From the sequence record MF327006: DNA of 64,000 bases; one strand, 5' to 3'. Under the pieces are notes generated by a model that made no database searches, was not told the DNA's origin, and was given only the letters and a program-made list of their open reading frames with translations. How positions within the stretch are numbered: the first letter of the stretch is position 1; each line of letters opens with the position of its first letter. Below are positions 1 to 64,000 of the stretch, piece after piece. Source of the DNA: Shigella phage Sf20. The position numbers and the translations under genes were made by a program.

Positions 1-822
1 TTATGCATCCTTCCAAACTTTCCTTGCGTCGTATTTCTTGCCTTTTGACATAAACTGATATGTCGGCATATAGATAATATTGCTCCAGTCTTTCGGGCTA
101 ATCTCAACAAGTTTTGTTTTAATGTGTCCCGGTAGATATGCTTTGATCATGTGGTCACTACCACGCATACCTTTTACATCGCTCCATTTGATTTTTAAGC
201 GTGTTTTATTACTCAAGGTAGGAGTAGATGCATATTGCTTTAAAAGTGCCTCTAAAAACTGCTGACGGGCTTTAGGCGTTACATAGTGTAAGTTAAGACC
301 CAGCATTACAGTATTACCCGCCTTTGTCTTAGAATCACCCAGACAAATGATCAGCGGGAAAACATCCCAATATGGCAAAGTGTCTTTATACTTCGCATCA
401 TACATAAAGGTATAGATTCGACCTACTTGCGGTTTTACAATCTGGTGTCCCTTTATTCCCGCTTTTATTGTTTTAGTAAACCACTCCTGTGATTTTTCTT
501 TAGGACGACTCTTTGATACAGCACGCATAGACGCACGAAAATCATTAATCATCATCATTGCGCGTTGCTGCTTATTGAGACCCTTTGCACCTTTCCCTTT
601 TAGTTTTTCAACTTCTATTGCTGTTTTAATTTCGCTTGCATAACGAGACATACTTTTAGTGAAAGTCGCATAGGCTATTCCCTTAGAATCTGCAAATGCT
701 TTAGCTGTCATTCCTTTGGCTTTTGCTTTCGCAAATTCTACACCCAATTCGACCCACTGTTTAGACTTTCTTTTTTGGGGAGACGGCTTTTCGTCTTCTG
801 TGATTATTTCAAATACGCTCAT
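1..822 (-). CDS. 2: DNA end protector protein (T4 gp2-like), 273 aa
   Basis: Complete ORF ending with TAA at window position 1-3; RBS AGAGGA upstream of ATG at 822; size and position next to gene 4/53 match T4 gp2. Confidence 0.65.
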   Translation of the reverse strand: MSVFEIITEDEKPSPQKRKSKQWVELGVEFAKAKAKGMTAKAFADSKGIAYATFTKSMSRYASEIKTAIEVEKLKGKGAKGLNKQQRAMMMINDFRASMRAVSKSRPKEKSQEWFTKTIKAGIKGHQIVKPQVGRIYTFMYDAKYKDTLPYWDVFPLIICLGDSKTKAGNTVMLGLNLHYVTPKARQQFLEALLKQYASTPTLSNKTRLKIKWSDVKGMRGSDHMIKAYLPGHIKTKLVEISPKDWSNIIYMPTYQFMSKGKKYDARKVWKDA

Positions 823-833
823 AATATTATCCT

Positions 834-1307
834 CTATTTGTTAAGCCCTTTAAAGCCAAACACTTTCTTTAATGCATGTTCGGTGATGATCTTAAACTCC
901 ATGTTATGCTTTTGGCATAATTTCACGGCAGCTAACCATTTTTCAGTATTTTTTGTGTATGTCCATACTTCATGCATATATCGTTGCTTTGTCTTCGCGG
1001 TCATTCTTTTTGGCTTTTCCGGTGGCCTTGTCTCTTTAGCTGGTTTAACTTCCCATAAATGCTCCTTGCCATCATCAAACTTAACGTAAAAATCCATAAA
1101 GTATCTGTGTCTTTTTCCGTCGGTTGATGACTCATAAGGAATTACTACGGTCTCAGATCCCCATTTTGCAACTCTAGGATTGCGGTCTAGCCACTGCATG
1201 ATCCATCTTTCCCAGCTTGAACGGTATGTGATCTTACGTATATCCCCTTTATACTTTTCCTTATTCTCCGGAACATACTTTCCCTTATAAGTGTTAGATC
1301 CTCCCAT
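834..1307 (-). CDS. 4: head completion protein (T4 gp4-like), 157 aa
   Basis: ORF divergent from gene 53, size and synteny as T4 gene 4. Confidence 0.65.
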   Translation of the reverse strand: MGGSNTYKGKYVPENKEKYKGDIRKITYRSSWERWIMQWLDRNPRVAKWGSETVVIPYESSTDGKRHRYFMDFYVKFDDGKEHLWEVKPAKETRPPEKPKRMTAKTKQRYMHEVWTYTKNTEKWLAAVKLCQKHNMEFKIITEHALKKVFGFKGLNK

Positions 1308-1322
1308 TTTAGCACCCTTTAT

Positions 1323-1330
1323 TATAAATA
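1323..1330 (+). promoter_or_regulatory. T4-type late promoter core TATAAATA upstream of gene 53
   Basis: Exact TATAAATA 33 nt upstream of ATG 1363. Confidence 0.6.
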
Positions 1331-1362
1331 CATAATACTATTTATCAATTGAGGGTGCTAAA

Positions 1363-1917
1363 ATGCTCTTTTCTTTCTTCCCTGCCATTGAATACAACGG
1401 CAAGATGATTACTGACATTGTGCGCAATTACCGCGCATATTTCAACGCAATAATTTCTGATTATAACATACAAACATATTACATTCAAGGTAGTCCACGA
1501 CCGGAACAAGTTGCATATGAAGTATACGGAAACCAACAACTTTATTGGATCTTGCTGATGCTTAATGACGTATACGATCCGTTCCATGACTGGATCACCG
1601 ATCAAGAGACAGCATATGAATCAGCCGAACAACGATATGCAAACGTAGGAGGAAATCAAGTATTATACCACGTTGATATTGACGGAAACAAGTATTGGAA
1701 TCTTACCGAATATCCGAAAGGATCAAGCAATTGGTATGATAAAGGGGATATTCATCATCGTCATTTGCAGTTTCAAGGTGCATTATCGGCAGTAGACACA
1801 CTGGAAGATGCGATCCTCCGTAATGAGGAACGACGCAAGATCAAGATCATAGATCCTACACAAATTAAACAATTTATTAACGCATTCATTCGAGAAATGG
1901 AAAAGGCTGATGTGTAA
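1363..1917 (+). CDS. 53: baseplate wedge subunit gp53, 184 aa
   Basis: Size, synteny (immediately upstream of gene 5), RBS GAGGGTG. Confidence 0.75.
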   Translation: MLFSFFPAIEYNGKMITDIVRNYRAYFNAIISDYNIQTYYIQGSPRPEQVAYEVYGNQQLYWILLMLNDVYDPFHDWITDQETAYESAEQRYANVGGNQVLYHVDIDGNKYWNLTEYPKGSSNWYDKGDIHHRHLQFQGALSAVDTLEDAILRNEERRKIKIIDPTQIKQFINAFIREMEKADV

Positions 1918-1928
1918 GGTGATTAATT

Positions 1929-3728
1929 ATGCTAATGTTTAATAACTCCGTTAAATGGTTTACCGGAATTGTAGAAAACCGGGAAGACCCATTAATGCTG
2001 GGGCGTGTTCAGGTTAGGATTCATGGTATACATCCCTCGCTATCCGCACACGGTGACATTCAAGGTCTTCCAACCGAAGATCTATTATGGATTACGCCAG
2101 TACAAGATATTACAAGCGCGGCGATCTCCGGTATAGGTCAAAGCCCTACTGGTATTGTTGAAGGTTCAATGGTATTTGGTTTGGCTTTAGATGAACGTTA
2201 TTTAAACTGCGTTATTCTTGGTACTATTGCCGGACAATATACAGAGAAACCACTCACTACAGAGGGTTTTTGCGACCCTTCTGGTGCATATCCTCGTTAT
2301 ATTGGTAATGATGTTAATATTCTTGCTCGTGGCGGTATTAACCCGGAAACCGGACAAACAACAAAACCTGATAGTGTCTATATTCGAGATGAAAACACTG
2401 GAGTTGCAGTAAATCCAGACGACGAGCCATTAGACCAAATTCCGGTTGATGATAATCCTGATTTTACAATAGAAAAAATGCTGCGGGGCGATGAGGGATA
2501 TCGCGAGAAATGGTATCTTGATTCAGAAGGATATCCGACAATAGGCATCGGGCATTTGATCATTTATAAGAAAACCAGTGATCTTGGTATTATCAATAAT
2601 GAACTTTCTAAGCTGGTAGGGCGTGAAGTTACAAACGGAAGACTTACCGCCGAAGAAGTTAGTAAAGTATTTGCCGACGATATAGAAAAGACTCGTCGTG
2701 ATATGCGCAAACATCCACGAATTGCACCTGTCTATAATAAATGTAATGCCTCTCGTCGTATGGCATTAGAAAATATGGCGTTTCAAATGGGTGTTGGTGG
2801 ATTGGGTAAATTTAAGAATAGTCTTGCTGCGATGTTAGCGGAAGAATGGAAACAAGCCTATGATGGATTACGTCAATCGGTATGGGCTAACCAAACTCCA
2901 GGACGCTCCAGTCGTGTTTCTAAAATTATTTTAACTGGTAACTTAGAATCATATGGCGTAATTGCTCCAAAGAAAGAGGAATCAATTTCTGATGATCCGC
3001 GAGCACGTTTAAGAAATGCCCGTATTGCTGCCTATAAGACGCAGAGAGCAGAAGAAGACCCAGAAGCACCGTTTACCCCACAAGACACACGAATCATGTT
3101 TAAAGAGCCTAAGAGTTCGTATTCTGCGAGGTATCCTTATAACCATGTATACGAGTCAGAGAGCGGTCATATTATCGAGATTGATGATACTCCTTCTCAT
3201 GAGCGATATCATCGTAAACATCCTTCTGGTACATTTGAAGAAACCAGACCGGACGGAACGAGGGTAGAAAAGATTGAAGGCGATGATTATCTGATCGTTA
3301 AACAAGGCCGGAAAGTAAACGTCAAGGGTAATTTGCAAGTTGTTGTTGAAGGTGACGCGCAAGTTTATTATATGGGTAATGTGATGCAAACCGTTGATGG
3401 TAACGTCACTGAATTTATTCGTGGCAATGTTAATCAGACCGTTGAAGGTACTGCTAACATGCATGTTGTAGGTGATGTTACCGCTCAGCTTGACGCTAAT
3501 TTAACGGCTAATGTCAAGGGTAATGCTGAATTAATGATCGAGGGTAACACTACCGAAACAATTAAAGGTAACTATGATTTAACCGTTGAGGGTAATTTTA
3601 ATATGACCGTCAATGGCACTAAATCAGACCAGGTTAATGGTGACTGGTCCCGTAATTGTGGTGCAAGCGTTAAAGATATTGCATCTGGTACAGTTAAAAT
3701 TGATGGTAGCCGTATTGATCTTGGGTGA
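1929..3728 (+). CDS. 5: baseplate central spike / tail lysozyme gp5, 599 aa
   Basis: Lysozyme-like segment YLDSEGYPTIGIGHL and C-terminal VxGxxx beta-helix repeats (GNVNQTVEGTANMHVVGDV...). Confidence 0.9.
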   Translation: MLMFNNSVKWFTGIVENREDPLMLGRVQVRIHGIHPSLSAHGDIQGLPTEDLLWITPVQDITSAAISGIGQSPTGIVEGSMVFGLALDERYLNCVILGTIAGQYTEKPLTTEGFCDPSGAYPRYIGNDVNILARGGINPETGQTTKPDSVYIRDENTGVAVNPDDEPLDQIPVDDNPDFTIEKMLRGDEGYREKWYLDSEGYPTIGIGHLIIYKKTSDLGIINNELSKLVGREVTNGRLTAEEVSKVFADDIEKTRRDMRKHPRIAPVYNKCNASRRMALENMAFQMGVGGLGKFKNSLAAMLAEEWKQAYDGLRQSVWANQTPGRSSRVSKIILTGNLESYGVIAPKKEESISDDPRARLRNARIAAYKTQRAEEDPEAPFTPQDTRIMFKEPKSSYSARYPYNHVYESESGHIIEIDDTPSHERYHRKHPSGTFEETRPDGTRVEKIEGDDYLIVKQGRKVNVKGNLQVVVEGDAQVYYMGNVMQTVDGNVTEFIRGNVNQTVEGTANMHVVGDVTAQLDANLTANVKGNAELMIEGNTTETIKGNYDLTVEGNFNMTVNGTKSDQVNGDWSRNCGASVKDIASGTVKIDGSRIDLG

Positions 3729-3736
3729 GGTAACTA

Positions 3737-4303
3737 ATGGTTGAAATTCTTCCGATGAGTTCAAAATTGGAGGATATCAGCGAGCGAGAAATCTTTGAGG
3801 TGGTGTTCTCTTATAAAGCAACGCCACCGGATGCAAATACCACATACACGATTAAAGAGTTTAAGATCAGCGAGTATCGCCCTAATAAGGGCGTTACCGT
3901 TGAAGAAACTAAAATATCTGGTGAGTATCGGGATAGTTTTTCGCTTGGCGCGGATTCTCTTAAATATATAACGAAAGATAGAATTAAAAAATCTGCCGGA
4001 AGTTTTGATGATTTACCAGATCCAACTACCGCAGATCTATATTATTTTAACGCTCCTACACGTCTACAGGAGGTTTATACTTATAAAGTCACCCTAACCT
4101 ATATCCAATCTGTTTCAGAGTCTTCTGGTGGTTCTGGTGAAGGAAATAGTGGTGGTTCCAATAGCCGAGAGGGTGCTGGTGAAACTAATCCGCCTCCGGT
4201 AGTAACCGAACACACAATAGAGAAAGTTTATACTCAAACCGTTTTTGGAAATTGGGATGTGTGGGCGCAGCAACTAAGAGATTATGTACATAGGGGTGTT
4301 TAA
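3737..4303 (+). CDS. conserved hypothetical protein in gp5.1 position, 188 aa
   Basis: ORF with RBS GAGG between gene 5 and the PAAR gene; Gly/Ser-rich segment. Confidence 0.5.
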
Positions 4304-4596
4304 TGGCTGGATTATCCTACGATAAAGCTAAAACTACAGGGCACGGAAACTACCCACCTACGGTAATTAATGCAACTCAATCTAAGGTATTTGTTGAGGG
4401 TATCCCTGTATTAGTCGAAGGAGACCCAATTACACCACACACAAAAACAACAAAGCCTTATGATACACACGGGGGAACTACGGTCGCCAGTACCCCGAAA
4501 GTATTTGTTACCGGAAAGAAAGCAATTCAAATGGCAGATCGTATTAGCTGTGGCGATACCGTCGCTATGGCATCACCGAAGGTATTCATAAAATGA
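4303..4596 (+). CDS. 5.4: PAAR-repeat spike tip protein (gp5.4-like), 97 aa
   Basis: 97-aa ORF directly after gene 5 module; size and position as T4 gp5.4. Confidence 0.7.
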
Positions 4597-6497
4597 CAAA
4601 GCAAAAGATTACACAAATTCCTGATATTTTTAATGCTGCTACATTCGATGAAATTAAAAGCGCATTAACAGACTGGATGAGAAACCAGGAAGAATTTAAA
4701 GATTTTGATTTTAATGGTGCTGGTATTAACGTATTGATGGACTTGCTCGCATATAACACTCTGTATATTCAGCAATTCGCTAACTCCGCGCTATATGAAT
4801 CTTTTATCAGAACGGCAATTAAGCGTAGTTCAGTTGTTCAAGCCGCGCAAGATTTAGGATATTTGCCAGCAAGTAAAACTAGTGCATCGACTACAATTAT
4901 GTTGCACGTAACACATCCGCGAAATCCGGCAAGTATTCGAATCCCACGAGGAACTAAATTTATTGCAAGTGTGGATCGCCAGACGTCTTATCCGTTTGTG
5001 ACTACAGAAGACGTTGTGAGCGTTTTAGGTTCAAATGGTTTATATACGCCTATGCTTAAAGTCGCACAAGGTCGTATTGTTCGTACAGAAATGTTATTTG
5101 ATCCGAAGAAACAAATTCTGATCCGCGATCCTGATATTGACCGCGCTCAGGTTAAGTTGTGGGTAGACGGTGCTGAATGGAAAGACTGGACACGAGAAAG
5201 CATTGTTAATGCAACTGGTGCAAGCAATATTTTCTATATGCGTGAAACCGTAGACGGACATACTGAAATTTTCTTTGGTGAGGGTGAATCAACTTTATCT
5301 GCTGCTGGCGGTGCACTGGAAGCAAATTATATCGGTGGACTTAAGCCGTCAACTGGTGCTAATATTGTTATCGAATATATCAGCACTAAGGGCGCGGAAG
5401 CAAACGGTTCAGTTAATTTCACATACGCGGATACCCTTGCATCTATCTCTATTGTTAAAATTATTGAGAATCCGACAAATGATCGTGATTATGTCGGTGC
5501 AGATGGTGGTGGTGATCCTGAATCAATCGAACGTATCCGTGAACTTGCTCCGGTAATGCGTGAATCTCAGCGTCGTTGTGTTACTGCTTCTGACTATGAG
5601 GCTTTTGTGTCTAGCCGTTTTGGTAGTATTGTTCAGGCGGTACAATGTTTCACTGACCGAGAAAAACCGGGTTATGCTTTTGTTGCGGTTAAGCCTAAAT
5701 CTGGCTTGCGCTTGACAACTGTTCAAAAAGAAGATATGCGGGATTATCTGGCAAAATATAATCTTGCCCCTATCACGCCGAGCATCATTGACCCTAACTA
5801 TCTGTATATTAAACAGAATATTAAAGTTTCCTATTCAATCAATGACTTGTCAGAATCAGAGCAGTGGTTGCGCGGTGCGGTTATTGATCAGATTGATGCA
5901 TATTATACCGACGAAGTGGAAATTTTTAACCAGACCTTTAGTAAGTCTAAAATGCTTGCGCGTATTGACAAAGCTGATGTGTCTGTGATAGGTTCTAGTG
6001 CAGAAATCGAGATGGTGCGAGAGATCGACAACTTCTATAAAGCACCGATGGCTGGAATCAAGTTTTTAAACCAGTATAAGAGCGGAATCAAGTCTAGTTC
6101 ATTCAACTTCGAAAAGGACGACAAGCAATATCCAATCCATTATGTAAGTACAGAAATGAACAAAGAATCCGGTTTAGCTAAATTGCTGGTTGGACCTTTC
6201 CCTGTTGATTCTACAATCGCTTTACCGCACTATTCCGGCACTGATTTTGATAAAGAGGTTATCGACGGTGCGGACCTATACTTTGAGGTTGGAGAGGTTC
6301 AGCATTATGACGACCTTATTTCATGGGATCTGGGTAAACTGAATATCAATAGCGATCGCTTTACTGGTTCATATATTGAGTTGACAGCTAAACCGATTGC
6401 TGATAACATCTTTACTAAAGACGGTTCTTTGATCGTGTTTGAAAACGATCTCCGTCCTCAGTACACAACTATTAGTCTGGAGGCAATTGCTCAATGA
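4593..6497 (+). CDS. 6: baseplate wedge subunit gp6, 634 aa
   Basis: Size and synteny; start overlaps upstream stop (ATGA). Confidence 0.85.
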
Positions 6498-9400
6498 TTA
6501 AAGCGCCTAGTGTAACTAGCTTGACAATAGAAAAATTGTCTGCTAATCAGGCGTATATCACATGGGATGACGTAGGCGAAAACTTCTTTTATTTTGTGGA
6601 GTTAGCCGAAACCAGAACACGAGACGGGGAGATCATCCCCGTCGATGAGTTAAGCTGGGTAAACCTGGGATATACTGCCGAACAAAACTGGTTTGAGGAT
6701 AAAAACCTTTTTCCAGAATATTATTACAAGTTTCGTGTAGCAGTAGCCGCAGAAGGATTTGAACAAAGTAAATGGGTTGAGACAGAAGAGTTTCAGACAT
6801 TTAAAACAAACGCATATAATTTTTCTATGATGCGAGAGTTCAACCTTGCAAACGAGTTTATAAAGGAAAAATTTACATACGATAATCGAGAGTATGTCAA
6901 GTTTAATACCGACCTTATTCAAGCATCATTGATGAAGGAAGATTTTGTCTTTAGTCCTGAATATGCAAACATGACAAATATCTCAAACTACATTGTAGTT
7001 GATGAGAACTTTCATGAAATACAGGACCACATAGAAAAAGTTTGTACTGATATAAACCGCACTATGTTAGCGGAAATGAACGGTGTTTTGTACCTTTTCG
7101 AACGGTTCCAGCCGATCGTGAAAGTGTCAAATGATAAAGGTCAATCATGGAAAGCATACAAGGCTTTTAATGATCGTGTAGGCAATCCGGTTTCCCGCAC
7201 ATGCGTTTATCAGTCTAAAACCACTACTTACGTTTTAGGATATGACCGAATCTTTTACGGACGACAAGCTAGCGATACTCGATGGAGCGCGGACGATGTT
7301 CGATTTAGTGATGATACGATCACTTTTGCAAAGGTTGGTGACGAGAACGATTTAGGCTTTGACGTTGAGGTCTTTGGTGTATTTTCCAGATTAACAGGTG
7401 ATACCACAAAATATGCCGAAGCTATGGCGTGCAGTGATGACTATTTGTGGGTTGGTGCTAAAGATGTTATTCGCCGGATTCGTCTTAAGAATACTCCTGT
7501 TGATACCGTACAGGGTTCGCCTACGTTTGGAGAAAAAATATTCGATCCTGATGTTATCCGAGTAACAGGAAATGATAAAGCTGTCATTCAGAAAATGGAT
7601 GTGATCGACGGTAAATTACTTGTATTTGTTACGGGTGAAGTTAAACAGCGTTATCAAGATCCAACTAAACCAGAAAACGTTGTTCCGTCAGATGATGCGG
7701 GTGTATACTTAATAGGGAGTGATGGTCTGTCTTTTCAGAGAGTATTTGGCAACACTCCGCAGGAAAGGGAATATATTCAGCATGGGTTCAGTAATATGTC
7801 AACCAATGGTGATGAGGTGTTCATAAGCCATTATAATCATCACTTCGAAAGCATTTTACCTGATCCAGAAACTGCCGCGAAATATGAATTGGGCGAAGCT
7901 GTAAAATATTCTCAGGAGCCAACTTATCTAACTGATAAGAAAATACATCAAACTACTTTCAGAGCAAGTTATGATGATTTGCGTATTTGGGAGTTAGGAC
8001 CGCAAGCGTATTATAATGAGGCCGATTATACATGGATGCGTCGAAACGGTGTCCGTGTGTGGATCACAAATGATAATCGCCCGTTGGTTGTTTATCCAGA
8101 GGTTATCTATACTCAAGAAGTTGATACATCTGGCATTCTTGACCAAAATAGGATCAACCGAGAAGTTTATGATAAAGGGACCGTGACCTGTTATCTTAAC
8201 AATGTTAAATTTGAAGGATTCAAACAATATGCATCCGGTGTAATGTTCCATAAAAACACAGGAGAGATCATAGGATTCTATCAATTTAATTATCGTGTTC
8301 GTGATCAGGTTGGTGTATATTGGAAACCTACAAATGTAGCATTTGTTGCTGAATTGCAAAATCAGGTTCGAGAGGTTCCCTGGGTTCCGGTTCACTACGA
8401 TCGAGAGCAAGATCCAGATTTGCGGCCTTTACTGAATAAGATGACCCCTGATAGCTTTTTACTTGAGAACGAAAATTTCAGAAAATTCTCTGAATATTAT
8501 CTGCAATTCTTAAGCGATGGTTCAGGAACATATTATAATAAACTAAAAAATCTGATTAAAAACAAATATCCACGCGAGAAAGATGCATATGAGTATCTTT
8601 GGTCAGAGATGAACAAACGAAACATCTATGCAGATAAAAACAAGCGAGATGCGGTAGTAAGATTCTTTGAATCCCGCAAATCAGATTTTTATTCCACTAA
8701 GGGCGTGGAGGCTTCTTATAAGTTCTTGTTTAAGTTACTTTATAATGAAGATGTGGAAATTGAGGTTGAATCACAAGCCGGACTAGAGTATGATATTGTT
8801 GTTAGTTCAACGAACATTGACGAGGATATCGTAGGTCGCACGATTTATACTCCAACCGGACGGGCTAACGTGACGTATCTTGAAAGGGAATATGAAGGTG
8901 GTCGCCTACGCTGGCGAGTAACCATTCATAACCTGATCGGGCGGTTCGAAGAAGGACAAGTGATCAAATCAGAGAAAACAGCGTTTGAAGGGATGATCCT
9001 TGTTGGTGTACGTGGTAAAGAGTTGTTGAGTAGTTCAATCGACTATATCAACCGCTCACGAAGCCAATACACCATGAAGATTAAAAGTGCATTGCCAGTT
9101 TCGCGCTATGCAAATGATGTAATGCGATTCGTTCATCCTGTCGGCTTTGGGTTTATCGGTGTTACCCTGCTTACGATGTTCATTAACAGCGGGTTGAGCA
9201 TGAAGCACACCGAGACGATAATTCAATCTCTGAAAAATTATAAGTTTGACAGCGGATTGCCTAGCGTGTATCCTGATCGGGTGGCAGACCTTGACGTTGA
9301 CGGAAACATTAAGAAAGACCCGCTTACCGGAAAAGCATTATATTTGACTTCACCTTTAATCGGTGATGAATTTCCGGTTCCTCCTGAATATGATCAGGAG

Positions 9401-9580
9401 AACAGCGAATTGTTCCACGGACTTAAAGCAAGCGAACGAAGATTTGCAATGAGTCCACTGTTTGACCAGTCGGCGGTAACATTCTCTATGTTCCGTGAGC
9501 TTGTGGATAAACGGTTGAAGGATAATATAGGGAATCCACGCGATCCGAAGAATCCGACACAGAGGAAAATTAATGGCTAA
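6494..9580 (+). CDS. 7: baseplate wedge subunit gp7, 1028 aa
   Basis: Size (T4 gp7 is about 1030 aa) and synteny. Confidence 0.85.
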   Translation: MIKAPSVTSLTIEKLSANQAYITWDDVGENFFYFVELAETRTRDGEIIPVDELSWVNLGYTAEQNWFEDKNLFPEYYYKFRVAVAAEGFEQSKWVETEEFQTFKTNAYNFSMMREFNLANEFIKEKFTYDNREYVKFNTDLIQASLMKEDFVFSPEYANMTNISNYIVVDENFHEIQDHIEKVCTDINRTMLAEMNGVLYLFERFQPIVKVSNDKGQSWKAYKAFNDRVGNPVSRTCVYQSKTTTYVLGYDRIFYGRQASDTRWSADDVRFSDDTITFAKVGDENDLGFDVEVFGVFSRLTGDTTKYAEAMACSDDYLWVGAKDVIRRIRLKNTPVDTVQGSPTFGEKIFDPDVIRVTGNDKAVIQKMDVIDGKLLVFVTGEVKQRYQDPTKPENVVPSDDAGVYLIGSDGLSFQRVFGNTPQEREYIQHGFSNMSTNGDEVFISHYNHHFESILPDPETAAKYELGEAVKYSQEPTYLTDKKIHQTTFRASYDDLRIWELGPQAYYNEADYTWMRRNGVRVWITNDNRPLVVYPEVIYTQEVDTSGILDQNRINREVYDKGTVTCYLNNVKFEGFKQYASGVMFHKNTGEIIGFYQFNYRVRDQVGVYWKPTNVAFVAELQNQVREVPWVPVHYDREQDPDLRPLLNKMTPDSFLLENENFRKFSEYYLQFLSDGSGTYYNKLKNLIKNKYPREKDAYEYLWSEMNKRNIYADKNKRDAVVRFFESRKSDFYSTKGVEASYKFLFKLLYNEDVEIEVESQAGLEYDIVVSSTNIDEDIVGRTIYTPTGRANVTYLEREYEGGRLRWRVTIHNLIGRFEEGQVIKSEKTAFEGMILVGVRGKELLSSSIDYINRSRSQYTMKIKSALPVSRYANDVMRFVHPVGFGFIGVTLLTMFINSGLSMKHTETIIQSLKNYKFDSGLPSVYPDRVADLDVDGNIKKDPLTGKALYLTSPLIGDEFPVPPEYDQENSELFHGLKASERRFAMSPLFDQSAVTFSMFRELVDKRLKDNIGNPRDPKNPTQRKING

Positions 9581-10568
9581 TGAAAATAGTGTGATCTATC
9601 GCTCAATCATTACTAGTAAATTCAGAACGGAAAAACTTCTGAATTTCTATAATTCTGTAGGCGATGGGGCAAATCAAATTACAATTTATGGAACGTTTGG
9701 ACGTTCGGAGCCGTGGTCAGAAAACGAAAAAGAGGTGGGCTTTGCCCCACCTTATCCGACCGATTCAACGGCTGGTGTTGTTGACATGTGGACCCATATG
9801 ATGGGGGCGGTTAAGATTAACAAATCACTTCTTGATGCGGTTATCCCTCGTAAAGATTGGGGTGATACCGGACAGGATAACCCGCGCACATTCTTTATCA
9901 ATGACATTGTTGTTGTCAACTCAGCACCATATAACCGAACTGATGTTGGTAGCGGCTGGATGGTGTATCGCGTAACCGATGTTCCTGATCGCGGTTACTG
10001 CTCGATTTCAAGCATTGACGCTAAAGTAGAGTGTTTGAAGTTGGGCGGAAAGTGGACACCCACTCATGAATCAATTGCGCCACCTGTAGGAAAGGGCGAT
10101 TCTATTGATATGGGTGATGGGTATCGTTGGGAATATCTGTACACAATTCCACCTGATGCGGCGATCAACCGTTGCACCAATGAACATATTGTTGTACCGT
10201 TCCCCGATGAACTGCGACAAGATCCGGCGCGTTGGGGTTATGACAATGTGATCACCTGGTATAATGACTATAATCTGCTTTATCGGCTGAAAGTAGTAAC
10301 TTTGCGTTTTCAGGCTTATATGGACTCTGCGCAATTCCCAACTACCGCGTTAGTGGGTAATACTGGTTTCCGTCAGTTAAGCATTATCCTTAACCCATTG
10401 GAAAAGAAAGCACGCCCTAGCGATCCAGACGTTAAAGCGGTTGAAGATAAGTACCGACCGCAAGACTTAGAGCCACACTCAGGCGAAATGATCTACATGG
10501 AAAACCGACAACCTATCGTTCGGTCATTAGATCAAACAGAACTTGTTTCTGTATTGTTTGAGTTCTAA
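9573..10568 (+). CDS. 8: baseplate wedge subunit gp8, 331 aa
   Basis: Size and synteny. Confidence 0.8.
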   Translation: MANENSVIYRSIITSKFRTEKLLNFYNSVGDGANQITIYGTFGRSEPWSENEKEVGFAPPYPTDSTAGVVDMWTHMMGAVKINKSLLDAVIPRKDWGDTGQDNPRTFFINDIVVVNSAPYNRTDVGSGWMVYRVTDVPDRGYCSISSIDAKVECLKLGGKWTPTHESIAPPVGKGDSIDMGDGYRWEYLYTIPPDAAINRCTNEHIVVPFPDELRQDPARWGYDNVITWYNDYNLLYRLKVVTLRFQAYMDSAQFPTTALVGNTGFRQLSIILNPLEKKARPSDPDVKAVEDKYRPQDLEPHSGEMIYMENRQPIVRSLDQTELVSVLFEF

Positions 10569-10582
10569 GTGTATGATTTAAA

Positions 10583-10616
10583 AGCCAATTCGAGAGAGTT
10601 GGCTTTTTCTGTTTTT
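10583..10616 (+). terminator. rho-independent terminator after gene 8
   Basis: Hairpin AGCCAA-ttcgagagag-TTGGCT followed by TTTTTCTGTTTTT. Confidence 0.65.
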
Positions 10617-10620
10617 GGTG

Positions 10621-10648
10621 TTGACAATCTTGTCTGGTAAGGTATAAT
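10621..10648 (+). promoter_or_regulatory. sigma70-type promoter TTGACA-N16-TATAAT
   Basis: TTGACA at 10621, TATAAT at 10643, then GGAGG RBS and ATG 10678. Confidence 0.65.
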
Positions 10649-10677
10649 GCTCACATCTAAACAACGGAGGATAAATT

Positions 10678-10935
10678 ATGGCACGTCGTAAATTTACAGA
10701 TAATTGTGAAGCAATTCAGGTATCCCCTTGCGGTTGGGATGTGATCGCGAACGGTGAAAAGATCGGAGAGATCATCGATCATACTCATTCATCACTAGCC
10801 GATTACACCGATGAACTATGGGAGGGTATCAACTTCATGAATGACACTAAACGATTCAAGACTATCGACGAAGCTATCTATTTTGTGTATAATCCAACTT
10901 TCGGTATGTGGGGAACTAGAAAATGGCACGCGTAA
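10678..10935 (+). CDS. hypothetical protein, 85 aa (first gene of inserted cassette)
   Basis: ORF with RBS GGAGG; begins MAR like the next two genes. Confidence 0.5.
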   Translation: MARRKFTDNCEAIQVSPCGWDVIANGEKIGEIIDHTHSSLADYTDELWEGINFMNDTKRFKTIDEAIYFVYNPTFGMWGTRKWHA

Positions 10936-11252
10936 ACATTAAACTACACTACACAATGGGTAAACCAAAACATCCGATGCATAAAGTCTTTTGGGGATTG
11001 CGTCTTCAAGAAAAATTTTATGATAACTACTGGTTTTGTGACCATGATAAGAAGTGGCATTCTCAAGATGAAGTTAATGCGATGATGGAACAGGGTATAA
11101 AATTTAATTACTCTAATTATGACCATAGCATTACTTGTATTCGAAAATTGAAACGGTTTATTCGAAAGAATCCGCAATTTAAAAACTTTGTGTTCTTTAT
11201 GTCTCATGTTTATTTGGGGCATAGCGTTACAGTAACAGCAAAGGTTAAATAA
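10923..11252 (+). CDS. hypothetical protein, 109 aa
   Basis: ORF overlapping upstream stop by 13 nt; His/Trp-rich. Confidence 0.5.
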   Translation: MARVNIKLHYTMGKPKHPMHKVFWGLRLQEKFYDNYWFCDHDKKWHSQDEVNAMMEQGIKFNYSNYDHSITCIRKLKRFIRKNPQFKNFVFFMSHVYLGHSVTVTAKVK

Positions 11253-12091
11253 TGGCACGACTTTCTAAACAAGAACAAAAATTACACGATCGGGTGATGG
11301 AGTTGATTAATTCAGATCGCCCATTGACATATGAAGAAAAAGAATTTTGCTATAATAACTATCATGGCGATGGTCTAGGCGGTTCAGGTGCATTCTTTAC
11401 CCCAGAAGGGCTTGCATGGGATTTTACCATCGATGCACATTGCACAGGAAAAGTATTAGATCTTTGTGCTGGGATCGGTCGCTTATCTTTTTGTATGTTA
11501 CATCGTTGTAAGCCAGAAAAGATCGTATGCGTCGAACTCAATCCAGAATTTGCGCGGATTGGCAAGCGACTATTACCGGAGGCAGAATGGATCACCAGCG
11601 ATGTATTCGAATTTGAGTCAACCGAAAAATTCGATGTGGTGATCAGCAATCCACCCTTCGGGAAAATCAATACAACCGACACAAAGGATGTATTTGAGTA
11701 CACTGGTGGCGAATTTGAATTTAAGGTTATGACATTAGGCCAGAAGTTTGCCGATGTAGGTTATTTTATTGTTCCTTCTGGTTCCGCTGGTTTTGCCTAT
11801 TCCGGCAGACCTTATTATGACGGGACCATGAAGTCTAATAAATATCTAAAATGGAGCAAACAAACTGGTTTGGTGACTTATGCCGGATGTGGGATCGATA
11901 CATCAATCTATCGCGATGAATGGCATAGTACCAGCGTTTTAACAGAAGTGGTTGAGGTTCGGTATTACGAGAAAGAAGCCGTAGAAGCGCCTAAATCACG
12001 TCCTAACGAACAAATAGAAGAAAGTAAGGAGATTACCTTACCGAAACAGGAAAGCGAGTCTGGGACGCTCTCAGATTTGTTTGACATTTAA
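11252..12091 (+). CDS. SAM-dependent amino-methyltransferase (NPPF motif; putative N6-adenine or N4-cytosine DNA MTase), 279 aa
   Basis: Motif I VLDLCAGIGR and motif IV VISNPPFG in gamma-class order; start overlaps upstream stop (TAATG). Confidence 0.55.
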   Translation: MARLSKQEQKLHDRVMELINSDRPLTYEEKEFCYNNYHGDGLGGSGAFFTPEGLAWDFTIDAHCTGKVLDLCAGIGRLSFCMLHRCKPEKIVCVELNPEFARIGKRLLPEAEWITSDVFEFESTEKFDVVISNPPFGKINTTDTKDVFEYTGGEFEFKVMTLGQKFADVGYFIVPSGSAGFAYSGRPYYDGTMKSNKYLKWSKQTGLVTYAGCGIDTSIYRDEWHSTSVLTEVVEVRYYEKEAVEAPKSRPNEQIEESKEITLPKQESESGTLSDLFDI

Positions 12092-12095
12092 TTAT

Positions 12096-12123
12096 AAGCC
12101 GTCCTTGTGGGCGGCTTTTTTGT
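12096..12123 (+). terminator. rho-independent terminator after the MTase cassette
   Basis: Hairpin AAGCCGTCC-ttgt-GGGCGGCTT followed by TTTTTTG. Confidence 0.65.
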
Positions 12124-12131
12124 ATGTATTT

Positions 12132-12139
12132 TATAAATA
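12132..12139 (+). promoter_or_regulatory. T4-type late promoter core TATAAATA upstream of gene 9
   Basis: Exact TATAAATA 28 nt upstream of ATG 12167. Confidence 0.6.
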
Positions 12140-12166
12140 ATACATCATAACATGAGGAATTAAACA

Positions 12167-13021
12167 ATGGCACAAGTTCCAAAGAAAAGAATAGACACAG
12201 GTACTGTCGGCAATCCATCGACTGGCGATATCTTATATGATGGCGGTAATAAAATTAACGATAACTTTGACTCAATATATGACGCATTTGCCGATCAGCG
12301 GTTTAAAGACGTAGACCACGGCGTGGGAAGAATGGTTATTCATGCAACCGGATACTATCAGAAGCATCCACGTCAAAGCTACGCGGGTTCCGCTGTTGAG
12401 ATTGGGAGTCTACACGATATCGATACAACTCAAGGAGCACTTATTGCTATTCTACCTAAAGCAAAAGTCGGCGAGGGTGTTGTATTCATAAATAGTAACG
12501 GTAGCCTTTCAACGACGACACCGCTCAATATTCGAACTCAAGCAGGTGATTCTATTAGCGGGTATTCCGGTGATGCTACAATAACACAACCATTTTCAAA
12601 AGTCACTGTTTGGTGTACTGCCGTTGAAGGTAGTCGCGTAACATGGCGATTGGGTATCGAAAGTATGTTTACCGATACAACAACGCCATTAGATAAAACA
12701 GTTAACGTAACTGGAGTAGCAACAAACGTTGCTATTGCCGCAAAAACAGAATACGTTTCCATCAAATTATTAACTACCGCTAGCAATACATCCGGTTCAA
12801 AAATGCGTTCAAGTGAAACGCTACTGATGATTGATTCTAAAGCCGGAAAAGTTTATGCGACGGAATATGCAGTTTTGCAGAAGACAGAAGATGAACTATA
12901 CACGGTTCGTTATTTCATCGGTTCCGGCGATAAAGTATATGCAGAGTATAAGGCTACTGGCGAAAATATTCGTTTAGCAGTTAAAGCCGTAGACACTATT
13001 AAAATCGGGGTTGCTACATGA
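12167..13021 (+). CDS. 9: baseplate wedge / long tail fiber connector gp9, 284 aa
   Basis: N-terminus PKKRIDTGTVGNPSTGDILYDGGNKIN matches remembered T4 gp9 N-terminus. Confidence 0.85.
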   Translation: MAQVPKKRIDTGTVGNPSTGDILYDGGNKINDNFDSIYDAFADQRFKDVDHGVGRMVIHATGYYQKHPRQSYAGSAVEIGSLHDIDTTQGALIAILPKAKVGEGVVFINSNGSLSTTTPLNIRTQAGDSISGYSGDATITQPFSKVTVWCTAVEGSRVTWRLGIESMFTDTTTPLDKTVNVTGVATNVAIAAKTEYVSIKLLTTASNTSGSKMRSSETLLMIDSKAGKVYATEYAVLQKTEDELYTVRYFIGSGDKVYAEYKATGENIRLAVKAVDTIKIGVAT

Positions 13022-14820
13022 AACAATTAATTAATATCGGTAACGTTGTTGATGACGGTACAGGTGATTATCTAAGAAAAGGCGGTCAAAAGATTAATGA
13101 CAACTTTTCTGAACTTTATACTAAGCTGGGGGATGGTGATATCCCTCATGCATCCGGCGCGTGGAAAACTCACACACAACCAGTATTAAAACCAAATTTT
13201 GGTGATGCATGGGCGATTAATACAACGAACAACGCTGTTTCTGTTGAATTGCCTAAAGGAAGCGCGAGCGATTATAATAAAACAATTAAACTTCGTGATG
13301 TTTGGCGCTCATGGGCTGCACATAACGTAACGTTGAAGCCAGCACAAGGTGATACCATTAAGGGATCTCCAATCGACCGTGAGTTGTATAAAGATTTCAT
13401 GGATGTTGAATTGGTTTATTGTGCGCCTGGACGTTGGGAATATGTCGAAAATAAACGAGTAGATACTATCACCACTTCCGATTTAAGCACAGTCGCTAAG
13501 GAAGTTTATATTGCAACCGAAGGACAAACAGACTTCCCTAATGTGTTTGGTTCCAATACTTACAATATTCGAAATGTTGAAGTGTATTATCGCGGTAACT
13601 TGCTTTATTATGGCAAGGATTTAACCGATGATTCTAACTATGGTTCAATCGGTGAAAACGGTGATATTGTTCCTCTTGACGGTAAAAGCATTAAATTACG
13701 CTTCCCTTGTTCGGCTGGTGATACCATTCAAATCATCACTTATATGGACGGTATCGCATCCTTCCGGTCAAGCTATATTACTCATACAATCCGCGTTTAT
13801 GAAACAGGAATGACCACTTTGGAATCCATCCCCGGTGAAGTTTGGGTTGGTGAACTCGCTAATAAGAAAGAATTTACTAATGCTGAATTAGGCGTAAGTA
13901 AGCGAGATCTTATTAATCCAAATTCATTTGAATTGCTGATCAACGGCACACAAATGATTAAAGCGGGTGATGCGGATTTACCTTCCTTTATTTGTGAAGG
14001 TGCTGACGGTGAAACGGAAGAAACCTGCGTACTTGCTGGCGGTCAATGGGTGGAATCTGGGGAAGATTATTCATTGATGTTCGACGAAAACAGCGTGGTG
14101 ACTGGCATTAAATTATCTAAAGCACTAGATAACCGAGATACTATCACAATTCGCTGGTTTAATAATGATATCGGAACATTAATGGAATGGGACGGTGTAG
14201 GCGGTATTAAAGAAAAAGCAGATAAAATCTATCTTAATAACGAAGATGAAGTTACTCTGACAAATCGAATTGAATATACCGATTTCCAAAATCCAAGCCA
14301 AGCGACTAAACGCCCAATGGAAGATTATACAGGTCGTGTGATGGATATCTATTCCATATTCGATATTTTCTATCCTATAGGCACAATTTATGAAAATGCG
14401 CATAACCCAGCTAACCCAGCGACCTATATGGGATTTGGTACATGGGTACGTTATGCAGAAAAAGAATTTTTAGTTGGTTGGTCTTCTGACGCAAGCGATC
14501 AAAACTTCGCACTAAACAACAACGATCTTGATACACATGGTCAACCTACACACACCGCAGGTGGTAATGGTGGTGATGTTGCATACCAGATCAAGAAAAA
14601 TATGATTCCTGAATTACAGAGCGACGATCGAGTTCTTGTAAAAGATGATAACGGAAATATTATTATCGGTGGTTGTCAGGTAGACCCTGATGCAGTAGGT
14701 CCAGCGTTTACCAAATATCGCGAAGATAATGTTAAAGTTAATCAGGGAAATACCGACCCGTCAATGATTGGTATTCTTCCTCCATATAGAACTGTCTATC
14801 GTTGGCTAAGGGTAGGTTAA
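13018..14820 (+). CDS. 10: baseplate wedge subunit and tail pin gp10, 600 aa
   Basis: Size (T4 gp10 about 602 aa), synteny. Confidence 0.8.
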   Translation: MKQLINIGNVVDDGTGDYLRKGGQKINDNFSELYTKLGDGDIPHASGAWKTHTQPVLKPNFGDAWAINTTNNAVSVELPKGSASDYNKTIKLRDVWRSWAAHNVTLKPAQGDTIKGSPIDRELYKDFMDVELVYCAPGRWEYVENKRVDTITTSDLSTVAKEVYIATEGQTDFPNVFGSNTYNIRNVEVYYRGNLLYYGKDLTDDSNYGSIGENGDIVPLDGKSIKLRFPCSAGDTIQIITYMDGIASFRSSYITHTIRVYETGMTTLESIPGEVWVGELANKKEFTNAELGVSKRDLINPNSFELLINGTQMIKAGDADLPSFICEGADGETEETCVLAGGQWVESGEDYSLMFDENSVVTGIKLSKALDNRDTITIRWFNNDIGTLMEWDGVGGIKEKADKIYLNNEDEVTLTNRIEYTDFQNPSQATKRPMEDYTGRVMDIYSIFDIFYPIGTIYENAHNPANPATYMGFGTWVRYAEKEFLVGWSSDASDQNFALNNNDLDTHGQPTHTAGGNGGDVAYQIKKNMIPELQSDDRVLVKDDNGNIIIGGCQVDPDAVGPAFTKYREDNVKVNQGNTDPSMIGILPPYRTVYRWLRVG

Positions 14821-14821
14821 T

Positions 14822-15466
14822 ATGATTTCTAAAACACGTTCAAAAGCTAGTGTATTTTCCAGCGATGCGGCGTTTATTTCATACGATCCAGGATCGAAAG
14901 ATCCTGTTATCGGTGGTTCTCGTCCAATTGGTGGCGTTAATGTCGATCAATCAAGAAAAGGTTCCTATGTAAACAACGTTCAATCTGCAATTGATGACCT
15001 TTATTCATTGTCAATGATCCGAATTGGTGATGTGTTGGTTACAACCAACTCAACTCCACCACAAGCCGCAGGACAGATTGAAACTCTGTCATTTTCTGGT
15101 TCTGTTAACAATCAGCATAATCCAGACGCAAACAAAGTATTAATTGATGTTTTGGGTTATCCATTTATTGTTGATGTTGGGTCTTCCGGCGTTTCTCTAT
15201 GTGAGAAAGTAACGGAAAAATTTACCGAACTAATGAATAAAAACATTATGTTCAAAGAAGTAAAAAGAAAAGGAAGTAGCAACGACCAATTAGAAATTCA
15301 TTATATCGATTCTCTTGAACACCCACCAACCGATATTAACAAGTACGGAATTACAATCACAGGAAATGTTGATTCTCCTGCTCGTGTTGGTTATGGTTCA
15401 TGGTCTCGAATGGGTACAGAAGAGAAATTTGGAACTACCCTATATTATTTCAAACGTATTGCATAA
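14822..15466 (+). CDS. 11: baseplate wedge subunit gp11, 214 aa
   Basis: Size and synteny. Confidence 0.75.
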   Translation: MISKTRSKASVFSSDAAFISYDPGSKDPVIGGSRPIGGVNVDQSRKGSYVNNVQSAIDDLYSLSMIRIGDVLVTTNSTPPQAAGQIETLSFSGSVNNQHNPDANKVLIDVLGYPFIVDVGSSGVSLCEKVTEKFTELMNKNIMFKEVKRKGSSNDQLEIHYIDSLEHPPTDINKYGITITGNVDSPARVGYGSWSRMGTEEKFGTTLYYFKRIA

Positions 15467-15477
15467 GGTGATGTATA

Positions 15478-16878
15478 ATGGCAAACAATACTATTAACCA
15501 TGTAAAAGACGATGCTCAATACGTCAAGTTTAACCCTGTAAATGATTGGCCTCAAAGCATTACCAACGTACAAGCGGCTTTAGCCGCTATTAATGGCTTT
15601 GCCGTAAATGGATTACCGGACGCTACGGAAGATACAGCCGGGATCGCTGCAATCGCAACTCAGGAAGAAGTAAACGACGGCACTGTAGACAATAAGATCG
15701 TGACTCCAAAAACGCTAGCTGTTAAAATGTCACGTCCAGATGCTACAAAAGAAGTAAAAGGCATTACCCGATTTGCCACGATGGAAGAATCGCTGCAAGA
15801 GAGCAACGAGAACATGGCAATCGGTCCAGACACACTAAACCATTACTTCACCACTAAAAAGGCGTCAGAGAGCGTTCAGGGGACTATTAAGATATGTTCT
15901 CTTGAGGCGGCAAAGATTGGCAGTGATGACACAATGGCAGTAACACCGAAAAAGATGCACACTGCCATTGCACAGATTGTGCCGGGATTAATTCCAGATC
16001 AAAACACAGCAACCGAAAGCGCACAGGGTTTAGTTCAGTTAGCAACTAATGCGCAGGTTTTACAAGGCCAGATTCGAGAAGGTTTTGCAATTAGCCCTTA
16101 TGCATTTGCAAATGCTCGCGCCAATGAGAATCAGGCGGGTACTGTTAAGATCGCCAGCCAGTCACAGATGAATGCTGGTTCAGATGATACTGTAGTTGTT
16201 TCTGCTAAGAAGTTTGCAAGCACTAAGGCAACAACGTCTCAATACGGCATTGTTAAACTACGAGACACCGTAGGAAGTGAGGCTAACGCTGCACTATCAG
16301 CAAATGCTAAGGTTCTTCCTAGCACTGGCGGTACGGTAAGCGGAAACGTCTATAAAGGTTCAAACTCAGACGGCAACCAGTTTGTTACTAAAAATGAATT
16401 AGCGAATCACGCAATGCCAATTGGTGGTATTATCCTTTCTGGATTCAATGCCGATCGAGGTGACTTTCTGATCTGTAATGGTCGTTCACTGAATAAAAAT
16501 CAATATCCGCAATTATTTTCTGCGATTGGTTATACCTTTGGTGGTTCAGGTGACAATTTTAATCTTCCTGATATGCGCGGTTTAGTTGCTCGTGGTTGCG
16601 ATCATGGAAGAAACCTTGATCCAGGTCGTCGATTTGGTTCTTATCAAGAAGACGCAATGCAGAGAATTACTGGTAAATTCCCTGTAGCTGACCGCTGGCG
16701 CGGTTGGTATGGTGGCGCATTTACTGCACAGCGCGGTCAATGGAGCACGAACTATAAAAACGGTGGTGGTGATGATTGGGGTTCTACTGTTAACTTTGAT
16801 TCAGGAAGATCCGTAAGAACGGCTAACGAGACTCGCGTCAAGAGTCTGGCATTAAACTATATCATAAGGGTGCGCTAA
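15478..16878 (+). CDS. 12: short tail fiber gp12, 466 aa
   Basis: Repetitive Ala/Thr/Gly-rich fiber sequence, synteny. Confidence 0.8.
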   Translation: MANNTINHVKDDAQYVKFNPVNDWPQSITNVQAALAAINGFAVNGLPDATEDTAGIAAIATQEEVNDGTVDNKIVTPKTLAVKMSRPDATKEVKGITRFATMEESLQESNENMAIGPDTLNHYFTTKKASESVQGTIKICSLEAAKIGSDDTMAVTPKKMHTAIAQIVPGLIPDQNTATESAQGLVQLATNAQVLQGQIREGFAISPYAFANARANENQAGTVKIASQSQMNAGSDDTVVVSAKKFASTKATTSQYGIVKLRDTVGSEANAALSANAKVLPSTGGTVSGNVYKGSNSDGNQFVTKNELANHAMPIGGIILSGFNADRGDFLICNGRSLNKNQYPQLFSAIGYTFGGSGDNFNLPDMRGLVARGCDHGRNLDPGRRFGSYQEDAMQRITGKFPVADRWRGWYGGAFTAQRGQWSTNYKNGGGDDWGSTVNFDSGRSVRTANETRVKSLALNYIIRVR

Positions 16879-18647
16879 TGATTGAACAATTAAACATCCA
16901 CGAGATCCCACATGTTGACGGTGTACCAGGCGAAGGACAGCACCGTATTATTTGGATCAAGAATGGCGAATGTTTAAGCGCAGCAACGACACAGACTGGC
17001 AATGACGGGACGCTTAACCGCGCCCCGGTTGCAATTCAAGAAAACGTTGCACGCGTAAACGAAAACGCAAAATCAACCGTCGCTAAAGTTAACGAGGTTG
17101 TAACGGCGGTTAACGATATTAAAACAACTTTAGGGGTAATTTCTGACGGAAGTATCATTGATGTGGTTAACCAGACTGTCGCAAAAGTTGAATCCGTCGA
17201 AGAGAACTTAGGAGAAACAGCAAGAACTCTGCAAACAACGGTAGACGCTGTATCAGAACTTAACATCAAGATTGGTGATCGCCCCGCTGCCGATCCGAGC
17301 ACAAGAACAATCTATGATGACATTTCTTTCATCAAACAAGAAATGGGTTCTTATCCTAACTTTAATATCAATGGTTCCCCGGATGCTGGCAGTTCCGGTT
17401 CTGGCATCAAATACCGAGTTATTCAGAATACCGCAGCATTAAATGACCACGGTCGCCGAATCGTTCAGCTTGAAAACGACTGGCAAGATTCTGACGTAGG
17501 CGAGTTAACAAGACAAGTTAACAAAATGCGCAGTGAGATCGGCGACACGTCTCTTGCAACACAAGAAAATGTGTATGTTCGTCTCCGCACCAACGCAAGA
17601 AACATTGCTAACTTATCAAACGAAGTTCTAGAAGTCAAGAAAGCAATTTTGTTTGATTCAATCCCTGATATCGGGACTAAAGTCACTACGCTGGGAACTA
17701 ATTATGAACGTCTAAACAATGATGTTAATGGTGTAGATTCCGGTATTCGTCCTCGTCTTCTGGCTGTCGAGAATAAGATCGGAACGCCTCAATCGGCTGG
17801 AAGCATTGATTATCGATTAACCAACACAGAGCGAGAATTTTTAGATCTTAAACAGGTTGTTGGTGTAAGCGGTGCTGACGGTTTGCGCGGTGAAGTTGTT
17901 CGACTTTCCAATGAGATTGGCACTGACAGCGATCGACATACTCTAGCCGGACGTCTTAAAGTTGTAGAAAACACTCAGGGTCGGTTAGAAGCAAGCGTAC
18001 AGGACATGGAACAGATTGTAGGTGATCGCGAATCAGGTTTGACCGCTGGCGTTATTAAACTATCAAGTGATATCTATGGCGATGATGGTTCAGAAGATCC
18101 ATTTACTCAGAAAGGCGTGATTAAAATCGTCAAAGAGCTACAAACATCTAACGGAAACAAAGTAGATGATGTACCTGATGACGGTTTCCATTATCTGCGT
18201 AAGCGCGGAGAATGGGTGCAAGTTGCATATGCTGCTGGAGCATTTAAAAATACCGCAGATATTACGGTTGAACTTGACGAACAGGATGTTTATAAACCGA
18301 TTCCGCTTAACGACATGGCGGAAGAAGTTAATGCTCGTCAAATGGTGAAAAGTGAATCTGTTGTTACCGTTCAGGACAAAGGTTTATTCCGTTGTGTATT
18401 CCGTTGTGATGTACAAGCTCAACATAATGCAACATTCATTGTTGCGATTTTCAAAAATGGACAGATGGTACATGAAGCGAAAAATGGTCATTACGGAACA
18501 GACGAATTGATCAGCTATTCTACCAGTGCTTTCCTAAATATTGAAACGGGAGATCAGATTAACATCCGTATTAAGGGTGTATCTGCCGAAGCAGTAGCAC
18601 AGCCAGTACAAATTAAAGAGTTCCTCTTTGGGATTTCTCCGGTATAA
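16878..18647 (+). CDS. wac: fibritin (wac) with C-terminal extension domain, 589 aa
   Basis: N-terminus IPHVDGVPGEGQHRIIWIKNG like T4 fibritin; coiled-coil body; foldon-like GFHYLRKRGEWVQV followed by extra ~140 aa. Confidence 0.8.
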   Translation: MIEQLNIHEIPHVDGVPGEGQHRIIWIKNGECLSAATTQTGNDGTLNRAPVAIQENVARVNENAKSTVAKVNEVVTAVNDIKTTLGVISDGSIIDVVNQTVAKVESVEENLGETARTLQTTVDAVSELNIKIGDRPAADPSTRTIYDDISFIKQEMGSYPNFNINGSPDAGSSGSGIKYRVIQNTAALNDHGRRIVQLENDWQDSDVGELTRQVNKMRSEIGDTSLATQENVYVRLRTNARNIANLSNEVLEVKKAILFDSIPDIGTKVTTLGTNYERLNNDVNGVDSGIRPRLLAVENKIGTPQSAGSIDYRLTNTEREFLDLKQVVGVSGADGLRGEVVRLSNEIGTDSDRHTLAGRLKVVENTQGRLEASVQDMEQIVGDRESGLTAGVIKLSSDIYGDDGSEDPFTQKGVIKIVKELQTSNGNKVDDVPDDGFHYLRKRGEWVQVAYAAGAFKNTADITVELDEQDVYKPIPLNDMAEEVNARQMVKSESVVTVQDKGLFRCVFRCDVQAQHNATFIVAIFKNGQMVHEAKNGHYGTDELISYSTSAFLNIETGDQINIRIKGVSAEAVAQPVQIKEFLFGISPV

Positions 18648-18656
18648 GAAATTAAA

Positions 18657-18680
18657 GGGGCGTTAAGCCCCTTTTTCGTT
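18657..18680 (+). terminator. rho-independent terminator after wac
   Basis: Hairpin GGGGC-gttaa-GCCCC followed by TTTTT. Confidence 0.65.
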
Positions 18681-18693
18681 TATAGGTGATATT

Positions 18694-19626
18694 ATGTCAG
18701 GATATGTAACCAATAACCCAAGAGAATTAAAAGACGCTATTCTGCGTCGTTTAGGCGCACCAGTAATTAACGTAGAAGTAACAGAAGACCAGATTTACGA
18801 TTGTATTCAGAGAGCATTAGAACTCTATGGGGAATATCATTTCGATGGTGTGAATAAAGGATATAAAGTATTTCGTGTTAGTGCCGAGCAAGCGCAACAC
18901 GGGGTATTTGATTTAAGCGATTCTGGAGTATTCGCAGTAACTAAAATAATTCGAACAAACGTAGGTAGCGCGGCTACGATGGATGGTACTGCCGTTTATC
19001 CGTGGTTTACTGACTTTCTGTTGGGTTTAGCGGGTGTAAATGGCGGTTTAGGATCTGGCTGTAGTAAATTTTATGGTCCAAATGCAATGGGTGGTGATCT
19101 AGGATATTTCGAACAGCTTATGAGCTATAGAGCCACTATGCAAAATATGCTCAATCCGCTGCCAGATTATTGGTATAACAGCGCAAACGGACAACTTAAG
19201 ATAACAGGAAACTTCCGAGAAGGTGATCTCATTGTTGTTGAATTATATGTTAAAAGCTATGTAGACGTTCCTGATATGATCGGCGCGGTTGCTGGTTATG
19301 CTCATGCGGGAGGATGTTCTACCGCTGGCGGGATTAGCGCCGTTTATGATAATCCAACTGCTGGTTTAAGCGGGATTGTTGCTGGCATGGGACCGATCAG
19401 TGAGAACAAGCAGGGCGCATATAATAACCGTTGGGTTAAAGACATGGCAACCGCTTTCACTAAGGAGGTGTGGGGGTCCATCATGGCTAAACATCAAGGT
19501 CTGCAATTACCCGGCGGTGTCACTGTTGATGGTATCCGAATCATTGAAGAAGCACGCGCCGACATTGAGAAATTGCGACAAGAACTAGAATTATTAGATC
19601 CTCCGTTCGGCATCCTCATGATTTGA
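18694..19626 (+). CDS. 13: neck protein gp13, 310 aa
   Basis: Size and synteny. Confidence 0.8.
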
Positions 19627-19662
19627 TTTATTGGGGGAGTATTCCCCCATTTGGAGTAACAT

Positions 19663-20403
19663 ATGTTTAACAACACTCTTTTTGCTCGCCTTGAATCGCA
19701 AAAGGATTATGAGAATACACGACAAACCGAGATTCTCAATCCTTACGTAAATTTCAACCGTCATACAAACACCCAGACGTTAGCCGACGTTATGGTCGCC
19801 GAAGCTATTCAGATGCGAGGTGTAGAATTATATTACATCCCTCGTGAATTTGTCAAACCAGATATGATCTTTGGTGAGGATGTTCAAAGCAAATTTACTA
19901 AAGCATGGAAATTTGCGGCTTATATTAACTCATTTGATGGGTATGAAGGAGCGGGTAATTTCTTCTCTAGTTTCGGGTATCAAGCTAATGATGAATTAAC
20001 TTTTACGGTTAACCCCAACCTATTCAAGCATCAAGTAGATGATCAAGAGCCAAAATCAGGTGACTTAATTTATATTCCAATGAGTAATGATCTCTTTGAA
20101 ATCAATTACGTCGAGCCATATCAGCCGTTTTTTCAGGCTGGCAAAAATGCCATGCGTAAAATTATTGCAGAGAAATTCGTGTATAGCGGTGAGGAATTGC
20201 GACCAGAATTACAACGCAATGAGGGAATTAATGTTGATGAGTTTGCGGATCTGGATCTTGCACCGATCACTAATCTGGACGGGTTAACAGATATCAACTT
20301 AGATCAGTACAAAGAAGATAAGCAATTCAGAAGCGAAGGACAAGATTTTATTGATCCGTTTGATCCTATTAATGGCAAGGGTTCACCTTTCGCCGATTTT
20401 TGA
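19663..20403 (+). CDS. 14: neck protein gp14, 246 aa
   Basis: Size and synteny. Confidence 0.8.
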
Positions 20404-20429
20404 TAAATACTCATAAACAAGGGGGTCAA

Positions 20430-21263
20430 ATGTTCGGTTGGCACTATAATTCGTCAATTAGACGGTATATTGTATTGCTGGGTAATTTATTCTCCGGCGT
20501 ACAAATTAAAAGGGTGCGTAGTGACGGTGAGCGGTTTATTAAAGTTCCTATCACCTACGCAAAGAAAGAAAAATTCATGATGAGTCTGGACAAATATAAC
20601 AATATCTCAAGTGAGGAAGACGTAGCAAAGGTAGAAACTATTTTACCGCGTATGTGTCTTTCTTTGATTGATATGACATACGCCCAGAACTTTAAAACCA
20701 ATATTGCAAATAAGACAGTACCAAAATATACGGCTGATGGAATCAGGAGCGTAACACAATATAATCCTGTACCATATAAGTTTACTTTCGAGTTAGGGAT
20801 TTATACGCGTAACGAAGATGATATGTTTCAAATAATTGAACAGATTCTTCCTTACTTCCAGCCTCATTTTAACTGTAAGATTAAAGAACTACACGGTAAT
20901 GATGTATGGATTGATCGAGATATTCAGGTCACAATTAGTTCTATTACTCCAGATGAACAGGTAGGCGAAGATAAGTTTTCTCGTCGTCGTCTTGAGTGGA
21001 CCATTATGTTCGAATTTATCGGGTTTATATATCCTCCAGCTACCGACGTTAAGGGGGAAATCAGAACGATTTATCTTGATTTTCATGCCAATTCTCGTGA
21101 ATTGAATCCTAGCGGTAATTTTGAATCAGTGGATCACGAGGTCGTTAAACGTGACGTCGAGCAAGAAGATTGGGACGGAACTATCAAAGAATCATATTCT
21201 AGTGATATTCCAATACCAGTTGCACCGACTCCACCGGGTCCACGTAGTGTAAGAGAATTTTAA
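20430..21263 (+). CDS. 15: tail sheath stabilizer / tail completion gp15, 277 aa
   Basis: Starts MFGWHYNSSIRRY (T4 gp15 starts MFGYFYNSS as remembered); RBS AAGGGGG; ORF-track TTG extension trimmed. Confidence 0.85.
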   Translation: MFGWHYNSSIRRYIVLLGNLFSGVQIKRVRSDGERFIKVPITYAKKEKFMMSLDKYNNISSEEDVAKVETILPRMCLSLIDMTYAQNFKTNIANKTVPKYTADGIRSVTQYNPVPYKFTFELGIYTRNEDDMFQIIEQILPYFQPHFNCKIKELHGNDVWIDRDIQVTISSITPDEQVGEDKFSRRRLEWTIMFEFIGFIYPPATDVKGEIRTIYLDFHANSRELNPSGNFESVDHEVVKRDVEQEDWDGTIKESYSSDIPIPVAPTPPGPRSVREF

Positions 21264-21276
21264 GAGGTAATTTATT

Positions 21277-23594
<2,318 letters not shown>

Positions 23595-23628
23595 ATACGA
23601 TAATGCATAAAAAGATGAGGAAATTCTA

Positions 23629-25632
23629 ATGACTCTATTATCACCGGGTTTCGAAACGAAAGAAACTACTCTCTCCACTACCATTGTGCAATCTGCGACT
23701 GGTCGCGCTGCACTGGTAGGTAAATTCCAATGGGGTCCAGCTTTCCAGATTATTCAAGTAACTAATGAAGTTGAATTAGTTAATAAATTTGGTCAGCCGG
23801 ATAATAACACCGCAGACTATTTCATGAGCGGGGCTAACTTCCTCCAGTATGGCAATGACCTGCGTGTTGTTCGTGTATTGAATAAAGAAAAAGCGAAAAA
23901 CGCAACTGCCCTAGCTGGTAACGTCGAGTTTGAAATCACAAACGAAGGTTCAAACTATGAAGTAGGCGATACCATCAAGATTAAACATAACCGTCAAGAT
24001 ATTGAAACGGCTGGTAAAGTAACTAAAGTTGATGGTGATGGTAAAGTTAAGGGCGTATTTATCCCAACTGGTAAAATTATCGCTCACGCTAAAGCAATCG
24101 GTGTATATCCAGAACTTGATGGCGGTTGGACGGCAGAGTTCACTTCTTCGTCAGGTAACGGTAGTGCGGCGCTGTCAGTAACTAAAATTGTTACTGATTC
24201 CGGTCTTCTGTTAACGGATCTGGAAACTTCCCGCGCCAATATCACAAATCAGACTTTCTTGACTAAACTCCAGAAGTATGATATGCCAGCGGTAAGCGCG
24301 ATCTATGCTGGTGAGATTGGCAACTCGCTGGAAGTTGAAATTCTGGCACGTAGCGCGTTCAGTGGCGCGGTAGCACCTGAATTAACTATGTATCCGTTCG
24401 GCGGAACTCGTGCCGCAGCACGCAACCTGATTCCATATGCACCGCAGAATGATAATCAATATGCATTTATTGTTCGTCGCGATGGTGTTGTGGTAGAATC
24501 CTATGTACTGTCTACTCTGAAAGGGGATAAAGACGTATACGGCAATTCTATCTACATGGACGACTTCTTTGCTCGTGGTTCTAGCCAGTACATCTATGCA
24601 ACCGCTCAAGGGTGGGTAGATGGTTTCAGTGGTATTATCTCTCTTGCTGGTGGTGTTTCTGCTAACGAAGCAACGACTGGTGGAGTTGGTGCTGATCCGT
24701 TCATCGGTGCGATGATGCAAGGTTGGGATCTGTTTGCTGAACGAGAATCTATTCACGTAAACCTGTTGATCGCTGGTGCATGTGCTGGCGAAGGCGATGC
24801 GTTCTCTACCGTACAGAAACATGCTGTTTCCATCGGTGATGAGCGTCAGGATTGCTTAGTAATGGTTTCTCCGCCGCGTAGCACTGTTGTTAATATTCCG
24901 GTGACTACCGCAATTGATAACCTGATTGCATGGCGCGAAGGTTCAGGAAACTATAATGAAAACAACATGAACATTAATACCACTTACGCTGTTATTGATG
25001 GTAACTACAAATATCAGTATGACAAATACAACGACGTAAACCGTTGGGTTCCGTTGGCTGCTGATATTGCTGGTTTGTGCGCTCGTACTGATGCTGTATC
25101 CCAACCGTGGATGAGTCCGGCAGGTTATAACCGTGGTCAGATCATGAACGTGGTTAAACTGGCAATTGAGCCTCGCAAGGCGCACCGCGATCGTCTGTAT
25201 CAGGCCGCAATTAACCCGGTAATCGGTGCTGGTGGTGAAGGTTTTATCCTGATGGGTGATAAAACCGCTACGACTGTTCCTAGCCCGTTTGACCGCATTA
25301 ACGTTCGTCGTCTGTTTAACATGCTGAAAAAGAATATCGGCGATTCAAGCAAATACAAACTGTTTGAAAACAACGATAACTTTACTCGCGCTTCCTTCCG
25401 TATGGAGGTTTCGCAATATCTCAGCACGATTCGCTCTCTGGGTGGCATTTATGACTTCCGAGTACAATGCGACACCACGAATAACACGCCGGATGTAATT
25501 GATCGTAACGAATTTGTTGCTAGTATGTTCATCAAACCAGCAAAATCGATCAACTATATCATGCTCAATTTCACTGCTGTTGCAACTGGTTCTGATTTTG
25601 ACGAAATTATCGGTCCAGCTAACCAGGCATAA
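23629..25632 (+). CDS. 18: tail sheath protein gp18, 667 aa
   Basis: Size and synteny. Confidence 0.9.
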   Translation: MTLLSPGFETKETTLSTTIVQSATGRAALVGKFQWGPAFQIIQVTNEVELVNKFGQPDNNTADYFMSGANFLQYGNDLRVVRVLNKEKAKNATALAGNVEFEITNEGSNYEVGDTIKIKHNRQDIETAGKVTKVDGDGKVKGVFIPTGKIIAHAKAIGVYPELDGGWTAEFTSSSGNGSAALSVTKIVTDSGLLLTDLETSRANITNQTFLTKLQKYDMPAVSAIYAGEIGNSLEVEILARSAFSGAVAPELTMYPFGGTRAAARNLIPYAPQNDNQYAFIVRRDGVVVESYVLSTLKGDKDVYGNSIYMDDFFARGSSQYIYATAQGWVDGFSGIISLAGGVSANEATTGGVGADPFIGAMMQGWDLFAERESIHVNLLIAGACAGEGDAFSTVQKHAVSIGDERQDCLVMVSPPRSTVVNIPVTTAIDNLIAWREGSGNYNENNMNINTTYAVIDGNYKYQYDKYNDVNRWVPLAADIAGLCARTDAVSQPWMSPAGYNRGQIMNVVKLAIEPRKAHRDRLYQAAINPVIGAGGEGFILMGDKTATTVPSPFDRINVRRLFNMLKKNIGDSSKYKLFENNDNFTRASFRMEVSQYLSTIRSLGGIYDFRVQCDTTNNTPDVIDRNEFVASMFIKPAKSINYIMLNFTAVATGSDFDEIIGPANQA

Positions 25633-25705
25633 TCAGTAAATTAGCATAGATTAAAAGTTAAATCAAGCGGGGAGAAAATCCCCGCTCTATTAAGGAATAT
25701 CAATT

Positions 25706-26200
25706 ATGGCACTCGATTTGAATGATATTACACGCGGTTTCGAGTCTGGCGATTTTGCTCGTCCTAACCTGTTTGAAGTTGAGATCCCGTATCTGGGGCA
25801 AAACTTTAAGCTGATGTGTAAGGCTGCGACTGTCCCGGCTGCTACCGTAGAAAAAATTGCTATAGGCTATCAAAACCGTAAAATTAACATCGCTGGCGAC
25901 CGTGTATACGACGACTGGACCATCACTGTATTCAACGATGACGCACACAAGATCCGTGATGCTATCGTTGCATGGAGCGATCAGACACACGGCACTGGTT
26001 CGGCGATCACGGGTGCAACTCCTGCACAATATAAGAAACAAGCTATTGTTCGTCAACTTAACCGTAACACCGAATCAACTAGCGAAAAAACATTGTACGG
26101 TATTTTCCCGACCAACGTTGGTGAAGTAACCCTCGATTGGGAACAAAACAACGAAGTTGAAACGTTTGAAGTTACTTTTGCTATCGATTGGGTAGAATAA
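25706..26200 (+). CDS. 19: tail tube protein gp19, 164 aa
   Basis: Size and synteny. Confidence 0.85.
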   Translation: MALDLNDITRGFESGDFARPNLFEVEIPYLGQNFKLMCKAATVPAATVEKIAIGYQNRKINIAGDRVYDDWTITVFNDDAHKIRDAIVAWSDQTHGTGSAITGATPAQYKKQAIVRQLNRNTESTSEKTLYGIFPTNVGEVTLDWEQNNEVETFEVTFAIDWVE

Positions 26201-26258
26201 ATATATTATCATGCGGGGAGAAGTTCCCCGCCTAATTTCTCCCAATTCGAGGTGAATA

Positions 26259-27824
26259 ATGTTTAGTAGATTAAAAATGCTTGCGCGTTGGGCTGATTTT
26301 GACAACGACAAATACGAAGAACAAATTAAAGATAAAGCAGAGTCTATCGCCGCACCTAAAAACAATGATGGTGCTACGGAAGTAGAAATTAACGATAATT
26401 CACCTGCTAGCTCGTGGAACTCTCTTACCCAGCAATTTTACAGCACCGACCAGAAAATCAGCACAACTAAGCAATTAGTTAACACATATCGCGGTTTGAT
26501 GAATAACCATGAAGTCGAAAACGCTGTACAAAATATCGTTAACGATGCGATTGTATTTGAAGAAGGTCATGAAGTTGTTTCATTAAATCTTGAGGCGACT
26601 GGCTTTAGTGAATCTGTAAAAGAGCGCATTCATGAAGAATTTAAAGATCTTTTAAACACTATCCAGTTTGATAGGCGCGGTCAGGATATGTTCCGTCGCT
26701 GGTATGTCGATTCGCGTATTTTCTTCCATAAAATCATCGGCAAAAATCCAAAAGACGGTATCGTAGAATTACGCCAGCTTGACCCACGTAATCTTGAATA
26801 TGTTCGCGAGATCATTACAGAAGACACACCGGAAGGTAAAATTTATAAAGCAACGAAAGAATATTTCATTTACACCGTAGGCAATAGTTCTTATTGCGCG
26901 GGTGGTCAAGTATTCTCTCCTAATAGTCGCGTTAAAATCCCGCGTAGTGCTATTACATACGCTCACAGCGGCTTGATGGATTGCGATGATAAATATATCA
27001 TTGGTTATTTGCATCGGGCTGTTAAGCCAGCAAACCAGCTTAAATTGTTGGAAGACGCAATGGTCGTTTATCGTATCACGCGTGCACCGGAACGCCGAGT
27101 GTTCTTTATTGATACCGGAAACATGAACAACCGCAAGGCTGCACAGCACATGAACTCAGTGGCACAGTCTTTTAAAAACCGCGTTGTTTATGATGCATCG
27201 ACTGGTAAACTTAAAAACCAGCAAGCAAATCTATCAATGACAGAGGACTACTGGTTACAGCGTCGAGATGGTAAAGCAATCACCGACGTTACTACTTTAC
27301 CCGGTGCATCCGGTATGAGTGATATCGATGATATTCGCTACTTTAACCGTAAATTGTATGAAGCGTTGCGTGTGCCATTGTCACGTAGCAATCTCTCCGA
27401 TGCTAATATGGTGATCGGTGGTGACGGTTCAGAAATTACTCGCGATGAGTTGGAATTTTCGAAATTCATTAGAACTCTGCAATCACAGTTTTCGGAAGTA
27501 TTGCGCGATCCTCTGAAATATAATCTGATTCTCAAAAATGTAATTACGGAAGACGATTGGGATCGTGAAATAAATAATATCAAGGTGGTTTTCCATCGGG
27601 ACTCTTACTATACAGAAGTTAAAGACGCGGAAATTTTAGAACGTCGAATCGGTCTAATCGAACGTATTACACCTTACATTGGTAAATATTTCTCTAACCA
27701 GACAGTGATGCGTGACATTCTGAAATATACCGATGACCAGATGGACACCGAGAAGAAACAGATCGAAGAAGAAGCGAACGATCCGCGCTTTAAACAAACT
27801 CCCGATGAAATAGAGGATTTTTAA
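26259..27824 (+). CDS. 20: portal vertex protein gp20, 521 aa
   Basis: Size and synteny. Confidence 0.9.
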   Translation: MFSRLKMLARWADFDNDKYEEQIKDKAESIAAPKNNDGATEVEINDNSPASSWNSLTQQFYSTDQKISTTKQLVNTYRGLMNNHEVENAVQNIVNDAIVFEEGHEVVSLNLEATGFSESVKERIHEEFKDLLNTIQFDRRGQDMFRRWYVDSRIFFHKIIGKNPKDGIVELRQLDPRNLEYVREIITEDTPEGKIYKATKEYFIYTVGNSSYCAGGQVFSPNSRVKIPRSAITYAHSGLMDCDDKYIIGYLHRAVKPANQLKLLEDAMVVYRITRAPERRVFFIDTGNMNNRKAAQHMNSVAQSFKNRVVYDASTGKLKNQQANLSMTEDYWLQRRDGKAITDVTTLPGASGMSDIDDIRYFNRKLYEALRVPLSRSNLSDANMVIGGDGSEITRDELEFSKFIRTLQSQFSEVLRDPLKYNLILKNVITEDDWDREINNIKVVFHRDSYYTEVKDAEILERRIGLIERITPYIGKYFSNQTVMRDILKYTDDQMDTEKKQIEEEANDPRFKQTPDEIEDF

Positions 27825-28064
27825 ATGAAACAATTTATCGAAGCAATTAAAACTCGCGATCTAACGCTGATCGAAAAAGAATTTGATAAGATCATGGAGG
27901 CTAAAAAAGCCCAGATCATCGAATCTCAGCGTGTCGAAATCGCATCCAGTATCATGATCGAAGGTGAAGAAGAAAAAGACCGCGATGATGAAGATATGGA
28001 TTATGAGGACGACGAAGACGAAGATCGCAAAGACGATAAAAAAGATAAAGAAGACGACGAATAA
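27825..28064 (+). CDS. 67: prohead core protein gp67, 79 aa
   Basis: Small ORF with extremely acidic C-terminus between 20 and 68. Confidence 0.7.
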   Translation: MKQFIEAIKTRDLTLIEKEFDKIMEAKKAQIIESQRVEIASSIMIEGEEEKDRDDEDMDYEDDEDEDRKDDKKDKEDDE

Positions 28065-28076
28065 TAGGAAGCCAAC

Positions 28077-28484
28077 ATGATTAAAGATTTTACTCCTAAA
28101 GCTGACTTAGAAACTTTTCTGCCGGAAGCACAGGAAAAATTGGACATGTTGGCTATGTTTGAGTCAGAAGAACTATTGAAAATCGTTGAAGGTATCTCCG
28201 AGGATGAGCCGGAACTGGCGGTAGCAATGCTGTCTATCATCGACGGAATTACTGTAAATGAAGCAATGGTTAAACATGTAAACGCACGCGGGGAAGTTGC
28301 ACGTAAGAAAGATCGCAAAACCCGTGAGCGTAATGCTTACATGACTACTGGCCTAAGCAAAGCTAAACGCCGTCAAATTGCCCGTCGTGCTGCAAAAACC
28401 AAACGTGCAAATCCATCTATCGAACGTCATGCGGAACGTAAGCGCAAAAAAGCAATGCGTAAACGTAAGGCGTTAGGATTATAA
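28077..28484 (+). CDS. 68: prohead core protein gp68, 135 aa
   Basis: Basic C-terminus, synteny. Confidence 0.7.
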   Translation: MIKDFTPKADLETFLPEAQEKLDMLAMFESEELLKIVEGISEDEPELAVAMLSIIDGITVNEAMVKHVNARGEVARKKDRKTRERNAYMTTGLSKAKRRQIARRAAKTKRANPSIERHAERKRKKAMRKRKALGL

Positions 28485-28495
28485 CAGGAAACAAC

Positions 28496-29191
28496 ATGGA
28501 AAAGAACGAATTACTGATCGAACAATGGGGCGTTCCTTGTGCTCGCGGTAGTTCGTCATTGCTTGAATCATTTGATGATAAGGCTACAGGAAATCTCTAT
28601 ATTCAAGGGATTTTCCTGCAAGCCGAAACGGTAAACCGCAATAAACGCTGGTATCCTCGCAGTGTTCTAGAAAATGCGGTTACTAAATACATACATGAAC
28701 AAGTTGAGACACATCAAGCTCTAGGCGAACTTAATCACCCAGCAAGAGCAATGCCAGATCCATCTAATGCTTGCATCATAATTGAAAAATTATGGTGGGA
28801 AGGTAATAACGTGATGGGTAAAGCCCGTGTTATTGAAGGGGATAAAGGCGCAGGTGATAAACTTGCTGCACTGATTCGCGCTGGCTGGATTCCTGGCGTT
28901 TCCTCCCGTGGGTTGGGTCGGTTGAAAGACTCTGGTCGCGGATACAATATTGTACAGGAAGGTTTTGTGTTGACGGTTGGTGTTGATGTTGTATGGGGTC
29001 CGAGCGCACCGGATGCGTGGGTAACTCCGGTGGTTGAGTCAACGGATAGCGATTCTAGCGCGTCAGACGCACCAGAAATCGATAAAACCGAAAAAGTGAC
29101 TAACCCTACAGCCTCACAACAAAACATCGTAGAATCGAATAATAGCGCGTTTATGGCGCTCGCAGAAGCGTTATCTAAACGCTATAAATAA
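28496..29191 (+). CDS. 21: prohead core protease gp21, 231 aa
   Basis: Size and synteny between 68 and 22. Confidence 0.8.
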   Translation: MEKNELLIEQWGVPCARGSSSLLESFDDKATGNLYIQGIFLQAETVNRNKRWYPRSVLENAVTKYIHEQVETHQALGELNHPARAMPDPSNACIIIEKLWWEGNNVMGKARVIEGDKGAGDKLAALIRAGWIPGVSSRGLGRLKDSGRGYNIVQEGFVLTVGVDVVWGPSAPDAWVTPVVESTDSDSSASDAPEIDKTEKVTNPTASQQNIVESNNSAFMALAEALSKRYK

Positions 29192-29222
29192 TAACGTCGT
29201 TATCAACAAGAAGGTTATAACC

Positions 29223-30017
29223 ATGCTTAAAGAAATGCTGCTCGAAGAAGCAAAACAGATCACCGTAGACGTTGCTCTCGATGACCTGTTTGAATCCGTC
29301 GAACTGTCGCCGGAAGTAAAAGAAAATTTTGGTACTATCTACGCTCAAGCGGTAAAAGCTAATGCTGTTGCTCTGGCAGAAAGCCACATTGAAAAAATCG
29401 CCGCTAAAGCCGATGAACTGGTAGAATCAAAGGTCGAAGAAGCACGCACCGAGATTGAAACCAAACTGTACGAAGATGCAGATAAATTCCTGAATCACTT
29501 AGGCGCTAAATGGCTGGCAGAAAATAAAGAAGCCGTTACCCGTAATATTAAAGCGGATCTGTGCGAATCCCTGATTGGTTCTCTGAAAGATGTTTTCGTT
29601 ACTCACAATGTTGTAGTACCGGAAGAATCTGTAGACGTTGTTGCTGAACTTGACGAAGCACTCAAAGAAGAAAAAGAAAAAACCTCTGAACTCTTTGATG
29701 CCAAACTGCAACTTGAAAGCGAAATTCGTGGCATGAAGCGCGAACAAGCGATCAATGAAAGCACTCGTGATCTTTCCGATACTCAGAAAGAAAAAGTAAC
29801 CGCGCTGATTGAAGGTCTGGAATATAGCGAAACTTTCGATAAGAAATTAACTGCAATTGTCGAAATGGTTGCTAAGAAAGAAGACAAACCAGCGAAGATT
29901 GAAGAATCACTAAATACTGATGCCGACAAGCTGAATGTTATTGCAGAAGCTGTCGAAGAATCAGAGAAAAAGGCAACTGTAGATTCCGGCGTATCCCGCT
30001 ACCTGAATTTCATCTAA
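29223..30017 (+). CDS. 22: prohead core scaffold protein gp22, 264 aa
   Basis: Charged alpha-helical scaffold-like sequence, synteny. Confidence 0.8.
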   Translation: MLKEMLLEEAKQITVDVALDDLFESVELSPEVKENFGTIYAQAVKANAVALAESHIEKIAAKADELVESKVEEARTEIETKLYEDADKFLNHLGAKWLAENKEAVTRNIKADLCESLIGSLKDVFVTHNVVVPEESVDVVAELDEALKEEKEKTSELFDAKLQLESEIRGMKREQAINESTRDLSDTQKEKVTALIEGLEYSETFDKKLTAIVEMVAKKEDKPAKIEESLNTDADKLNVIAEAVEESEKKATVDSGVSRYLNFI

Positions 30018-30035
30018 TGTAATTCAAATCTACTT

Positions 30036-30043
30036 TATAAATA
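30036..30043 (+). promoter_or_regulatory. T4-type late promoter core TATAAATA upstream of gene 23
   Basis: Exact TATAAATA 34 nt upstream of ATG 30077. Confidence 0.65.
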
Positions 30044-30076
30044 CTTTAGGTTAACAACAAACAAGGTTTAAAGAAC

Positions 30077-31675
30077 ATGAAAACTACCAAAGAACTGATG
30101 GAAAAATGGTCCCCGCTGCTGGAGAACGAAAAACTGCCGGAAATCGCAACTGCGTCTAAGCAGAAACTGGTTGCTAAAATTCTGGAATCTCAGGAAGCGG
30201 ATTTTGCTGTAGACCCGATCTATAAGGATGAAAAAGTTGTTGAAGCATTCGGTGGCTTTATCGCAGAAGCCGAAGTTGCTGGCGACCACGGTTATGACGC
30301 ATCTCAGATCGCGGCTGGTCAGACTACTGGCGCAATCACTAACGTAGGTCCGGCTGTTATCGGTATGGTTCGCCGTGCTATCCCTAACCTGATCGCATTT
30401 GATATTTGTGGCGTTCAGCCGATGAGCACTCCGACTAGCCAGATCTTTGCAATCCGTTCTGTATACGGTCCAGATCCGCTGGCAGGTGGCAATGCTCAGA
30501 ATGTTCGTGAAGCATTCCATCCGATGTATGCGCCAGATGCTTTCCATAGCTCTCTTGCTGCTAAAGGTGCAACTGTAGGTTCACCAACTGGTACTGCATT
30601 CGCTAAACTAACTCTCAGCACTCCGATTGATGCAGGTGATATTGTACACCACACCTTCGCAGAAACTGGCATTGCATATCTGCAAAACGTTACCGCAGGA
30701 CAAGTAACCCCGACCAAAGCTGGTAGCGAGTCAGATGATGAAGTTGTCATGAAGCTGATTGAAGAAGGTAAACTGGCTGAAATCGCTTTCGGTATGGCTA
30801 CTTCCATTGCCGAAATTCAGGAAGGCTTTAACGGTTCCAGCAATAACCCGTGGGCTGAAATGTCAATGCGTATTGACAAACAGGTTGTTGAAGCGAAATC
30901 TCGCCAACTGAAAGCCCGTTATTCTATCGAAGTTGCGCAGGATCTGCGTGCTGTACACGGTATGGATGCTGATGCCGAACTGAATGCTATCCTGGCTAAC
31001 GAAGTTCTGCTGGAAATCAACCGTGAAATCGTTGACGTCATCAACTTTACCGCTCAGGTTGGTAAGACTGGTATGACTCAGACCGTTGGTTCTAAAGCTG
31101 GTGTATTTGACCTGCAAGACCCGATCGATACTCGCGGTGCTCGTTGGGCTGGTGAATCCTTCAAATCTCTGATCTACCAGATCGACAAAGAAGCTGCTGA
31201 AATCGCTCGTCAGACTGGTCGCGGTGCGGGTAACTTTGTTATCGCTTCCCGTAACGTTGTAAACATTCTGGCTTCTGCTGATCAGGGTATCAGTCTTGCT
31301 ATGCAGGGTGCTGCAAAAGGTCTGAATACCGACACCACTAAAGCTGTTTTCGCTGGTGTTCTGGCTGGTAAGTACAAAGTGTTCATCGACCAGTATGCTC
31401 GTCAAGACTACTTCACCGTAGGTTACAAAGGCGACAACGAAATGGATGCTGGTATCTACTATGCTCCGTATGTTGCTCTGACTCCGCTGCGTGCAACTGA
31501 CCCGCAGTCTTTCCACCCGGTTCTGGGCTTCAAGACTCGCTATGGCATCGGTATTAACCCGTTTGCAGACAGCAAATCCCAGGCACCGTCCGCTCGCATC
31601 ACCTCCGGTATGTTGAGCAAAGACAGCGTAGGTAAAAACGCATACTTCCGTCGTGTATGGGTTAAAGGTTGCTAA
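30077..31675 (+). CDS. 23: major capsid protein gp23, 532 aa
   Basis: Size, codon usage typical of highly expressed gene, flanked by late promoter and strong terminator. Confidence 0.95.
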   Translation: MKTTKELMEKWSPLLENEKLPEIATASKQKLVAKILESQEADFAVDPIYKDEKVVEAFGGFIAEAEVAGDHGYDASQIAAGQTTGAITNVGPAVIGMVRRAIPNLIAFDICGVQPMSTPTSQIFAIRSVYGPDPLAGGNAQNVREAFHPMYAPDAFHSSLAAKGATVGSPTGTAFAKLTLSTPIDAGDIVHHTFAETGIAYLQNVTAGQVTPTKAGSESDDEVVMKLIEEGKLAEIAFGMATSIAEIQEGFNGSSNNPWAEMSMRIDKQVVEAKSRQLKARYSIEVAQDLRAVHGMDADAELNAILANEVLLEINREIVDVINFTAQVGKTGMTQTVGSKAGVFDLQDPIDTRGARWAGESFKSLIYQIDKEAAEIARQTGRGAGNFVIASRNVVNILASADQGISLAMQGAAKGLNTDTTKAVFAGVLAGKYKVFIDQYARQDYFTVGYKGDNEMDAGIYYAPYVALTPLRATDPQSFHPVLGFKTRYGIGINPFADSKSQAPSARITSGMLSKDSVGKNAYFRRVWVKGC

Positions 31676-31760
31676 TATAAGCCATTCCTGAAAAACTCCG
31701 GTCGGGTGCAATACCCGACTTATCATAAACCTTATGACAGTGTAAAGTGTTAATTCCAAA

Positions 31761-31790
31761 GGGAAGACTCGAAAGGGTCTTCCCTTTTTG
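31761..31790 (+). terminator. rho-independent terminator after gene 23
   Basis: Hairpin GGGAAGACTC-gaaa-GGGTCTTCCC followed by TTTTTG. Confidence 0.75.
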
Positions 31791-31805
31791 CGTATTATAA
31801 CCCGT

Positions 31806-31813
31806 TATAAATA
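31806..31813 (+). promoter_or_regulatory. T4-type late promoter core TATAAATA
   Basis: Exact TATAAATA in 23-24 intergenic region. Confidence 0.5.
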
Positions 31814-32174
31814 AGGTTGCAAGCCTATATTCTATTGGGAGCGAAAATCGATACACACAACAAAGACAGGAAGATGCGGAACATCGGTGGGTTGCTAGCC
31901 TAAATCCGGTGGATATGATATGTGATTTCTTTTGATGCTGGATTTATTAAAACACAACAAACAATTCCACCAATTTTCGTAGTAACTGCATGGCAAAGGG
32001 ACCAATGAATGAAATGAGCGTTCATGTTGATATTGGGTCGGATAGATTTGGTAGATATACAGATCTGGTGTATGCCGACCTTGTTATGACATTCCAGCGT
32101 GACGCTAGCAGTAATTTTTGGTTTTGGTACGCTGTTCCCTGAATTAACCCAAAATTCTCCATAAGGAGGAATGC

Positions 32175-32327
32175 ATGAGTAAGAAAGAAAACAGCTATGT
32201 TATGACTCGTAAGGAATACAACGAATTGATGTTAGCATTAGCTTATGCCATTATTCGTTCTGATCATGCAATTAATCTGGTAAACAAAGTTAACCGTAGC
32301 GTTGATAATGTTTCTAGGAAGAAGTAA
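32175..32327 (+). CDS. small hypothetical protein, 50 aa
   Basis: ATG 4 nt after strong RBS AGGAGGA; followed by terminator hairpin; below ORF-track size cutoff. Confidence 0.45.
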   Translation: MSKKENSYVMTRKEYNELMLALAYAIIRSDHAINLVNKVNRSVDNVSRKK

Positions 32328-32336
32328 GTTTATTTT

Positions 32337-32365
32337 GGAATCCTTCGGATTCCTTTTTCTTTTTG
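32337..32365 (+). terminator. rho-independent terminator
   Basis: Hairpin GGAATCC-ttc-GGATTCC followed by TTTTTCTTTTT. Confidence 0.6.
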
Positions 32366-32373
32366 TATAAATA
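32366..32373 (+). promoter_or_regulatory. T4-type late promoter core TATAAATA upstream of gene 24
   Basis: Exact TATAAATA 45 nt upstream of ATG 32411. Confidence 0.65.
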
Positions 32374-32410
32374 TGATATATCCATTAAGGCAAATACAGG
32401 ATTCATAAAC

Positions 32411-33652
32411 ATGACTCATATTTTTACTGAACTGTTGCGGGAATCTACTTCCTCAGTAGCTAACCAGACAGCGCGACCGCAACTATTATCATTAACTCGC
32501 GCGGTAAACAACCTGATTTTCTCTGACCTGGTAGCAATCCAGCCAACGGATCAACCAGTATCTGCATTGTACGGACTACGTTATCTTAATCGTGATGGTC
32601 AGATGACTTTCCGAACTGCTGCGACCTACGGTGGCGCGGCTGGTGATCGCACAGAGATTGAAGAGTTTTCAAAAGAAAAATCTTATGACGAAGGCGCACT
32701 GTTCAAATCAGGCGATGTTGTATACGAAGTTGTGACCGCTGGTACAGTCGGTGAAGATGCCGAAACTCCAGAATCTGCAATCTTTAAAGGCGTAATGACA
32801 AACAAAATTCGTTTCTATAGCGATTGTGCATCGGTAGAATACTTTGAAGATAAAAACACCGAAATTTCGTCTACCTCTATGCAGTTTGACAAGTGGCAAG
32901 TTAATGTAGGTTCTCGTAAACTGAAAACCTCGTTCACGACCGAATTGATGCAGGATCTTGAGGCAAGCCAAATCAACTCTGAAAACTCTGTAATTGATCT
33001 TCTGGCTACTGTTGCTTCCGAAGAGATCAACAAAGATATTATTCAGAAGTTGATCACTGTATCATCTCGCTATAAAATTAAAGGGATCACTCCTGATGGC
33101 GTACTTTCTCTCGTTAGCGTTCAGGATGCACCAACACAAGCGCGTGAACTTTACCGCTATGCTTGCGAAATGAGCAATCAAATGTTGCGGACTTCCTCCT
33201 TTGCTGGTACATACGTTTTGGCGTCTTCTCGCGTGGTTGGCCTCCTGCAATCTTCCGGTTGGATGGAAGAAACCGACAATGCTCTAAGCGAAGGTCGTCT
33301 ACGTTGCGGTCTGGAAGTGTACGCAGACACGACAACACCTTTCGATTATATGCTCGTTGGTTGTAAGCACATGATCGGTGATATGGAGAGTGTAGGTTCT
33401 CTGTTCTACTCCCCATATACAGAAGCCGACGGCGCTGGCGCGTATAAGAGCGTAATTGACCCTAATAGCTTCCAGCATCATGTAGCTATTATGAATCGTT
33501 ATTCACTCTCTGTCAACCCATACACATCAAAAGTTGATCAGGAAGAACACCAGGTCATCAAGGGTGACGATTGGGGTAAAATGGCTGGACGTTCAGAAAT
33601 GTCCTACATTTTAGGAATCGAACTGCCACCGCTTGAGATTGACAACGCTTAA
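32411..33652 (+). CDS. 24: head vertex protein gp24, 413 aa
   Basis: Starts MTHIFTELLRESTSS (T4 gp24 ..NELLRESTT.. as remembered); ORF-track TTG extension overlapping the late promoter trimmed. Confidence 0.9.
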   Translation: MTHIFTELLRESTSSVANQTARPQLLSLTRAVNNLIFSDLVAIQPTDQPVSALYGLRYLNRDGQMTFRTAATYGGAAGDRTEIEEFSKEKSYDEGALFKSGDVVYEVVTAGTVGEDAETPESAIFKGVMTNKIRFYSDCASVEYFEDKNTEISSTSMQFDKWQVNVGSRKLKTSFTTELMQDLEASQINSENSVIDLLATVASEEINKDIIQKLITVSSRYKIKGITPDGVLSLVSVQDAPTQARELYRYACEMSNQMLRTSSFAGTYVLASSRVVGLLQSSGWMEETDNALSEGRLRCGLEVYADTTTPFDYMLVGCKHMIGDMESVGSLFYSPYTEADGAGAYKSVIDPNSFQHHVAIMNRYSLSVNPYTSKVDQEEHQVIKGDDWGKMAGRSEMSYILGIELPPLEIDNA

Positions 33653-34240
33653 CTAAATATCTAACCAAGACAAGTCAGATCCGCCCAAGATTTTTTCGAC
33701 GGCGGATCTATTTTCTTGATGATATAAGTTAAAACATGGTATCCCATGTCTACGGGCAACATAAACAGCAATTCGAGTTCCTCCCGAAACGATTCCATTA
33801 ACTTCTTTCGCCCAAAATATCACACAATCTACAGGGTCATCAAGTGTCTCACCTAAGACTTGAGCAACATTTCTGGAAAACAGATTTTGCATGTATAGCG
33901 GTATAGAACGAGGATTATCATAAACGTGTTCTAATTCATCCATCGCCAGATTCTTTTGTTCTAAGGTTTGCCATGCAATAACATCATGACCGTTATGCTT
34001 GTGGTCATAAAACTTCCAATTTGGAATGAAAATTTTTCTATAATCTGGATCGTAATACTTCATGAAAGCATTGTCCATACCGTAAGCCCCTCCAGAATGC
34101 GCTACAACGCGATTTTCTGACAATACCCTCCCAATGGTACTAGCCATTATCAAAATGTCGCTAGGCGCTTTTCTAGAGCCGATTAAAGCACATCTACGAA
34201 GTGGTTTTACTCCAAATAGATCTTGTAACTGGTCAAACAT
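33653..34240 (-). CDS. Rossmann-fold DprA/SLOG-like nucleotide-binding protein, 195 aa
   Basis: Segment ALIGSRKAPSDILIMASTIGRVLSENRVVAHSGGAYGMDNAF resembles the DprA/Smf-type Rossmann motif; convergent with gene 24. Confidence 0.4.
   Translation of the reverse strand: MFDQLQDLFGVKPLRRCALIGSRKAPSDILIMASTIGRVLSENRVVAHSGGAYGMDNAFMKYYDPDYRKIFIPNWKFYDHKHNGHDVIAWQTLEQKNLAMDELEHVYDNPRSIPLYMQNLFSRNVAQVLGETLDDPVDCVIFWAKEVNGIVSGGTRIAVYVARRHGIPCFNLYHQENRSAVEKILGGSDLSWLDI
33677..33718 (+). terminator. putative terminator after gene 24 (overlaps 3-prime end of convergent gene)
   Basis: Hairpin AGATCCGCC-15 nt-GGCGGATCT followed by ATTTTCTTG. Confidence 0.4.
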
Positions 34241-34392
34241 AATATTTCCTCCATAGAAAGCAATATCATACTACAAGTTAATAACAAATACAAGTATCCG
34301 CGTAGCGGAAGCGAGCACAGCGAGCAATAAAACACTTCCAGTAATTGACTAATAAATGTTCGAAACAAATTTTTATTATTCTATAAGATAAG

Positions 34393-34567
34393 TCTTCGTT
34401 TTGATCATAATTTAATCATACATGTAAAAACTACACAAAAGGATATCGCTTCGCGAACTCCTACGGAGTATAACATTTGTGTTACAATATGTAGTGATTA
34501 ATAATTAACCAAAGATACATTTTCTATGTTCTAAAGATCTTTCTTCGTTTTGATCATAATTTAATCA
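34393..34567. repeat. two 26-bp direct repeats (TCTTCGTTTTGATCATAATTTAATCA) 149 bp apart in AT-rich intergenic region
   Basis: Exact copies at 34393-34418 and 34542-34567 in the 413-bp non-coding gap upstream of the DprA-like gene. Confidence 0.7.
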
Positions 34568-34620
34568 AACAGTATTAATATTGTGCACATGTAAACTAAA
34601 ATTATGTTAATAACAGATAC

Positions 34621-34647
34621 AAAAAAGCCGCCCCGAAGGACGGCTAA
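34621..34647 (-). terminator. rho-independent terminator (minus strand)
   Basis: Minus-strand hairpin AGCCGTCC-ttcg-GGGCGGCT followed by TTTTTT, just downstream of stop at 34654. Confidence 0.65.
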
Positions 34648-34653
34648 TGTTAA

Positions 34654-35091
34654 TTATTTGTTGATAACGATCTGATTTCGGCGAATGGTAACATTACTCT
34701 TAGAGATGATCAGATCATCCGGCACTACGTTAGTTTTGTATGGCTGGAAGCGAACAAGCATCTGATTGCGTTTAGACCCTTCCTTAATCTTGATTTCCAT
34801 CTGGATATTGTTGCCTACGTGAGCAACCGCAATTTCACCTTTATTCTCATAGACCCACTTGCTGGTAACGTCTCCTGCAAAAGCCTTAATAACTTGCAAT
34901 GCTTCGTCGTATGCGGTAGAGCTGTGAACTTTCAGAAGGCCAGCCGTAGCAAGACGGGAGCAGGTGATCGCCGGAGATTGCCAAACATCAACATTAATTT
35001 GCTCAATCAGAGTAACACCGCCCGGATCAACTGCTTTGAATGCTTCGAACATTGCCTTTTTCATTGCTACGTGGTTTTTACGGAATTTCAT
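34654..35091 (-). CDS. hypothetical protein, 145 aa
   Basis: ORF between terminator and upstream coupled gene pair. Confidence 0.5.
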   Translation of the reverse strand: MKFRKNHVAMKKAMFEAFKAVDPGGVTLIEQINVDVWQSPAITCSRLATAGLLKVHSSTAYDEALQVIKAFAGDVTSKWVYENKGEIAVAHVGNNIQMEIKIKEGSKRNQMLVRFQPYKTNVVPDDLIISKSNVTIRRNQIVINK

Positions 35092-35137
35092 AATTAGTCA
35101 CCTCTATTGATTAGTTATTCAGAATATTAATTACAAA

Positions 35138-35413
35138 TCAGGACATTGCCCGTTTGAATGCGTCCATTATAACAGTGTTATTTGGCTTGTCAACACGTTT
35201 TTGAACTTTATTTTTAAATTTTTTGTTGATGTGGTGTTTACGATAAACAACCTTTTCACGGTTGGCGTAAGCCTCGCGTGCGTCTTTTACCATCAACCAT
35301 GCCTTAGCCGCATCTTGTCCGCTGATCCCGCCAATCTTCTTAGCAATATCAACAAAATTAAGACCGTGGTCTTCGCGTAGCATGTAAACCATTAACGCTG
35401 TTTTCTTGTCCAT
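35138..35413 (-). CDS. hypothetical HTH-like protein, 91 aa
   Basis: Starts at internal ATG of the 127-aa track ORF; that ATG overlaps the stop of the upstream small gene (TGATG); helix-turn-helix-like LNFVDIAKKIGGISGQDAAKAW. Confidence 0.45.
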   Translation of the reverse strand: MDKKTALMVYMLREDHGLNFVDIAKKIGGISGQDAAKAWLMVKDAREAYANREKVVYRKHHINKKFKNKVQKRVDKPNNTVIMDAFKRAMS

Positions 35414-35610
35414 CACTTCGCCCCATTGACGATTAACAGGATAGTGATCAGTACCGGAAACTGGATCATGACAGTGCCAAAAAACCGGATAAACGCATTT
35501 TCTGATTTCCATACATGACATGCGACTAGCTGATAGACCATTGTTGCAACCAAAGCCAGAAAATACATCTCGATTGGTGTTTCTTTGATCAATCGTACAA
35601 TCTCATTCAT
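35413..35610 (-). CDS. small hydrophobic (membrane-like) protein, 65 aa
   Basis: Strong RBS GAGGTGA before ATG 35610; hydrophobic stretch MYFLALVATMVYQLVA; translationally coupled to downstream gene. Confidence 0.5.
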   Translation of the reverse strand: MNEIVRLIKETPIEMYFLALVATMVYQLVACHVWKSENAFIRFFGTVMIQFPVLITILLIVNGAK

Positions 35611-35737
35611 ACTTCACCTCATACATTCATAAACACAACAACGAATAATACAGTAACAGTTATCAACGCCATTTTCAACCCCATATTCATAATATTTTCT
35701 TCGCCTCACTATGGACAGTAGCATGTCGATGCGTGCC

Positions 35738-35765
35738 ATTATAGGCATCTAAATCGCTCTGTCAA
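35738..35765 (-). promoter_or_regulatory. sigma70-type promoter TTGACA-N16-TATAAT (minus strand)
   Basis: Plus-strand attata at 35738 and tgtcaa at 35760, immediately downstream of the hoc terminator. Confidence 0.6.
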
Positions 35766-35769
35766 GCAC

Positions 35770-35801
35770 TAAAAACAAAAAAGCCACCCCGAAGGATGGC
35801 T
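35770..35801 (-). terminator. rho-independent terminator after hoc
   Basis: Minus-strand hairpin AGCCATCC-ttcg-GGGTGGCT followed by TTTTTTGTTTTT. Confidence 0.7.
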
Positions 35802-35812
35802 GATAGATTTAA

Positions 35813-37039
35813 TTAAGCAGGATGCGTTTCACGAATGCATAGAACTCGCTCTAACGTATCTCGGTCCAGTTTATGTAAATCTTTGGAATGATACATGAAA
35901 CCATTGCGAGATTCCATGCAAGTGCAATCACTATATTTTTCTTCCGCTGCCGCGATTGTCTCCAGATCTTTGGCGTACTTGCTGGTAGAATAAACTTCTC
36001 GGTCACGCCACTCTAACCCAGCCTCATTGAATTTAACAATCTCGTCAAATACCCACCATCCAATGTAGATAAATGAAGTTTTGCGCCACGGGATCGGGTG
36101 TACGTAACGAAACATTTTATGAAGAGATTCAACAACTTCCATTGAACATTTTCTGCTTGTACTTGATGCAACTTCTACTGTTTCCTCTTCGATCTGTTGA
36201 TATAGTTTAGCAACACACCAGAATTTGGCTGTGTCATCGTAAGTAGCACTCTCTTTGAACAGATGACCGTCTGGCATGATAGAAAATCCTTCCTGTGCTT
36301 CGCCGACCTCACTACCGATCAGAGTCGGTGAGAGTTGCCCCTCGCGCTGCAAATACCAGTTATATTTGATCGTCAAATTAGGCATACCGCTAGAATCGCC
36401 TACAATGTCCTCTGACACAACATAATTAAGTAAAATCTCATTACCTAGTGCCACGGTCTTTGATTCCGCCACATCCTGATCTACGTTCATTGTTGCCAGC
36501 ATGATTTTAGTCGATGCGCTATCGGCTGAATCTTCCGACTCACCCCACACTTTTACAGTATACACGCCGTTTTTATCTGCTGTAAATTCTTTGATTGTAA
36601 TATTCTGTTTTGTGTCTATAACTTCTTCGCCCTTACTCCAACTATAATGTAGTTCATAGTTGTCTGCTGGAGTCTTCCCACCCGAAAATTTTACTGTTGC
36701 ATGTAATTCTACGTCTTTTTGTGATGATACGTAGAAATGCGGCGGTTCGGTGATATTTACGATTAATTCAGCTTCTTCCATGAGGAAAACGTCAGATTCT
36801 ACTGATGTCGTCGTATCGGTATCTTGTACCGTTACTTTATAGCTACCCGCATTTTCACTTGTTGCGTCTGCTACAGTTAGCGTAGCTGTGCTATTTTCAT
36901 GCGGTTGGTCGTCTTTTGTCCATGTATATGTCAAATTGCTGGGTAATGGTTCGTCACCCGTTACAGTCGCCGTTAAGGTGAAACCATCGCCAGCAAGAAA
37001 ACATCTTTTGTCAGATTTAATTGATACTGTGAAAGCCAT
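35813..37039 (-). CDS. hoc: outer capsid decoration protein Hoc, 408 aa
   Basis: Ig-like repeat signatures (GSYKVTV, GVYTVKV) and C-terminal capsid-binding segment YVHPIPWRKTSFIYIGWWVFDEI matching remembered T4 Hoc. Confidence 0.8.
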   Translation of the reverse strand: MAFTVSIKSDKRCFLAGDGFTLTATVTGDEPLPSNLTYTWTKDDQPHENSTATLTVADATSENAGSYKVTVQDTDTTTSVESDVFLMEEAELIVNITEPPHFYVSSQKDVELHATVKFSGGKTPADNYELHYSWSKGEEVIDTKQNITIKEFTADKNGVYTVKVWGESEDSADSASTKIMLATMNVDQDVAESKTVALGNEILLNYVVSEDIVGDSSGMPNLTIKYNWYLQREGQLSPTLIGSEVGEAQEGFSIMPDGHLFKESATYDDTAKFWCVAKLYQQIEEETVEVASSTSRKCSMEVVESLHKMFRYVHPIPWRKTSFIYIGWWVFDEIVKFNEAGLEWRDREVYSTSKYAKDLETIAAAEEKYSDCTCMESRNGFMYHSKDLHKLDRDTLERVLCIRETHPA

Positions 37040-37208
37040 ATAAAGCCACTCCCATAGAAAATCCGAATTTAATTAATTGAAATAGTTGATTGCCATCAAC
37101 CAGATAACCATTGCGAGATTCCAATACATGAGTATTAGAATAGTGATGCAACGAGGCCGAAATAGTATCGATCTCGTCTGGGTATTTGTTCTGTTTGATG
37201 TAATACAT
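37017..37208 (-). CDS. small ORF, 63 aa, overlapping hoc start; possible remnant
   Basis: No RBS; shares an 18-bp segment (AACCATTGCGAGATTCCA, peptide ESRNG) with the hoc 3-prime end. Confidence 0.2.
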   Translation of the reverse strand: MYYIKQNKYPDEIDTISASLHHYSNTHVLESRNGYLVDGNQLFQLIKFGFSMGVALYGFHSIN

Positions 37209-37304
37209 TGATTTTGTTAGACATGTAGTATCCTCTTTTTAATTGCATAACGGAACTACAATTAAAATTATAACAAATATTTCACAACTTTTATCACCCA
37301 AAAA

Positions 37305-38030
37305 TTACTTGAGTGTGTGGAATTGGCTATGTTTAGTCTCTCGCACCTTGACAGACCCATCGCGTTTGATATAATAGATCAGTGACTTGAGGGTGTCGTG
37401 TACATACGCGTGCGGGAAACGCTCTGGATACTTCTTCCAATCTGGAGTATTAACGATCCAGTCGAAAATCCACCACGGGCAGGAGTAGTAACCACGACCG
37501 CCACCGATCAAGCAAATGGTCGGACGGAAGCCAGTAAGATCGCAAAATGAATCAGTGTCATGTGCTGGGGAACGATGCTCTGCTTCGTTAGAGAAAATGT
37601 TGGCTACCGGAGATTCCACTTTAACTTCCGGTGCTTCTTCAACATCTGACTTAACTTCTTCGACCACTGGTTCAACTGCTGGAGATTCTTCTTTTGTTTC
37701 TTCAATGGCGATCTCAGGTTCTTTCATTGCTTCAACCAGAGACGGATCAACTTCGTCGAATACCACTTTATCATCTGCGGTGTCTGCTGCCAGAATAAGA
37801 TCGTTAATACTGGTTCCTTCTGCCGGAGTTTCTTCTTCCATTTCGGAAGCCAGTTTAGTTAATTCGGTTTCTACGAACTCGATCATGTTCTCTAGTGATA
37901 AAGTCTTTTTGACCTTAATATCAAATTGTTTTGCGTAGTCAGCTAATTCTGTTTTAGCTGTTTTCTGTGCTTCTTTGTCGTCGGACGCCGCAATAGCGCG
38001 GAGTTCTTCGAAATATTCTTTATCAAACAT
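37305..38030 (-). CDS. inh: Inh-like protein (position of T4 prohead protease inhibitor), 241 aa
   Basis: Synteny between hoc and uvsW; acidic N-terminal half; C-terminal W-rich segment CPWWIFDWIV resembling Hoc tail GWWVFDEIV; RBS GGAGAA. Confidence 0.5.
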   Translation of the reverse strand: MFDKEYFEELRAIAASDDKEAQKTAKTELADYAKQFDIKVKKTLSLENMIEFVETELTKLASEMEEETPAEGTSINDLILAADTADDKVVFDEVDPSLVEAMKEPEIAIEETKEESPAVEPVVEEVKSDVEEAPEVKVESPVANIFSNEAEHRSPAHDTDSFCDLTGFRPTICLIGGGRGYYSCPWWIFDWIVNTPDWKKYPERFPHAYVHDTLKSLIYYIKRDGSVKVRETKHSQFHTLK

Positions 38031-38056
38031 GTTATTCTCCTGATTGGGGGTGTTTG

Positions 38057-38064
38057 TATAAATA
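38057..38064 (+). promoter_or_regulatory. T4-type late promoter core TATAAATA upstream of uvsW
   Basis: Exact TATAAATA 36 nt upstream of ATG 38101. Confidence 0.6.
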
Positions 38065-38100
38065 TTTGTATACTGTATTTATTGAGTGAGGCTATTCGCT

Positions 38101-39603
38101 ATGCAAGATATTAAAATTCACTTTCTGAACTACTCCCATGTTCAAATTGAATGTAGCGATTCAATTTTATTAGAAATGCGAGATTATTTTAGTTTTGAAG
38201 TCGAGGGAGCGCGGTTTCAAAAAAGATTTAAGTATGGTGGATGGGATGGGCGTATTCGTCTTTTAGATTACAACGGAAAGCTGCCAATCGGCCTAACTAA
38301 AACCGTGGGAATCTTCGCTAAAAATATGGGCTATAGCGTATGGGTAGATCCTCGCTTATTCGAAAAAGAACAAGTTACAGAAGAAGAAATTACAAAATGG
38401 TGTAATGACTTAGAATTATATTCCGGTGCTAACAGGATCACCCCGCATTGGTATCAATCAAAGGCTGTCTTTGAAGGTATCCATCATAAACGCCGTATGT
38501 TAGTTTTGCCTACGTCCGCTGGTAAATCTGCGATTGCTTGTATGTTGTCTCGCTGGTACTTAGAGAACTACGAAGGGAAAGTGCTGATCATCGTTCCTAC
38601 CACGTCGCTAGTGCTGCAAATGCGTGATGATTTTGTTGATTATCGCCAGTTTCCGTATGAAGCAATTCATACTATCATGAGCGGTACTAGTAAACACGTA
38701 GGTGATCGCCTGATCGTTGTTAGTACGTGGCAATCAGCATGTAAACAGCCTCGTGAGTGGTTCCAACAATTTGGGATGGTAATTGTTGATGAATGTCACA
38801 AAGCCACTGCTAAAAACCTGCTAAACATCGTTACTGATATGGCTCATTGCCAATTTAAGATCGGCATGACTGGTTCCCCTCGTGACGGGAAAGCTAACAT
38901 GATGCAGTATGTCGGGCTTTTCGGTGATATTTCCAAGATCGTGAGTATTGACCGCCTGATGGAAGAAGGGCAGGTGACAAAACTGAAAATTAACTGTCTT
39001 TTCCTTCGTTATACCGATGAGGAATGTAGCGCGGTTAAGGGGCGAGAATATGCGGAAGAGATCAAGTATATTACGTCTAACCCACGACGAAATAAGTTTG
39101 CTTGTAATTTGGCGCTAAAACTCGCTAAGAAGGGCGAAAACGTATTCCTTATGTTCCGCAATACTAAGCACGGAAAACTTATGTATGACGCGTTACAGAA
39201 GGTACACGACAAGGTTTATTATATTGACGGTGGAGTTAAGACAGAAGAACGTGATGAATTTAAGAAAATGGCGGAGGGTGACACCGGGATCATTTGTGTT
39301 GCGTCTTATGGTGTATTCTCTACTGGTGTTTCAATTAAGAATTTGCATCATGTTATTTTCGGTCATCCAGTGAAGGAATCAACTATCGTTCGTCAGAGTA
39401 TCGGTCGTGCATTGCGTAAACATGGTTCGAAAGACATTGCAACGGTCTGGGATCTTATAGATCATCTGGCGGTGAAGACAAAGAGCAAGAATGCTAAGAA
39501 ACAGTTTAGCCACCTTAATTATGCTCTTAAACATGCGCTTGAAAGAATAAAAATTTATAACACCGATCGATTCGAATATGTCACGAAAACAATCGAGATT
39601 TAA
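38101..39603 (+). CDS. uvsW: UvsW DNA/RNA helicase, 500 aa
   Basis: Starts MQDIKIHF (T4 MDIKVHF as remembered); Walker A LPTSAGKS and DECH box VDECHKAT; ORF-track GTG extension trimmed. Confidence 0.9.
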   Translation: MQDIKIHFLNYSHVQIECSDSILLEMRDYFSFEVEGARFQKRFKYGGWDGRIRLLDYNGKLPIGLTKTVGIFAKNMGYSVWVDPRLFEKEQVTEEEITKWCNDLELYSGANRITPHWYQSKAVFEGIHHKRRMLVLPTSAGKSAIACMLSRWYLENYEGKVLIIVPTTSLVLQMRDDFVDYRQFPYEAIHTIMSGTSKHVGDRLIVVSTWQSACKQPREWFQQFGMVIVDECHKATAKNLLNIVTDMAHCQFKIGMTGSPRDGKANMMQYVGLFGDISKIVSIDRLMEEGQVTKLKINCLFLRYTDEECSAVKGREYAEEIKYITSNPRRNKFACNLALKLAKKGENVFLMFRNTKHGKLMYDALQKVHDKVYYIDGGVKTEERDEFKKMAEGDTGIICVASYGVFSTGVSIKNLHHVIFGHPVKESTIVRQSIGRALRKHGSKDIATVWDLIDHLAVKTKSKNAKKQFSHLNYALKHALERIKIYNTDRFEYVTKTIEI

Positions 39604-39646
39604 TAAATAGGGGCTTTAATGCCCCTTTATTCTACGGAGATTAAAA

Positions 39647-39883
39647 ATGATTAGCTTTAAACGTTTTTTGGTTGAGGCCGCTATTGACGGTTTCATGCGT
39701 AAGATTTATTCTTGTAATACTATCGAGGGATTAAATGAACTTGAGGCATATTATGAGAAGCGCAAGAAAGAAACAGAATTGAAACCTGCTGATGATATTT
39801 CGATCCGTGATGCCATCGCCGGACGCCGTAAGCAATTGGAAGCGGACAACGAGCCAGAAGATGAGCCGGAAGAGGATTTTTAA
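39647..39883 (+). CDS. uvsW.1: UvsW.1-like small protein, 78 aa
   Basis: Small ORF directly after uvsW with RBS ACGGAGA; acidic C-terminus. Confidence 0.6.
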   Translation: MISFKRFLVEAAIDGFMRKIYSCNTIEGLNELEAYYEKRKKETELKPADDISIRDAIAGRRKQLEADNEPEDEPEEDF

Positions 39884-39885
39884 GA

Positions 39886-39913
39886 TATAAAAAAGCCCCA
39901 TCATTGATGGGGC
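39886..39913 (-). terminator. rho-independent terminator (minus strand; hairpin palindromic)
   Basis: Palindrome GCCCCATCA-t-TGATGGGGC flanked by A-run (plus) / T-run (minus). Confidence 0.6.
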
Positions 39914-39946
39914 AAAATAAACCAATTAAAATCGGTTATCAACAAA

Positions 39947-40123
39947 TTACATTAACAGCATTGTTTGCTCTACGAGTTGTTCTTGTTCTTCGCCGTTCGC
40001 ATCTTCACTAATCGAACGTTCTGTTACTAGCTGTAAGCAGTAGCCAGTGTGAACAACGCCGTTTTCTGTCTGGACGGATAACGCATCCTCGACAGGTTGT
40101 TTACAACAAATACAGATTTTCAT
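39947..40123 (-). CDS. small Cys-rich protein in uvsY.-2 position, 58 aa
   Basis: ATG preceded by RBS AGGAGG; MKICICCKQP N-terminus; below ORF-track size cutoff. Confidence 0.5.
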   Translation of the reverse strand: MKICICCKQPVEDALSVQTENGVVHTGYCLQLVTERSISEDANGEEQEQLVEQTMLLM

Positions 40124-40144
40124 AAAAATTCCTCCTGCATGTAT

Positions 40145-40552
40145 TTAGCGTCCAGATTCCAGCATACGCAATTCTATAGCATTCTTGATCGCAAATCCAC
40201 GAGATTTAACGATATCAAGTGCGCGACCAGCAAAATCCATTACCATCTGGTAATATGCAATTTTCGTATCAAGCGGTAAGATCTCGTCGTCTGCTGCCAT
40301 GACAACTTTCAATTCTGATTTCTCATATTCAGCGCGACACCAGTCATCACTGCGGTTAGTGTAAAAATCAAGACGATTTTTCATAGCCTTTTTCTTTTTA
40401 GCCTCAAGTGCAATCGTCTCTCTTTTCGCCTCGCTGTAAATCCTTAACCACTTTGAGTATACTACCGGATTATTCAGCGCCTCCCATTGCAACTTAGTCG
40501 CATCGATCTTCATGTCAGCTTCTAATTGTTCTTTCAAATCGTTTAGGTCCAT
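40145..40552 (-). CDS. uvsY: recombination mediator UvsY, 135 aa
   Basis: DLKEQLEADMKIDATKLQWEALNN and C-terminal KSRGFAIK match remembered T4 UvsY. Confidence 0.85.
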   Translation of the reverse strand: MDLNDLKEQLEADMKIDATKLQWEALNNPVVYSKWLRIYSEAKRETIALEAKKKKAMKNRLDFYTNRSDDWCRAEYEKSELKVVMAADDEILPLDTKIAYYQMVMDFAGRALDIVKSRGFAIKNAIELRMLESGR

Positions 40553-40599
40553 AATATCCCCTTATTCACACTAAGACCTATATCATATCACACACAAAA

Positions 40600-40986
40600 T
40601 CACTTTGCAAGTCTTATGCGTAGTTGTTCAAGATCATCTGGGTTGTCTATTACTGAAAAGTAGATTGATACTATGATTGAGTTATCGTCGTACTGCGGAG
40701 TTACTTCTACTGTCAGGTTTCGGACCCGTGGTTCATAGTTTCGGATCGCCTCATTGATGTTTTTTGATAAGGTATCCACTGTCAGTGGGTTCATGTTCTC
40801 AAACAGTGATTTATTGAGATCGCATCCAAACAGTGGATCAAATGGACGAGATCCCTTGCGAGTAGTCACGATCAGTAGAATAGAATCCTTAACCGCTTTA
40901 ATCCCTATGTTCTTTTTAACGTCGTTATTCCACGATCTGGATATATTGAGATCCAAATCAGTATACATCTGATTAATAGTTGCCAT
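40600..40986 (-). CDS. 25: baseplate wedge subunit gp25, 128 aa
   Basis: TTRKGSRPFDPLFGCDL and FSVIDNPDDLEQL match remembered T4 gp25; ORF-track TTG extension trimmed to ATG 40986. Confidence 0.9.
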   Translation of the reverse strand: MATINQMYTDLDLNISRSWNNDVKKNIGIKAVKDSILLIVTTRKGSRPFDPLFGCDLNKSLFENMNPLTVDTLSKNINEAIRNYEPRVRNLTVEVTPQYDDNSIIVSIYFSVIDNPDDLEQLRIRLAK

Positions 40987-40994
40987 GTTATACC

Positions 40995-41624
40995 TCAAAG
41001 AATTTTAAGGAAACTGGATAGACCTGATAATGAATATACACCAGATTCCCCGCATTCGCACTTGATCGGTACTGCCAGCGTGATTTGATTTCTTGTTAGC
41101 TCGTCGATCACTTCTTCCACTTTATCCGTGGTAAGCATATCCAGCACGCGGTCAAAGTCCTGTGCGTTCAGGTCGTCTATATTGAATTGCTGATCTCCGA
41201 TCACGATATATTCGATACATGCAATTACCATCTGCATAATATCAACATCTTCTGTAAACTTAGGTTGACGAAATTTGATTTTTACTTGCCCTAAGTCCAG
41301 AATATACGGTTCAACTTCTGGTATCTGTGTGCGTGAAACATCAAGAGAGTATACTTTCTCTTTATTGCATACACCACACACCCAAGTAGCATCAAATTTC
41401 ATCTTATTGAGGCTGTGACACCATAAGAGAAGAAAAATATATTCTGCTTCGCATTTCTCTAGCTCTAATGCATTGATCCCCGTACATTCATGTATGGTCT
41501 CTATAACAACCTCTGACAGCTTGCCAGTCTCTTTTGCTGCTACCAGTTTTTGAAATTCGCCGAAGGTGAAAGCACGGGCGTGTATCAACTTTTCGCCTAA
41601 TTGGATCTTGAACAAGTATTGCAT
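40995..41624 (-). CDS. 26: baseplate hub subunit gp26, 209 aa
   Basis: Size and synteny upstream of gene 25. Confidence 0.8.
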   Translation of the reverse strand: MQYLFKIQLGEKLIHARAFTFGEFQKLVAAKETGKLSEVVIETIHECTGINALELEKCEAEYIFLLLWCHSLNKMKFDATWVCGVCNKEKVYSLDVSRTQIPEVEPYILDLGQVKIKFRQPKFTEDVDIMQMVIACIEYIVIGDQQFNIDDLNAQDFDRVLDMLTTDKVEEVIDELTRNQITLAVPIKCECGESGVYSLSGLSSFLKIL

Positions 41625-41666
41625 AATAAAACACCCTTTATAAACACATAGAATTATTTAGTATTT

Positions 41667-41674
41667 TATAAATA
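41667..41674 (+). promoter_or_regulatory. T4-type late promoter core TATAAATA upstream of gene 51
   Basis: Exact TATAAATA 21 nt upstream of ATG 41695. Confidence 0.6.
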
Positions 41675-41694
41675 CCCGAAAGGGGGATTATACC

Positions 41695-42465
41695 ATGAAT
41701 ATTATCCGAATAAAACTACCGGAAGGTGTGCAGAGATTTAAACCATTCACGGTAAAAGATTATAGAGATTTCCTTCTGGTGTCAACTGAAATTAAGATGA
41801 ATCCAGAAGAAGAACAAACGATTCTTGATGAGCTATTAGAAGAAATATATCCAGACGTAGATCCGGCATTTCGTGAATATATTTTCCTGAATGTCTTTAC
41901 TAGTTCAATTGGTAAAACTAAGATACCGCTTTGTTTTACTTGCCCGACTTGCAACAAAGAAAGAAGAATGTTGCTTAACTTACAGGTTGAAGCCCTAAAA
42001 CCAATCGTTCTAGAGGCCGCAGGGCTTAAAATAACTTTCCGGTATGTTAAACCATCAACCGACTATGCAAAAACGTTTCTGGATGCGATAGAGCGTGTAT
42101 CTGATGGTATTAATGATTATCTATGGACTGAATTACCGGAAGAAGTTAGAGAACAGGTTATCGATTCAATCTCATTTGCTGAATTTGAAGAAGTTGTCAA
42201 GCAGATGCACACAATCAAGATCGAACAAAAGATATCTTGTTGTGAAAGTCATGACCTGAAATACATAGGTCTTCTTCCATTATTCAAATTGTTGTTGAAT
42301 CCAGATGAGTTATTCATCTTTTATCGAATAAACCATCTATTGGCAAAATCAAATTATTCTATCAGTGATCTTATGGATATGTTACCCGTCGAGAGAAACA
42401 TTGCACTGACACTGGTCGAGAAAGACGTAAAAGAGGCAAATAATGCAAAGAACGGGGTTTCCTAA
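41695..42465 (+). CDS. 51: baseplate hub assembly catalyst gp51, 256 aa
   Basis: Size and synteny (divergent from 26, upstream of 27). Confidence 0.75.
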   Translation: MNIIRIKLPEGVQRFKPFTVKDYRDFLLVSTEIKMNPEEEQTILDELLEEIYPDVDPAFREYIFLNVFTSSIGKTKIPLCFTCPTCNKERRMLLNLQVEALKPIVLEAAGLKITFRYVKPSTDYAKTFLDAIERVSDGINDYLWTELPEEVREQVIDSISFAEFEEVVKQMHTIKIEQKISCCESHDLKYIGLLPLFKLLLNPDELFIFYRINHLLAKSNYSISDLMDMLPVERNIALTLVEKDVKEANNAKNGVS

Positions 42466-43552
42466 TGTCTCAATAAAACTTTATCAGGATTATGAGGCAT
42501 TTCTAAATCATCGCTTTATAGAATTGGGCGCTACCTTTGTTACAATGACTCTGCGTGATTCGATTCGTGGGGTGAACGAAGGATTGTTGCAATTCTATGA
42601 TAATAAGGCGATGCATACAAAATTAAACGGGAGAGAGATCATTCAGATTTCGCTATCCACTGCTAATACAGATGAAGTGTTTAACCGAATCTATGGGATC
42701 TCTCATAGTAATGTAACAATTGACCAAAAATCCGACAACATTTTAACATTCCAGTTAAAGAGCTATCACGAATCATTAAACCTTAAATTTTCTCGCTCAT
42801 TGACAAATAACGCGGTTAATAACGTAACTAGCATGATTGATGCCATCTATAAGGAAGTTCCTTTATGGAAACCTACTATAAAGGGTGATAACGTTGTTAT
42901 TCCTCGTTGTCCGTGGGTTAGTACCATAAATGACTATATGGATTTTGTGAGGGCATACGGGCAAAGCGTAGAAACCGAGTCTTTCGTGTATTGCTGGGAA
43001 GATTTTGATGGTATAACGATCGCTGGACACGATACAATATTAAAAAATGAGCCAATACCAGCTATAATCTGTGAGCCTAGACTCATGGGGCAGTTTATTG
43101 ATATGTCGCCTAATCTGATGGTTTTTAATTTCGAGTGGCAGACTAAGAGCAATGCTAAAGTTAAAAATTCATTTAGCAATGTGACATACACAACTATTGA
43201 TTTTGTTACTAAGCAGTATAATAAAATTATTGTTGGTAATGGGGATAATATTGCACACTTTGCTCATGGTGGCGCTTATGGCGATTTAACTTATAAGAAT
43301 GCGTTTTTGGAAGGTTCTAAACTTGCCACAATAGAACAATATGATTCATATGCTACCGCCGTGTGTCACGGTAATTTTTCGTTGCGCCCCGGCATGGTTA
43401 TTCGATTCTTTGATGAGAAGCAACAAGCACGCAATGATTTTATTGTTGACGAAGTGGTGCATGAAATTAGCCGAGAGCAATCATTAACTCACCTGTATAT
43501 GATCGGTAATAGCGAAGAATTACAGGAAGTCAAATTTGAAGGTAAGATATAA
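42443..43552 (+). CDS. 27: baseplate hub subunit gp27, 369 aa
   Basis: Size and synteny. Confidence 0.8.
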   Translation: MQRTGFPNVSIKLYQDYEAFLNHRFIELGATFVTMTLRDSIRGVNEGLLQFYDNKAMHTKLNGREIIQISLSTANTDEVFNRIYGISHSNVTIDQKSDNILTFQLKSYHESLNLKFSRSLTNNAVNNVTSMIDAIYKEVPLWKPTIKGDNVVIPRCPWVSTINDYMDFVRAYGQSVETESFVYCWEDFDGITIAGHDTILKNEPIPAIICEPRLMGQFIDMSPNLMVFNFEWQTKSNAKVKNSFSNVTYTTIDFVTKQYNKIIVGNGDNIAHFAHGGAYGDLTYKNAFLEGSKLATIEQYDSYATAVCHGNFSLRPGMVIRFFDEKQQARNDFIVDEVVHEISREQSLTHLYMIGNSEELQEVKFEGKI

Positions 43553-44070
43553 TGACAGAAACTAAACCTATGTTAAAATTTGTTGTTCCTGTAAAAAAAT
43601 TAGAGATAAACGGGAAACATATCAAGATCCCAAAAATGGGGATTAAGCAACATCGATTATTAAAAGATGTTCGTAGCTGTGATGAAACATTAAAGATTCT
43701 TCTTGATTCAATCTGTCCTGGGTTAAACGCTGCCGAGTCTGAATTGGTTATGCTTAACCTTTGTGCGTTTAATGGTAAGTGTCTGGAAGAAAAAGATGGT
43801 CTTAAGCTGTCTGATGTGTATATTTGTACAGAGACTGAATTTACTTTAAATGGTAAAGTCTTTAAATTTAAAAATCCAATGTATACTTCTGACCCCATTA
43901 TCGATGACGCTGATTTCTTGAGTCATCATTATCACGATCCTAGCGTAGACTTCCATGATTTCCCAGCTTTTATTATGGATTGGGCTACAGGATTAAGAAA
44001 AACTATTGCACTGGATACACCGGAAGGTACTATCTATGGTGGAATTAACATATTGGATCGCCTATCATGA
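43552..44070 (+). CDS. 28: baseplate hub distal subunit gp28, 172 aa
   Basis: Size and synteny. Confidence 0.75.
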   Translation: MTETKPMLKFVVPVKKLEINGKHIKIPKMGIKQHRLLKDVRSCDETLKILLDSICPGLNAAESELVMLNLCAFNGKCLEEKDGLKLSDVYICTETEFTLNGKVFKFKNPMYTSDPIIDDADFLSHHYHDPSVDFHDFPAFIMDWATGLRKTIALDTPEGTIYGGINILDRLS

Positions 44071-45800
44071 ATGACGCATTAACATCATTTCGCGGGATGC
44101 GCAAGGAAGCGGAAGAAAACCCGATTGATAAACTTAACAAATTAGATAAACTTGATTCTATTGATAATTTGCAAGCCGCTACCGAATTGGTGGCTGAGAC
44201 AGTGGAACAAAAATCTAATGAAGTTGTTGGTGCGGTAGAGGATAACACCGCAGCCAATGAATTGACGGCAGAAAATACACAATCTACCGCTGGCAATACC
44301 CAAAAAACTTATGAAGAATTGCAAAAACTCAATAATTTCTCTTCTCAGATGAATGAGAAATTACGTGGTTTTGGTGTTATGATGGAACGTAGATTTGGTG
44401 TTGTCAGTAAAATGGCTAGCGGTATTGGTGCGATTGAAGAAGCATTGAAAAAACCGGAACAACCGCAAACAATGCCATCACCTCAGCCAGTTTTGCCTAC
44501 TGTGCCGGAACAGCCTAATAATGACAACTATCAAGGTCTTCCAAAGAAAAAACCAGATGTTGAGGAACGGAAGAAAAAGAACGCCACAGATAAGCGTAAT
44601 GCAGATTCTATGGAAAATCTTCTTAAAGTTGTTCGTGGAGGATTTAAAGAAACCATAGGTATCTCTAATAAGGTCTTAGGGATGTTATTTAAGATCACTT
44701 TGACCGCTATGGCAGAAGCCGCAAAATGGGGTGCTATTTTGATGGGTATTGTTTTTGTCATTGATACCCTGATGGTTCATTTCAGATATTGGAGCGATTT
44801 ATTCGAGACAAAGTTCAGTGAATTTATGGATAAGGCCGGAGAATGGGCTGGTCCTATTAGCGATATTTTAACTACTGTTCGTCAGGTTCGAGATTATTGG
44901 TCTAAAGGCGAATATGGGGAGTTAATTAAATCTCTTGTTATGGGTATTGGTGATGCATTCTATAAAACCTTTATCCAACTTGATCGAATTATCACTACTG
45001 GTATTGCTAAAATTCTTCGCATGATCCCTGGTATGGGTGATTATGCCGATAAGTTAGAATATGGTGCTTTAAAATCTGCTGTCGCTCAAGGCTATACGCC
45101 AAATGAAAGAGAACTCGAATTAATGGATAAGATCGAGTCTGAACACGAAGAAGACAAATATGGAGAGCGCACAGGATGGACAGGAAAAGCCCGTGATATT
45201 GGCGAAGCTATTGGGGATTCTATTAAGGATAAAGTTAACGAAGGTCTTGTTAGTCTGGGCTGGAGAGATCAAAAGGATGTTGACGCAGAGAAACGACAAG
45301 AAGAATTAAAACGCGGGGAATATAAGTCTGTTTCTGCTGAACAACGATCTGCTAGTCGTAAACTTAGAATTAAAAGCGAGGGCGCGATCAATAATATTAA
45401 TGAAGTTATGGAGAATTTGAGCGGTGACTATGACAAAGAAAGAATGGGAGAGTTGAAAAAGGATATTGATGTTTACCGTGAGCAAGTTCAAGATCCTACA
45501 TTAGTTGAAAGTGATCGTTCTCAGTTAGAGCGTCTTATTGAAAAATTTGATGAGATGTATGCTGATAAAACTAAGGGTGTGGTTCCAACTAATCCTGTTC
45601 CTGCAACTGAAACGGAAACAGCAAAACAAGCGGAACGTACTGAACAAATGCAGAAACAAGCTGCAATCCAGCAACAAACGACAAATCAGACCTCAAACGT
45701 AAATAATACACAAATTGTAACAAACAATAGAACTATTAAACAGGGTGCACCAACAACTAGAATTGATGCTCCCGGTACAATTAATATGGGGAACTTTTAA
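44067..45800 (+). CDS. 29: baseplate hub / tail length determinator gp29, 577 aa
   Basis: Size and synteny; extended helical sequence. Confidence 0.8.
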   Translation: MNDALTSFRGMRKEAEENPIDKLNKLDKLDSIDNLQAATELVAETVEQKSNEVVGAVEDNTAANELTAENTQSTAGNTQKTYEELQKLNNFSSQMNEKLRGFGVMMERRFGVVSKMASGIGAIEEALKKPEQPQTMPSPQPVLPTVPEQPNNDNYQGLPKKKPDVEERKKKNATDKRNADSMENLLKVVRGGFKETIGISNKVLGMLFKITLTAMAEAAKWGAILMGIVFVIDTLMVHFRYWSDLFETKFSEFMDKAGEWAGPISDILTTVRQVRDYWSKGEYGELIKSLVMGIGDAFYKTFIQLDRIITTGIAKILRMIPGMGDYADKLEYGALKSAVAQGYTPNERELELMDKIESEHEEDKYGERTGWTGKARDIGEAIGDSIKDKVNEGLVSLGWRDQKDVDAEKRQEELKRGEYKSVSAEQRSASRKLRIKSEGAINNINEVMENLSGDYDKERMGELKKDIDVYREQVQDPTLVESDRSQLERLIEKFDEMYADKTKGVVPTNPVPATETETAKQAERTEQMQKQAAIQQQTTNQTSNVNNTQIVTNNRTIKQGAPTTRIDAPGTINMGNF

Positions 45801-46858
45801 TGAAAATTAGTGTTATCAATGATGCCGTTGATAGCTTTAAAGCGGGGGTTAAAACCTCCGCTGGTTTTACCTCAAAAAATAAAGGGAAAACATTAACCGC
45901 TCAATTCCCCGCTGAACGTGCTAGCGGTAATGATGCTAGCGGTTATTATATCAACGACTTATATAATAATGGTCTGTTATTCACTGCATACGATTATACA
46001 TCTCGTACTACTGGTTCGTTGCGTGATTTCAGGAAAAAGAAAAATGTTGCTAGCGGTTTTGGCGGTAGCGTTAATATCGCTGGTTTTGATTTAAATTTGG
46101 GTGGGAGAAATGCTGCATTTGACCGAGAGGCAATTGCTAATATTCTTCTTCCTCGTAGTCAATCTGACGTTGACGCTGCCAGCCATAAGTTTAATGATGT
46201 TGGTGAATCTGTTATTTCTCGCGGCGGTGGTACTTTAGGCGGTGCTCTTTCTAATATGGCATCTACTGCCGTTTTTGGTGGTATCGAAAGTATTACTGGT
46301 GGATACCTTGCCGATCACGGTGAACAGATTTATAATACTGCGCGAAGCATGTATGCGGGTGCTGACGCACGAACGAAAAACTACGTATGGCATCTAACCC
46401 CACGTAGTATTGAAGACCTTCGCAATATTCTGATCATATACGAAACGTTTTTAGAATTGTCTTATGGTTCTAGTGGTATTTCCAGCACCGCAAAAGAATT
46501 AAAAGCGGAAGTTGATGCGTGGTATAAAAATACACTATTGAGAAAATCCACTCCAGAGGAAGCGAAGAGAAATGATACTATGTTTGAAGGGATCACCGAT
46601 TTTCTATCAAACGTAATTACTGTATCTAACCCGACAATATGGATGATCTCTAACTTCGGCAAGCGTACATCGTTTGAAGGGCGTAGCGATGCATTTGGTC
46701 CCGCTCAGATCTCAAGTGTACGTCTGGACAAGTCGCCTGATGGTAAGTTTAATGGCCTTGCTATTTCTCCTAACTTGCCGAGTACCTTTGTTCTGGAAGT
46801 AACATTTAGAGAGATCTTGACACTTTCCCGTGGTACTATATTTGGGAGTGCGGCATAA
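45800..46858 (+). CDS. 48: baseplate tail tube cap gp48, 352 aa
   Basis: Size and synteny. Confidence 0.8.
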   Translation: MKISVINDAVDSFKAGVKTSAGFTSKNKGKTLTAQFPAERASGNDASGYYINDLYNNGLLFTAYDYTSRTTGSLRDFRKKKNVASGFGGSVNIAGFDLNLGGRNAAFDREAIANILLPRSQSDVDAASHKFNDVGESVISRGGGTLGGALSNMASTAVFGGIESITGGYLADHGEQIYNTARSMYAGADARTKNYVWHLTPRSIEDLRNILIIYETFLELSYGSSGISSTAKELKAEVDAWYKNTLLRKSTPEEAKRNDTMFEGITDFLSNVITVSNPTIWMISNFGKRTSFEGRSDAFGPAQISSVRLDKSPDGKFNGLAISPNLPSTFVLEVTFREILTLSRGTIFGSAA

Positions 46859-47790
46859 TGTTTGATTTAAATGACTTTAACGAACAAGCCGCTAACCTTG
46901 ACTTTCAGCGATCTAACTTATTCAGCGTGGCATTTGCCACCACTCCAAGTAATAAGACACAAGCGATCCTAGAAAGTATGGGTGGTGCGGTATATGATAT
47001 TATACCAAATGCATTAAATGACTATTTCGGGATTACTCGTGGTGATTATACTGACGCATTAACAAATCTTGCTGTACAGGGTGTTAGGCGTGCTGTTGAT
47101 TCATCTGGTGTCAAAAAGTATCTTTTAGGTGCAATGTCATCCCGCGTAGTTCAATCTCTTCTGGGGCAATTTGATGTTGGTACGTATGCTCTTGACTGGT
47201 TCAATATGGCATATAAGACAAGCGGTCTTCTGGTGTATGCTGTTAAGGTTCCAGAAAACAGATTGAATTATGAAATGGACCGTAACCACAATGCGCCAAA
47301 CATTCGAATTACCGGACGTGATTTTGATCCGCTTGTATTGAGCTTTAGAATGGACTCTAGCGCATCAAACTATAGAGCAATGCAGGATTGGGTTAACTCA
47401 GTAGAAGACCCCGTTACAGGGCTTCGTGCGCTTCCTGTTGACGTTGAAGCAGATATTCAGGTCAACTTACATAACCGAATGGGAGTTCCTCACACGATCA
47501 TGATGTTTAATGGTTGTGTTCCTGTTGGTGTGAGTGCACCGGAATTAAACTATGAAAACAACAACGAAATCACAACATTCGATGTTACTTTCGCATATCG
47601 TTCTATGCAAACTGGTGCTGTAGGAGAGCAAGCCGCGCGAGAATGGATTGAGGATAAGGCAATAAACGCAATAACAAACACTTTCGGCAATAATTTACTT
47701 GATAGTGGGTTATCTGCTGCTGGTAATGCTTTATCGCGTCTAAATGGCGTTGGTGGGCGTGTGGTGAATACTGTCACTAACTGGTTCTGA
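46858..47790 (+). CDS. 54: baseplate tail tube initiator gp54, 310 aa
   Basis: Size and synteny. Confidence 0.8.
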   Translation: MFDLNDFNEQAANLDFQRSNLFSVAFATTPSNKTQAILESMGGAVYDIIPNALNDYFGITRGDYTDALTNLAVQGVRRAVDSSGVKKYLLGAMSSRVVQSLLGQFDVGTYALDWFNMAYKTSGLLVYAVKVPENRLNYEMDRNHNAPNIRITGRDFDPLVLSFRMDSSASNYRAMQDWVNSVEDPVTGLRALPVDVEADIQVNLHNRMGVPHTIMMFNGCVPVGVSAPELNYENNNEITTFDVTFAYRSMQTGAVGEQAAREWIEDKAINAITNTFGNNLLDSGLSAAGNALSRLNGVGGRVVNTVTNWF

Positions 47791-47798
47791 TAAGCGAA

Positions 47799-47830
47799 AG
47801 GCGGGGATTATCCCCCGCCTTTTTATTTTG
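47799..47830 (+). terminator. terminator hairpin between convergent genes 54 and lipoprotein gene
   Basis: Hairpin AGGCGGGG-attatc-CCCCGCCT followed by TTTTATTTTG. Confidence 0.65.
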
Positions 47831-48308
47831 CTAAATCATTGCAATATTTTAGTGCCTTAGTTTGAAATTCTGCGCTGTTAAGTTCTTCATAACGGTCATA
47901 ATCACCGTTTAATGCTGCCTTTCTTGCTTCTTGCTCTATCTGCATGTCAGACATGATAATACAGCGATCCCGTGCTTTCATCTTCTCAAGTTGTATAGAC
48001 TCTTCTTTCTGCTTGCGCAATTCTTCTTGACGCTTCTTTTCTTCTTGTGCTTTCTCTTCCCGCGCTTCTTTGATTGCATCCTTGAACATCTGCGTTTGTG
48101 GTGCTAAACCAACTTTAACGCGATCCACGTCTCGACGTTCCATTTTAGAAATAAAGCACGATTCGATCTGATCATCACTTGCATATGCTGCTTTACATTC
48201 ACGAAGCAAGAAAACCGGATCTGATTTAGCATTCATCATAGCTTCCATGTTGGCACAACCAGTAAGCATGAATGCAGCCGCAAGACCAATCAGTTTAATC
48301 ATTTTCAT
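47823..48308 (-). CDS. putative lipoprotein, 161 aa
   Basis: Signal peptide with lipobox (AAFMLTGC); Lys/Glu-rich coiled region; RBS GAGGTGA. Confidence 0.55.
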   Translation of the reverse strand: MKMIKLIGLAAAFMLTGCANMEAMMNAKSDPVFLLRECKAAYASDDQIESCFISKMERRDVDRVKVGLAPQTQMFKDAIKEAREEKAQEEKKRQEELRKQKEESIQLEKMKARDRCIIMSDMQIEQEARKAALNGDYDRYEELNSAEFQTKALKYCNDLAK

Positions 48309-49129
48309 TTAGTCACCTCACCGAAAATTGTAAATTGTCTACGATTCTCATCGCCGAAAGATTCTACTACGTCGTTTACCTTGACGCAAGTCCCGCGCGG
48401 TAAAATTACTTCACATTCGCAAGGGTTCCATGCAATTGACCCAACAACAAAACCTTTATGATCTTTTACGTCAATTACCCATGATACATTACAAGAATGT
48501 TGCATCTTTCCGGTCATTGATTCATATCGATTCTCACAATAAAGGCTAGTGCTGTTTGATAGCCATCCTCCAAAGATGATCGGTGTCATGCTGGTCGATA
48601 CAAAGTTTTTAAAGGTAAACTCCTTATCTTCAATGATGCGCTCTATTGTCTGAATGTCAAGATGTTGACCGCGATAAAGAGTACCGTTTAACTTTTCGGT
48701 TTTATCCATGACACAATCCATCAAATCAACAATCTCTGATATCTCATCGGTCATGTCTTCTTCCCCTAAGAGAGCACCATTTACCCATTCGTATTGCTCA
48801 GACACATAATCACATATTGCATTATATTCTGCTGGGGTTATGTTGTTATGTTTGTAATGTTTGAATACATTATCTCCAAAGTCTTCGGAGTGTACTTCAT
48901 ACATCACATTAATGATTTTCTTGACAAATCCATAATCTTGTGTCTCACGCTCAAGGAAGCGGATAACCTTCACATAATCATCAAAGTTAATCTGATCGCT
49001 GATCATCTCAGTGATCATGTAACCATTAATCCCCTCAATGTCATATGTTTCGATGTAATTATCCATACGTTCCATCATTGATTCGCGTGATTCTTCTGAA
49101 AGACGAAAATCCTGTAATTTCTTGAACAT
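48305..49129 (-). CDS. Alt-like mono-ADP-ribosyltransferase paralog, 274 aa
   Basis: R-S-E catalytic triad signature: LYRGQ, FVSTS, ECEVILP. Confidence 0.6.
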   Translation of the reverse strand: MFKKLQDFRLSEESRESMMERMDNYIETYDIEGINGYMITEMISDQINFDDYVKVIRFLERETQDYGFVKKIINVMYEVHSEDFGDNVFKHYKHNNITPAEYNAICDYVSEQYEWVNGALLGEEDMTDEISEIVDLMDCVMDKTEKLNGTLYRGQHLDIQTIERIIEDKEFTFKNFVSTSMTPIIFGGWLSNSTSLYCENRYESMTGKMQHSCNVSWVIDVKDHKGFVVGSIAWNPCECEVILPRGTCVKVNDVVESFGDENRRQFTIFGEVTK

Positions 49130-49150
49130 TTTAAGCCTCCCATATAACAG

Positions 49151-49190
49151 AAAACGGGGCTAGTATAAAACTAGTCCCCGTTTGAGTCAA
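49151..49190 (-). terminator. rho-independent terminator downstream of alt (minus strand)
   Basis: Minus-strand stem-loop (CGGGGACTAG..CTAGCCCCG) followed by TTTTCTGTT. Confidence 0.55.
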
Positions 49191-49207
49191 CCATTATTTC
49201 TTAAAAA

Positions 49208-51333
49208 TTACATTTTAAATTTATCTGGCATTGCGTCTACAGATACCAGGTCAGCGATAAGCTGACGTAGAGTTGCCTTATCTGCTTTCTTACGTTCGGT
49301 TTTAGCTTCGCTAATGAAGCTGGAGAAAGACAGGTCAGAAGCAGGTTTAACAACACCTTCACGGATGAATGCATCACCGTCCGCGATCATCTCGCCAGAT
49401 TCTTGTAATGCTGCCAGTTCATTTTTGTTCATAATATGTGCCTCAATGTAATAAGTTTCTTGTGAATCCGTCGATGCCGTAGCACGAGTTACCGTATCAA
49501 AGGATAACACAACACCGCGAGGAAGTAAAATCTCGCATTCTTTGTAAGCAAATGCTTTGTTACCTACTGGCAAGACAGGGATGTTTTCCGCGCCAGCAAT
49601 GGAGAAAGCAACATTAGCGCCACCTTCACCGCGAGAGCCAGCCATAGAATCAACACCAGCAACGGCACTAGCCACGTTTGCATTCCAGCCGCCAAAAATT
49701 CACCGCGAGAGCCAGCCATAGAATCAACACCAGCAACGGCACTAGCCACGTTTGCATTCCAGCCGCCAAAAATGTTAGGTGCAAGGGAAGTGCTCACATA
49801 GTTTTTAAAGTAAAACGCTTTTTGCTTACGTGCAGTTTCCCACATTTGCGACCGGAAGTCCATACCACGATACAGAATAGTACCCGGATCAAGTTTAACA
49901 CCATAGTTAGAGAAGGCATTATCCAGTGCATCGCACATCTTGACCAATTCTTCTGGATCTGCGATTCCCTCAAACTCTTCCAGCTTACGATCAGTTAGGA
50001 AGTTGTTCATATTGATGTATGCTGCATCGGCATATTCGCTCAACACAAAACCTTCCGCGCCTGGCAGATCAAGATCAATATCTGCCATCATTTCACCCAT
50101 GTTGCTAGCAATTGCTTCAAACATACCGGAGGCAACATTACGTAGGGCATCGGTTTTAATCTGGGTGATATGACTACGCAGCATTTCAGCTTTTACATCT
50201 GCTGGCATAGACTGGTCTACTCGATCCATTGCCAAGGCGGTGATCTTGTTTTCGAATACTTCCTCGCTCATGATTTCTTTTAAGCGTTTGACCGAGGCTG
50301 CGATAACTTCCGCAGACAATGGGTCATATTGATCCTGAACTTTTACCAGTTCGCTTACTGCGTATTTTGCATCGGCTTCGCTTTCAAAAATAGTACGCAT
50401 GAAACCATAGCGAGTGATAATATCACTTGTCCAGTCATTCAGAGAACGGGCGGTTGAACGTTCTAAGGCTTGACGGTCAATCAGAGTATTAAACTGTTTC
50501 TTAGGTTCTGCTTCGGTGATATCTTCTTCCGGTTTAAGATTAATTTTTTCTGGATGATTCACATAGTCGCTGTTATAGGTCGCTTGAGTTTTCAGCATTT
50601 CTTCTTTAGTCAAACGAGATTTAGCCGCTACGCGTTGTTCTGCTTCCGCGTTTCGTTCTTCTTCTGACACAAGACTAGCCGCATACGCCTCATCTTTAGT
50701 CAGAGATTCACCAGTAGCCTTAGATACCCAGCGATCACCTAAATCACTTTCTACTTTAGTGAACAAGGATTCATCAAGTTTAATCCCTTTAATCTTATCA
50801 ATCGCCATCCCGCGACGCTTGACAACAACTAAAGCGATCTTTTTGCTGGTCATTACTTCCTGCTGGAATACTTCAAACTTCGGTGTACGACGCACCAAAC
50901 GCTCTATAACGCGCTTAACCAGTTCGGTCTTACCTTTCATGCGGGATACGTTAAAACGGAACATAACAGCGTCTAATTGAGCTTTACGGGCTGTTTCCAT
51001 AACCACATCAAAAGCACTTGCCATAACTGCAATCGGGTTATCGCCTAGACCATTTTTAAGCTGTATAATACGACCGCTTTTGTTCATTTCGCACAGTACA
51101 ACATGTGCGGTCTTGTCACCCATACGAATGATTTTAGGTGTTTTGTTGGTGAAGTTGCAAAGACGGACAATCACATCTTTATCGCGTGTCTGTACTGCAA
51201 AAAGCTGTTTAGGATTCTGCTTAGGCTTTAAGCACTGTACAGGAGCAATACTGCCAAAGTTTTCTTCCTCTTCCGTCAACAGCCATTTCTCGAAAGATTC
51301 AATCATTAGATCGTCGATTTCTAAGTTAAACAT
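49208..51333 (-). pseudogene. alt: alt (ADP-ribosyltransferase) disrupted by 74-bp tandem duplication frameshift
   Basis: 589-aa ORF (49564-51333) carries LYRG and YVSTS; 155-aa ORF (49208-49675) carries the ExE motif KECEIL; both encode ASAVAGVDSMAGSRGE from the duplicated segment; removing one copy gives a single ORF of about 683 aa (T4 Alt is about 682 aa). Confidence 0.75.
49625..49772. repeat. perfect tandem direct duplication, 2 x 74 bp
   Basis: 49625-49698 is identical to 49699-49772 (TTCACCGCGAGAGCCAGCCATAGAATCAACACCAGCAACGGCACTAGCCACGTTTGCATTCCAGCCGCCAAAAA). Confidence 0.9.
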
Positions 51334-51375
51334 TTTATATCCTCTAGTTGATAACCTATAAACCTATATTTATGA

Positions 51376-51400
51376 AAACGGGGCTTAACGCCCCCTTTTT
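51376..51400 (-). terminator. terminator-like hairpin GGGGC-ttaac-GCCCC between small gene and alt
   Basis: Hairpin at 51380-51394 flanked by A-run and T-run; same hairpin sequence recurs at 55644. Confidence 0.5.
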
Positions 51401-51401
51401 A

Positions 51402-51614
51402 TTATAATGCACCATCAAGCAATTGCTCTAAGGTGTATCCTGAATAGTCTTTTTCAATCAGGATATATTTTCCTACTCGTTTAATACAACCACGCATTTC
51501 AACGTATTCTGCGTAGTTGATGGTACGAGTTGTTCCATCTTCCAGTAATGCAGTACCGATTTCGTTAATGCGGTCATAAGTTACGTCGGTAATGATGATT
51601 TCGATGTTAGCCAT
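51402..51614 (-). CDS. hypothetical protein, 70 aa (starts MANIE)
   Basis: ATG 51614 with RBS AAGGAG; ORF-track GTG extension would overlap the promoter cassette. Confidence 0.5.
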   Translation of the reverse strand: MANIEIIITDVTYDRINEIGTALLEDGTTRTINYAEYVEMRGCIKRVGKYILIEKDYSGYTLEQLLDGAL

Positions 51615-51650
51615 TTGATACTCCTTAGTAGTTCGTTTCGGTATGTGTGC

Positions 51651-51679
51651 ATTATAGGGGATCACCGATCCCCTGTCAA
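51651..51679 (-). promoter_or_regulatory. PeSL-like cassette promoter 1: TTGACA - GGGGATCGGTGATCCCC - TATAAT
   Basis: Plus attata 51651-56, 17-nt hairpin spacer, tgtcaa 51674-79. Confidence 0.6.
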
Positions 51680-51686
51680 CAACTTT

Positions 51687-52205
51687 TTAGTTATTTTTTA
51701 ATTGTTCATCTTGCAATAATGCAATCACATGCTGGCGATGTTCTTCCGATTGAGGTACACCGAAAAAGTTTGTTTTGTAGAAATACTCTAATCGGTCTTC
51801 TCGTGTGCTCTCTTCCATCATGATCGCGGGTAGTCCGAGATTTCGGAAACGTCGCTTTTCTGCTGGCGTAAAATCACTGTAATACAACATAGAATCATCA
51901 TTACAAGCAATGCTAAACTCATCCTTCATAAAGGAGAATATTGCGTTTAAACGCTGTTTACCGTCCACGATTTCGATCTCATAGCGAGAGCCATCATCAA
52001 TCTTAGCCATTGCGATAGCACCAACCGGAAAATCATTAATCAGGTTTTCAATAAACATACGTTTGTTTTCGGTGTCCCATACTAAAGGACGCTGATAATC
52101 TGGGTTCATGTTGATATAGCCATCTTCTAACCATGCTTCGTAAACAGAGATAACAAAGTTTTTAGTATTGGTATAGTAGCGGCGTTTAGGCGTTAAACGG
52201 TTCAT
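51687..52205 (-). CDS. DUF262 / ParB-like nuclease-domain protein, 172 aa
   Basis: Motifs DYQRPLVW and DGKQRL; ATG 52205 one nt after upstream stop, RBS AGGAG. Confidence 0.55.
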   Translation of the reverse strand: MNRLTPKRRYYTNTKNFVISVYEAWLEDGYINMNPDYQRPLVWDTENKRMFIENLINDFPVGAIAMAKIDDGSRYEIEIVDGKQRLNAIFSFMKDEFSIACNDDSMLYYSDFTPAEKRRFRNLGLPAIMMEESTREDRLEYFYKTNFFGVPQSEEHRQHVIALLQDEQLKNN

Positions 52206-52206
52206 G

Positions 52207-52536
52207 TTATAGTCTCCTGAATGGGTCATCACGTAAATCAATATCTTTTAAGAACTCATCCCATGAATGGCGGATATTGTTCTTAATTCTCCAGATGAGC
52301 GCAGGGATTGAACGCTCTCCCATCTGGAAGTATGGATCATATGATCCGTATGCCCAATATGCTACTACAATTCCACAATCAGAGCAATAGTATTCTATTT
52401 CACTTGCTGGCGACCAAAGTCCATCAATATGATCGGTGATCTTGCTTTCGATGTTATGGCTATGACAATCAGGGCAACGGATGCAATGACCTTGTTTATC
52501 GTAATTTGACGTTAGCGAATACTTAAACAATCTCAT
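52207..52536 (-). CDS. zinc-ribbon protein, 109 aa
   Basis: Cys clusters CIRCPDC and CSDCG; start overlaps upstream stop (TAATG). Confidence 0.55.
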   Translation of the reverse strand: MRLFKYSLTSNYDKQGHCIRCPDCHSHNIESKITDHIDGLWSPASEIEYYCSDCGIVVAYWAYGSYDPYFQMGERSIPALIWRIKNNIRHSWDEFLKDIDLRDDPFRRL

Positions 52537-53252
52537 TATAGATCCTTATTTGCTTCAAATACTGCCTTTGCGAATCCTCGCGGGGTAAGTGACCTTATAG
52601 TCTTTGTTTTCGTTCCTTTCCCGCCTAGCTTAGAATGCTGTTTACTGTACCCTTTATTAATCTGCAACGGTTTCTTTTCTGGCATTATAAAGCCTTGTCC
52701 GGTCCATAAGCAAGTCTTTTTTGGGTACATATCACGGGCGGCAATATACTCAGGAAACGTAGGATGCTTATCATCTTCCGGCAAATAACCGCCATATTCC
52801 CACGGATGGAACATATAATCAGGCTTACGCCACATGCTAGAGATAACGCTTACAGGATTCTCTATCATGTAGGGAACTCCTAGCCATTCACCCAAATAAG
52901 CGGTTATTTTAGCTGCCCGTACATCATGAACTTGAATCAATGGTCCTTGTTCTCGTTTCTTTCGTTCAAAGTGCGCAGCGCCACTAACAGCTAAATTGGT
53001 GCACGGTGGGAATGCAAAGATAATATCCGGTTTCCCCCATTCAAGGTCCATTGCTCTTTCCAGCCAGTTCAAATCAATCCATGTGTTTACATAGGTAATG
53101 TTTGGATGTTCAAATCTGGTATTATACTTTTTGTATGTGCCGTGGTCGCCATCATCAGCATTAAAGCAGATCACCTTATGACCTGCTTTAGCCCATTCTA
53201 GCCCCATTATCCCCGATCCGTCAAAGTTACAGAATATTAATTTTTGTTTCAT
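52536..53252 (-). CDS. C5-cytosine methyltransferase-like protein lacking a target-recognition domain, 238 aa
   Basis: Motif I FCNFDGSG, FNADD, motif IV FPPCTNLAVSGA (PC), motif VI MIENPV; RBS AAAGGGG. Confidence 0.5.
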   Translation of the reverse strand: MKQKLIFCNFDGSGIMGLEWAKAGHKVICFNADDGDHGTYKKYNTRFEHPNITYVNTWIDLNWLERAMDLEWGKPDIIFAFPPCTNLAVSGAAHFERKKREQGPLIQVHDVRAAKITAYLGEWLGVPYMIENPVSVISSMWRKPDYMFHPWEYGGYLPEDDKHPTFPEYIAARDMYPKKTCLWTGQGFIMPEKKPLQINKGYSKQHSKLGGKGTKTKTIRSLTPRGFAKAVFEANKDL

Positions 53253-53494
53253 ATACGCCCCTTTAATCCAACACAGATTTTAGAAGGTTCTTTGCCGTGC
53301 CACATTAAGTAAAGTCCGTTAATGCGGCCTTGTTTTGTATATGATTCTTTTCTGATCTTCTTATAGTGTCGTGTTTCCTCAGCCGATTGTTTAGAATACC
53401 AATCATAAAGGAAGATGAACAAAGGCCACCCATTAGCGGCCTTAATGCAGTTATTCAAAAATTCCTTATTGCGTTTAATTAATTTTCTTTTCAC
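53249..53494 (-). CDS. hypothetical protein, 81 aa (GTG start)
   Basis: GTG start overlaps upstream stop (GTGA); no internal ATG near the start. Confidence 0.4.
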   Translation of the reverse strand: MKRKLIKRNKEFLNNCIKAANGWPLFIFLYDWYSKQSAEETRHYKKIRKESYTKQGRINGLYLMWHGKEPSKICVGLKGRI

Positions 53495-53742
53495 GCTGCC
53501 CCCATTGGTTTGATAGTAACAGAATCTAAAAGACCTTTGTTAGCCAGTTCGCGGCAAGTTTTCAGATCCGCAACTTCCCAACCAGCCGCAATCAGGTTAT
53601 CAATCAGGCTGTTAGCAACTTCTTCGCTCATGAAAGAGCACTGTTTGCCGATGGTGTAGCGTACACGCTGTAATTTCAGTTTACGGAAGCCTTTAACGTT
53701 CAGGTCTTTAGCGATTTTCTTTGCGGTTTCGATGTTAGCCAT
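53491..53742 (-). CDS. hypothetical protein, 83 aa (starts MANIE)
   Basis: First gene after cassette promoter 2; RBS AGGAGA; first 16 nt of CDS identical to the 70-aa gene at 51614. Confidence 0.5.
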   Translation of the reverse strand: MANIETAKKIAKDLNVKGFRKLKLQRVRYTIGKQCSFMSEEVANSLIDNLIAAGWEVADLKTCRELANKGLLDSVTIKPMGAA

Positions 53743-53782
53743 TGTTTGATTCTCCTAAGTGGTATCTCGTCTTGATGGTTGT

Positions 53783-53811
53783 ATTGTAGGGGAGTTATCC
53801 TCCCCTGTCAA
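53783..53811 (-). promoter_or_regulatory. PeSL-like cassette promoter 2: TTGACA - GGGGAGGATAACTCCCC - TACAAT
   Basis: Plus attgta 53783-88, 17-nt hairpin spacer, tgtcaa 53806-11. Confidence 0.55.
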
Positions 53812-53825
53812 CACTTTTTATAAAA

Positions 53826-53993
53826 TTATTTGTTAATTTCTGGTGCGTTGCTAGGATAGTAACCTTCTTTAACACCCAGATATTTTGCAACCATCCCTAC
53901 AATCTTCTGTGCTACTACAATGTCAAATTTCAGATAATCTTCGCCGTGGGTTTCAATGATATATGCTTCACATGCTGCTTTAGTCTCGAACAT
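53826..53993 (-). CDS. small hypothetical protein, 55 aa (paralog copy A)
   Basis: MFETKAACEAYIIETHGEDYLKFDIVVAQK..; about 85 percent nt identity by eye to copy at 57593-57760. Confidence 0.55.
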   Translation of the reverse strand: MFETKAACEAYIIETHGEDYLKFDIVVAQKIVGMVAKYLGVKEGYYPSNAPEINK

Positions 53994-54026
53994 TTTGATT
54001 CTCCTATTTCGTTTCGTTATGTGTGT

Positions 54027-54055
54027 ATTATAGGGGATCTCCCGATCCCCGTCAA
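54027..54055 (-). promoter_or_regulatory. PeSL-like cassette promoter 3: TTGACG - hairpin GGGATCGGGAGATCCCC - TATAAT
   Basis: Plus attata 54027-32, 17-nt hairpin spacer, cgtcaa 54050-55. Confidence 0.55.
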
Positions 54056-54069
54056 CAACTTTTTTAAAA

Positions 54070-54351
54070 TTATTCGTGATTAGTTTCGATGTTGTGCATT
54101 TTGCACCAGTTCAGCCAATCACCCAGATCCTGATAGTTAATGCTTTTATCTGCTGCCATCGTTTTTGTCTTGATACCCATATGTGCGTTATGAGTAAGCA
54201 TTTTTACAGTGAACTCAATTTTATCACCTTTAGCTTTAACATCAACCAGTTTGGTCCACTGGCTACCAGCGCCGCGAATGTTCATACCAACGATGTTTCC
54301 GATGTATGCTTCTTTGTTTTTCAGGATTTCGGTTGCTTTGATGAATTTCAT
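54070..54351 (-). CDS. hypothetical protein, 93 aa
   Basis: ORF starting directly downstream of cassette promoter 4 and conserved leader. Confidence 0.5.
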   Translation of the reverse strand: MKFIKATEILKNKEAYIGNIVGMNIRGAGSQWTKLVDVKAKGDKIEFTVKMLTHNAHMGIKTKTMAADKSINYQDLGDWLNWCKMHNIETNHE

Positions 54352-54384
54352 TTTTGATTCTCCAGTTCGTTTCGGTATGTGTGT

Positions 54385-54413
54385 ATTATGCTATGTTCTT
54401 ACTTTGGTGTCAA
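54385..54413 (-). promoter_or_regulatory. PeSL-like cassette promoter 4 (degenerate): TTGACA - N17 - CATAAT
   Basis: Plus attatg 54385-90, tgtcaa 54408-13; spacer not palindromic. Confidence 0.45.
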
Positions 54414-54421
54414 CAACTTTT

Positions 54422-54691
54422 TTAGATATTTTCAGAAATAAATTTTAAAACTTGACGTAAATGTTTCTCATCTTTGATAGTCGCCGGAAGTTCTTCTTTT
54501 ACTTCCTGTGCAAGATAGATATTTCCGTTCCAAGTGAAAGATCCGTCTTCGTTTACGCGATAGCTGAACATCCACTCGCAATCATTTTCGATTTCATATA
54601 CACACAGAAGGGTGTAATCGTTAAAGCTATTGATTTCAAGGTCGAAGCCGTGACGTTTTGCAAAGTTGGTAGTGGTTTTAGTCAGAGCCAT
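54422..54691 (-). CDS. hypothetical protein, 89 aa
   Basis: ORF downstream of cassette promoter 5. Confidence 0.5.
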   Translation of the reverse strand: MALTKTTTNFAKRHGFDLEINSFNDYTLLCVYEIENDCEWMFSYRVNEDGSFTWNGNIYLAQEVKEELPATIKDEKHLRQVLKFISENI

Positions 54692-54731
54692 TGTTTGATT
54701 CTCCTAAATGGTATCTCGTTTCGATGGGTGT

Positions 54732-54760
54732 ATTATGCTATAGGCCGGATCTGGTGTCAA
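54732..54760 (-). promoter_or_regulatory. PeSL-like cassette promoter 5: TTGACA - CCAGATCCGGCCTATAG - CATAAT
   Basis: Plus attatg 54732-37, 17-nt spacer, tgtcaa 54755-60. Confidence 0.5.
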
Positions 54761-54770
54761 TGCCTTTTTT

Positions 54771-54801
54771 AAAAAAGCCGACACTAAGGTCGGCACATTT
54801 T
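54771..54801 (-). terminator. terminator hairpin GCCGACACTAAGGTCGGC
   Basis: Hairpin 54777-54794 flanked by A/T runs, just downstream of stop at 54800; identical hairpin at 55279. Confidence 0.6.
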
Positions 54802-55111
54802 AAAAATTCTTGCTATATATGCAAGCCTCATAATCTAGAGGATGACCGCCAATCCTACCCGGCTTAATATTCCAACCGCATCGATATTTGCTGACCATGC
54901 TAACAGTTTCGGTTCTTAGAGCATTTCTTTGCAAATCATACCCCCTAAATTCTTGTCTATAAGGACAGTCCGCTTTGCAAGTTGGCGGTTCTACGTCATT
55001 TAGAGGGTCGGAAGCAGTTGGCTTTATTATCAATTCTTTGTTTGCAATAATCATAAGCACATCCCATTGAAGACAATTTAACATCTTCGCAATAAGTGTT
55101 GAATCCGTCAA
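54800..55111 (-). CDS. hypothetical Cys-containing protein; start uncertain (TTG at 55111, ATG at 55084 or 55054)
   Basis: 103-codon ORF whose 5-prime part overlaps the 63-aa ORF in another frame; possible frameshift or overlapping gene. Confidence 0.35.
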   Translation of the reverse strand: MTDSTLIAKMLNCLQWDVLMIIANKELIIKPTASDPLNDVEPPTCKADCPYRQEFRGYDLQRNALRTETVSMVSKYRCGWNIKPGRIGGHPLDYEACIYSKNF

Positions 55112-55187
55112 ACACGATCACTTCGTATTTGACTCCATCAGCGATAGCTTTTACTTTATACCATCCATGCTTGTATAAAATCTTCAT
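54996..55187 (-). CDS. small Cys-rich protein, 63 aa
   Basis: ATG 55187 with GAGGA RBS downstream of cassette promoter 6. Confidence 0.45.
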   Translation of the reverse strand: MKILYKHGWYKVKAIADGVKYEVIVFDGFNTYCEDVKLSSMGCAYDYCKQRIDNKANCFRPSK

Positions 55188-55219
55188 CTTTATTTCCTCG
55201 ATCTCGTTTCGATGGGTGT

Positions 55220-55249
55220 ATTATGCTATAGGCTAGACCAGGTTGTCAA
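55220..55249 (-). promoter_or_regulatory. PeSL-like cassette promoter 6: TTGACA - N18 - CATAAT
   Basis: Plus attatg 55220-25, tgtcaa 55244-49. Confidence 0.5.
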
Positions 55250-55271
55250 CAACTTTTTTAATTTTTTGGAA

Positions 55272-55300
55272 ATAAAAAGCCGACACTAAGGTCGGCTAAT
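55272..55300 (-). terminator. terminator hairpin GCCGACACTAAGGTCGGC (second exact copy)
   Basis: Hairpin 55279-55296 followed on minus strand by TTTTTATTT. Confidence 0.6.
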
Positions 55301-55304
55301 AAAA

Positions 55305-55613
55305 TCATTTAGACAAGTAATCATTCTGTGCAATACGGTCGGCGTATGCTGGTGTTATGTCAATCGCCAGCACTTTAACGCGTGCTTTCTTGCGACCTGG
55401 GTTTTCTCGTAACCAGTGCTCATGACCGTGAACATTTTTATACTTTGATGCTTCTTCAAATGTACGGATCGGACCTGGGTAATCAGCGTAAAGGATCTCT
55501 AGGTCTTCGGTGATGTAAAAATATACATCGTAATTACTGTTCTCTAGTTTAAGCAGAGAGTTGCGAAATTGTGGTAAATTCTCGCGGGTAAATTCAACTA
55601 CAAGATTTTTCAT
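55305..55613 (-). CDS. HxHW-family small protein, paralog A, 102 aa
   Basis: Signature YDVYFYITEDL ... HGHEHW ... VLAIDI; RBS GAGGA. Confidence 0.55.
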   Translation of the reverse strand: MKNLVVEFTRENLPQFRNSLLKLENSNYDVYFYITEDLEILYADYPGPIRTFEEASKYKNVHGHEHWLRENPGRKKARVKVLAIDITPAYADRIAQNDYLSK

Positions 55614-55639
55614 AGTGATATCCTCATTCAGATAGATTA

Positions 55640-55660
55640 AAAGGGGGCTTAACGCCCCGT
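55640..55660 (-). terminator. terminator-like hairpin GGGGC-ttaac-GCCCC
   Basis: Hairpin 55644-55658 downstream of stop at 55664. Confidence 0.5.
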
Positions 55661-55663
55661 ATA

Positions 55664-55951
55664 TTAAAACAGTCCTTCCTGTACACCGTAGTAGAGTTCA
55701 TCGCTGATAATTTCATTAATGCGACGGTGTGCATATTCCTGATTTGCGAAGTTATCAGCAAGTTCTACTTTAGTTTCGCCGTCATGAGTCCATTTAGTGA
55801 TAACTTTACCATCTGCAAATTTGAAGTTGAACTCTTTAGCTACTGCATCGCGTACCAGACGTGCGAACTTGTTGTTACGGATTGCATTATCGGTTTCGTG
55901 TGCAGCGTGAGCGAATTTGTTAACTTTCAGAGTGATAGTAATGTATGCCAT
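55664..55951 (-). CDS. hypothetical protein, 95 aa (paralog of the gene at 58978-59289)
   Basis: Shared segment LVRDAVAKEFNFKF vs EVRKALAKEFNTKI. Confidence 0.5.
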   Translation of the reverse strand: MAYITITLKVNKFAHAAHETDNAIRNNKFARLVRDAVAKEFNFKFADGKVITKWTHDGETKVELADNFANQEYAHRRINEIISDELYYGVQEGLF

Positions 55952-55997
55952 AATTTGATTCTCCTAGTTAGAAAGTGTATCTCGTTTCGATGGGGAT

Positions 55998-56026
55998 ATT
56001 ATGCTATATCCCCGATCCGGTGTCAA
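55998..56026 (-). promoter_or_regulatory. PeSL-like cassette promoter 7: TTGACA - CCGGATCGGGGATATAG - CATAAT
   Basis: Plus attatg 55998-56003, 17-nt spacer, tgtcaa 56021-26. Confidence 0.5.
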
Positions 56027-56032
56027 CACTTT

Positions 56033-56311
56033 TTATAAAATAATTTTTTGATATTTTTCTATGATGTTCGTGTAAGTCACATCAACCGCTAGCACCGTTG
56101 CTTCGAATCCACCGTTTAGCCAATGGCTATGATCATGATCGTGAAAGAAACCTAGACCAGTACGAAGACCTTCTTTATATTCTGCGCGTACATTCAGTTT
56201 GTCGTCGATAAACAGATAAAACCATGAATTTTTACTAGGATTGATGATACAACCTTTCAGATTAGGGAGAATATCACGACTAAGAATAAACTTATCACCT
56301 ACTTTGAGCAT
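56033..56311 (-). CDS. HxHW-family small protein, paralog B, 92 aa
   Basis: Signature WFYLFIDDKL ... HDHSHW ... VLAVDV; start at ATG 56311 with RBS GAGGAAAA (ORF-track extension trimmed). Confidence 0.5.
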   Translation of the reverse strand: MLKVGDKFILSRDILPNLKGCIINPSKNSWFYLFIDDKLNVRAEYKEGLRTGLGFFHDHDHSHWLNGGFEATVLAVDVTYTNIIEKYQKIIL

Positions 56312-56325
56312 AATATTTTCCTCAC

Positions 56326-56634
56326 TTATAAAGTTTGACCGTTGTTTTTCGCGTAATGCTGAATGCGTGCTTGATCTGCTTCCGCTGGTGATAGATTCCA
56401 TGCGATCACTACAACTTCTGACGCATCATGATCATTATCACTTACCCAATGATTATGATTCATACAATTGTTTGCTATCGCGTGAGCAAATGATCTCATT
56501 ACCGGAGACGTATAATCATAGTAACGGATTTTCAGATTTTCATCAACGTACAAGTAGATCGTATACGGCTTATATTCAGTAACCAGTAACAGACAGTTAC
56601 GCAATTCTGGGAAAATCTTTTTAGTTAATTTCAT
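56326..56634 (-). CDS. HxHW-family small protein, paralog C, 102 aa
   Basis: Signature YTIYLYVDENL ... HNHW ... VIAWNL; start at ATG 56634 (N-terminus MKLTKKIFPEL parallels paralog A). Confidence 0.5.
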   Translation of the reverse strand: MKLTKKIFPELRNCLLLVTEYKPYTIYLYVDENLKIRYYDYTSPVMRSFAHAIANNCMNHNHWVSDNDHDASEVVVIAWNLSPAEADQARIQHYAKNNGQTL

Positions 56635-56635
56635 T

Positions 56636-56866
56636 TTATAATCCTCGGTCGCGGCTATAGTAAACGGTACGCCATACAATTTCATGTTTCGTGTCGCTCC
56701 AGCACACGATCTCATTTACTCTTAAATCTTTGTTATCAACAAAAGATGAACATTGTGACGCTTCTTTCATCATTTTATCTGCTGTTTTCTCATCAAATAC
56801 AGCACAGATTTCTTTATACACTCGATAATCTTTGAATTGACTCTGAATACCCATAATTAACACCAT
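56636..56866 (-). CDS. hypothetical protein, about 76 aa (paralog of the gene at 56814-57077); start uncertain
   Basis: Shared segment FKDYRVYKEICAVFDEKTADKMMKEASQC vs FKEYKAYQQILRVYAPEFAEKMMEDASKC. Confidence 0.4.
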   Translation of the reverse strand: MVLIMGIQSQFKDYRVYKEICAVFDEKTADKMMKEASQCSSFVDNKDLRVNEIVCWSDTKHEIVWRTVYYSRDRGL

Positions 56867-57077
56867 TCCAACCAATTGTTTTTGAGAAAACGTTTATCCA
56901 CTGTTGAGTGTAACATGTTTCTTTCCATGATACAATACGAGTAGAATAATGGTTTTTGTTTCCAGAAAAGGACGGGCATTTTGATGCATCTTCCATCATC
57001 TTTTCGGCGAACTCTGGTGCGTATACTCGCAGGATCTGTTGATATGCTTTGTATTCTTTAAATTTGCTCATAATCAT
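56814..57077 (-). CDS. hypothetical protein, 87 aa
   Basis: ATG 57077; 3-prime end overlaps the start of the downstream paralog in another frame. Confidence 0.45.
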   Translation of the reverse strand: MIMSKFKEYKAYQQILRVYAPEFAEKMMEDASKCPSFSGNKNHYSTRIVSWKETCYTQQWINVFSKTIGWNGVNYGYSESIQRLSSV

Positions 57078-57336
57078 TCACTACCTTATCAGCTTCTTTT
57101 GTTGTTTTTACATCAACTGCGATAACTCGTAAAGGTTCGTCATGGTTCCACCAGTGGTCATGAATATCAGCTTGTGATTTATCACCAAAGGAATCACGAA
57201 TATCATTTTTACATTTATAGCTAATGTGACCTTCATAGTCAACATAAAGGTAATTATCGAAAATCGGCGTTTTTAAGATCATACCGAAAAATCTTTCTTT
57301 GTGTGTCTTATCCAGCGTTGCAGTAATTCGCATCAT
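57058..57336 (-). CDS. HxHW-family small protein, paralog D, 92 aa
   Basis: Signature NYLYVDYEGH ... IHDHWW ... VIAVDV; RBS AAGAGGA. Confidence 0.55.
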   Translation of the reverse strand: MMRITATLDKTHKERFFGMILKTPIFDNYLYVDYEGHISYKCKNDIRDSFGDKSQADIHDHWWNHDEPLRVIAVDVKTTKEADKVVNDYEQI

Positions 57337-57348
57337 AATATATTCCTC

Positions 57349-57528
57349 TTAGAAAGGGATGGTCATTTCTTGAGCTTGTACGTTCTCGTTAGGATTAAAC
57401 TTCATCCAGCCGATATTGTCTACCAGCATATGCACATTTTTATCATATCCTACGTGGGTAGTCAATACTGTATGTGCTTTACCTTCAATGATGAGTTCCA
57501 TGTACTTCTGAACTTCGATAGCTTTCAT
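57349..57528 (-). CDS. small hypothetical protein, 59 aa
   Basis: ATG directly after conserved cassette leader (GGAGAATCAAA-ATG); below ORF-track size cutoff. Confidence 0.45.
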   Translation of the reverse strand: MKAIEVQKYMELIIEGKAHTVLTTHVGYDKNVHMLVDNIGWMKFNPNENVQAQEMTIPF

Positions 57529-57560
57529 TTTGATTCTCCGTTTGTTGTCTTGATGGGAGT

Positions 57561-57589
57561 ATCTTACTACTCCCTTTAATCATTGTCAA
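57561..57589 (-). promoter_or_regulatory. PeSL-like cassette promoter 8: TTGACA - N17 - TAAGAT
   Basis: Plus atctta 57561-66, tgtcaa 57584-89; GGGAGTA..TACTCCC hairpin in leader. Confidence 0.45.
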
Positions 57590-57592
57590 CTA

Positions 57593-57760
57593 TTATTTGT
57601 TAATTTCTGGTGCGTTGCTCGGATAGTAACCTTCTTTAACACCAAGATATTTTGCAACCATTCCGGTGATCTTCTGTGCTACTACGATATCGAATTTCAG
57701 GTAGTCTTCACCGTGGTTTGCTACAATGTACGCTTCGCATTCTGCTTTAGTCTGGAACAT
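57593..57760 (-). CDS. small hypothetical protein, 55 aa (paralog copy B)
   Basis: MFQTKAECEAYIVANHGEDYLKFDIVVAQK..; ORF-track TTG extension trimmed. Confidence 0.55.
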   Translation of the reverse strand: MFQTKAECEAYIVANHGEDYLKFDIVVAQKITGMVAKYLGVKEGYYPSNAPEINK

Positions 57761-57794
57761 TTTTGATTCTCCTATATCTCGTTGGTATGTGTGC

Positions 57795-57823
57795 ATTATA
57801 GGGGATCGGTGATCCCCTGTCAA
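57795..57823 (-). promoter_or_regulatory. PeSL-like cassette promoter 9: TTGACA - GGGGATCACCGATCCCC - TATAAT
   Basis: Plus attata 57795-800, 17-nt hairpin spacer, tgtcaa 57818-23. Confidence 0.6.
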
Positions 57824-57828
57824 CAACT

Positions 57829-58122
57829 TTATAATGCTTTATATGCGTATTTCATAAATTTGTCTGCCACTTCATTGGCATGTTCAGATTCTACGCCTGA
57901 TTCGAGAACAATAGCTAGGTCGGTTTCGTCATTCCCGCCGTACCAATGATTTGATGTTCGATTTTTTTCAATTGGAAAGTGGTCACTTTTATCTGTGCGA
58001 CAAAATACATCTAAATGCTCGTCGATGTAAAAGATCCAATCTTCATAAAGAATAACGGTATTAGCAAGATTTTTATTGCCTTCAACGAAAGGTTCGGCTA
58101 CAAACAAATTAGTATGTTCCAT
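57829..58122 (-). CDS. HxHW-family small protein, paralog E, 97 aa
   Basis: Signature DWIFYIDEHL ... SNHW ... AIVLES; start at ATG 58122 with RBS GAGGAAA. Confidence 0.45.
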   Translation of the reverse strand: MEHTNLFVAEPFVEGNKNLANTVILYEDWIFYIDEHLDVFCRTDKSDHFPIEKNRTSNHWYGGNDETDLAIVLESGVESEHANEVADKFMKYAYKAL

Positions 58123-58138
58123 AGTATTTTCCTCAAAA

Positions 58139-58330
58139 TTATACAGCTTCGTAAACTTCCCAATGTCCAACACCAGCACGCTTAACGAAAAGGTTTTCTT
58201 TGATGTTATTCATAAACGTCTGGATGGATTTAATGCGGTTTGAAGGTTTCCATTCTTCGTTGGCATTGCGTCGATACATCATAACATTACCAGTTCGCTT
58301 ATATTCAGCAACCATTTTAAGACCACACAT
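58139..58330 (-). CDS. hypothetical protein, 63 aa
   Basis: ATG 58330 with RBS GAGGA. Confidence 0.45.
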   Translation of the reverse strand: MCGLKMVAEYKRTGNVMMYRRNANEEWKPSNRIKSIQTFMNNIKENLFVKRAGVGHWEVYEAV

Positions 58331-58387
58331 AATATTATCCTCAATTTGTGGGAGAGTATTACCCCTCCCAATGATTGTTATGTTATA

Positions 58388-58708
58388 TCACACAAAATGG
58401 CGTGTCAATGCTTCTTTTGCGGTTCCGCTAAGACTTTCGATCTCGCCTGGCATAACATCAACCGCCAGAACTTCTACAACATCCTCGGACCCTAACCAGT
58501 GAGTATGACCTTTGTAGAACTTGATAACCAGACTACCTTCCTCGTCCCATTTAACGCTATCGCTAGCCCACCACACATCACAGTCGATAAAGTTGATGTA
58601 AAGCACACTACGCCACATTGAATTAATTACTTTCAATATTGCGCCTTTCATCTCTTCCACGGTATGGTCTTCCATTTTGAAGACCTCACCTACCTGAACT
58701 TTTGCCAT
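58388..58708 (-). CDS. HxHW-family small protein, paralog F, 106 aa
   Basis: Signature VLYINFIDCDV ... GHTHW ... VLAVDV; RBS GAGGTGA. Confidence 0.55.
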   Translation of the reverse strand: MAKVQVGEVFKMEDHTVEEMKGAILKVINSMWRSVLYINFIDCDVWWASDSVKWDEEGSLVIKFYKGHTHWLGSEDVVEVLAVDVMPGEIESLSGTAKEALTRHFV

Positions 58709-58725
58709 TTAGTCACCTCTCTTTA

Positions 58726-58905
58726 TTACATAACAATCACGCCAGCCGTTGAAAGTTGATGTTTCAACTGAGCATTTTCTGCTACCGTCAAATCAATGAT
58801 TTCTTGTGACGCTGCAATCATATAGCCATTGGTGATATTGTTTTGCATCAGTTCAATGGTTTCTTCGTTGTAGCGGATTTTAGCGATGATTTCGTTGAAG
58901 TTCAT
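58726..58905 (-). CDS. small hypothetical protein, 59 aa
   Basis: ATG after conserved cassette leader; below ORF-track size cutoff. Confidence 0.45.
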   Translation of the reverse strand: MNFNEIIAKIRYNEETIELMQNNITNGYMIAASQEIIDLTVAENAQLKHQLSTAGVIVM

Positions 58906-58939
58906 AATTGATTCTCCTAGTTCGTTTCGGTATGTGTGT

Positions 58940-58969
58940 AGTATAGGGGAGTTTAACCTCCCCTGTCAA
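58940..58969 (-). promoter_or_regulatory. PeSL-like cassette promoter 10: TTGACA - GGGGAGGTTAAACTCCCC - TATACT
   Basis: Plus agtata 58940-45, 18-nt hairpin spacer, tgtcaa 58964-69. Confidence 0.5.
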
Positions 58970-58977
58970 CAACTTTT

Positions 58978-59289
58978 TTAAAGTTTTTCCATGATAACGG
59001 TCATAATTACATCTTCTGCGCGAGCGGTCAGATTATCAGCGTCAGCATGTGGGCGGTTGGTTGTTACAGAGATAACACCGTTGCGCACTGGTTTGATATT
59101 GATATCAAGATGATCCGCGAAACGTTCGCCAGTTACAGAATGAATTTTGGTGTTAAATTCTTTTGCCAGTGCCTTGCGAACTTCACGAATCAGGATAGCG
59201 TTTTTCAGTTGGTTCTCCGCGCTCATGGTCTTCTGGGTGTTCATGGTTCCGTCGAAGTCAATCATTGGCAGCGTTACGATGTATTTCAT
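58978..59289 (-). CDS. hypothetical protein, 103 aa (paralog of the gene at 55664-55951)
   Basis: ATG after conserved cassette leader; shared KEFN segment. Confidence 0.5.
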   Translation of the reverse strand: MKYIVTLPMIDFDGTMNTQKTMSAENQLKNAILIREVRKALAKEFNTKIHSVTGERFADHLDINIKPVRNGVISVTTNRPHADADNLTARAEDVIMTVIMEKL

Positions 59290-59334
59290 TTTTGATTCTC
59301 CGTTTAAGAAAGTGTGTTTCGTTTTGATGTGTGT

Positions 59335-59363
59335 AGTATAGGGGATACGTGATCCCCTGTCAA
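59335..59363 (-). promoter_or_regulatory. PeSL-like cassette promoter 11: TTGACA - GGGGATCACGTATCCCC - TATACT
   Basis: Plus agtata 59335-40, 17-nt hairpin spacer, tgtcaa 59358-63. Confidence 0.55.
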
Positions 59364-59376
59364 CAACTTTTTTGAA

Positions 59377-59721
59377 TTATTTTTTCATGAGCTTAATGGC
59401 TTCTTCCATAGCCAGCACATTTCGATAGTTAGGGTATCGTGTTAGATCGTCATACATTCGCTTAAGGGTGGAAACTTCCTCAAACTCTGGGTTTTCTAGA
59501 TACAGTTGAACAAATTGTTTCTCTACCATCTCTGCTTTTAGCTTGTCTGCTTGTTCCTGTTCATATGATTTCGTTGGACCCAACACCAACAAAATGATAA
59601 AGGTGATCAACGGGCTAATGATCAATGATAGGATAACATAACCGATAACGCTACGGTTTAAACGGCTTGCATACATGCCTACCAGGAAAACAAAAAGGAT
59701 ATAGATAAACAGAAAGAACAT
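59377..59721 (-). CDS. small membrane protein, 114 aa
   Basis: Two N-terminal hydrophobic helices (FFLFIYILFVFLVGMY; YVILSLIISPLITFIILLVL). Confidence 0.55.
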   Translation of the reverse strand: MFFLFIYILFVFLVGMYASRLNRSVIGYVILSLIISPLITFIILLVLGPTKSYEQEQADKLKAEMVEKQFVQLYLENPEFEEVSTLKRMYDDLTRYPNYRNVLAMEEAIKLMKK

Positions 59722-59728
59722 ATAATGG

Positions 59729-60202
59729 TTACTCCTTATTTTCGCGCTCGTACTTTTCGAAATAAAATTCTACTGGCTGGTCATTAATTGACAGCAATCC
59801 AAAGCGTTTAGCCGCTCGCAATCCCATATTGCGCTGAATGTACTTCTGGAAGTTCTCGCGTATACACTTACGCCAGTATTCTAAGCCCATACAGCTTTTA
59901 TAAAGATTGCATTGCACACACGCCGGATTCATGTTATCAAGTATATCATGTTCCGGTTTATGCATTCCTACAACCTTATACTTCCACGATCCATCATCAT
60001 TACGGGCAATTCGTCCATTTTCATCATAGACTACCTTTGAGCGTCGCAATACTGGTTTGATGTGGTCTGCGTGCCAGCGATCCCCTAGTTCCTCGCCACA
60101 ATAGGCACAACGTCCACCATATTTCATTTTCAGGATCTGTCGTTGCTCTTTCTTTGACAATTTTTTAGGTTTAGGGGCTTTCGCCCCTTCATTATCACAC
60201 AT
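59729..60202 (-). CDS. HNH endonuclease, 157 aa
   Basis: HNH signature CAYCG ... HADHIKP ... N ... CVQCN; RBS AAGAGGT. Confidence 0.65.
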   Translation of the reverse strand: MCDNEGAKAPKPKKLSKKEQRQILKMKYGGRCAYCGEELGDRWHADHIKPVLRRSKVVYDENGRIARNDDGSWKYKVVGMHKPEHDILDNMNPACVQCNLYKSCMGLEYWRKCIRENFQKYIQRNMGLRAAKRFGLLSINDQPVEFYFEKYERENKE

Positions 60203-61691
60203 CGAATACCTCTTTTACTGTATTTGCAGTGGTCTTGTCGTAGCGAATACGTTTGATGATTGGGAGAAATAAAGAGAACTCCGGTTCATCTTCTTTACGT
60301 GATTTGCTGCGAATGTACCCGTTGCATGTCATCTCAATGACTTTTCCAATCAGGTTATGACGGTCAGCCCATAACATTTCTCGGTCGAGTTCATTTCGAC
60401 GATCGAACGGAATTACACGTTCAGTACCATCATCACCTTTTTCGGTTGTAGTGTCGGTTAATCCCGATCCGGTGTTAGTCATCATTCGTCCGCACGCACT
60501 ACGGACAGTAAAACCGCCTACCTTATTGGGGTCTTTACTATGCGGATATACATCAACAATTTCCGCGTCGAAGTCAATCACTTCTTTAAATTTAACCTGA
60601 TCTTTACTACGGCGATCTTCAAATACACCATGTAAATTTTTAAGGATAATACCTTCTAAGCCCATGTTTACATAGCGATGATATACTTCGCGAGCTTCAT
60701 CTATATTGTTAACTACAGTGTTTTCGATTATCTGAACACGAGGATCGTTAAGTTCTTCAACAATCTGTTTTAGTTCTTCGAATCGATCTTTATATTGCTT
60801 CGTTGCTTTCTCGTTTCCGTAATACACATCACGGTCGATAACATCCCAGACAGTGTAAACAATACATTGGGCTTCTTCTTTTGGAATAGTTCCTTTCAGT
60901 GATTTGTTGAGGATACCATTTCCGGTCTGACGATCTGCAACAACGGATTCTTTTACTGCTTCCGCTACTGGCGTTAATGGCATTTCCTCTTCTTCAAATA
61001 TCCATGACAGAGTACCATCATAAACGCTTTCAACGAAGTTCTGCGCTGGTGTTTGCGAAAGGGTAGGCATATATACCAATTCCCCATCTAGAACAATTCC
61101 ACGGCCTCGTAGACGCTCTAGAACAGCAAACAAATCATCAAGTCCCTGATAGGTATTACCTGAACGGGTATAGATTGCTAATGTTTCCCCGTCAATATCA
61201 GCCATCCCACGAGCGCCATCGCTTTTAAGTTGTGCATACGCCGGATACTTGATATTAGCAATAGTCTTATCAGAACATGACGATGCAAGGTGGCACGGTT
61301 GCTGAGGGATCAGTTTCTTCCATACCTTGTTTGCAGTGGTAGCGGAACAACCACATTCCAGATCACGATTCAGGACCATCATTGCAACTTTAGCATCATC
61401 CTCTGACAAGCAAGTCAGAGTATCGGTAACTAGCTGTAATGCTGCATTACCAGTTACTTGACGCGTGGCAAGTTTATTTTTAAAGACCTGTAATGCACCG
61501 GATAAAGACAATACAGACGAATAGCGAGATGGTTTATCGTATTTCTTTACGCCAAACGTAACCTGTTTGCAATATGCCAGATAAAAGCATTCTTTCAGCG
61601 TTTCATTGCTTGCTGATTCTTTCAGAATCTTTTCTTTCAGCGATGTTTTGTCTGTTGCTGCAAGCTGATTAATGATATTAAGAATTGACAT
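60195..61691 (-). CDS. 30: ATP-dependent DNA ligase gp30, 498 aa
   Basis: Adenylation motif KSDGAR; N-terminus SILNIINQLA resembles remembered T4 ligase N-terminus; ORF-track GTG extension trimmed. Confidence 0.9.
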   Translation of the reverse strand: MSILNIINQLAATDKTSLKEKILKESASNETLKECFYLAYCKQVTFGVKKYDKPSRYSSVLSLSGALQVFKNKLATRQVTGNAALQLVTDTLTCLSEDDAKVAMMVLNRDLECGCSATTANKVWKKLIPQQPCHLASSCSDKTIANIKYPAYAQLKSDGARGMADIDGETLAIYTRSGNTYQGLDDLFAVLERLRGRGIVLDGELVYMPTLSQTPAQNFVESVYDGTLSWIFEEEEMPLTPVAEAVKESVVADRQTGNGILNKSLKGTIPKEEAQCIVYTVWDVIDRDVYYGNEKATKQYKDRFEELKQIVEELNDPRVQIIENTVVNNIDEAREVYHRYVNMGLEGIILKNLHGVFEDRRSKDQVKFKEVIDFDAEIVDVYPHSKDPNKVGGFTVRSACGRMMTNTGSGLTDTTTEKGDDGTERVIPFDRRNELDREMLWADRHNLIGKVIEMTCNGYIRSKSRKEDEPEFSLFLPIIKRIRYDKTTANTVKEVFDV

Positions 61692-62157
61692 TTTCACCTC
61701 GTTTTGTTAAACGTTCACGAATATCATTGAGGATACTACAAAATTCCGATTCAGTCAATATAGTCTTTAACGGATCAGTTCCACCTATACTATGACGTAA
61801 TTTCTTATTTCCGGTAGAGAGTAATGCTTTACAAAATTCTGGGTTATTCCGTGCCATCGTAACAAATGCCAGATGTACCAGTCTGTAATAATGCTCACTC
61901 ATTCGATGAATAGGGCGACCCTGAAAATATAACATGTGATTCTCAATCTTTTCAGTTCTTCCGGTTCTTTTTGCTTTGCCACCGTGCATCAAAAAGATTT
62001 CTCTTTGTCTCTGAGGGTTCTTAAATCTTAGCCCCTGTAAAAATCCTTCTGTGCTGTTAATATCGCAACCAAATAGACGGAATGGTCTTTTATTGAAATT
62101 ACTCAATTCACCCGATGGATAAGGTCCACCCGCATAGATATCAATTTCAGAAGTCAT
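61678..62157 (-). CDS. NADAR (YbiA-like) domain protein, 159 aa
   Basis: IDIYAGGPYPSGELSNF ... STEGFLQGLRF ... LLSTGNKKL resemble NADAR/YbiA conserved segments. Confidence 0.55.
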   Translation of the reverse strand: MTSEIDIYAGGPYPSGELSNFNKRPFRLFGCDINSTEGFLQGLRFKNPQRQREIFLMHGGKAKRTGRTEKIENHMLYFQGRPIHRMSEHYYRLVHLAFVTMARNNPEFCKALLSTGNKKLRHSIGGTDPLKTILTESEFCSILNDIRERLTKRGENVNS

Positions 62158-62311
62158 TGAAACTAATCTCGCTAATCAGAGAGAACGGATCATAATCGTC
62201 ATTAGGAATATCGATAGTAATCGAATGAGGATTTACCCATACACCAAACTGGTCTTCTTCGGTGAATACTTCGGTATGGATTTCGTGGATGTTTACATTC
62301 ATAGTTTTCAT
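62147..62311 (-). CDS. small hypothetical protein, 54 aa
   Basis: ATG 62311 with RBS AAGGA; 3-prime end overlaps NADAR start by 11 nt; below ORF-track size cutoff. Confidence 0.4.
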   Translation of the reverse strand: MKTMNVNIHEIHTEVFTEEDQFGVWVNPHSITIDIPNDDYDPFSLISEISFNDF

Positions 62312-62393
62312 AATAAAATTCCTTAATAATCAATAACTTACAAAATCATATAGCCAAAATATAGGCGGGATTATTTCCCGCCGTTTAAAATCA

Positions 62394-62717
62394 TTAACCG
62401 TAAACTACCACAATATTCTGTTTGTGCGTTACAGTCCATTTCAGGTCGATCTCTTCTTCCTTCTTAACGCCGTTAATAACGTCTGGATGAGGAACTTTAT
62501 TCATCTTGCCATGTGGCAGTAGAACAGTTTTACCCAGCAATTCTTTATCTACCGTCTCGCCAATATCAATAATCTTACCTACCAGCGGAATCTCGCCCAT
62601 AGTGCGCTTTTGCTCAATAATGATTCCCATAGAGCTTTTTACTTCGGTCCCTGCGCTTTCTGCTTTAGCTTCGATAATTACATAATCACCAAGTGCTTTA
62701 GGAGTTTTAACGGTCAT
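62394..62717 (-). CDS. 31: GroES-like head assembly co-chaperonin gp31, 107 aa
   Basis: GDYVIIEAK and KVPHPDV match remembered T4 gp31 (GEYVILVSE, NVPHPFV); RBS AGAGGT. Confidence 0.8.
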   Translation of the reverse strand: MTVKTPKALGDYVIIEAKAESAGTEVKSSMGIIIEQKRTMGEIPLVGKIIDIGETVDKELLGKTVLLPHGKMNKVPHPDVINGVKKEEEIDLKWTVTHKQNIVVVYG

Positions 62718-62758
62718 AATTTTATTACCTCTTCAAATCAATACAGTTTAATGATGAA

Positions 62759-63079
62759 TTATTTATAAATTTCGACGATCTGCGCTGGAGTCAGCCCGTC
62801 TACATTAATCAGACTATCAAGCCCAAAACTACGGAAACCTTCAACTGCAATTTCATATACTGGCAAAGATGTTTCTGATTCTTTACGCGGTTTTTCAACA
62901 TTAGGAACTAACCACTTTTCGTATGTTTCAAACGGCATCAGTGCCGGATCTCGCGTGGCGATCATCTCACGGACAGTACCATCTTTCTTAGTAAACTGCA
63001 AAGAGTGAGTACCGACCGAAAACATTTTCTTTAGTGCTTCACGAAGTGCGATATTATCAACTTGTTCAGTCATTATCAA
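62759..63079 (-). CDS. hypothetical protein, 106 aa
   Basis: ORF between gene 31 and cd, as T4 31.x genes. Confidence 0.5.
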   Translation of the reverse strand: MIMTEQVDNIALREALKKMFSVGTHSLQFTKKDGTVREMIATRDPALMPFETYEKWLVPNVEKPRKESETSLPVYEIAVEGFRSFGLDSLINVDGLTPAQIVEIYK

Positions 63080-63572
63080 TACCCTTCAAATCAGTCAATA
63101 ATGCTTTTGGAATACGCGTGATCGTAATATCTGCATTATTCAGAATATCAGCCCAATCACGCCCACCATTTCGGTCATATGTGTCGCAATAGTATAAATG
63201 TTTAATTCCACTGTTTGCAATTGCTTTAGCGCAATCTGGACACGGTGAAGCAGTACACCACATACTAGCGCCTTCAATCGATACCCCGCTACGGGCAGCA
63301 AACAAAATAGCATTTAATTCAGCGTGGATCTCGTTTTTCTGTGACCATGCACTATGCTCTGGTCGTTTTTCTGGGATCATTTTGCCGTCATCATCCAGCC
63401 AACCGTTTTTATGTGCATGACAGCTACAATTTACTTGCCCTGCTGGAGTTCCGTTAAATCCAGTAGAAATGATTCGCCCGTCTTTTTCGATCAGTGCGCC
63501 TACCTTCCACGAAACACATTTAGAGTTCTTTGCGATCAGATAGGCGATCTGCATGTAAGTTTGTGACAACAT
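63066..63572 (-). CDS. cd: dCMP deaminase, 168 aa
   Basis: Zinc-binding deaminase motifs HAELNAILFAA and SPCPDCAKAI; N-terminus QIAYLIAKNSKCVSWKVGALIEK matches remembered T4 Cd. Confidence 0.9.
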   Translation of the reverse strand: MLSQTYMQIAYLIAKNSKCVSWKVGALIEKDGRIISTGFNGTPAGQVNCSCHAHKNGWLDDDGKMIPEKRPEHSAWSQKNEIHAELNAILFAARSGVSIEGASMWCTASPCPDCAKAIANSGIKHLYYCDTYDRNGGRDWADILNNADITITRIPKALLTDLKGIDND

Positions 63573-63593
63573 AATATAATCCTCACATAGTAA

Positions 63594-63797
63594 TTAACCG
63601 TATACGCGAAAGTATTCTACTGATCCGTCGCTATACTGTTTTACATTGAATGTATTCACACCATGATTATTTCTCATGATGACATATACACTGCGACGTT
63701 CATCGCTAAACGGCATAACTGGCGCTGGTTCAATATCAACACTAAAACCACGTTTAGCAAGTGCTTCGCCTAATTGCTTGAGTTTATCGGTAAACAT
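63594..63797 (-). CDS. hypothetical protein, 67 aa
   Basis: ORF with RBS GGAGAC downstream of cd, as T4 cd.x genes. Confidence 0.45.
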   Translation of the reverse strand: MFTDKLKQLGEALAKRGFSVDIEPAPVMPFSDERRSVYVIMRNNHGVNTFNVKQYSDGSVEYFRVYG

Positions 63798-63799
63798 TA

Positions 63800-64000
<201 letters not shown>

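Follow-up and report, generated by a model that had tools for sequence, protein, structure and literature searches.

Between the late baseplate genes 8 and 9 of Shigella phage Sf20 lies an early-type cassette that encodes a small methyltransferase, and the C-terminus of this enzyme is nearly identical to that of the DNA polymerase (gp43) of phage RB49. The explanation that best accounts for these features, and one that we consider reasonably probable, is that of an early N6-adenine DNA methyltransferase tethered to the sliding clamp gp45, which would mark replicating phage DNA, probably against restriction. The stretch analysed (the window, 64,000 nucleotides) is Krischvirus DNA and is 98% identical to RB49. 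Phage orphan methyltransferases are usually pictured as free enzymes, and the full methylation of genomes before packaging is rarely considered; a clamp-binding tail would offer a concrete and testable route to replication-coupled methylation.

The cassette is an early transcription unit of the PeSL (promoter-early stem-loop) type, seated where the transcription units of the late genes 8 and 9 naturally meet; its features are listed in Table 1. The initial annotation had described a self-contained, early-type insertion made up of terminators, a sigma-70 promoter and three open reading frames (ORFs), and all of these elements were found where it had placed them. The upstream hairpin, annotated as a terminator in phage GEC-3S and conserved in the related loci L101 and L103, also supplies the stem-loop of a composite element of the PeSL type. 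The promoter that follows is also annotated in GEC-3S, and an identical, perfect promoter precedes the methyltransferase gene of L101; the exact sequence TTGACA-N16-TATAAT occurs four times in the window, and six sites are found when up to one mismatch is allowed (0.9 expected). ORF1, ORF2 and ORF3 all start with ATGGCACG, as had been claimed; this sequence is present five times in the window versus 1.5 expected, three of these occurrences being the consecutive ORF starts. ORF2 overlaps ORF1 by 13 nt, and its stop codon overlaps the start of the methyltransferase gene (TAATG). The GC content of the cassette (0.35–0.43) is not clearly different from that of its flanks, and base composition therefore gives no sign of a recent foreign origin.

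Table 1. Positions of the cassette, its flanking genes and the clamp-binding-type motifs in the window.
Feature	Position	Strand	Basis or details
Gene 8, baseplate wedge subunit (upstream flank)	9573..10568	+	Pfam Phage-Gp8 1.4e-143; phrog_977
Terminator-like hairpin ending the gene 6-8 late transcript	10580..10607	+	12-pair stem, 4-base loop, T-run
Sigma-70 early promoter TTGACA-N16-TATAAT	10621..10648	+	12/12 matches; -35 at 10621-10626, -10 at 10643-10648
Shine-Dalgarno GGAGGA	10666-10671	+	ahead of ORF1 ATG at 10678
ORF1, 85 aa	10678..10935	+	phrog_16603 7.4e-61
ORF2, 109 aa	10923..11252	+	phrog_12630
ORF3, methyltransferase, 279 aa	11252..12091	+	ORF listing
Catalytic domain, residues 1-240	11252..11971	+	motifs X, I, IV
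Motif X GAFFTP, residues 46-51	11387-11404	+	
Motif I VLDLCAGIGR, residues 68-77	11453-11482	+	
Motif IV NPPF, residues 133-136	11648-11659	+	
Disordered acidic/polar linker, residues 241-271	11972..12064	+	pLDDT; alignment A1
C-terminal TLSDLFDI and stop, proposed gp45-binding motif	12065..12091	+	likeness to RB49 gp43 tail
Cassette-closing terminator	12096..12117	+	9 pairs, 6 G-C, then TTTTTG
Gene 9 late promoter TATAAATA	12132..12139	+	sequence scan
Gene 9, baseplate wedge / tail-fibre connector (downstream flank)	12167..13021	+	Pfam T4_gp9_10_N 1.4e-40
DNA ligase loop TLSWIF, second clamp-binding-type motif copy	60996..61013	-	residue 229 of 500-aa ORF

The order gp8-ORF1-ORF2-methyltransferase-gp9 is present at the 8/9 junction in all 58 of the 58 Krischvirus records. 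The cassette is absent at this junction in T2, Pseudotevenvirus and Tulanevirus (comparison genomes: T2, Cronobacter phage leB and Aeromonas phage 60AhydR15PP), where genes 8 and 9 lie 9–63 bp apart, in agreement with an insertion at this site. The gap in T2, which like T4 is a Tequatrovirus, is 63 bp long and contains only a terminator and TATAAATA, so that the adjacency of the two genes reported for T4 is borne out in this relative. Since a terminator stands right before the gene-9 late promoter in T2 and Acj61 as well as in the window, this arrangement is ancestral to the junction. The cassette has two marks of a moron, i.e. a promoter and terminator of its own and a junction that is empty in related phages. 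The moron reading of the initial annotation thus holds as regards an autonomous unit absent from other genera, but the presence of the cassette in every Krischvirus record means that it is genus-fixed and not a recent, strain-specific acquisition. Conservation of the three genes as core genes had been named as a finding that would count against that reading; they are indeed shared by all Krischvirus, yet they are not core T4-type genes.

The constant part of the cassette is the methyltransferase gene, and the small ORFs differ by lineage. In L101 the order is gp8, terminator, perfect promoter, methyltransferase and gp9, with no ORF in between, while in L103 a 154-aa ORF unlike ORF1 and ORF2 stands before the methyltransferase gene; beyond the Krischvirus-type cassettes, only the methyltransferase is common to more distant relatives. 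Homologues of ORF1 are confined to Krischvirus-like sequences (one homologous cluster among 5.8 billion sequences), and in the RB49 reference record this ORF is split by a frameshift (ORF140w/141w). ORF2 has just five homologous clusters, and its AlphaFold2 model (pLDDT 61.7) is too low in confidence for interpretation or a fold search. A functional system formed by ORF1, ORF2 and the methyltransferase was considered and rejected, because a 68% homologue of ORF2 occurs in an unrelated 138-kb phage contig that has no methyltransferase, because the ORFs upstream of the methyltransferase in relatives are either missing or different, and because no ORF1 or ORF2 homologue is found among the small ORFs adjoining the methyltransferase gene in RB16, KP15 and Morganella phage Mm5. 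ORF1 and ORF2 are probably independent, lineage-specific passengers and not partners of the enzyme. As a side observation, two features may be seen as indirect signs of mobility by recombination or mini-circle formation: the ORF content ahead of the methyltransferase gene differs among L101, L103 and the window, and ATGGCACG recurs at three starts.

The regulatory layout resembles that of the PeSLs, the mobile regulatory elements described in RB49 and phi1 (Arbiol et al. 2010, PMC2839356; Comeau et al. 2014, PMC4122927), early promoters with near-perfect sigma-70 hexamers that prevent spill-over into late genes and in which the stem-loop is allowed upstream of the -35 (PMC2839356; PMC4122927). 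In the cassette, too, the space between genes is taken up by a stem-loop or terminator, a near-perfect promoter, Shine-Dalgarno sequence and start codon. The element stands in front of non-core ORFs and keeps early and late transcription apart, and PeSLs were defined in this same group of phages. Its stem, AAAAGCCAA...TTGGCTTTT, is placed upstream of the -35 and so belongs to an allowed subclass. The common RB49/phi1 stem, G(n)-loop-C(n) inside the spacer, is missing: the cassette has the stem AAAAGCCAATTC...GAGTTGGCTTTT and a spacer of 16 bp in place of N17. It differs further in being genus-fixed and in its location, which is the structural core and not a hyperplastic region, and the main text of the 2010 paper makes no mention of the 8/9 locus or of a methyltransferase (PMC2839356). 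Typical GGGGATC..GATCCCC PeSLs are present in the window at 51651-59363 on the minus strand. The possibility that the terminator-promoter at 10580-10648 is a copy of these elements was discarded, as there is no sequence repeat between them and it fits the broader definition only.

The predicted structure places ORF3 among the small SAM-dependent amino-methyltransferases with a fold of the N6-adenine group. The initial annotation had assigned it to the amino-methyltransferases from motif I and NPPF; both are present, and with GAFFTP the order becomes X (FxTP), I, IV (NPP[FY]), as in gamma-class N6-adenine DNA methyltransferases. This order reportedly was made the definition of the gamma class by Malone, Blumenthal and Cheng in 1995. 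In an alignment of 30 homologues (A1), GAFFTP, LCAGIG (residues 71-76) and the N-P-F-G of NPPFG are invariant, and Pro135 is nearly so. AlphaFold2 gives a confident model of the catalytic part as a single folded domain of about 240 residues, the closest folds to which are N6-adenine enzymes; the fold alignments extend over 209–217 residues for DNA enzymes versus 166–172 for RNA enzymes.

Sequence profiles point in a different direction from the fold, the nearest being RNA and protein methyltransferase models (MTS, RsmC, PrmC and PH1948). In Pfam, the MTS family (PF05175) is matched with 37.9 bits over residues 60-143, above its gathering cut-off of 23, and Eco57I with 27.5 bits versus 25.3, over residues 117-197 only, while N6_Mtase remains below its cut-off (16.8 versus 20.4); the Pfam search that had been proposed as a check on a DNA enzyme gave, in other words, a divided answer. 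In a sequence search of solved structures, carried out with both the single sequence and a family profile, nothing better than an E-value of about 1e-3 was obtained, with RsmC (2pjd) as the best match (6.5e-4).

These matches raise the question of an RNA methyltransferase (of rRNA or tRNA, forming m6A or m2G) that would retune host translation early in infection, the polymerase-like tail being incidental, a reading that we regard as improbable. RsmC, PH1948 (a putative RNA methyltransferase) and MTS are top sequence matches, the RB49 record describes ORF3 as ‘similar to rRNA guanine-N2-methyltransferase’, and the JGI label, COG2263, is ‘Predicted RNA methylase’. NPPF-type motifs are also used by RsmC and METTL5. 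However, the NCBIfam equivalog models for RsmC (28.7 versus a cut-off of 295) and PrmC fall far short, and DNA methyltransferases cover more of the model than do the RNA enzymes. METTL5 and PH1948 (COG2263) and RsmC match at about 1e-3 and align over the core only (the 166–172 residues above). They lack the C-terminal half typical of the family (Y150...E232), the N-terminal helices with GAFFTP and the clamp tail. These enzymes act on rRNA, and METTL5 needs the partner TRMT112.

A protein methyltransferase (HemK- or PrmC-like, modifying Gln or Lys), which the clamp tether would lead to a replisome- or clamp-associated substrate, is still harder to credit and is thought very improbable. PrmC is the top NCBIfam match (2.9e-9), several GenBank records label the protein ‘release factor glutamine methyltransferase’, the NPPF/NPPY motif is common to glutamine methyltransferases, and such an activity would be compatible with clamp binding. 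On the other hand, PrmC scores 36.8, a long way from its equivalog cut-off of 199.1, motif X and the N-terminal helices fit HsdM and Eco57I-type DNA enzymes better, the Eco57I match exceeds its Pfam cut-off, and the tail-less copies found in prophages would have no replisome-specific partner.

No distinct target-recognition domain is visible in the model, and no gene for a specificity subunit adjoins the methyltransferase gene among the ORFs of the window or in the GEC-3S annotation. Most long members of the family likewise have no recognisable extra domain, the sole exception being the Dickeya JA29-type protein; this carries a C-terminal fragment of N6_N4_Mtase, which gives weak support to a link with DNA. 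A DNA substrate, as proposed in the initial annotation, is favoured here as well, but the argument put forward there was insufficient: the case rests on the candidate clamp-binding peptide, on the switch of tail with clamp and on homologues in replication modules, none of which it contained.

The first of these is found at the C-terminus. Residues 241-279 are modelled with pLDDT of 45–56, and the linker varies in length and sequence among homologues, with no conservation in alignment A1. The protein ends in SGTLSDLFDI and RB49 gp43 in ASLTDLFDI (the polymerase tail was taken from RB49, gene 43 lying outside the window). Over the eight motif codons, the two genes differ by three synonymous changes (CTC/CTT, GAT/GAC, TTG/CTG) and two Ser/Thr swaps, and the last four codons (TTT GAC ATT TAA, stop included) are identical. 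Such a motif stands at the C-terminus of only two of 463 ORFs, namely the methyltransferase and gp43, and motifs of the clamp-binding type occur at three sites in 19,660 residues. The DNA ligase of the window carries DGTLSWIF (DGTLSWIFEEEE) at the position of the gp45-binding loop of T4 ligase, validated as 231-EPEGLDFLFD (PMC6212786). The protein P0002, 68–70% identical to the methyltransferase, keeps GTL(S/T)DLFDI despite a diverged linker, and homologues at 64–70% identity retain the motif (GTLTDLFDI, GSLSMFDI) behind fully diverged linkers. The canonical beta-clamp motif (Q-phi-x-[LM]-[FL]) is absent from the window protein, which has TLSDLF and no Gln.

The C-terminal clamp-binding peptides of T4 gp43, gp55 and gp33 are interchangeable and stand behind variable, unstructured linkers (PMC2988020). 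The methyltransferase tail is of the same kind as these peptides and the T4 ligase loop, i.e. hydrophobic and acidic after a variable, unstructured linker, with a terminal peptide like that of the cognate gp43 and a divergent, disordered linker before it, which suggests that it is a gp45-binding peptide. That the tail nearly copies the clamp-binding peptide of gp43 further suggests that the enzyme methylates phage DNA while riding the replication clamp. The interaction of T4 ligase with gp45 was itself noticed from a sequence likeness of this sort, before ITC and a crystal structure bore it out (PMC6212786). There is no methyltransferase among the gp45 partners named in PMC2988020 and PMC6212786.

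The likeness of the tails could instead be without function, arising by chance or as a recombination fossil of the 3' end of gene 43, with the enzyme free and untethered. The four shared final codons are in line with such an origin, as are the recombination hotspot known at gene 43, which is bordered by PeSLs (PMC2839356), and the existence of tail-less homologues. It is nevertheless rated as quite unlikely: the synonymous differences further upstream in the motif mean that the tail is not a recent copy of the end of gene 43, the motif has been retained at 64–70% identity while the linkers diverged, and independent lineages bear the motif of another clamp at the same place, about 20-fold more often than shuffled tails.

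This last point emerges from the wider family, which comprises 342 clusters at 50% identity (E below 1e-30) and spans T4-like coliphages, Klebsiella therapy phages, rhizobiophages and enterobacterial prophages. Many homologues carry a beta-clamp motif of the QL[S/D]LF type (Dalrymple 2001; PMC11139829), ending in QLSLF, QLDLF, QADLF or QLALF in the last 5–10 residues, a typical place for it, as in Pol II and Pol IV, whereas the window protein has the gp45-type tail instead. On phage contigs of 5.8–91 kb, 30 of 38 methyltransferases end in QLSLF, QLDLF, QADLF or QASLF, in comparison with 1 of 1165 control ORFs; among them are contigs related to Rhizobium phages with a DnaN gene of their own. 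With the motif as defined in PMC11139829, the canonical form is present in 29 of 92 extended representatives (1.4 expected), these being a subset of 146 representatives that share no more than 50% identity. The word ‘methyltransferase’ is absent from that 2024 review of the beta-clamp (PMC11139829). In phages of the RB16/KP15 type, the enzyme has NLFTFTIE or SDLFTFTIE as its terminus, and the polymerase has SLNTLFGDDW or SLNDLFGDW; the LFTFTIE (group 2) tails resemble those of their own polymerases only loosely. Over the family as a whole, tail type goes with clamp type. Copies at prophage ends have no tail, nor do those of Aeromonas, jumbo phages and phiM12, and the Mm5 homologue ends in KQINVLEGI, with no clear motif; tethering is thus not universal.

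The positions of the genes are also informative. In RB16, KP15 and Mm5 the methyltransferase gene lies between the helicase gene 41 and the primase genes 61.1/61, and in L075 and RHph_TM3_3_14B it adjoins genes for DnaN, a helicase, an MT-A70 methylase and a Prim-Pol protein. An enzyme acting on RNA would have no use for a clamp-binding peptide, for keeping it while the linker diverges or for exchanging a gp45-type tail for a QLxLF one with the clamp present, and its genes would not be expected in replication modules.

The clamp-tethered DNA methyltransferase preferred here would operate as follows. Host sigma-70 RNA polymerase would transcribe the cassette straight after infection, the flanking terminators insulating it from late baseplate transcripts. 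In the product, some 240 residues would form the folded catalytic domain, followed by a flexible linker of roughly 30 and a terminal TLSDLFDI that mimics the C-terminus of the phage polymerase. By means of this peptide the enzyme would dock on gp45 and so be enriched on phage DNA that is being replicated or has just been copied, which it would methylate, most likely at adenine N6. In this way, hundreds of genomes with unmodified cytosine, made within minutes, could be marked before packaging, and the most probable benefit would be protection from restriction-type defences of the next host.

A clamp-tethered enzyme might also serve an end other than anti-restriction, e.g. a replication-coupled ‘self’ or regulatory mark, although this is held to be unlikely. 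Examples of such roles would be telling phage-replicated DNA from host DNA for phage nucleases, in a phage that has no hydroxymethylcytosine, marking DNA for packaging or late transcription, or tuning the switch from replication to late expression by competition for gp45. The structural and comparative evidence is common to both versions. Krischvirus has no hydroxymethylcytosine pathway (PMC4041780; PMC13390438), gp45 also activates late transcription (PMC2988020), and RB49 already encodes a T4-type Dam, which makes the need for a second adenine methylase not obvious; all three have a place in a role apart from restriction. Against it, tail-less copies at prophage ends suit classical orphan-methyltransferase roles better, and many lineages have lost the gene or the tail, which points to an accessory and adaptive function such as is typical of anti-defence genes.

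No methylome, enzymology or clamp-binding report on any member of the family was found in the literature consulted. In Krischvirus TB34, whose methyltransferase is 98% identical to that of the window, HPLC/MS detected no modified DNA (PMC13390438); the paper contains no mention of methyladenine, and the result therefore says little against m6A placed at specific sites. The T4 Dam-like orphans of phages are comparable to the proposed enzyme in that they too are early methylases with no partner nuclease, non-essential and thought to shield DNA from restriction. Dam, however, is an alpha-class enzyme with DPPY, in place of the gamma motif order and NPPF, and RB49 Dam ends in VYVTNVD, with no clamp motif.

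The logic of replication-coupled methylation is the same as in DNMT1, which, as cited in PMC9690074, is recruited to newly replicated DNA by a PCNA-binding peptide. This is an analogy only, as DNMT1 is a C5-cytosine enzyme (the phage enzyme being probably N6-adenine), uses a PIP box and a different clamp, and serves maintenance and not phage counter-defence. If clamp binding is real, the family would form a new class of client for the gp45 and beta-clamp ‘tool-belts’, and would be a viral counterpart of DNMT1-PCNA in function, with an independent origin. It is conceivable, albeit doubtful, that it is the first recognised family of prokaryotic-virus DNA methyltransferases coupled to the replisome by a clamp-binding peptide that is exchanged to fit the clamp (gp45 versus DnaN, with QLxLF); the case would illustrate a short linear motif swapped to follow a changed interaction partner. 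Methylation confined to clamp-loaded DNA could provide a largely sequence-independent ‘self’ mark for phages without hypermodified bases. As the family is large and widespread, its target matters for predicting host range against R-M and BREX-type defences. DNA-modification studies of the Klebsiella phages KP15 and KP27 listed Dam and Dcm only and stated that there were no other methyltransferases, yet KP15 has a homologue of the window enzyme, KP15_25.

All elements of the cassette layout that the initial annotation had placed at the junction of genes 8 and 9 were found in the sequence between 10568 and 12167 (see table), and the same terminators and promoter are annotated independently in the GEC-3S record. 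Escherichia phage RB49 is 98.1% identical to the 2.1 kb around the cassette, and 56 further records, all of them Krischvirus or unclassified RB49-like coliphages, are 95–98% identical to this query when at least 80% of it has to be covered. The cassette is present in 58/58 Krischvirus records, so that its description as a moron holds only in part: compared with other T4-like phages it is inserted here, yet as an old and fixed element rather than a recent arrival.

Features of the gene 8–gene 9 region (positions in the window)
Feature	Position	Details
Gene 8 (gp8)	stop at 10568	Pfam Phage-Gp8, 1.4e-143
Hairpin, 12 pairs, then T-run	10580-10607	
Perfect TTGACA-N16-TATAAT promoter	10621-10648	GGAGGA downstream
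ORF1	10678-10935	85 aa
ORF2	10923-11252	109 aa
ORF3, methyltransferase	11252-12091	279 aa
Hairpin, G+C-rich, with T-run	12096-12117	
TATAAATA, late promoter of gene 9	12132-12139	
Gene 9 (gp9)	start 12167	Pfam T4_gp9_10_N, 1.4e-40

The regulatory elements recall the promoter-early stem-loops (PeSLs) of RB49 and phi1, in which a composite stem-loop/terminator is combined with near-perfect sigma-70 early promoters (Arbiol et al., PMC2839356; Comeau et al., PMC4122927). PeSLs flank non-core ORFs and were proposed to keep early transcription out of late virion genes (PMC2839356, PMC4122927), and their stem-loop is permitted to lie upstream of the -35 box (PMC2839356). The element at 10569-10677 corresponds to the published definition but does not repeat the sequence of the common GGGGATC...GATCCCC type found on the minus strand at 51.6–59.4 kb; the main text of PMC2839356 mentions neither the 8/9 locus nor any methyltransferase. 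Nine near-perfect TTGACA-N17-TATAAT promoters lie on the minus strand at 51651-59363 (0.9 expected), five of them with a GGGG(A)..-loop-..CCCC-type stem between the hexamers, e.g. GGGGATC...GATCCCC; these stem promoters are the classical RB49/phi1 PeSL repeats, ahead of small early ORFs. Three further exact TTGACA-N16-TATAAT promoters, at 35166-35193 (-), 35738-35765 (-) and 37348-37375 (+), stand inside an otherwise late region and may drive more early cassettes among the structural genes.

Genes 8 and 9 lie 63 bp apart in T2; in Cronobacter phage leB, a Pseudotevenvirus, the gap is 10 bp, and in Aeromonas phage 60AhydR15PP, a Tulanevirus, it is 9 bp. Since the T2 gap already holds a terminator followed by TATAAATA, the junction is an ancestral transcription-unit boundary, and the cassette is placed immediately upstream of the ancestral terminator/late-promoter pair. 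In Acinetobacter phage Acj61 this junction is taken up by a truncated Seg-like GIY-YIG homing endonuclease (locus L100, 2533-2676), upstream of the conserved terminator and TATAAATA; insertions are therefore tolerated here, it appears in more than one lineage. In two metagenomic relatives at a greater distance (methyltransferase identity 64%), the 8/9 junction likewise holds the methyltransferase gene, downstream of a terminator and a sigma-70 promoter; no ORF precedes it in one, and an unrelated 154-aa ORF does so in the other.

ORF3 matches the Pfam families MTS (1.8e-9), Methyltransf_25 and Eco57I (27.5 bits, cut-off 25.3) as well as phrog_3820, labelled 'DNA methyltransferase' (1.8e-117), and scores far under the cut-offs of the NCBIfam equivalogs PrmC and RsmC; in public records it is called a hypothetical protein, DNA methyltransferase, release factor glutamine methyltransferase or RNA methylase. 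In an alignment of 30 homologues, GAFFTP (46-51), LCAGIG (71-76) and N-P-F-G of NPPFG (133-137) are invariant, Pro135 is nearly so, and the C-terminal half of the domain is conserved too. AlphaFold2 models residues 1-240 mostly with confidence (block-mean pLDDT 78-98, but 58 at residues 41-50; pTM 0.80) and residues 241-279 as disordered. Sequence search retrieved no solved structure closer than E ~1e-3; the Foldseek matches of the model (PH1948, M.TaqI and CamA) group the fold with N6-adenine amino-methyltransferases, among which DNA and RNA enzymes are not separated by fold alone. The original argument that NPPF after motif I identifies a DNA methyltransferase is thus insufficient. DNA nevertheless seems a reasonably probable substrate; against it stand the nearest profiles of the domain, which are RNA and protein methyltransferase families, and the lack of any visible target-recognition domain in ORF3.

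The C-terminus of ORF3 (...KQESESGTLSDLFDI) resembles that of the DNA polymerase gp43 (...YEKVASLTDLFDI, taken from RB49 as gene 43 lies outside the window): six of the last eight residues are identical, and Ser and Thr are exchanged at the other two. The sliding clamp gp45 of T4-type phages is bound by the C-terminal peptide of gp43; gp55 and gp33 end in similar hydrophobic/acidic peptides, which are interchangeable and follow variable unstructured linkers (PMC2988020). The binding of T4 DNA ligase to gp45 was itself noticed by the likeness of EPEGLDFLFD to EKASLDFLFG of gp43, and was confirmed by ITC and a crystal structure (PMC6212786). At the position of this T4 ligase loop, the putative DNA ligase of the window (60195-61697, minus strand) has DGTLSWIFEEEE (residue 229; 60996-61013, minus), which resembles the Krischvirus polymerase tail (SLTDLF) and not the T4 one. 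Polymerase, ligase and methyltransferase of this lineage thus share a 'dialect' of the clamp motif, [ST]L[ST]x[LI]F, which looks to have co-evolved in several clamp clients together. Of 463 ORFs (50 aa or longer, listed mechanically from the window and from RB49 1-50 kb), the methyltransferase and gp43 are the only two with [ST]L-x(1,2)-[LMFV][FY] in their last nine residues. The window ORFs, 19,660 residues in all, have [ST]L[ST]x[LI]F at three sites: the tail of the methyltransferase, the loop of the ligase and an ORF that is probably spurious. Synonymous differences between the motif codons (CTC/CTT, GAT/GAC, TTG/CTG) show that the match is not a recent DNA copy. In homologues of 64–70% identity the linker is unalignable and the end is kept, as GTLTDLFDI, GSLSMFDI or TLDFVDFSEI.

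An exhaustive profile search placed 342 clusters (50% identity) in the family at E below 1e-30. When C-termini from 80 fetched IMG/VR loci were sorted, the tail was TLSDLFDI in Krischvirus and (Q)NLFTFTIE, SDLFTFTIE or ATFDFRIE in T4-like phages of the RB16/KP15/CfP1 type, whose polymerases end in SLNTLFGDDW, SLNDLFGDW or SLSDLFDF. The methyltransferases of 38 contigs of 5.8–91 kb (loci L055-L092) have instead a Pro/Ala/Glu-rich linker followed by a QLSLF, QLDLF, QADLF, QASLF, QLDIF, QPSLF or QMSLF-type motif and 2–5 residues; such tails match the binding motif of the bacterial beta clamp (consensus QL[S/D]LF, canonical Q-phi-x-[LM]-[FL]; PMC9690074, PMC11139829), which was found in 30/38 of these proteins versus 1/1165 control ORFs of the same loci. 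Of the 146 representatives whose domain is complete, 92 extend beyond it by at least 10 aa, and in 29 of these the canonical motif lies within the last 20 residues (1.4 expected from shuffled extensions); the other 54, with an extension of <10 aa, never have it. Many other representatives end in near-motifs, e.g. ADLFGEVA, PSLFPPE and TGLFAAA. Copies from Aeromonas, jumbo phages and phiM12 are tail-less, as are those of enterobacterial prophages (236–247 aa), in which the homologue (54–61% identity) is the very last prophage gene beside chromosomal genes of Citrobacter, Enterobacter, Salmonella and Klebsiella (loci L003-L008, and L016-L037 with the match near 10001-10711). This is a classic moron or lysogenic-conversion position, and one identical Citrobacter protein sequence (P0040) is present on 887 contigs. 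As judged from sequence, the methyltransferase tail varies with the clamp type across the family.

The gene neighbourhoods also differ. A DnaN clamp is encoded both by a contig with a QxSLF tail (L075) and by a cultured relative of it, Rhizobium phage RHph_TM3_3_14B, whose methyltransferase has the tail QLSLFGDAA. In each, the methyltransferase belongs to a replication module that also includes a helicase, an MT-A70 methylase and a protein of the Prim-Pol/primase kind. An MT-A70-family/'modification DNA-methylase' gene lies directly upstream of the methyltransferase, its stop overlapping the start (loci L075, 9429-10001, and L104, 6704-7501); in rhizobiophage-type genomes this pair, which could be a two-methylase module, is a few kb downstream of the phage DnaN gene. 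In RB16 (Pseudotevenvirus), KP15 (Slopekvirus) and Morganella phage Mm5 the homologue is flanked by helicase gene 41 on one side and primase genes 61.1/61 on the other, and gene 43 is a few kb away. The corresponding RB49 interval contains dc1 and dc2 instead, so that the methyltransferase gene of the Krischvirus lineage is not part of the replication cluster; the perfect sigma-70 promoter of the cassette keeps its expression early, and the flanking terminators shield the late baseplate operons. KP15_25 (KP15 locus L012, 9001-9777), annotated as hypothetical, is a clear family member with the tail SDLFTFTIE; papers on the 'unknown DNA modification' of KP15/KP27 reported Dam and Dcm alone and stated that other methyltransferases are absent (PMC5219037, PMC3620542).

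Docking, DNA substrate, target base and site, and role are all matters that we infer, and the most likely reading is that of an early-made enzyme that methylates adenine N6 in DNA and uses its polymerase-like tail to dock on gp45. Binding to the clamp is predicted with good confidence. Docking would concentrate the enzyme on replicating phage DNA, and would ensure that progeny genomes with unmodified cytosine are marked rapidly and completely. The likeliest benefit of marking would be anti-restriction, as first proposed, a role for which the balance is about even. Against this picture, RB49 already encodes Dam, and some homologues are tail-less or have an unclear tail (that of Mm5 ends in KQINVLEGI). 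Krischvirus TB34 has a methyltransferase of 98% identity, and HPLC/MS of this phage gave 'no detectable modified DNA' (PMC13390438); this paper never mentions methyladenine, so a site-specific m6A mark would probably have gone unreported. The same study compared TB34 with the 99.96% identical phage SAP, which has glucosyl-hydroxymethylated cytosine where TB34 is unmodified, with known pathway genes absent (PMC13390438); the cassette, present in SAP and TB34 alike, has no relation to this difference. The presence and annotation of the cassette in dozens of records, the PeSL-type module and phage orphan methyltransferases as such are already known. A literature search over 8 million papers found no report that presents a methyltransferase of phages or bacteria as a client of the sliding clamp: the word 'methyltransferase' is absent from a 2024 beta-clamp review (PMC11139829), and eukaryotic DNMT1-PCNA is the sole methyltransferase-clamp link in a sliding-clamp review (PMC9690074). 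What is new is therefore an orphan phage methyltransferase with a predicted clamp-tethering peptide swapped to suit the resident clamp.

The two small ORFs have a different history. ORF1, for which the homologue search found nothing outside Krischvirus-like sequences, is intact (85 aa) in the window and most relatives; the RB49 record (L002, AY343333, 1879-2125; window equivalent 10678-10935) is 11 bases shorter and has two ORFs, ORF140w (51 aa) and ORF141w (32 aa), which reflects a frameshift or else an error in the RB49 sequence. For ORF2, five clusters of homologues were found. One homologue, 68% identical, lies in a run of small ORFs on an unrelated 138-kb phage-like contig (L093 4001-4330; NCBI GCA_040036505.1), adjoining a 1875-aa Big_2 protein and with no methyltransferase nearby, so that ORF2 travels independently among phage types. 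Together with the absent or different upstream ORFs of relatives, this indicates that the cassette has the methyltransferase as its constant payload, whereas the small ORFs are passengers that can be exchanged. ORF1, ORF2 and ORF3 all start with ATGGCACG (10678, 10923, 11252), these consecutive starts being three of the five copies in the window (1.5 expected). The methyltransferase N-terminus MA(K/R)L(T/S)K is kept from rhizobiophages to coliphages, and MA(K/R) is ancestral to the family; in the relative with the methyltransferase alone this gene starts with ATGGCTAGA, and in Krischvirus both ORF1 and ORF2 begin with ATGGCACG (MAR). GCA is the second codon in 4/29 large window genes. ATGGCA is common, yet three consecutive identical 8-mers are unlikely to have arisen by chance, and it may be speculated that microhomology recombination at the start of the methyltransferase gene brought in the small ORFs, with the 8-mer duplicated each time. 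A further copy of ATGGCACG, at 35732-35739 (-), overlaps the -10 hexamer of one of the three extra N16 promoters.

Follow-up and report, generated by a model that had tools for sequence, protein, structure and literature searches.

Few trimerisation tags are used as widely in protein engineering as the foldon of fibritin, and the whiskers of phage T4 are part of the device that decides when its tail fibres deploy. T4 fibritin and its foldon are represented by several reference structures (PDB accession numbers 1aa0, 1avy, 2bsg, and 1rfo), and the N-terminal domain of the T4 protein serves for attachment of the fibre to the neck protein gp13 (PMC12929629). RB49 fibritin is one of approximately eight types that are told apart by their C-terminal domains (Letarov & Krisch 2013, PMC3797505). 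In the passages of that review that cite Letarov et al. (2005, J Bacteriol 187:1055), only the T4 and JS98 fibritins are described as trimerising with the small foldon alone, whereas the folding and trimerisation of RB49 fibritin are stated to require additional sequences in its expanded C-terminal domain; as the review presents it, the foldon-like segment of RB49 is insufficient for trimerisation and the T4 foldon is sufficient. The review also reports, on biochemical grounds, that RB49 fibritin is a homotrimer. The C-terminal moiety of RB49-like Wac proteins is described as unrelated to that of T4 (PMC9569957). The extra domain and its role in folding are already published for RB49 (2005, 2013), and the literature that was searched yielded no virion structure of an RB49-like phage.

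Location and overall architecture of the wac gene

The window, i.e., the whole stretch of 64,000 nucleotides of Shigella phage Sf20 that was analysed, covers one piece of the genome, and its source is, by sequence, an RB49-like T4-type phage of the genus Krischvirus. The wac gene, its parts, and its two neighbours are located as follows.

15478-16878, + strand: gp12 (short tail fibre), the upstream neighbour
16878-18647, + strand: wac (fibritin, the neck whisker and collar fibre), one uninterrupted ORF of 1770 nt encoding 589 aa plus a stop codon
16878-17027, + strand: conserved N-terminal domain of fibritin, aa 1-50, placed by alignment to the T4 constructs 1ox3 and 2ibl
17028-18155, + strand: segmented α-helical coiled-coil shaft of fibritin, aa 51-426, collinear with T4 fibritin and with AlphaFold2 (AF2) helices up to aa 426
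18156-18224, + strand: foldon-like segment, aa 427-449, NKVDDVPDDGFHYLRKRGEWVQV, placed by the Fibritin_C match, the T4 foldon alignment, and the AF2 hairpin
18225-18644, + strand: C-terminal head of fibritin, aa 450-589, a predicted 10- to 11-strand β-jelly-roll of the C1q/TNF/BclA-C fold
18694-19626, + strand: gp13 (neck protein), the downstream neighbour

The gene order gp11-gp12-wac-gp13-gp14-gp15 matches that of annotated relatives, and wac of T4 likewise lies between gp12 and gp13. In nucleotide sequence, the wac gene shares 99.4% identity with its counterpart in phage kvi and 99.1% with the RB49 gene, and its product matches PHROG 1056 ("fibritin neck whisker") over residues 1 to 581 (E = 2e-186). 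Residues 6 to 431 were aligned by HMMER with residues 5 to 435 of T4 fibritin (PDB accession numbers 2bsg and 3j2o; E = 4e-49), and in the N-terminal region residues 7 to 83 align with the T4 constructs 1ox3 and 2ibl (E ~6e-15). By sequence and synteny, the protein is a T4-type fibritin (gpWac); it is the same protein as RB49 gpWac, and its last 140 aa are 98.6% identical to those of RB49.

At positions 16875-16881, the stop codon of gp12 overlaps the start codon of wac (ATGA), an arrangement suggestive of translational coupling between the genes for the short tail fibre and fibritin.

The foldon-like segment and the start of the extension

The translation of positions 18183-18647 begins with GFHYLRKRGEWVQV and continues for 140 further residues to a stop codon. 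Residues 425 to 449 were aligned with the T4 foldon segment by HMMER, and Pfam family Fibritin_C (PF07921) matches residues 368 to 451 (E = 1e-30), with 106 bits against a gathering cut-off of 21. Within the foldon-like segment, both AF2 models described below predict a β-hairpin formed by strands 439-442 and 445-448, at a lower confidence that is to be expected of a monomer prediction.

The N-terminal domain, the segmented coiled coil, and the P-x-D-G-x-x-Y-x-R-K-x-G-E-W-V hairpin are common to the T4 and window fibritins. The two proteins differ in what follows: with 487 aa, T4 fibritin extends only a few residues past the hairpin, whereas the window protein has 140 more residues in a globular head. 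The sequence-only reading had claimed both that a C-terminal domain of approximately 140 aa follows the foldon-like motif and that T4 fibritin ends soon after its foldon. Both observations are confirmed, the first by a single ORF with the translation quoted there and the second by the length of the T4 protein.

The extension is part of the fibritin coding sequence

Over its full length, the 1770-nt ORF is present in 57 phage records, with an identity of at least 95% in 39 and of 60 to 80% in the other 18. In comparison with phage JSE, the head (residues 450 to 589) has a dN/dS of 0.185 (dN = 0.167, dS = 0.906) and the shaft a dN/dS of 0.086, and the GC content is ordinary (0.39 to 0.41). The same fusion is retained in fibritins at only 26 to 41% identity, namely, those of Serratia phages WSPA, PS2, and Muldoon and a metagenomic homologue (P0004). 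Among the 589-aa homologues, sequence identity to the window protein ranges from 53 to 99% in the head and likewise from 53 to 99% in the shaft. The entropy is 0.51 in the head and 0.61 in the shaft. In 16 unique sequences, which are 53% to 99% identical to the window protein, 37% of the columns of the head are invariant. The head is neither decaying nor hypervariable, and its identity tracks that of the shaft.

The probability that the extension is an artefact, i.e., a non-functional sequence or the product of read-through, by a frameshift, into a separate ORF downstream, is negligible. Two apparent stand-alone versions of the head, a 110-aa ORF in a metagenome (P0001) and a 159-aa ORF of Klebsiella phage KPV15, could be taken to favour such an artefact, but P0001 lies on a metagenome scaffold whose wac gene is interrupted by a run of N with duplicated flanks, behind which the ORF starts, and many structural genes are split in the annotation of the KPV15 genome, whose 159 aa sit inside intact fibritin genes in approximately 170 other records. 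The 589-aa ORF is, moreover, intact in the 57 phage genomes and under purifying selection, and the extension is confidently predicted to fold in two AF2 runs. Frameshifted read-through, which the sequence-only reading had itself raised, is ruled out by the intact ORFs, the dN/dS of the head, and the artefactual nature of the stand-alone versions.

Both stand-alone head genes were rejected as candidates, P0001 as an N-gap artefact and the KPV15 ORF as a likely piece of a split wac. In the ENA metagenome scaffold, the run of N and the duplicated flanks lie at approximately positions 2790-2900 and leave a truncated 541-aa ORF in addition to the spurious 110-aa P0001. In the KPV15 record (KY000080), positions 30804-32569 encode a 421-aa "neck whiskers protein" and then a 159-aa "hypothetical protein", which together have the appearance of a single wac gene that a frameshift or a sequencing error has divided; gp6, gp7, gp13, and gp18 are also annotated in pieces in this record.

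Predicted structure of the head

The structure of residues 425 to 589 was predicted by AF2 using an alignment with 14 homologues (mean pLDDT = 87.5, pTM = 0.81). The confidence exceeds 90 over most of residues 450 to 589, and 10 to 11 β-strands are predicted. A second run with residues 340 to 589 and a different alignment gave helices up to residue 426, a β-hairpin at residues 438 to 449, and the same β-sandwich; both runs are monomer predictions. One of the 15 rows in the first alignment was a 736-aa protein (P0024) that was added for its similar-looking tail. As a relative of the head, this protein was rejected (hhalign probability of only 0.4%), and it is unlikely to have driven the first model, since the second model, which was built without it, agrees.

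In structure comparisons, the head model is most similar to the C1q domain of Caprin-2 (score = 14.5), EDA-A1 (14.1), the C-terminal domains of BclA and F-BclA (13.8), ExsFA (13.6), and C1QL1 and Cbln1 (13.6), with RMSD values of approximately 2.2 to 2.8 Å over approximately 120 residues. Foldseek returned 212 matches in the PDB at E < 1e-3, from the same families, and 422 matches among predicted viral structures (BFVD), many of them on collagen-like or tail-fibre proteins. Like the gC1q/TNF-ligand/BclA-C superfold, for which Caprin-2 C1q (4oul), EDA-A1 (1rj7), BclA (1wck), ExsFA (7r1m), and collagen VIII and X NC1 (1o91 and 1gr3) served as references, the head is predicted to be a ten-strand jelly-roll β-sandwich and is located C-terminal to a trimeric fibrous stalk. 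In contrast, the stalk of fibritin is an α-helical coiled coil and not a collagen triple helix, and the sequence identity between the heads is 8 to 19%.

The link at the sequence level is below the thresholds of Pfam. The head scores 22.7 bits with BclA_C (PF18573; cut-off of 38 bits, best family member 27.9 bits) and 15.5 bits with C1q (PF00386; cut-off of 23.7 bits), and such subthreshold matches are found in 10 of the 15 family members for BclA_C and in 9 of the 15 for C1q. Sequence and profile searches of the PDB with the head gave no true match; what they returned were foldon chains and Ig-like "DxGxYxC" matches that arise by chance. On the models, the head shares the C1q/TNF/BclA-C fold, and it is not classed as a member of either Pfam C1q or BclA_C; homology to the C1q/TNF superfamily rather than convergence on its fold is not proven, the similarity being below the curated cut-offs. 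The sequence-only reading had guessed at a jelly-roll, possibly C1q/TNF-like, domain. The monomer prediction for residues 425 to 589 does give a folded domain, and the two AF2 runs and the structural matches support the guess, with the sequence link remaining subthreshold.

The same fold, as predicted here, is found at the distal ends of trimeric virion fibres in the TNF-like tips of other phages, of which P5 of PRD1 (1yq8), the receptor-binding domain of TM4 gp23 (9n6a), the fibres of cyanophages A4 and A-1(L) (9k09 and 8ke9), the receptor-binding protein of phage 1358 (4l92), the needle knob of Sf6 (3rwn), and the central spike knob of phi812 (9eul) were compared. These tips belong to tail or vertex fibres and bind receptors, as shown or presumed, whereas the head in the window is placed on the neck whiskers and collar. 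The whiskers and collar of T4, unlike such tips, regulate the long tail fibres and do not bind the host.

Distribution of the head among T4-like phages

In plain sequence searches, the head is close to being an orphan. Searches of a word index for homologues, whether with just the head or with five aligned head sequences as the query, gave only two 110-aa fragments, both of which are assembly artefacts, and the real homologues came only with the full-length query. The head used as a tblastn query detected Krischvirus wac genes only (75 to 100% identity) and, weakly, Serratia phage WSPA. When 1.84 billion representatives were scanned exhaustively with HMMER, the head recovered, apart from its own cluster, only a fibritin at 30% identity (P0004) and a repeat protein that is a spurious match (P0005). 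Some of the homologues bear the precomputed Pfam label PF28231.

Profile comparison reaches further. The architecture of hairpin and head recurs in the Serratia Muldoon-like phages. Fibritins of the Aeromonas phage 25 type (587 aa) have the hairpin GRWYYENGVWVKA followed by approximately 138 aa, and their heads match the RB49-type profile with an hhalign probability of 95.6% (score = 54, number of aligned columns = 124), compared with a maximum score of 22 for 60 shuffled controls. The head of the Klebsiella JD18/KpV477 type matches that of the RB49 type with an hhalign probability of 93.6% over 129 columns and is the second-best structural match in BFVD. The Aeromonas 25/44RR, Klebsiella JD18/KpV477, and Serratia Muldoon types resemble the window protein in having a foldon-like hairpin followed by a β-rich head of approximately 136 to 140 aa and in their total length of approximately 586 to 595 aa; they differ from it in being only 15 to 30% identical and in that the literature assigns them to different "types".

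Because the profiles of the RB49, Aeromonas 25, and JD18 types match, the hairpin and jelly-roll head appear to be a tip common to at least four T4-like phage lineages, which together comprise several hundred phage records. Several fibritin "types" that have been held to be unrelated would then merge through a common head. The bare foldon of T4 may be a reduced form of the head-bearing tip, a direction of change that we put forward only as a possibility. In addition to what the review describes for RB49 gpWac, the analysis shows a retained foldon-like hairpin, assigns the fold to C1q/TNF, and links the RB49, Aeromonas 25, and JD18 types by profile comparison; both the fold and the profile link to the heads of the Aeromonas phage 25 and Klebsiella JD18 types appear to go beyond earlier work. 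In the literature that was searched, no earlier C1q/TNF assignment of any fibritin tip was found, which is not proof of absence.

Two metagenomic fibritin homologues of 1006 to 1007 aa (P0022 and P0023) have a T4-like N terminus and shaft and a long C-terminal region with at least five spaced foldon-like hairpins, e.g., TEGTYLRKTGEWVKS, DTKYYARRDGMWEKI, DGQLYGRGSREWKAIG, DGQIYGRKDNKWVVF, and DSMKYVRQNGAWTTA. They take the two-foldon arrangement of the JS98 type to an extreme.

The head as a probable trimerisation and registration knob

The C1q/TNF-fold head of 140 residues in which RB49-type fibritin ends is probably a C-terminal trimerisation and registration knob at the tip of the fibre. The gC1q/NC1 and BclA-C heads nucleate their stalks, and all close structural relatives are, to our knowledge, obligate trimers at the ends of trimeric stalks; together with the need of RB49 fibritin for this region in order to fold, these properties argue for a role as a folding nucleus. 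From the fold family and the fact that fibritin is a trimer, we infer that three copies of the head would pack around the fibre axis into a compact unit. This unit would nucleate trimerisation and set the register at the C terminus, and the coiled coil would zip from there towards the N terminus. The head would do the same job, by analogy, as the gC1q/NC1 heads for collagen stalks, the C-terminal domain of BclA for the filament of the Bacillus exosporium, and the bare foldon in T4. In the virion, it would form the knob at the distal ends of the whiskers and collar fibres. A C1q/TNF-fold head on the whiskers would account for the inability of RB49 fibritin to fold with its foldon-like hairpin alone. 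The basic picture is unchanged, as the domain and its folding role had been published and C1q/TNF-like heads are common on phage fibres.

Possible binding of the host or the environment

The foldon-like hairpin is retained just upstream of the head, so that the need for a second trimerisation element is not obvious, which leaves room for a different primary function. The head is a concrete candidate for carrying an additional binding activity at the neck of the phage. Its main role might be that of a lectin-like or receptor-binding whisker knob with which the host surface (LPS, O-antigen, or capsule) or the environment is sensed and which would aid adsorption or control the release of the long tail fibres. 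Host-surface sensing was put forward by the sequence-only reading as a possible added function; we consider it unlikely as the primary role. Folds of the C1q/TNF type are common on the receptor-binding tips of phage fibres, and many of the 422 viral BFVD matches lie on collagen-like or tail-fibre proteins. In T4, the kneecap of the long tail fibre binds helix α11 of the whisker (residues 361 to 386) and not its C terminus (bioRxiv 10.64898/2026.03.06.709160), so the whisker tip would be free for something else, and Letarov & Krisch leave open additional functions for variant fibritins (PMC3797505). Head alleles are exchanged, as shown by the wac gene of phage ECD7, which is a mosaic: it is at least 99% identical to the window/RB49 type up to approximately nt 1400 of the gene (approximately aa 467 to 480) and, beyond this point, 99% identical to the JSE type through the rest of the head. 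The alignment places a recombination breakpoint inside the head domain.

The head, however, is not hypervariable: its identity tracks that of the shaft, 37% of its columns are invariant, and its dN/dS is 0.19, whereas host-range determinants such as gp37 and gp38 behave differently (PMC3797505). The one function on record for the region is in folding and trimerisation (PMC3797505), and no ligand-binding motif was identified in the head. If the knob does bind something, the enlarged gp36 of the long tail fibre and host surface material are the candidates.

A broader proposal, in which the head is both the common ancestral tip of T4-type fibritins (Krischvirus, Muldoonvirus, Aeromonas 25/44RR, and JD18) and a lectin-like sensor of host polysaccharide or the environment, is in our judgement decidedly doubtful. 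If it were true, the bare foldon of T4 would be a reduced remnant of the neck of the head, the proximity of the host would be coupled to the release of the long tail fibres, and a large share of the Straboviridae would possess a second, neck-borne means of host sensing.

Possible contact with the long tail fibre

A trimerisation and registration knob might also have a partner within the virion. The head could dock the enlarged C-terminal part of gp36 of the phage's own long tail fibre, thereby holding the fibres retracted or assisting their attachment, although we regard this as very improbable. Covariation of the C termini of gpwac and gp36 is reported in passages of two articles (PMC3797505 and PMC9569957; an idea from Letarov 2005). 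The gp36 protein of RB49 has 496 aa, compared with 221 aa in T4, and the match of T4-like gp36 proteins to it is confined to the first ~171 residues. The C-terminal 217 aa of the RB49 protein are found at a coverage of at least 80% in only 68 phage records, and the records listed among these belong to Krischvirus or to Muldoon-like Serratia phages, the two groups whose heads are closest. Shared ancestry may, however, suffice to explain co-occurrence in two related genera. The gp36 proteins of the Klebsiella and Aeromonas phages listed match only the N-terminal part of RB49 gp36; no gp36 extension of the RB49 type was detected in them by sequence, even though homologous heads are found in T4-like phages of those hosts. 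In ECD7, a JSE-type head is combined with a gp36 C terminus that is 100% identical to that of RB49. Moreover, the contact between whisker and fibre in T4 is made by gp35 with helix α11 and not by gp36 with the C terminus of fibritin (bioRxiv 10.64898/2026.03.06.709160).

Residues ~355 to 380 of the window protein (positions 17940-18020 of the window) align with helix α11 of the T4 whisker (residues 361 to 386), and the contact residues of the T4 helix (N377, Q380, N381, and Q383) are not conserved in it. The whisker-fibre contact of RB49-like phages may be different from that in T4.

Downstream of wac, gp13 lies directly beside gp14 in the window (positions 19626-19663). In kvi and ECD7, a homing endonuclease gene (segC-like, ~585 nt) is located between gp13 and gp14, and from the comparison of these genomes the gp13-gp14 gap is a site of presence/absence polymorphism of a mobile endonuclease.

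Follow-up and report, generated by a model that had tools for sequence, protein, structure and literature searches.

What stands in the place of the RNA ligase 2 gene (rnlB) in Krischviruses, and what might a DprA-like gene and a repeat-bearing gap be doing there? We addressed these questions in a 64,000-nt stretch of DNA (hereafter, the window) from Shigella phage Sf20 (record MF327006), a Krischvirus of the RB49/Phi1/JSE type. The original prediction for this locus described a 195-aa protein with a DprA-type motif, encoded convergently with gene 24, and both points were borne out. GSRKAP and VVAHSGGAYGMDNAF are both present in the minus-strand ORF at 33653-34240, and the product of the neighbouring gene, which corresponds to annotated gene 24 of Phi1 (window 32411-33652), matches the Pfam Gp23 family (E=1.9e-88); the two genes converge and their stop codons abut. 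The ORF is the counterpart of Phi1 ORF164, and its RefSeq name is already "DprA-like DNA recombination-mediator protein" (phrog_768). The explanation that we favour, with a probability of roughly 0.45 for the whole, is that ORF164 is a DprA-branch SLOG protein, that rnlB upstream of it was replaced by a non-coding cassette, and that this cassette insulates the gene and restarts its transcription.

The protein family of ORF164 is known, but it is named by homology only. ORF164 matches phrog_768 with E=1e-60, and a homologue is carried by 1,354 phage records (~4,300 clusters at 50% identity). The sub-threshold Pfam match to DNA_processg_A recurs in 28 of 32 ORF164 relatives, YpsA or LOG was matched by 0 of the 32, and the family profile matches H. 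pylori DprA in the PDB (E=3e-4). The predicted structure is confident (pLDDT 93.9) and consists of a single domain, with a short N-terminal helix outside the core. Its best structural match is DprA, and it shows the Rossmann-type DprA core fold together with the hallmarks of SLOG domains, namely a three-layer alpha/beta Rossmannoid fold, a glycine-rich loop that follows strand 1, and a motif of the GGxGT type. When compared with E. coli Smf, the DprA core motifs can be read in ORF164 as GSR (after strand 1), SGGAxGxD (after strand 2), F-x-RN, and GGT; residues R23, R123, N124, G153, G154, and T155 are invariant across the family. GxR after strand 1 and SGxAxGxD were aligned to DprA by HMMER and hhalign, while the FxRNR and SGSxxTA-type motifs were matched by manual reading only. 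Full-length alignment to DprA by profile methods failed, with only ~45-66 residues aligned by hhalign and hmmsearch. In DprA, these core motifs build a pocket that holds one nucleotide of single-stranded DNA. Profiles and the structural model place ORF164, with its single domain, in the DprA branch of the SLOG (Smf/DprA-LOG) Rossmann superfamily; as predicted, DprA was closest in the searches against DprA and LOG/SLOG, and no unrelated family was assigned.

DprA/Smf (PF02481, TIGR00732), the recombination mediator of bacterial natural transformation, has the SLOG Rossmann fold in common with ORF164; the motifs GSR, SGxAxGxD, FxRN, and G(G/S)(T/S)xxxA appear to be shared as well when E. coli Smf and H. 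pylori DprA are compared. Unlike DprA, ORF164 has the core domain only, without the N-terminal SAM and C-terminal winged-helix domains, and a ~50-residue insertion (aa 60-115) that was left unaligned to Pfam DprA, E. coli Smf, and PDB DprA in our searches. It also scores below both curated cut-offs (PF02481, 22.3 bits vs. 29.6, over aa 15-60 only; TIGR00732, 14.4 bits vs. 191), and the lytic phages in which it occurs possess UvsX and UvsY already. Against the PADLOC profile of ShosA, which is the DprA-like antitoxin in ShosTA defence (PDB 8ZVA; PMC12961424), ORF164 scores just 17.9 bits (aa 15-58 only). ORF164 differs from ShosA in having no SAM domain and no ShosT-like phosphoribosyltransferase as a neighbour (gene 24 and the gap adjoin it), and that it mimics or replaces ShosA is speculation.

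From these sequence features we infer that ORF164 would bind single-stranded nucleic acid or a nucleotide-derived ligand, and it may be an accessory repair or counter-defence factor. It is also conceivable, though somewhat unlikely, that it is not a DNA-handling protein at all but a SLOG enzyme or sponge for counter-defence, whose targets, bound or cleaved, would be ADP-ribose-derived molecules (for instance, cyclic ADPR signals or RNA-repair by-products). An ADP-ribose-network role has been predicted for viral SLOG domains by Iyer et al. 2022 (PMC9503650). Those viral SLOGs and the DprA/Smf proteins of jumbo phages (PMC7824862) are, like ORF164, stand-alone phage SLOG proteins, and the former share with the ORF164 family NADAR and DUF4326 fusions and NAMPT and macro-domain neighbours. 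However, they mostly belong to a YpsA-like clade (PMC9503650), whereas the ORF164 family scores best against DprA. Among ten long family representatives that we scanned, five are fused to NADAR (two of them ~1,480-aa proteins with additional SLOG domains) and one further member to DUF4326. The homologue of Pakpunavirus PsCh has NAMPT and a macro-domain gene in its vicinity, that of Slopekvirus Toast has NAMPT, and the Krischvirus genome itself also has a homologue of gp30.3 (NADAR-like) and a macro-domain homologue. Set against this, ORF164 is nearest in sequence and fold to DprA and not to YpsA, LOG, or ThsA. It has no Pfam LOG-family match and lacks the LOG catalytic motif PGGxGTxxE (GGTRIAV is found there, with no Glu at the catalytic position), and the single-strand DNA exonuclease RecJ is the fusion partner of one family member. 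NADAR acts on ADP-ribosylated single-stranded DNA, so that NADAR fusions cannot separate the DNA and ADP-ribose readings; an ADP-ribose-linked role accounts for these and DUF4326 fusions, and for the NAMPT and macro-domain neighbours, no less well than a DNA role does.

With regard to rnlB, the suggestion that the protein stands where T4 has this gene needed correction. An extra gene, the DprA-like one, follows rnlB directly in Moonvirus, Jiaodavirus, Karamvirus, Slopekvirus, and Morganella phage vB_Mm5, with rnlB as the immediate upstream neighbour of the ORF164 homologue in CF1, JEC, KMB19, Toast, and vB_Mm5. In Krischviruses it is the 413-bp gap, not a protein gene, that takes the rnlB position. 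No Rnl2 homologue was found at E<=0.01 in Phi1 and the window, which together cover the genome, and no rnlB remnant was detectable in the gap. An rnlB pseudogene in the gap or in ORF165 was ruled out by tblastn with four Rnl2 proteins, which came back blank in the gap, the window, and the remaining genome. In most T4-type phages, the DprA-like gene would end the transcription unit 24.3 - ORF - rnlB - dprA-like; the RB49-like lineage would then have lost rnlB, with a 330-520-bp non-coding cassette in its place. Our text searches of the literature found no mention of a conserved partnership between rnlB and the DprA-like gene in T4-type phages, and to our knowledge the role of Rnl2 in infection is still not known.

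The gap itself (34241-34653) is AT-rich and non-coding, as had been predicted. Its GC content is 0.30 vs. ~0.41 for the window as a whole, where GC <= 0.33 is reached in no other stretch of 413 bp, and no gene is annotated in the gap in Phi1, TB34, or most other records. A hidden small protein gene was rejected, with only unconserved 23-53-aa ORFs lacking ribosome-binding sites to be found, as were tiny ORFs from the ATG inside the repeat, which are unconserved too. Searches for known RNA families (including Rfam) and tRNAs gave none in the window or relatives. An ORF165-like gene stands before the gap in every relative examined. A perfect TTGACA-16-TATAAT promoter sequence is found ahead of ORF165 at 35193-35166, and the ORF165 terminator is a member of a terminator sequence family that recurs elsewhere within the window. 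From this terminator, the cassette runs through two tandem ~140-bp elements, a conserved hairpin with a T tract, a sigma-70-like promoter, and a Shine-Dalgarno sequence to the ATG of ORF164 (Table 1). In each element copy, a weak -35/-10 pair lies between two matches to the Fis consensus, after which come two short GC hairpins.

Table 1 Positions of the features of the ORF164-ORF165 locus in the window
Feature	Position	Strand	Basis or remark
ORF164	33653..34240	-	195-aa stand-alone protein, predicted DprA-clade SLOG (Rossmann) domain
Shine-Dalgarno GGAGG of ORF164	34248..34252	-	read from sequence; ribosome-binding site in Makalu_001 record
Candidate sigma-70-like ORF164 promoter, TTGTAT-17-TATGAT	34265..34293	-	best minus-strand score in gap, 8.3
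Element copy B (unit 34345-34420 and two trailing stem regions)	34281..34423	-	nhmmer
Hairpin H4 (TCCGC-TAC-GCGGA), then T-rich tract	34297..34309	-	terminator- or attenuator-like
Conserved block GCTCGCTGTGCTCGC (GCTCRC-N3-GYTCGC)	34311..34325	-	kept in window, L032, L025, L027
Fis-consensus match GNNYAWWWWWTRNNC, box 2 of element B	34347..34361	.	putative site
Element B hexamers TGATCA and TAGAAT, 18-nt spacer	34402-34407; 34378-34383	-	-35/-10 reading from sequence
Exact 26-bp repeat, copy 1, core of element B	34393..34418	+	
Fis-consensus match, box 1 of element B, GATCATAATTTAATC on plus strand	34403..34417	.	putative site
Element copy A (unit 34493-34569 and hairpins H1, H2)	34430..34572	-	nhmmer
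Mini-hairpin H2 (TCGC-GAA-GCGA, contains GCGAAGC)	34446..34456	-	
Mini-hairpin H1 (ACTCC-GTA-GGAGT)	34457..34469	-	
Fis-consensus match, box 2 of element A	34496..34510	.	putative site
Element A hexamers TGATCA and TAGAAC, 17-nt spacer	34551-34556; 34528-34533	-	
Exact 26-bp repeat, copy 2, core of element A	34542..34567	+	
Fis-consensus match, box 1 of element A	34552..34566	.	putative site
ORF165 intrinsic terminator (GC stem, UUCG loop, T run)	34626..34645	-	annotated terminator in several records
ORF165, upstream neighbour of gap	34654..35091	-	145 aa, phrog_15652, function unknown

The two exact 26-bp direct repeats (TCTTCGTTTTGATCATAATTTAATCA) were found as described, 149 bp apart, and none of 100 dinucleotide-preserving shuffles gave such a match with 3 mismatches allowed. 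Similarity extends over ~59 bp at 85% identity with indels and over ~140 bp in profile-based comparisons; the repeats are the cores of two tandem ~140-bp imperfect-palindrome elements. These were detected by nhmmer with E=1.1e-9 (copy A) and 2.8e-8 (copy B) for the unit profile, and 3.8e-32 and 4.5e-29 for the full-element profile. Copy A folds as a long imperfect hairpin, and copy B is without its long hairpin. Hairpins equivalent to H1 are present with other stems in L032 and L029 (AATCC-GAA-GGATT), L027 (ATGCC-GTA-GGCAT), L025 (CATGCC-GATA-GGCATG), and the gene-3 and gene-36 copies (GTGCC-TAC-GGCAC), and H2 is kept as GCGAAGC or GCGTAGC in L032, L029, L025, L027, and the gene-36 copy. Exactly four copies per Krischvirus genome were recovered with the element profile, the others standing ahead of genes 3 and 36. 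The profile matched at about four places in each of 58 of 58 Krischvirus records and at none in other phages. The same gap layout, with two to three element copies, recurs at five related loci (L025, L027, L028, L029, and L032), which encode DprA-like proteins of 50-87% identity to ORF164. The prediction was to be given up if a profile search assigned an unrelated family and the repeats were absent from related phages; it stands, since they occur there. Taken by itself, the 26-mer was rejected as a genome-wide regulatory motif, being present just twice in the window and twice per contig in IMG/VR, and the wider family was detected only with a profile built from divergent relatives. Exact 26-bp identity is not universal in Krischviruses, as both copies carry substitutions in G2248 and PHB13; GATC avoidance was rejected as an explanation for the loss of GATC in these two (385 observed vs. 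356 expected). The element is unannotated in all 58 Krischvirus genomes and appears to be previously undescribed.

It could be argued that the repeats are neutral, a leftover from recent local duplication within junk DNA that remained after the rnlB deletion. Consistent with this, variation among Krischviruses is highest in the gap (14.3 variable columns per 100 bp in ten of them vs. 7-9 in the flanking genes), the long hairpin has been lost from copy B, and the element-internal promoters are degenerate in the window phage. Yet two to three copies with the same block structure are kept in lineages with DprA-like proteins only 50-70% identical, and 58 of 58 Krischvirus records have the element at two further loci. 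Hairpin H4, the only one that was cleanly testable for compensatory change, has a 5-bp core that is 100% paired in six lineages, with both sides changed in 3/5 pairs, and its score was reached by 0/500 shuffles. Conservation, the compensatory changes in H4, and the copies elsewhere largely refute a neutral origin, which we regard as extremely improbable.

Sites for a regulator were evaluated with the Fis consensus GNNYAWWWWWTRNNC (PMC3302801). Seven matches occur in the whole 64-kb window, four of which lie in the 413-bp gap. The gaps of relatives contain 6, 5, 6, 2, and 1 matches, where shuffle means were below 0.1, and across the relatives' loci we counted 24 matches in 2.6 kb of gaps vs. 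3 in 25 kb outside them. These counts need to be read with the consensus being degenerate and the putative boxes doubling as palindrome arms; in the copies upstream of genes 3 and 36, the strict consensus was matched by only one of four boxes. As for promoters, the candidate site at 34265-34293 on the minus strand may serve ORF164. TTGnnT-16/17-TATrrT stands at the equivalent place in L025, L027, L029, and L032. Its score of only 8.3 counts against it, as 121 minus-strand sites in the window score 8 or more.

Comparison of the gap with T4 middle-promoter motifs, which had been proposed as a check, supported no link to MotA, whose promoters have a TGCTTtA box near -30 and a TAnnnT -10. The partner of the sole TGCTTT, at 34257-34262 on the minus strand, is a TATTAT overlapping the ATG, so that the pair could not transcribe ORF164, and no motA gene is annotated in the Phi1 parts listed. 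The T4 late promoter TATAAATA was also rejected, its defining features not being found in the gap; TATAAATA was found after the gene-36 copy of the element. The gap might still be a DNA-level cis element that couples to replication or late transcription, either as an origin (a promoter with an AT-rich unwinding region between nucleoid-protein sites) or as a hairpin site on single-stranded DNA, though we consider this very unlikely. It is the most AT-rich stretch of the window, two other element copies lie just upstream of late genes, and the Fis-consensus sites are clustered as Fis sites are known to be at oriC and DARS2 (PMC10380432, PMC4245941). Long palindromes are accompanied by GNA-triloop mini-hairpins such as GCGAAGC. 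Hairpins of this type are unusually stable as DNA. An iteron-type origin, however, was rejected despite the AT-rich region: only two direct copies 149 bp apart are present, with none further within 3 mismatches and no iteron array, adjacent rep-like gene, initiator gene, or DnaA-box cluster. T4 origins depend on MotA middle promoters, at odds with the lack of an annotated motA in the Phi1 parts listed, and four dispersed copies ahead of genes fit a regulatory role better. Of the roles first suggested for the repeats, regulator sites and promoters retain support from conserved promoter-like and Fis-consensus features, whereas a MotA middle promoter and an iteron origin do not.

Each element may alternatively be a small RNA gene, in which a weak palindrome-internal promoter would give a transcript of ~90-100 nt with box 2 and the GC hairpins, ending at H2 (copy A) or at H4 and its T tract (copy B). 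In relatives, a -10 box is conserved at a fixed distance from the conserved hexamer: TATAAT stands exactly 17 bp past it in copies L025A, L028A, L028B, and L029A, and the L028A pair reads TTGAAC-17-TATAAT. Moreover, the conserved hairpin and T tract lie just 350 bp past a strong terminator, which is sensible only if something is transcribed between them. A conserved unpaired block precedes H4 (the GCTCGCTGTGCTCGC region forms a true hairpin in L029 only), and the fold of the gap is somewhat more favourable than those of shuffled sequences (z = -2.7). On the other hand, the promoters are poor in the window phage, with weak -35 boxes and -10 boxes TAGAAC and TAGAAT, and no sigma-70 scan of the window singled them out. 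H1, H2, and H4 have 4-6-bp stems and 3-nt loops and are thus weak RNA terminators. No Rfam family was matched in the window or relatives, and a consensus RNA fold was not obtained (RNAalifold on a MAFFT alignment returned the box-1 palindrome only). Our literature search found no published Krischvirus transcriptome. On balance, a small RNA gene seems quite unlikely.

Another possibility, unlikely but less so, is that the elements are recombination substrates and not regulators. They would then be the phage counterpart of PeSL 'mobile regulatory cassettes' or of MITE/ERIC-type repeats, marking and mediating insertions and deletions (here, rnlB loss) and persisting because they are recombinogenic or mobile. 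The four copies per genome are dispersed and all intergenic, and copies within a genome tend to be more alike than copies of different lineages. All three sites look rearranged relative to the T4 map, with rnlB lost here and a homing-endonuclease gene and ORF130 inserted between genes 2 and 3, beside the gene-3 copy. Nonetheless, direct copies 149 bp apart should vanish quickly in a T4-type phage, and two to three are kept in every sampled lineage. Box positions G1, Y4, A5, T11, R12, and C15 and the string ATCTyTATA are conserved while others drift, and no target-site duplication is visible. The elements can be compared with the intergenic palindromic repeats of bacteria, such as ERIC/IRU, BIME/RIP with IHF, and the Correia elements of Neisseria. 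Like the element, these are dispersed imperfect palindromes of 100-150 bp with a site for a nucleoid-associated protein, and they sometimes create promoters or terminators. The element differs in residing in a phage genome, in having only four copies, and in showing no target-site duplication or signs of transposition.

A closer comparison is with the promoter-early stem-loop (PeSL) cassettes of RB49/Phi1 (Arbiol et al. 2010, PMC2839356; Comeau et al. 2014, PMC4122927), between which recombination has been shown experimentally (PMC2839356). They occur in the same phages as short repeated intergenic modules with promoter-like sequence and stem-loops, placed, like the element, between a stop codon or terminator and the next ribosome-binding site, where the gene content of relatives differs. 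PeSLs are compact, flank early ORFans, and have near-perfect TTGACA-N17-TATAAT promoters and G-run/C-run stems (PMC4122927), canonical features that are absent here and speak against the recombination reading. The element is instead a ~140-bp AT-rich imperfect palindrome with a weak -35/-10 pair, Fis-consensus boxes, and two GC hairpins with 3-nt loops, and two of its four copies lie ahead of late genes. Assignment as canonical PeSLs was rejected on the promoter (TGATCA-17/18-TAGAAC/T in the window elements and TTGTAT-17-TATGAT at the best site of the gap), although certain relatives are nearer to the PeSL promoter, among them L028A with TTGAAC-17-TATAAT. Stem-loops, an intergenic site, and four copies are present, the stems being AT-rich palindromes and short GC hairpins and not G-run/C-run. 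Figures apart, the element motif strings are absent from the text of PMC4122927, and ORF164 and ORF165 are unmentioned in that of PMC2839356.

Our favoured explanation remains that of an insulator and restart cassette. It would stop read-through from ORF165 and would then restart early transcription of the orphaned DprA-like gene. The elements would serve as binding platforms for Fis-type nucleoid proteins and as auxiliary promoters, and the same element would act likewise upstream of genes 3 and 36. Against this reading count the variability of the gap, the poor element-internal promoters and the modest score of the ORF164 promoter candidate in the window phage, the single strict Fis match in the gene-3 and gene-36 copies, and a consensus fold limited to the box-1 palindrome. 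The 26-bp identity would persist via selection on box 1 and the -35 hexamer, recombinational homogenisation between the copies, or both.

If the cassette is only a weak promoter and an insulator, the result is a tidy but ordinary annotation. We think it quite improbable, though of consequence, that the element represents a new class of phage cis-module, that ORF164 is a counter-defence partner linked to Rnl2 and NADAR, or both. The element might recruit host Fis or form DNA hairpins, thereby controlling replication- or growth-phase-coupled expression at four loci, or it might instead encode a small-RNA family. As a Fis-dependent module, small RNA, or recombination hotspot, it would bear on both expression timing and gene reshuffling in these phages, and it would extend the PeSL concept past early ORFan regions; several of the 58 Krischvirus genomes originate in phage-therapy collections. 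ORF164, for its part, could be a counter-defence factor that joins RNA ligase 2 and enzymes of the NADAR type in acting on single-stranded nucleic acids, either ADP-ribosylated or damaged; in that case, the long-enigmatic phage Rnl2 would gain a functional partner. The DprA-like family is very common in phages, and its partnership with Rnl2 and its fusions to NADAR, DUF4326, and RecJ offer testable hypotheses.

The 1.8-kb region around the finding was 95–99% identical to 58 Krischvirus genomes (RB49, Phi1, JSE, GEC-3S, and others), and the translated product of ORF164, the DprA-like gene, was 100% identical to its RB49 counterpart. In Phi1, genes 23 and 24 occupy one strand, and ORF164, ORF165, 24.3, ORF167, hoc, and inh the other. 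Consistent with the original prediction, a 195-aa ORF with the quoted motifs was found, convergent with gene 24 without any spacer; the two stop codons adjoin, and no terminator separates late gene 24 transcription from ORF164 antisense. The 413-bp gap was likewise present; it is unannotated and, with 30% GC, has the highest AT content in the window. Its exact 26-bp repeats were located too, and shuffled sequences gave zero matches even at three mismatches.

Coordinates and sequence signatures of features at the locus and elsewhere (window positions unless another record is named)
Feature	Location	Strand	Detail
Stop codons, gene 24/ORF164	33650-33655		adjoin at 33652/33653
ORF164	33653-34240	minus	195 aa
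Gap	34241-34653		413 bp
Element copy B	34281-34423	minus
Hairpin H4	34297-34309	minus	after copy B
Exact 26-bp cores	34393-34418; 34542-34567
G2248/PHB13 changes	34404; 34553		A of GATC
Element copy A	34430-34572	minus
Strong terminator	34626-34645
ORF165	34654-35091	minus
Gene 24.3, ORF listing	35138-35521	minus	127 aa
Gene 24.3, Phi1 annotation	35138-35413	minus	91 aa
Extended sigma-70 promoter	35166-35193	minus	TTGACA-16-TG-TATAAT
AAAAAGCCGCCCCGAAGGACGGC-type terminators	12094-12141; 35775-35801; 54771-54794; 55274-55300
gp30.3 homologue	61684-62049	minus
tk.4	Phi1 49740-50195		outside window
Element, gene-3 copy	Phi1 NC_009821.1 ~62452-62589 (L045 12452-12589)	minus	directly upstream of gene 3
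Element, gene-36 copy	Phi1 ~149923-150062 (L046 22924-23063)	plus	upstream of gene 36
Extra ~170 nt	L032 1300-1480
Unit box 1			TGRTTAAAwnwTGATCAAACG
Unit AT-rich centre			contains ATCTyTATAAT
Unit box 2			TTTGRTTAATwATTAATCA
Promoter-like site after H4	window		TTGTAT-17-TATGAT
Promoter-like site after H4	L025		TTGATT-17-TATAGT
Promoter-like site after H4	L027		TTGTGT-17-TATAAT
Promoter-like site after H4	L032		TTGTTT-17-TATGAT

The DprA-like gene had been placed where T4 has rnlB, the RNA ligase 2 (Rnl2) gene. That assignment did not hold for the gene itself, whose homologues in Moonvirus CF1, Jiaodavirus JEC, and Karamvirus KMB19 directly follow RNA ligase 2, share its strand, and often overlap it; in Slopekvirus Toast the pair sits at another genomic location and is separated by an HNH gene. 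In the closest outgroup, Morganella phage vB_Mm5, the order is 24.3, 155-aa ORF, Rnl2, DprA-like gene, and Krischviruses have 24.3, ORF165, gap, DprA-like gene. No Rnl2 homologue was present in Phi1 plus the window (together the whole genome), which do contain rnlA and pseT, and no Rnl2 remnant was detectable in the gap. Hence it is the gap that holds the place of rnlB, and the DprA-like gene does not depend on Rnl2. In blastn matches to the region, the underlying feature in phage Skers (MW748999.1) was named 'putative RNA ligase', probably a synteny-based name for the DprA-like ORF; in the other records the features were either hypothetical proteins or the DprA-like gene. In KMB19 (OL828290.1), the DprA-like ORF after rnlB carries no annotation.

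In line with the original prediction of a DprA-type motif, the protein matched phrog_768 ('DprA-like DNA recombination-mediator protein', already its RefSeq name) at E=1e-60. The Pfam DNA_processg_A match was below threshold (22.3 bits; cut-off 29.6) and covered residues 15–60 only; it was common to 28 of 32 relatives, none of which matched YpsA or LOG models. Weak matches to NCBIfam dprA, PADLOC ShosA, and PADLOC PsyrA fell on the same 45 residues. An AlphaFold model from a 32-sequence alignment was confident (pLDDT 93.9). When the E. coli Smf sequence was set beside the family's invariant columns, the DprA motifs GSR, SGxAxGxD, FxRN, and G-G/S-T/S-xxxA all had counterparts, the last two by manual reading and not by computed alignment. 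ORF164 consists of one domain and has neither the SAM nor the winged-helix domain of DprA. We conclude that it belongs to the DprA branch of SLOG domains and probably binds either a single-stranded nucleic acid or a ligand derived from a nucleotide.

The family is already known and named, without characterisation, and our literature search found no experiment on it. Homologues occurred in 1,354 phage records of many genera (tblastn), and a profile search gave 4,319 clusters at 50% identity, mostly stand-alone proteins of about 180 aa. Among ten longer representatives scanned, five carried a NADAR fusion (two of them ~1,480 aa with further SLOG domains), one a DUF4326 fusion, and one a RecJ exonuclease fusion. 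The gene lies near NAMPT in Slopekvirus Toast; in Pakpunavirus PsCh its neighbourhood includes both NAMPT and a macro-domain gene. The Krischvirus genome encodes a homologue of T4 gp30.3 (Pfam Phage_30_3, NADAR-related; 38.5% identical to the vB_Mm5 protein) and, in Phi1 tk.4, a macro-domain-like protein, so that SLOG, NADAR-like, and macro genes are carried together. [quoted passage not shown] For ORF164, an accessory role in binding ssDNA or ssRNA and an ADP-ribose-linked counter-defence role appear roughly balanced.

ORF165, upstream of the gap, belongs to phrog_15652, a family without assigned function, and shows weak similarity to the gene-24.2-position ORF of Jiaodavirus JEC, with 24% identity across 87 aa and E-values of 0.05 (search of the window) and 2e-4 (search of the local region). 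It adjoins 24.3 in every relative examined. With a perfect extended sigma-70 promoter within the 3' end of gene 24.3 and a strong terminator behind it, ORF165 forms a self-contained promoter-gene-terminator cassette. The long form of 24.3 matches DUF2774 at residues 42–104, and inspection by eye suggests a small DNA-binding protein of the helix-turn-helix type. Near-identical intrinsic terminators recur in the window, and this AAAAAGCCGCCCCGAAGGACGGC-type family explains why blastn with the gap gave additional 'places' in each Krischvirus record.

Within the window, a profile of the repeat unit matched nothing beyond the two gap copies; in the rest of Phi1 it matched two more full copies. The intergenic family thus numbers four copies, two of them in tandem in the gap, and the 26-mers are the best-preserved cores of that pair. 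The gene-3 copy adjoins an inserted endonuclease gene (ORF130.1) and ORF130; the gene-36 copy sits between the gene-35 terminator and the TATAAATA late promoter. About four places per record were found in all 58 Krischvirus records and none in other phage records, and no matching record annotates the element. Such repeats recall bacterial ERIC, BIME, and Correia elements. The element resembles promoter-early stem-loops (PeSLs) in concept and host phage but lacks the near-perfect promoter and the G-run/C-run stem that define them (PMC4122927), and a search of the text of both PeSL papers did not reveal it. Dispersed copies at rearranged sites would fit a PeSL-like or MITE-like recombination module, which we consider unlikely given that stable tandem copies and position-specific conservation fit it less well.

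Across ten Krischviruses the gap had 14.3 variable columns per 100 bp versus 7–9 in flanking genes, with 5 of 52 repeat-core positions varying. Phages G2248 and PHB13 carry a substitution at an identical offset in each copy (A to T in one, A to G in the other), and GATC/TGATCA is lost from both; a putative binding site may have changed in concert, or this may be chance. The window shows no GATC avoidance (385 occurrences against 356 expected). More divergent metagenomic and IMG/VR contigs (L025/L026, L027, L028, L029, and L032; DprA-like proteins 50–87% identical) all kept the layout of 24.3, ORF165-like gene, terminator, AT-rich gap (330–570 bp), DprA-like gene, and convergent gene 24, and none has rnlB. 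Absence of the repeats from related phages had been set beforehand as part of a refutation; every divergent gap contains two homologous units (three in L029). Each runs from box 1 through a variable arm, AT-rich centre, and complementary arm to box 2 and two short GC hairpins, and copies are usually more alike within a genome (76–93%) than across lineages. These comparative data largely exclude the reading of the repeats as a neutral relic.

Both boxes match the published Fis consensus GNNYAWWWWWTRNNC (PMC3302801; variants in PMC2816674 and PMC4245941) as candidate sites. Four of seven matches in the 64-kb window lie in the gap; relatives' gaps have 6, 5, 6, 2, and 1 (shuffle means below 0.1), with 3 in 25 kb outside them. 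Positions 1, 4, 5, 11, 12, and 15 of the candidate boxes are kept and the central W positions drift, and box 2 of copy B still fits despite the loss of that copy's long hairpin. Of the four boxes in the gene-3 and gene-36 copies, just one fits the strict pattern.

No strong sigma-70 promoter, Rfam family, or tRNA was found in the gap. TATAAT lies exactly 17 bp past a conserved hexamer in units L025A, L028A (TTGAAC-17-TATAAT), L028B, and L029A; the pair is weaker in the Krischvirus gap copies (TGATCA-17/18-TAGAAC or TAGAAT), and the gene-3 and gene-36 copies have TAACCA-17-TAGAAT. The two L032 units have TTGACA-17-TGTAAT at a different position within the palindrome. Copy A is followed by mini-hairpins H1 and H2, and copy B by H4; the T-rich tract after H4 includes the -35 box of a promoter-like site that is conserved. 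In L032 (contig 3300005711_000029; DprA-like protein 87% identical), the extra sequence separates this site from the DprA-like gene start. All five H4 core pairs stay paired in 6/6 lineages, with two-sided changes at three and a score reached by 0/500 shuffles, for hairpins picked by eye at homologous positions, a choice that favours pairing. The H1, H2, and H4 loops are of 3 nt, mostly GNA type on one or other strand (including GCGAAGC), unlike the UUCG-type tetraloops of the genome's clear terminators. That the elements are small RNA genes has one point in its favour, as it would explain a conserved hairpin and T tract 350 bp past a strong terminator, and seems somewhat less probable than a recombination module. 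A role as origin or single-strand hairpin is speculative and very improbable.

The most economical reading of the cassette, to which we assign a probability of about 45%, is a terminator plus restart promoter, with the elements as nucleoid-protein platforms and auxiliary promoters. Loss of rnlB would have left the DprA-like gene separated from its operon, and the cassette would end ORF165 transcripts and then provide a new early promoter, with the repeat elements serving as upstream nucleoid-protein platforms and weak auxiliary promoters. The elements before genes 3 and 36 would do the same job.
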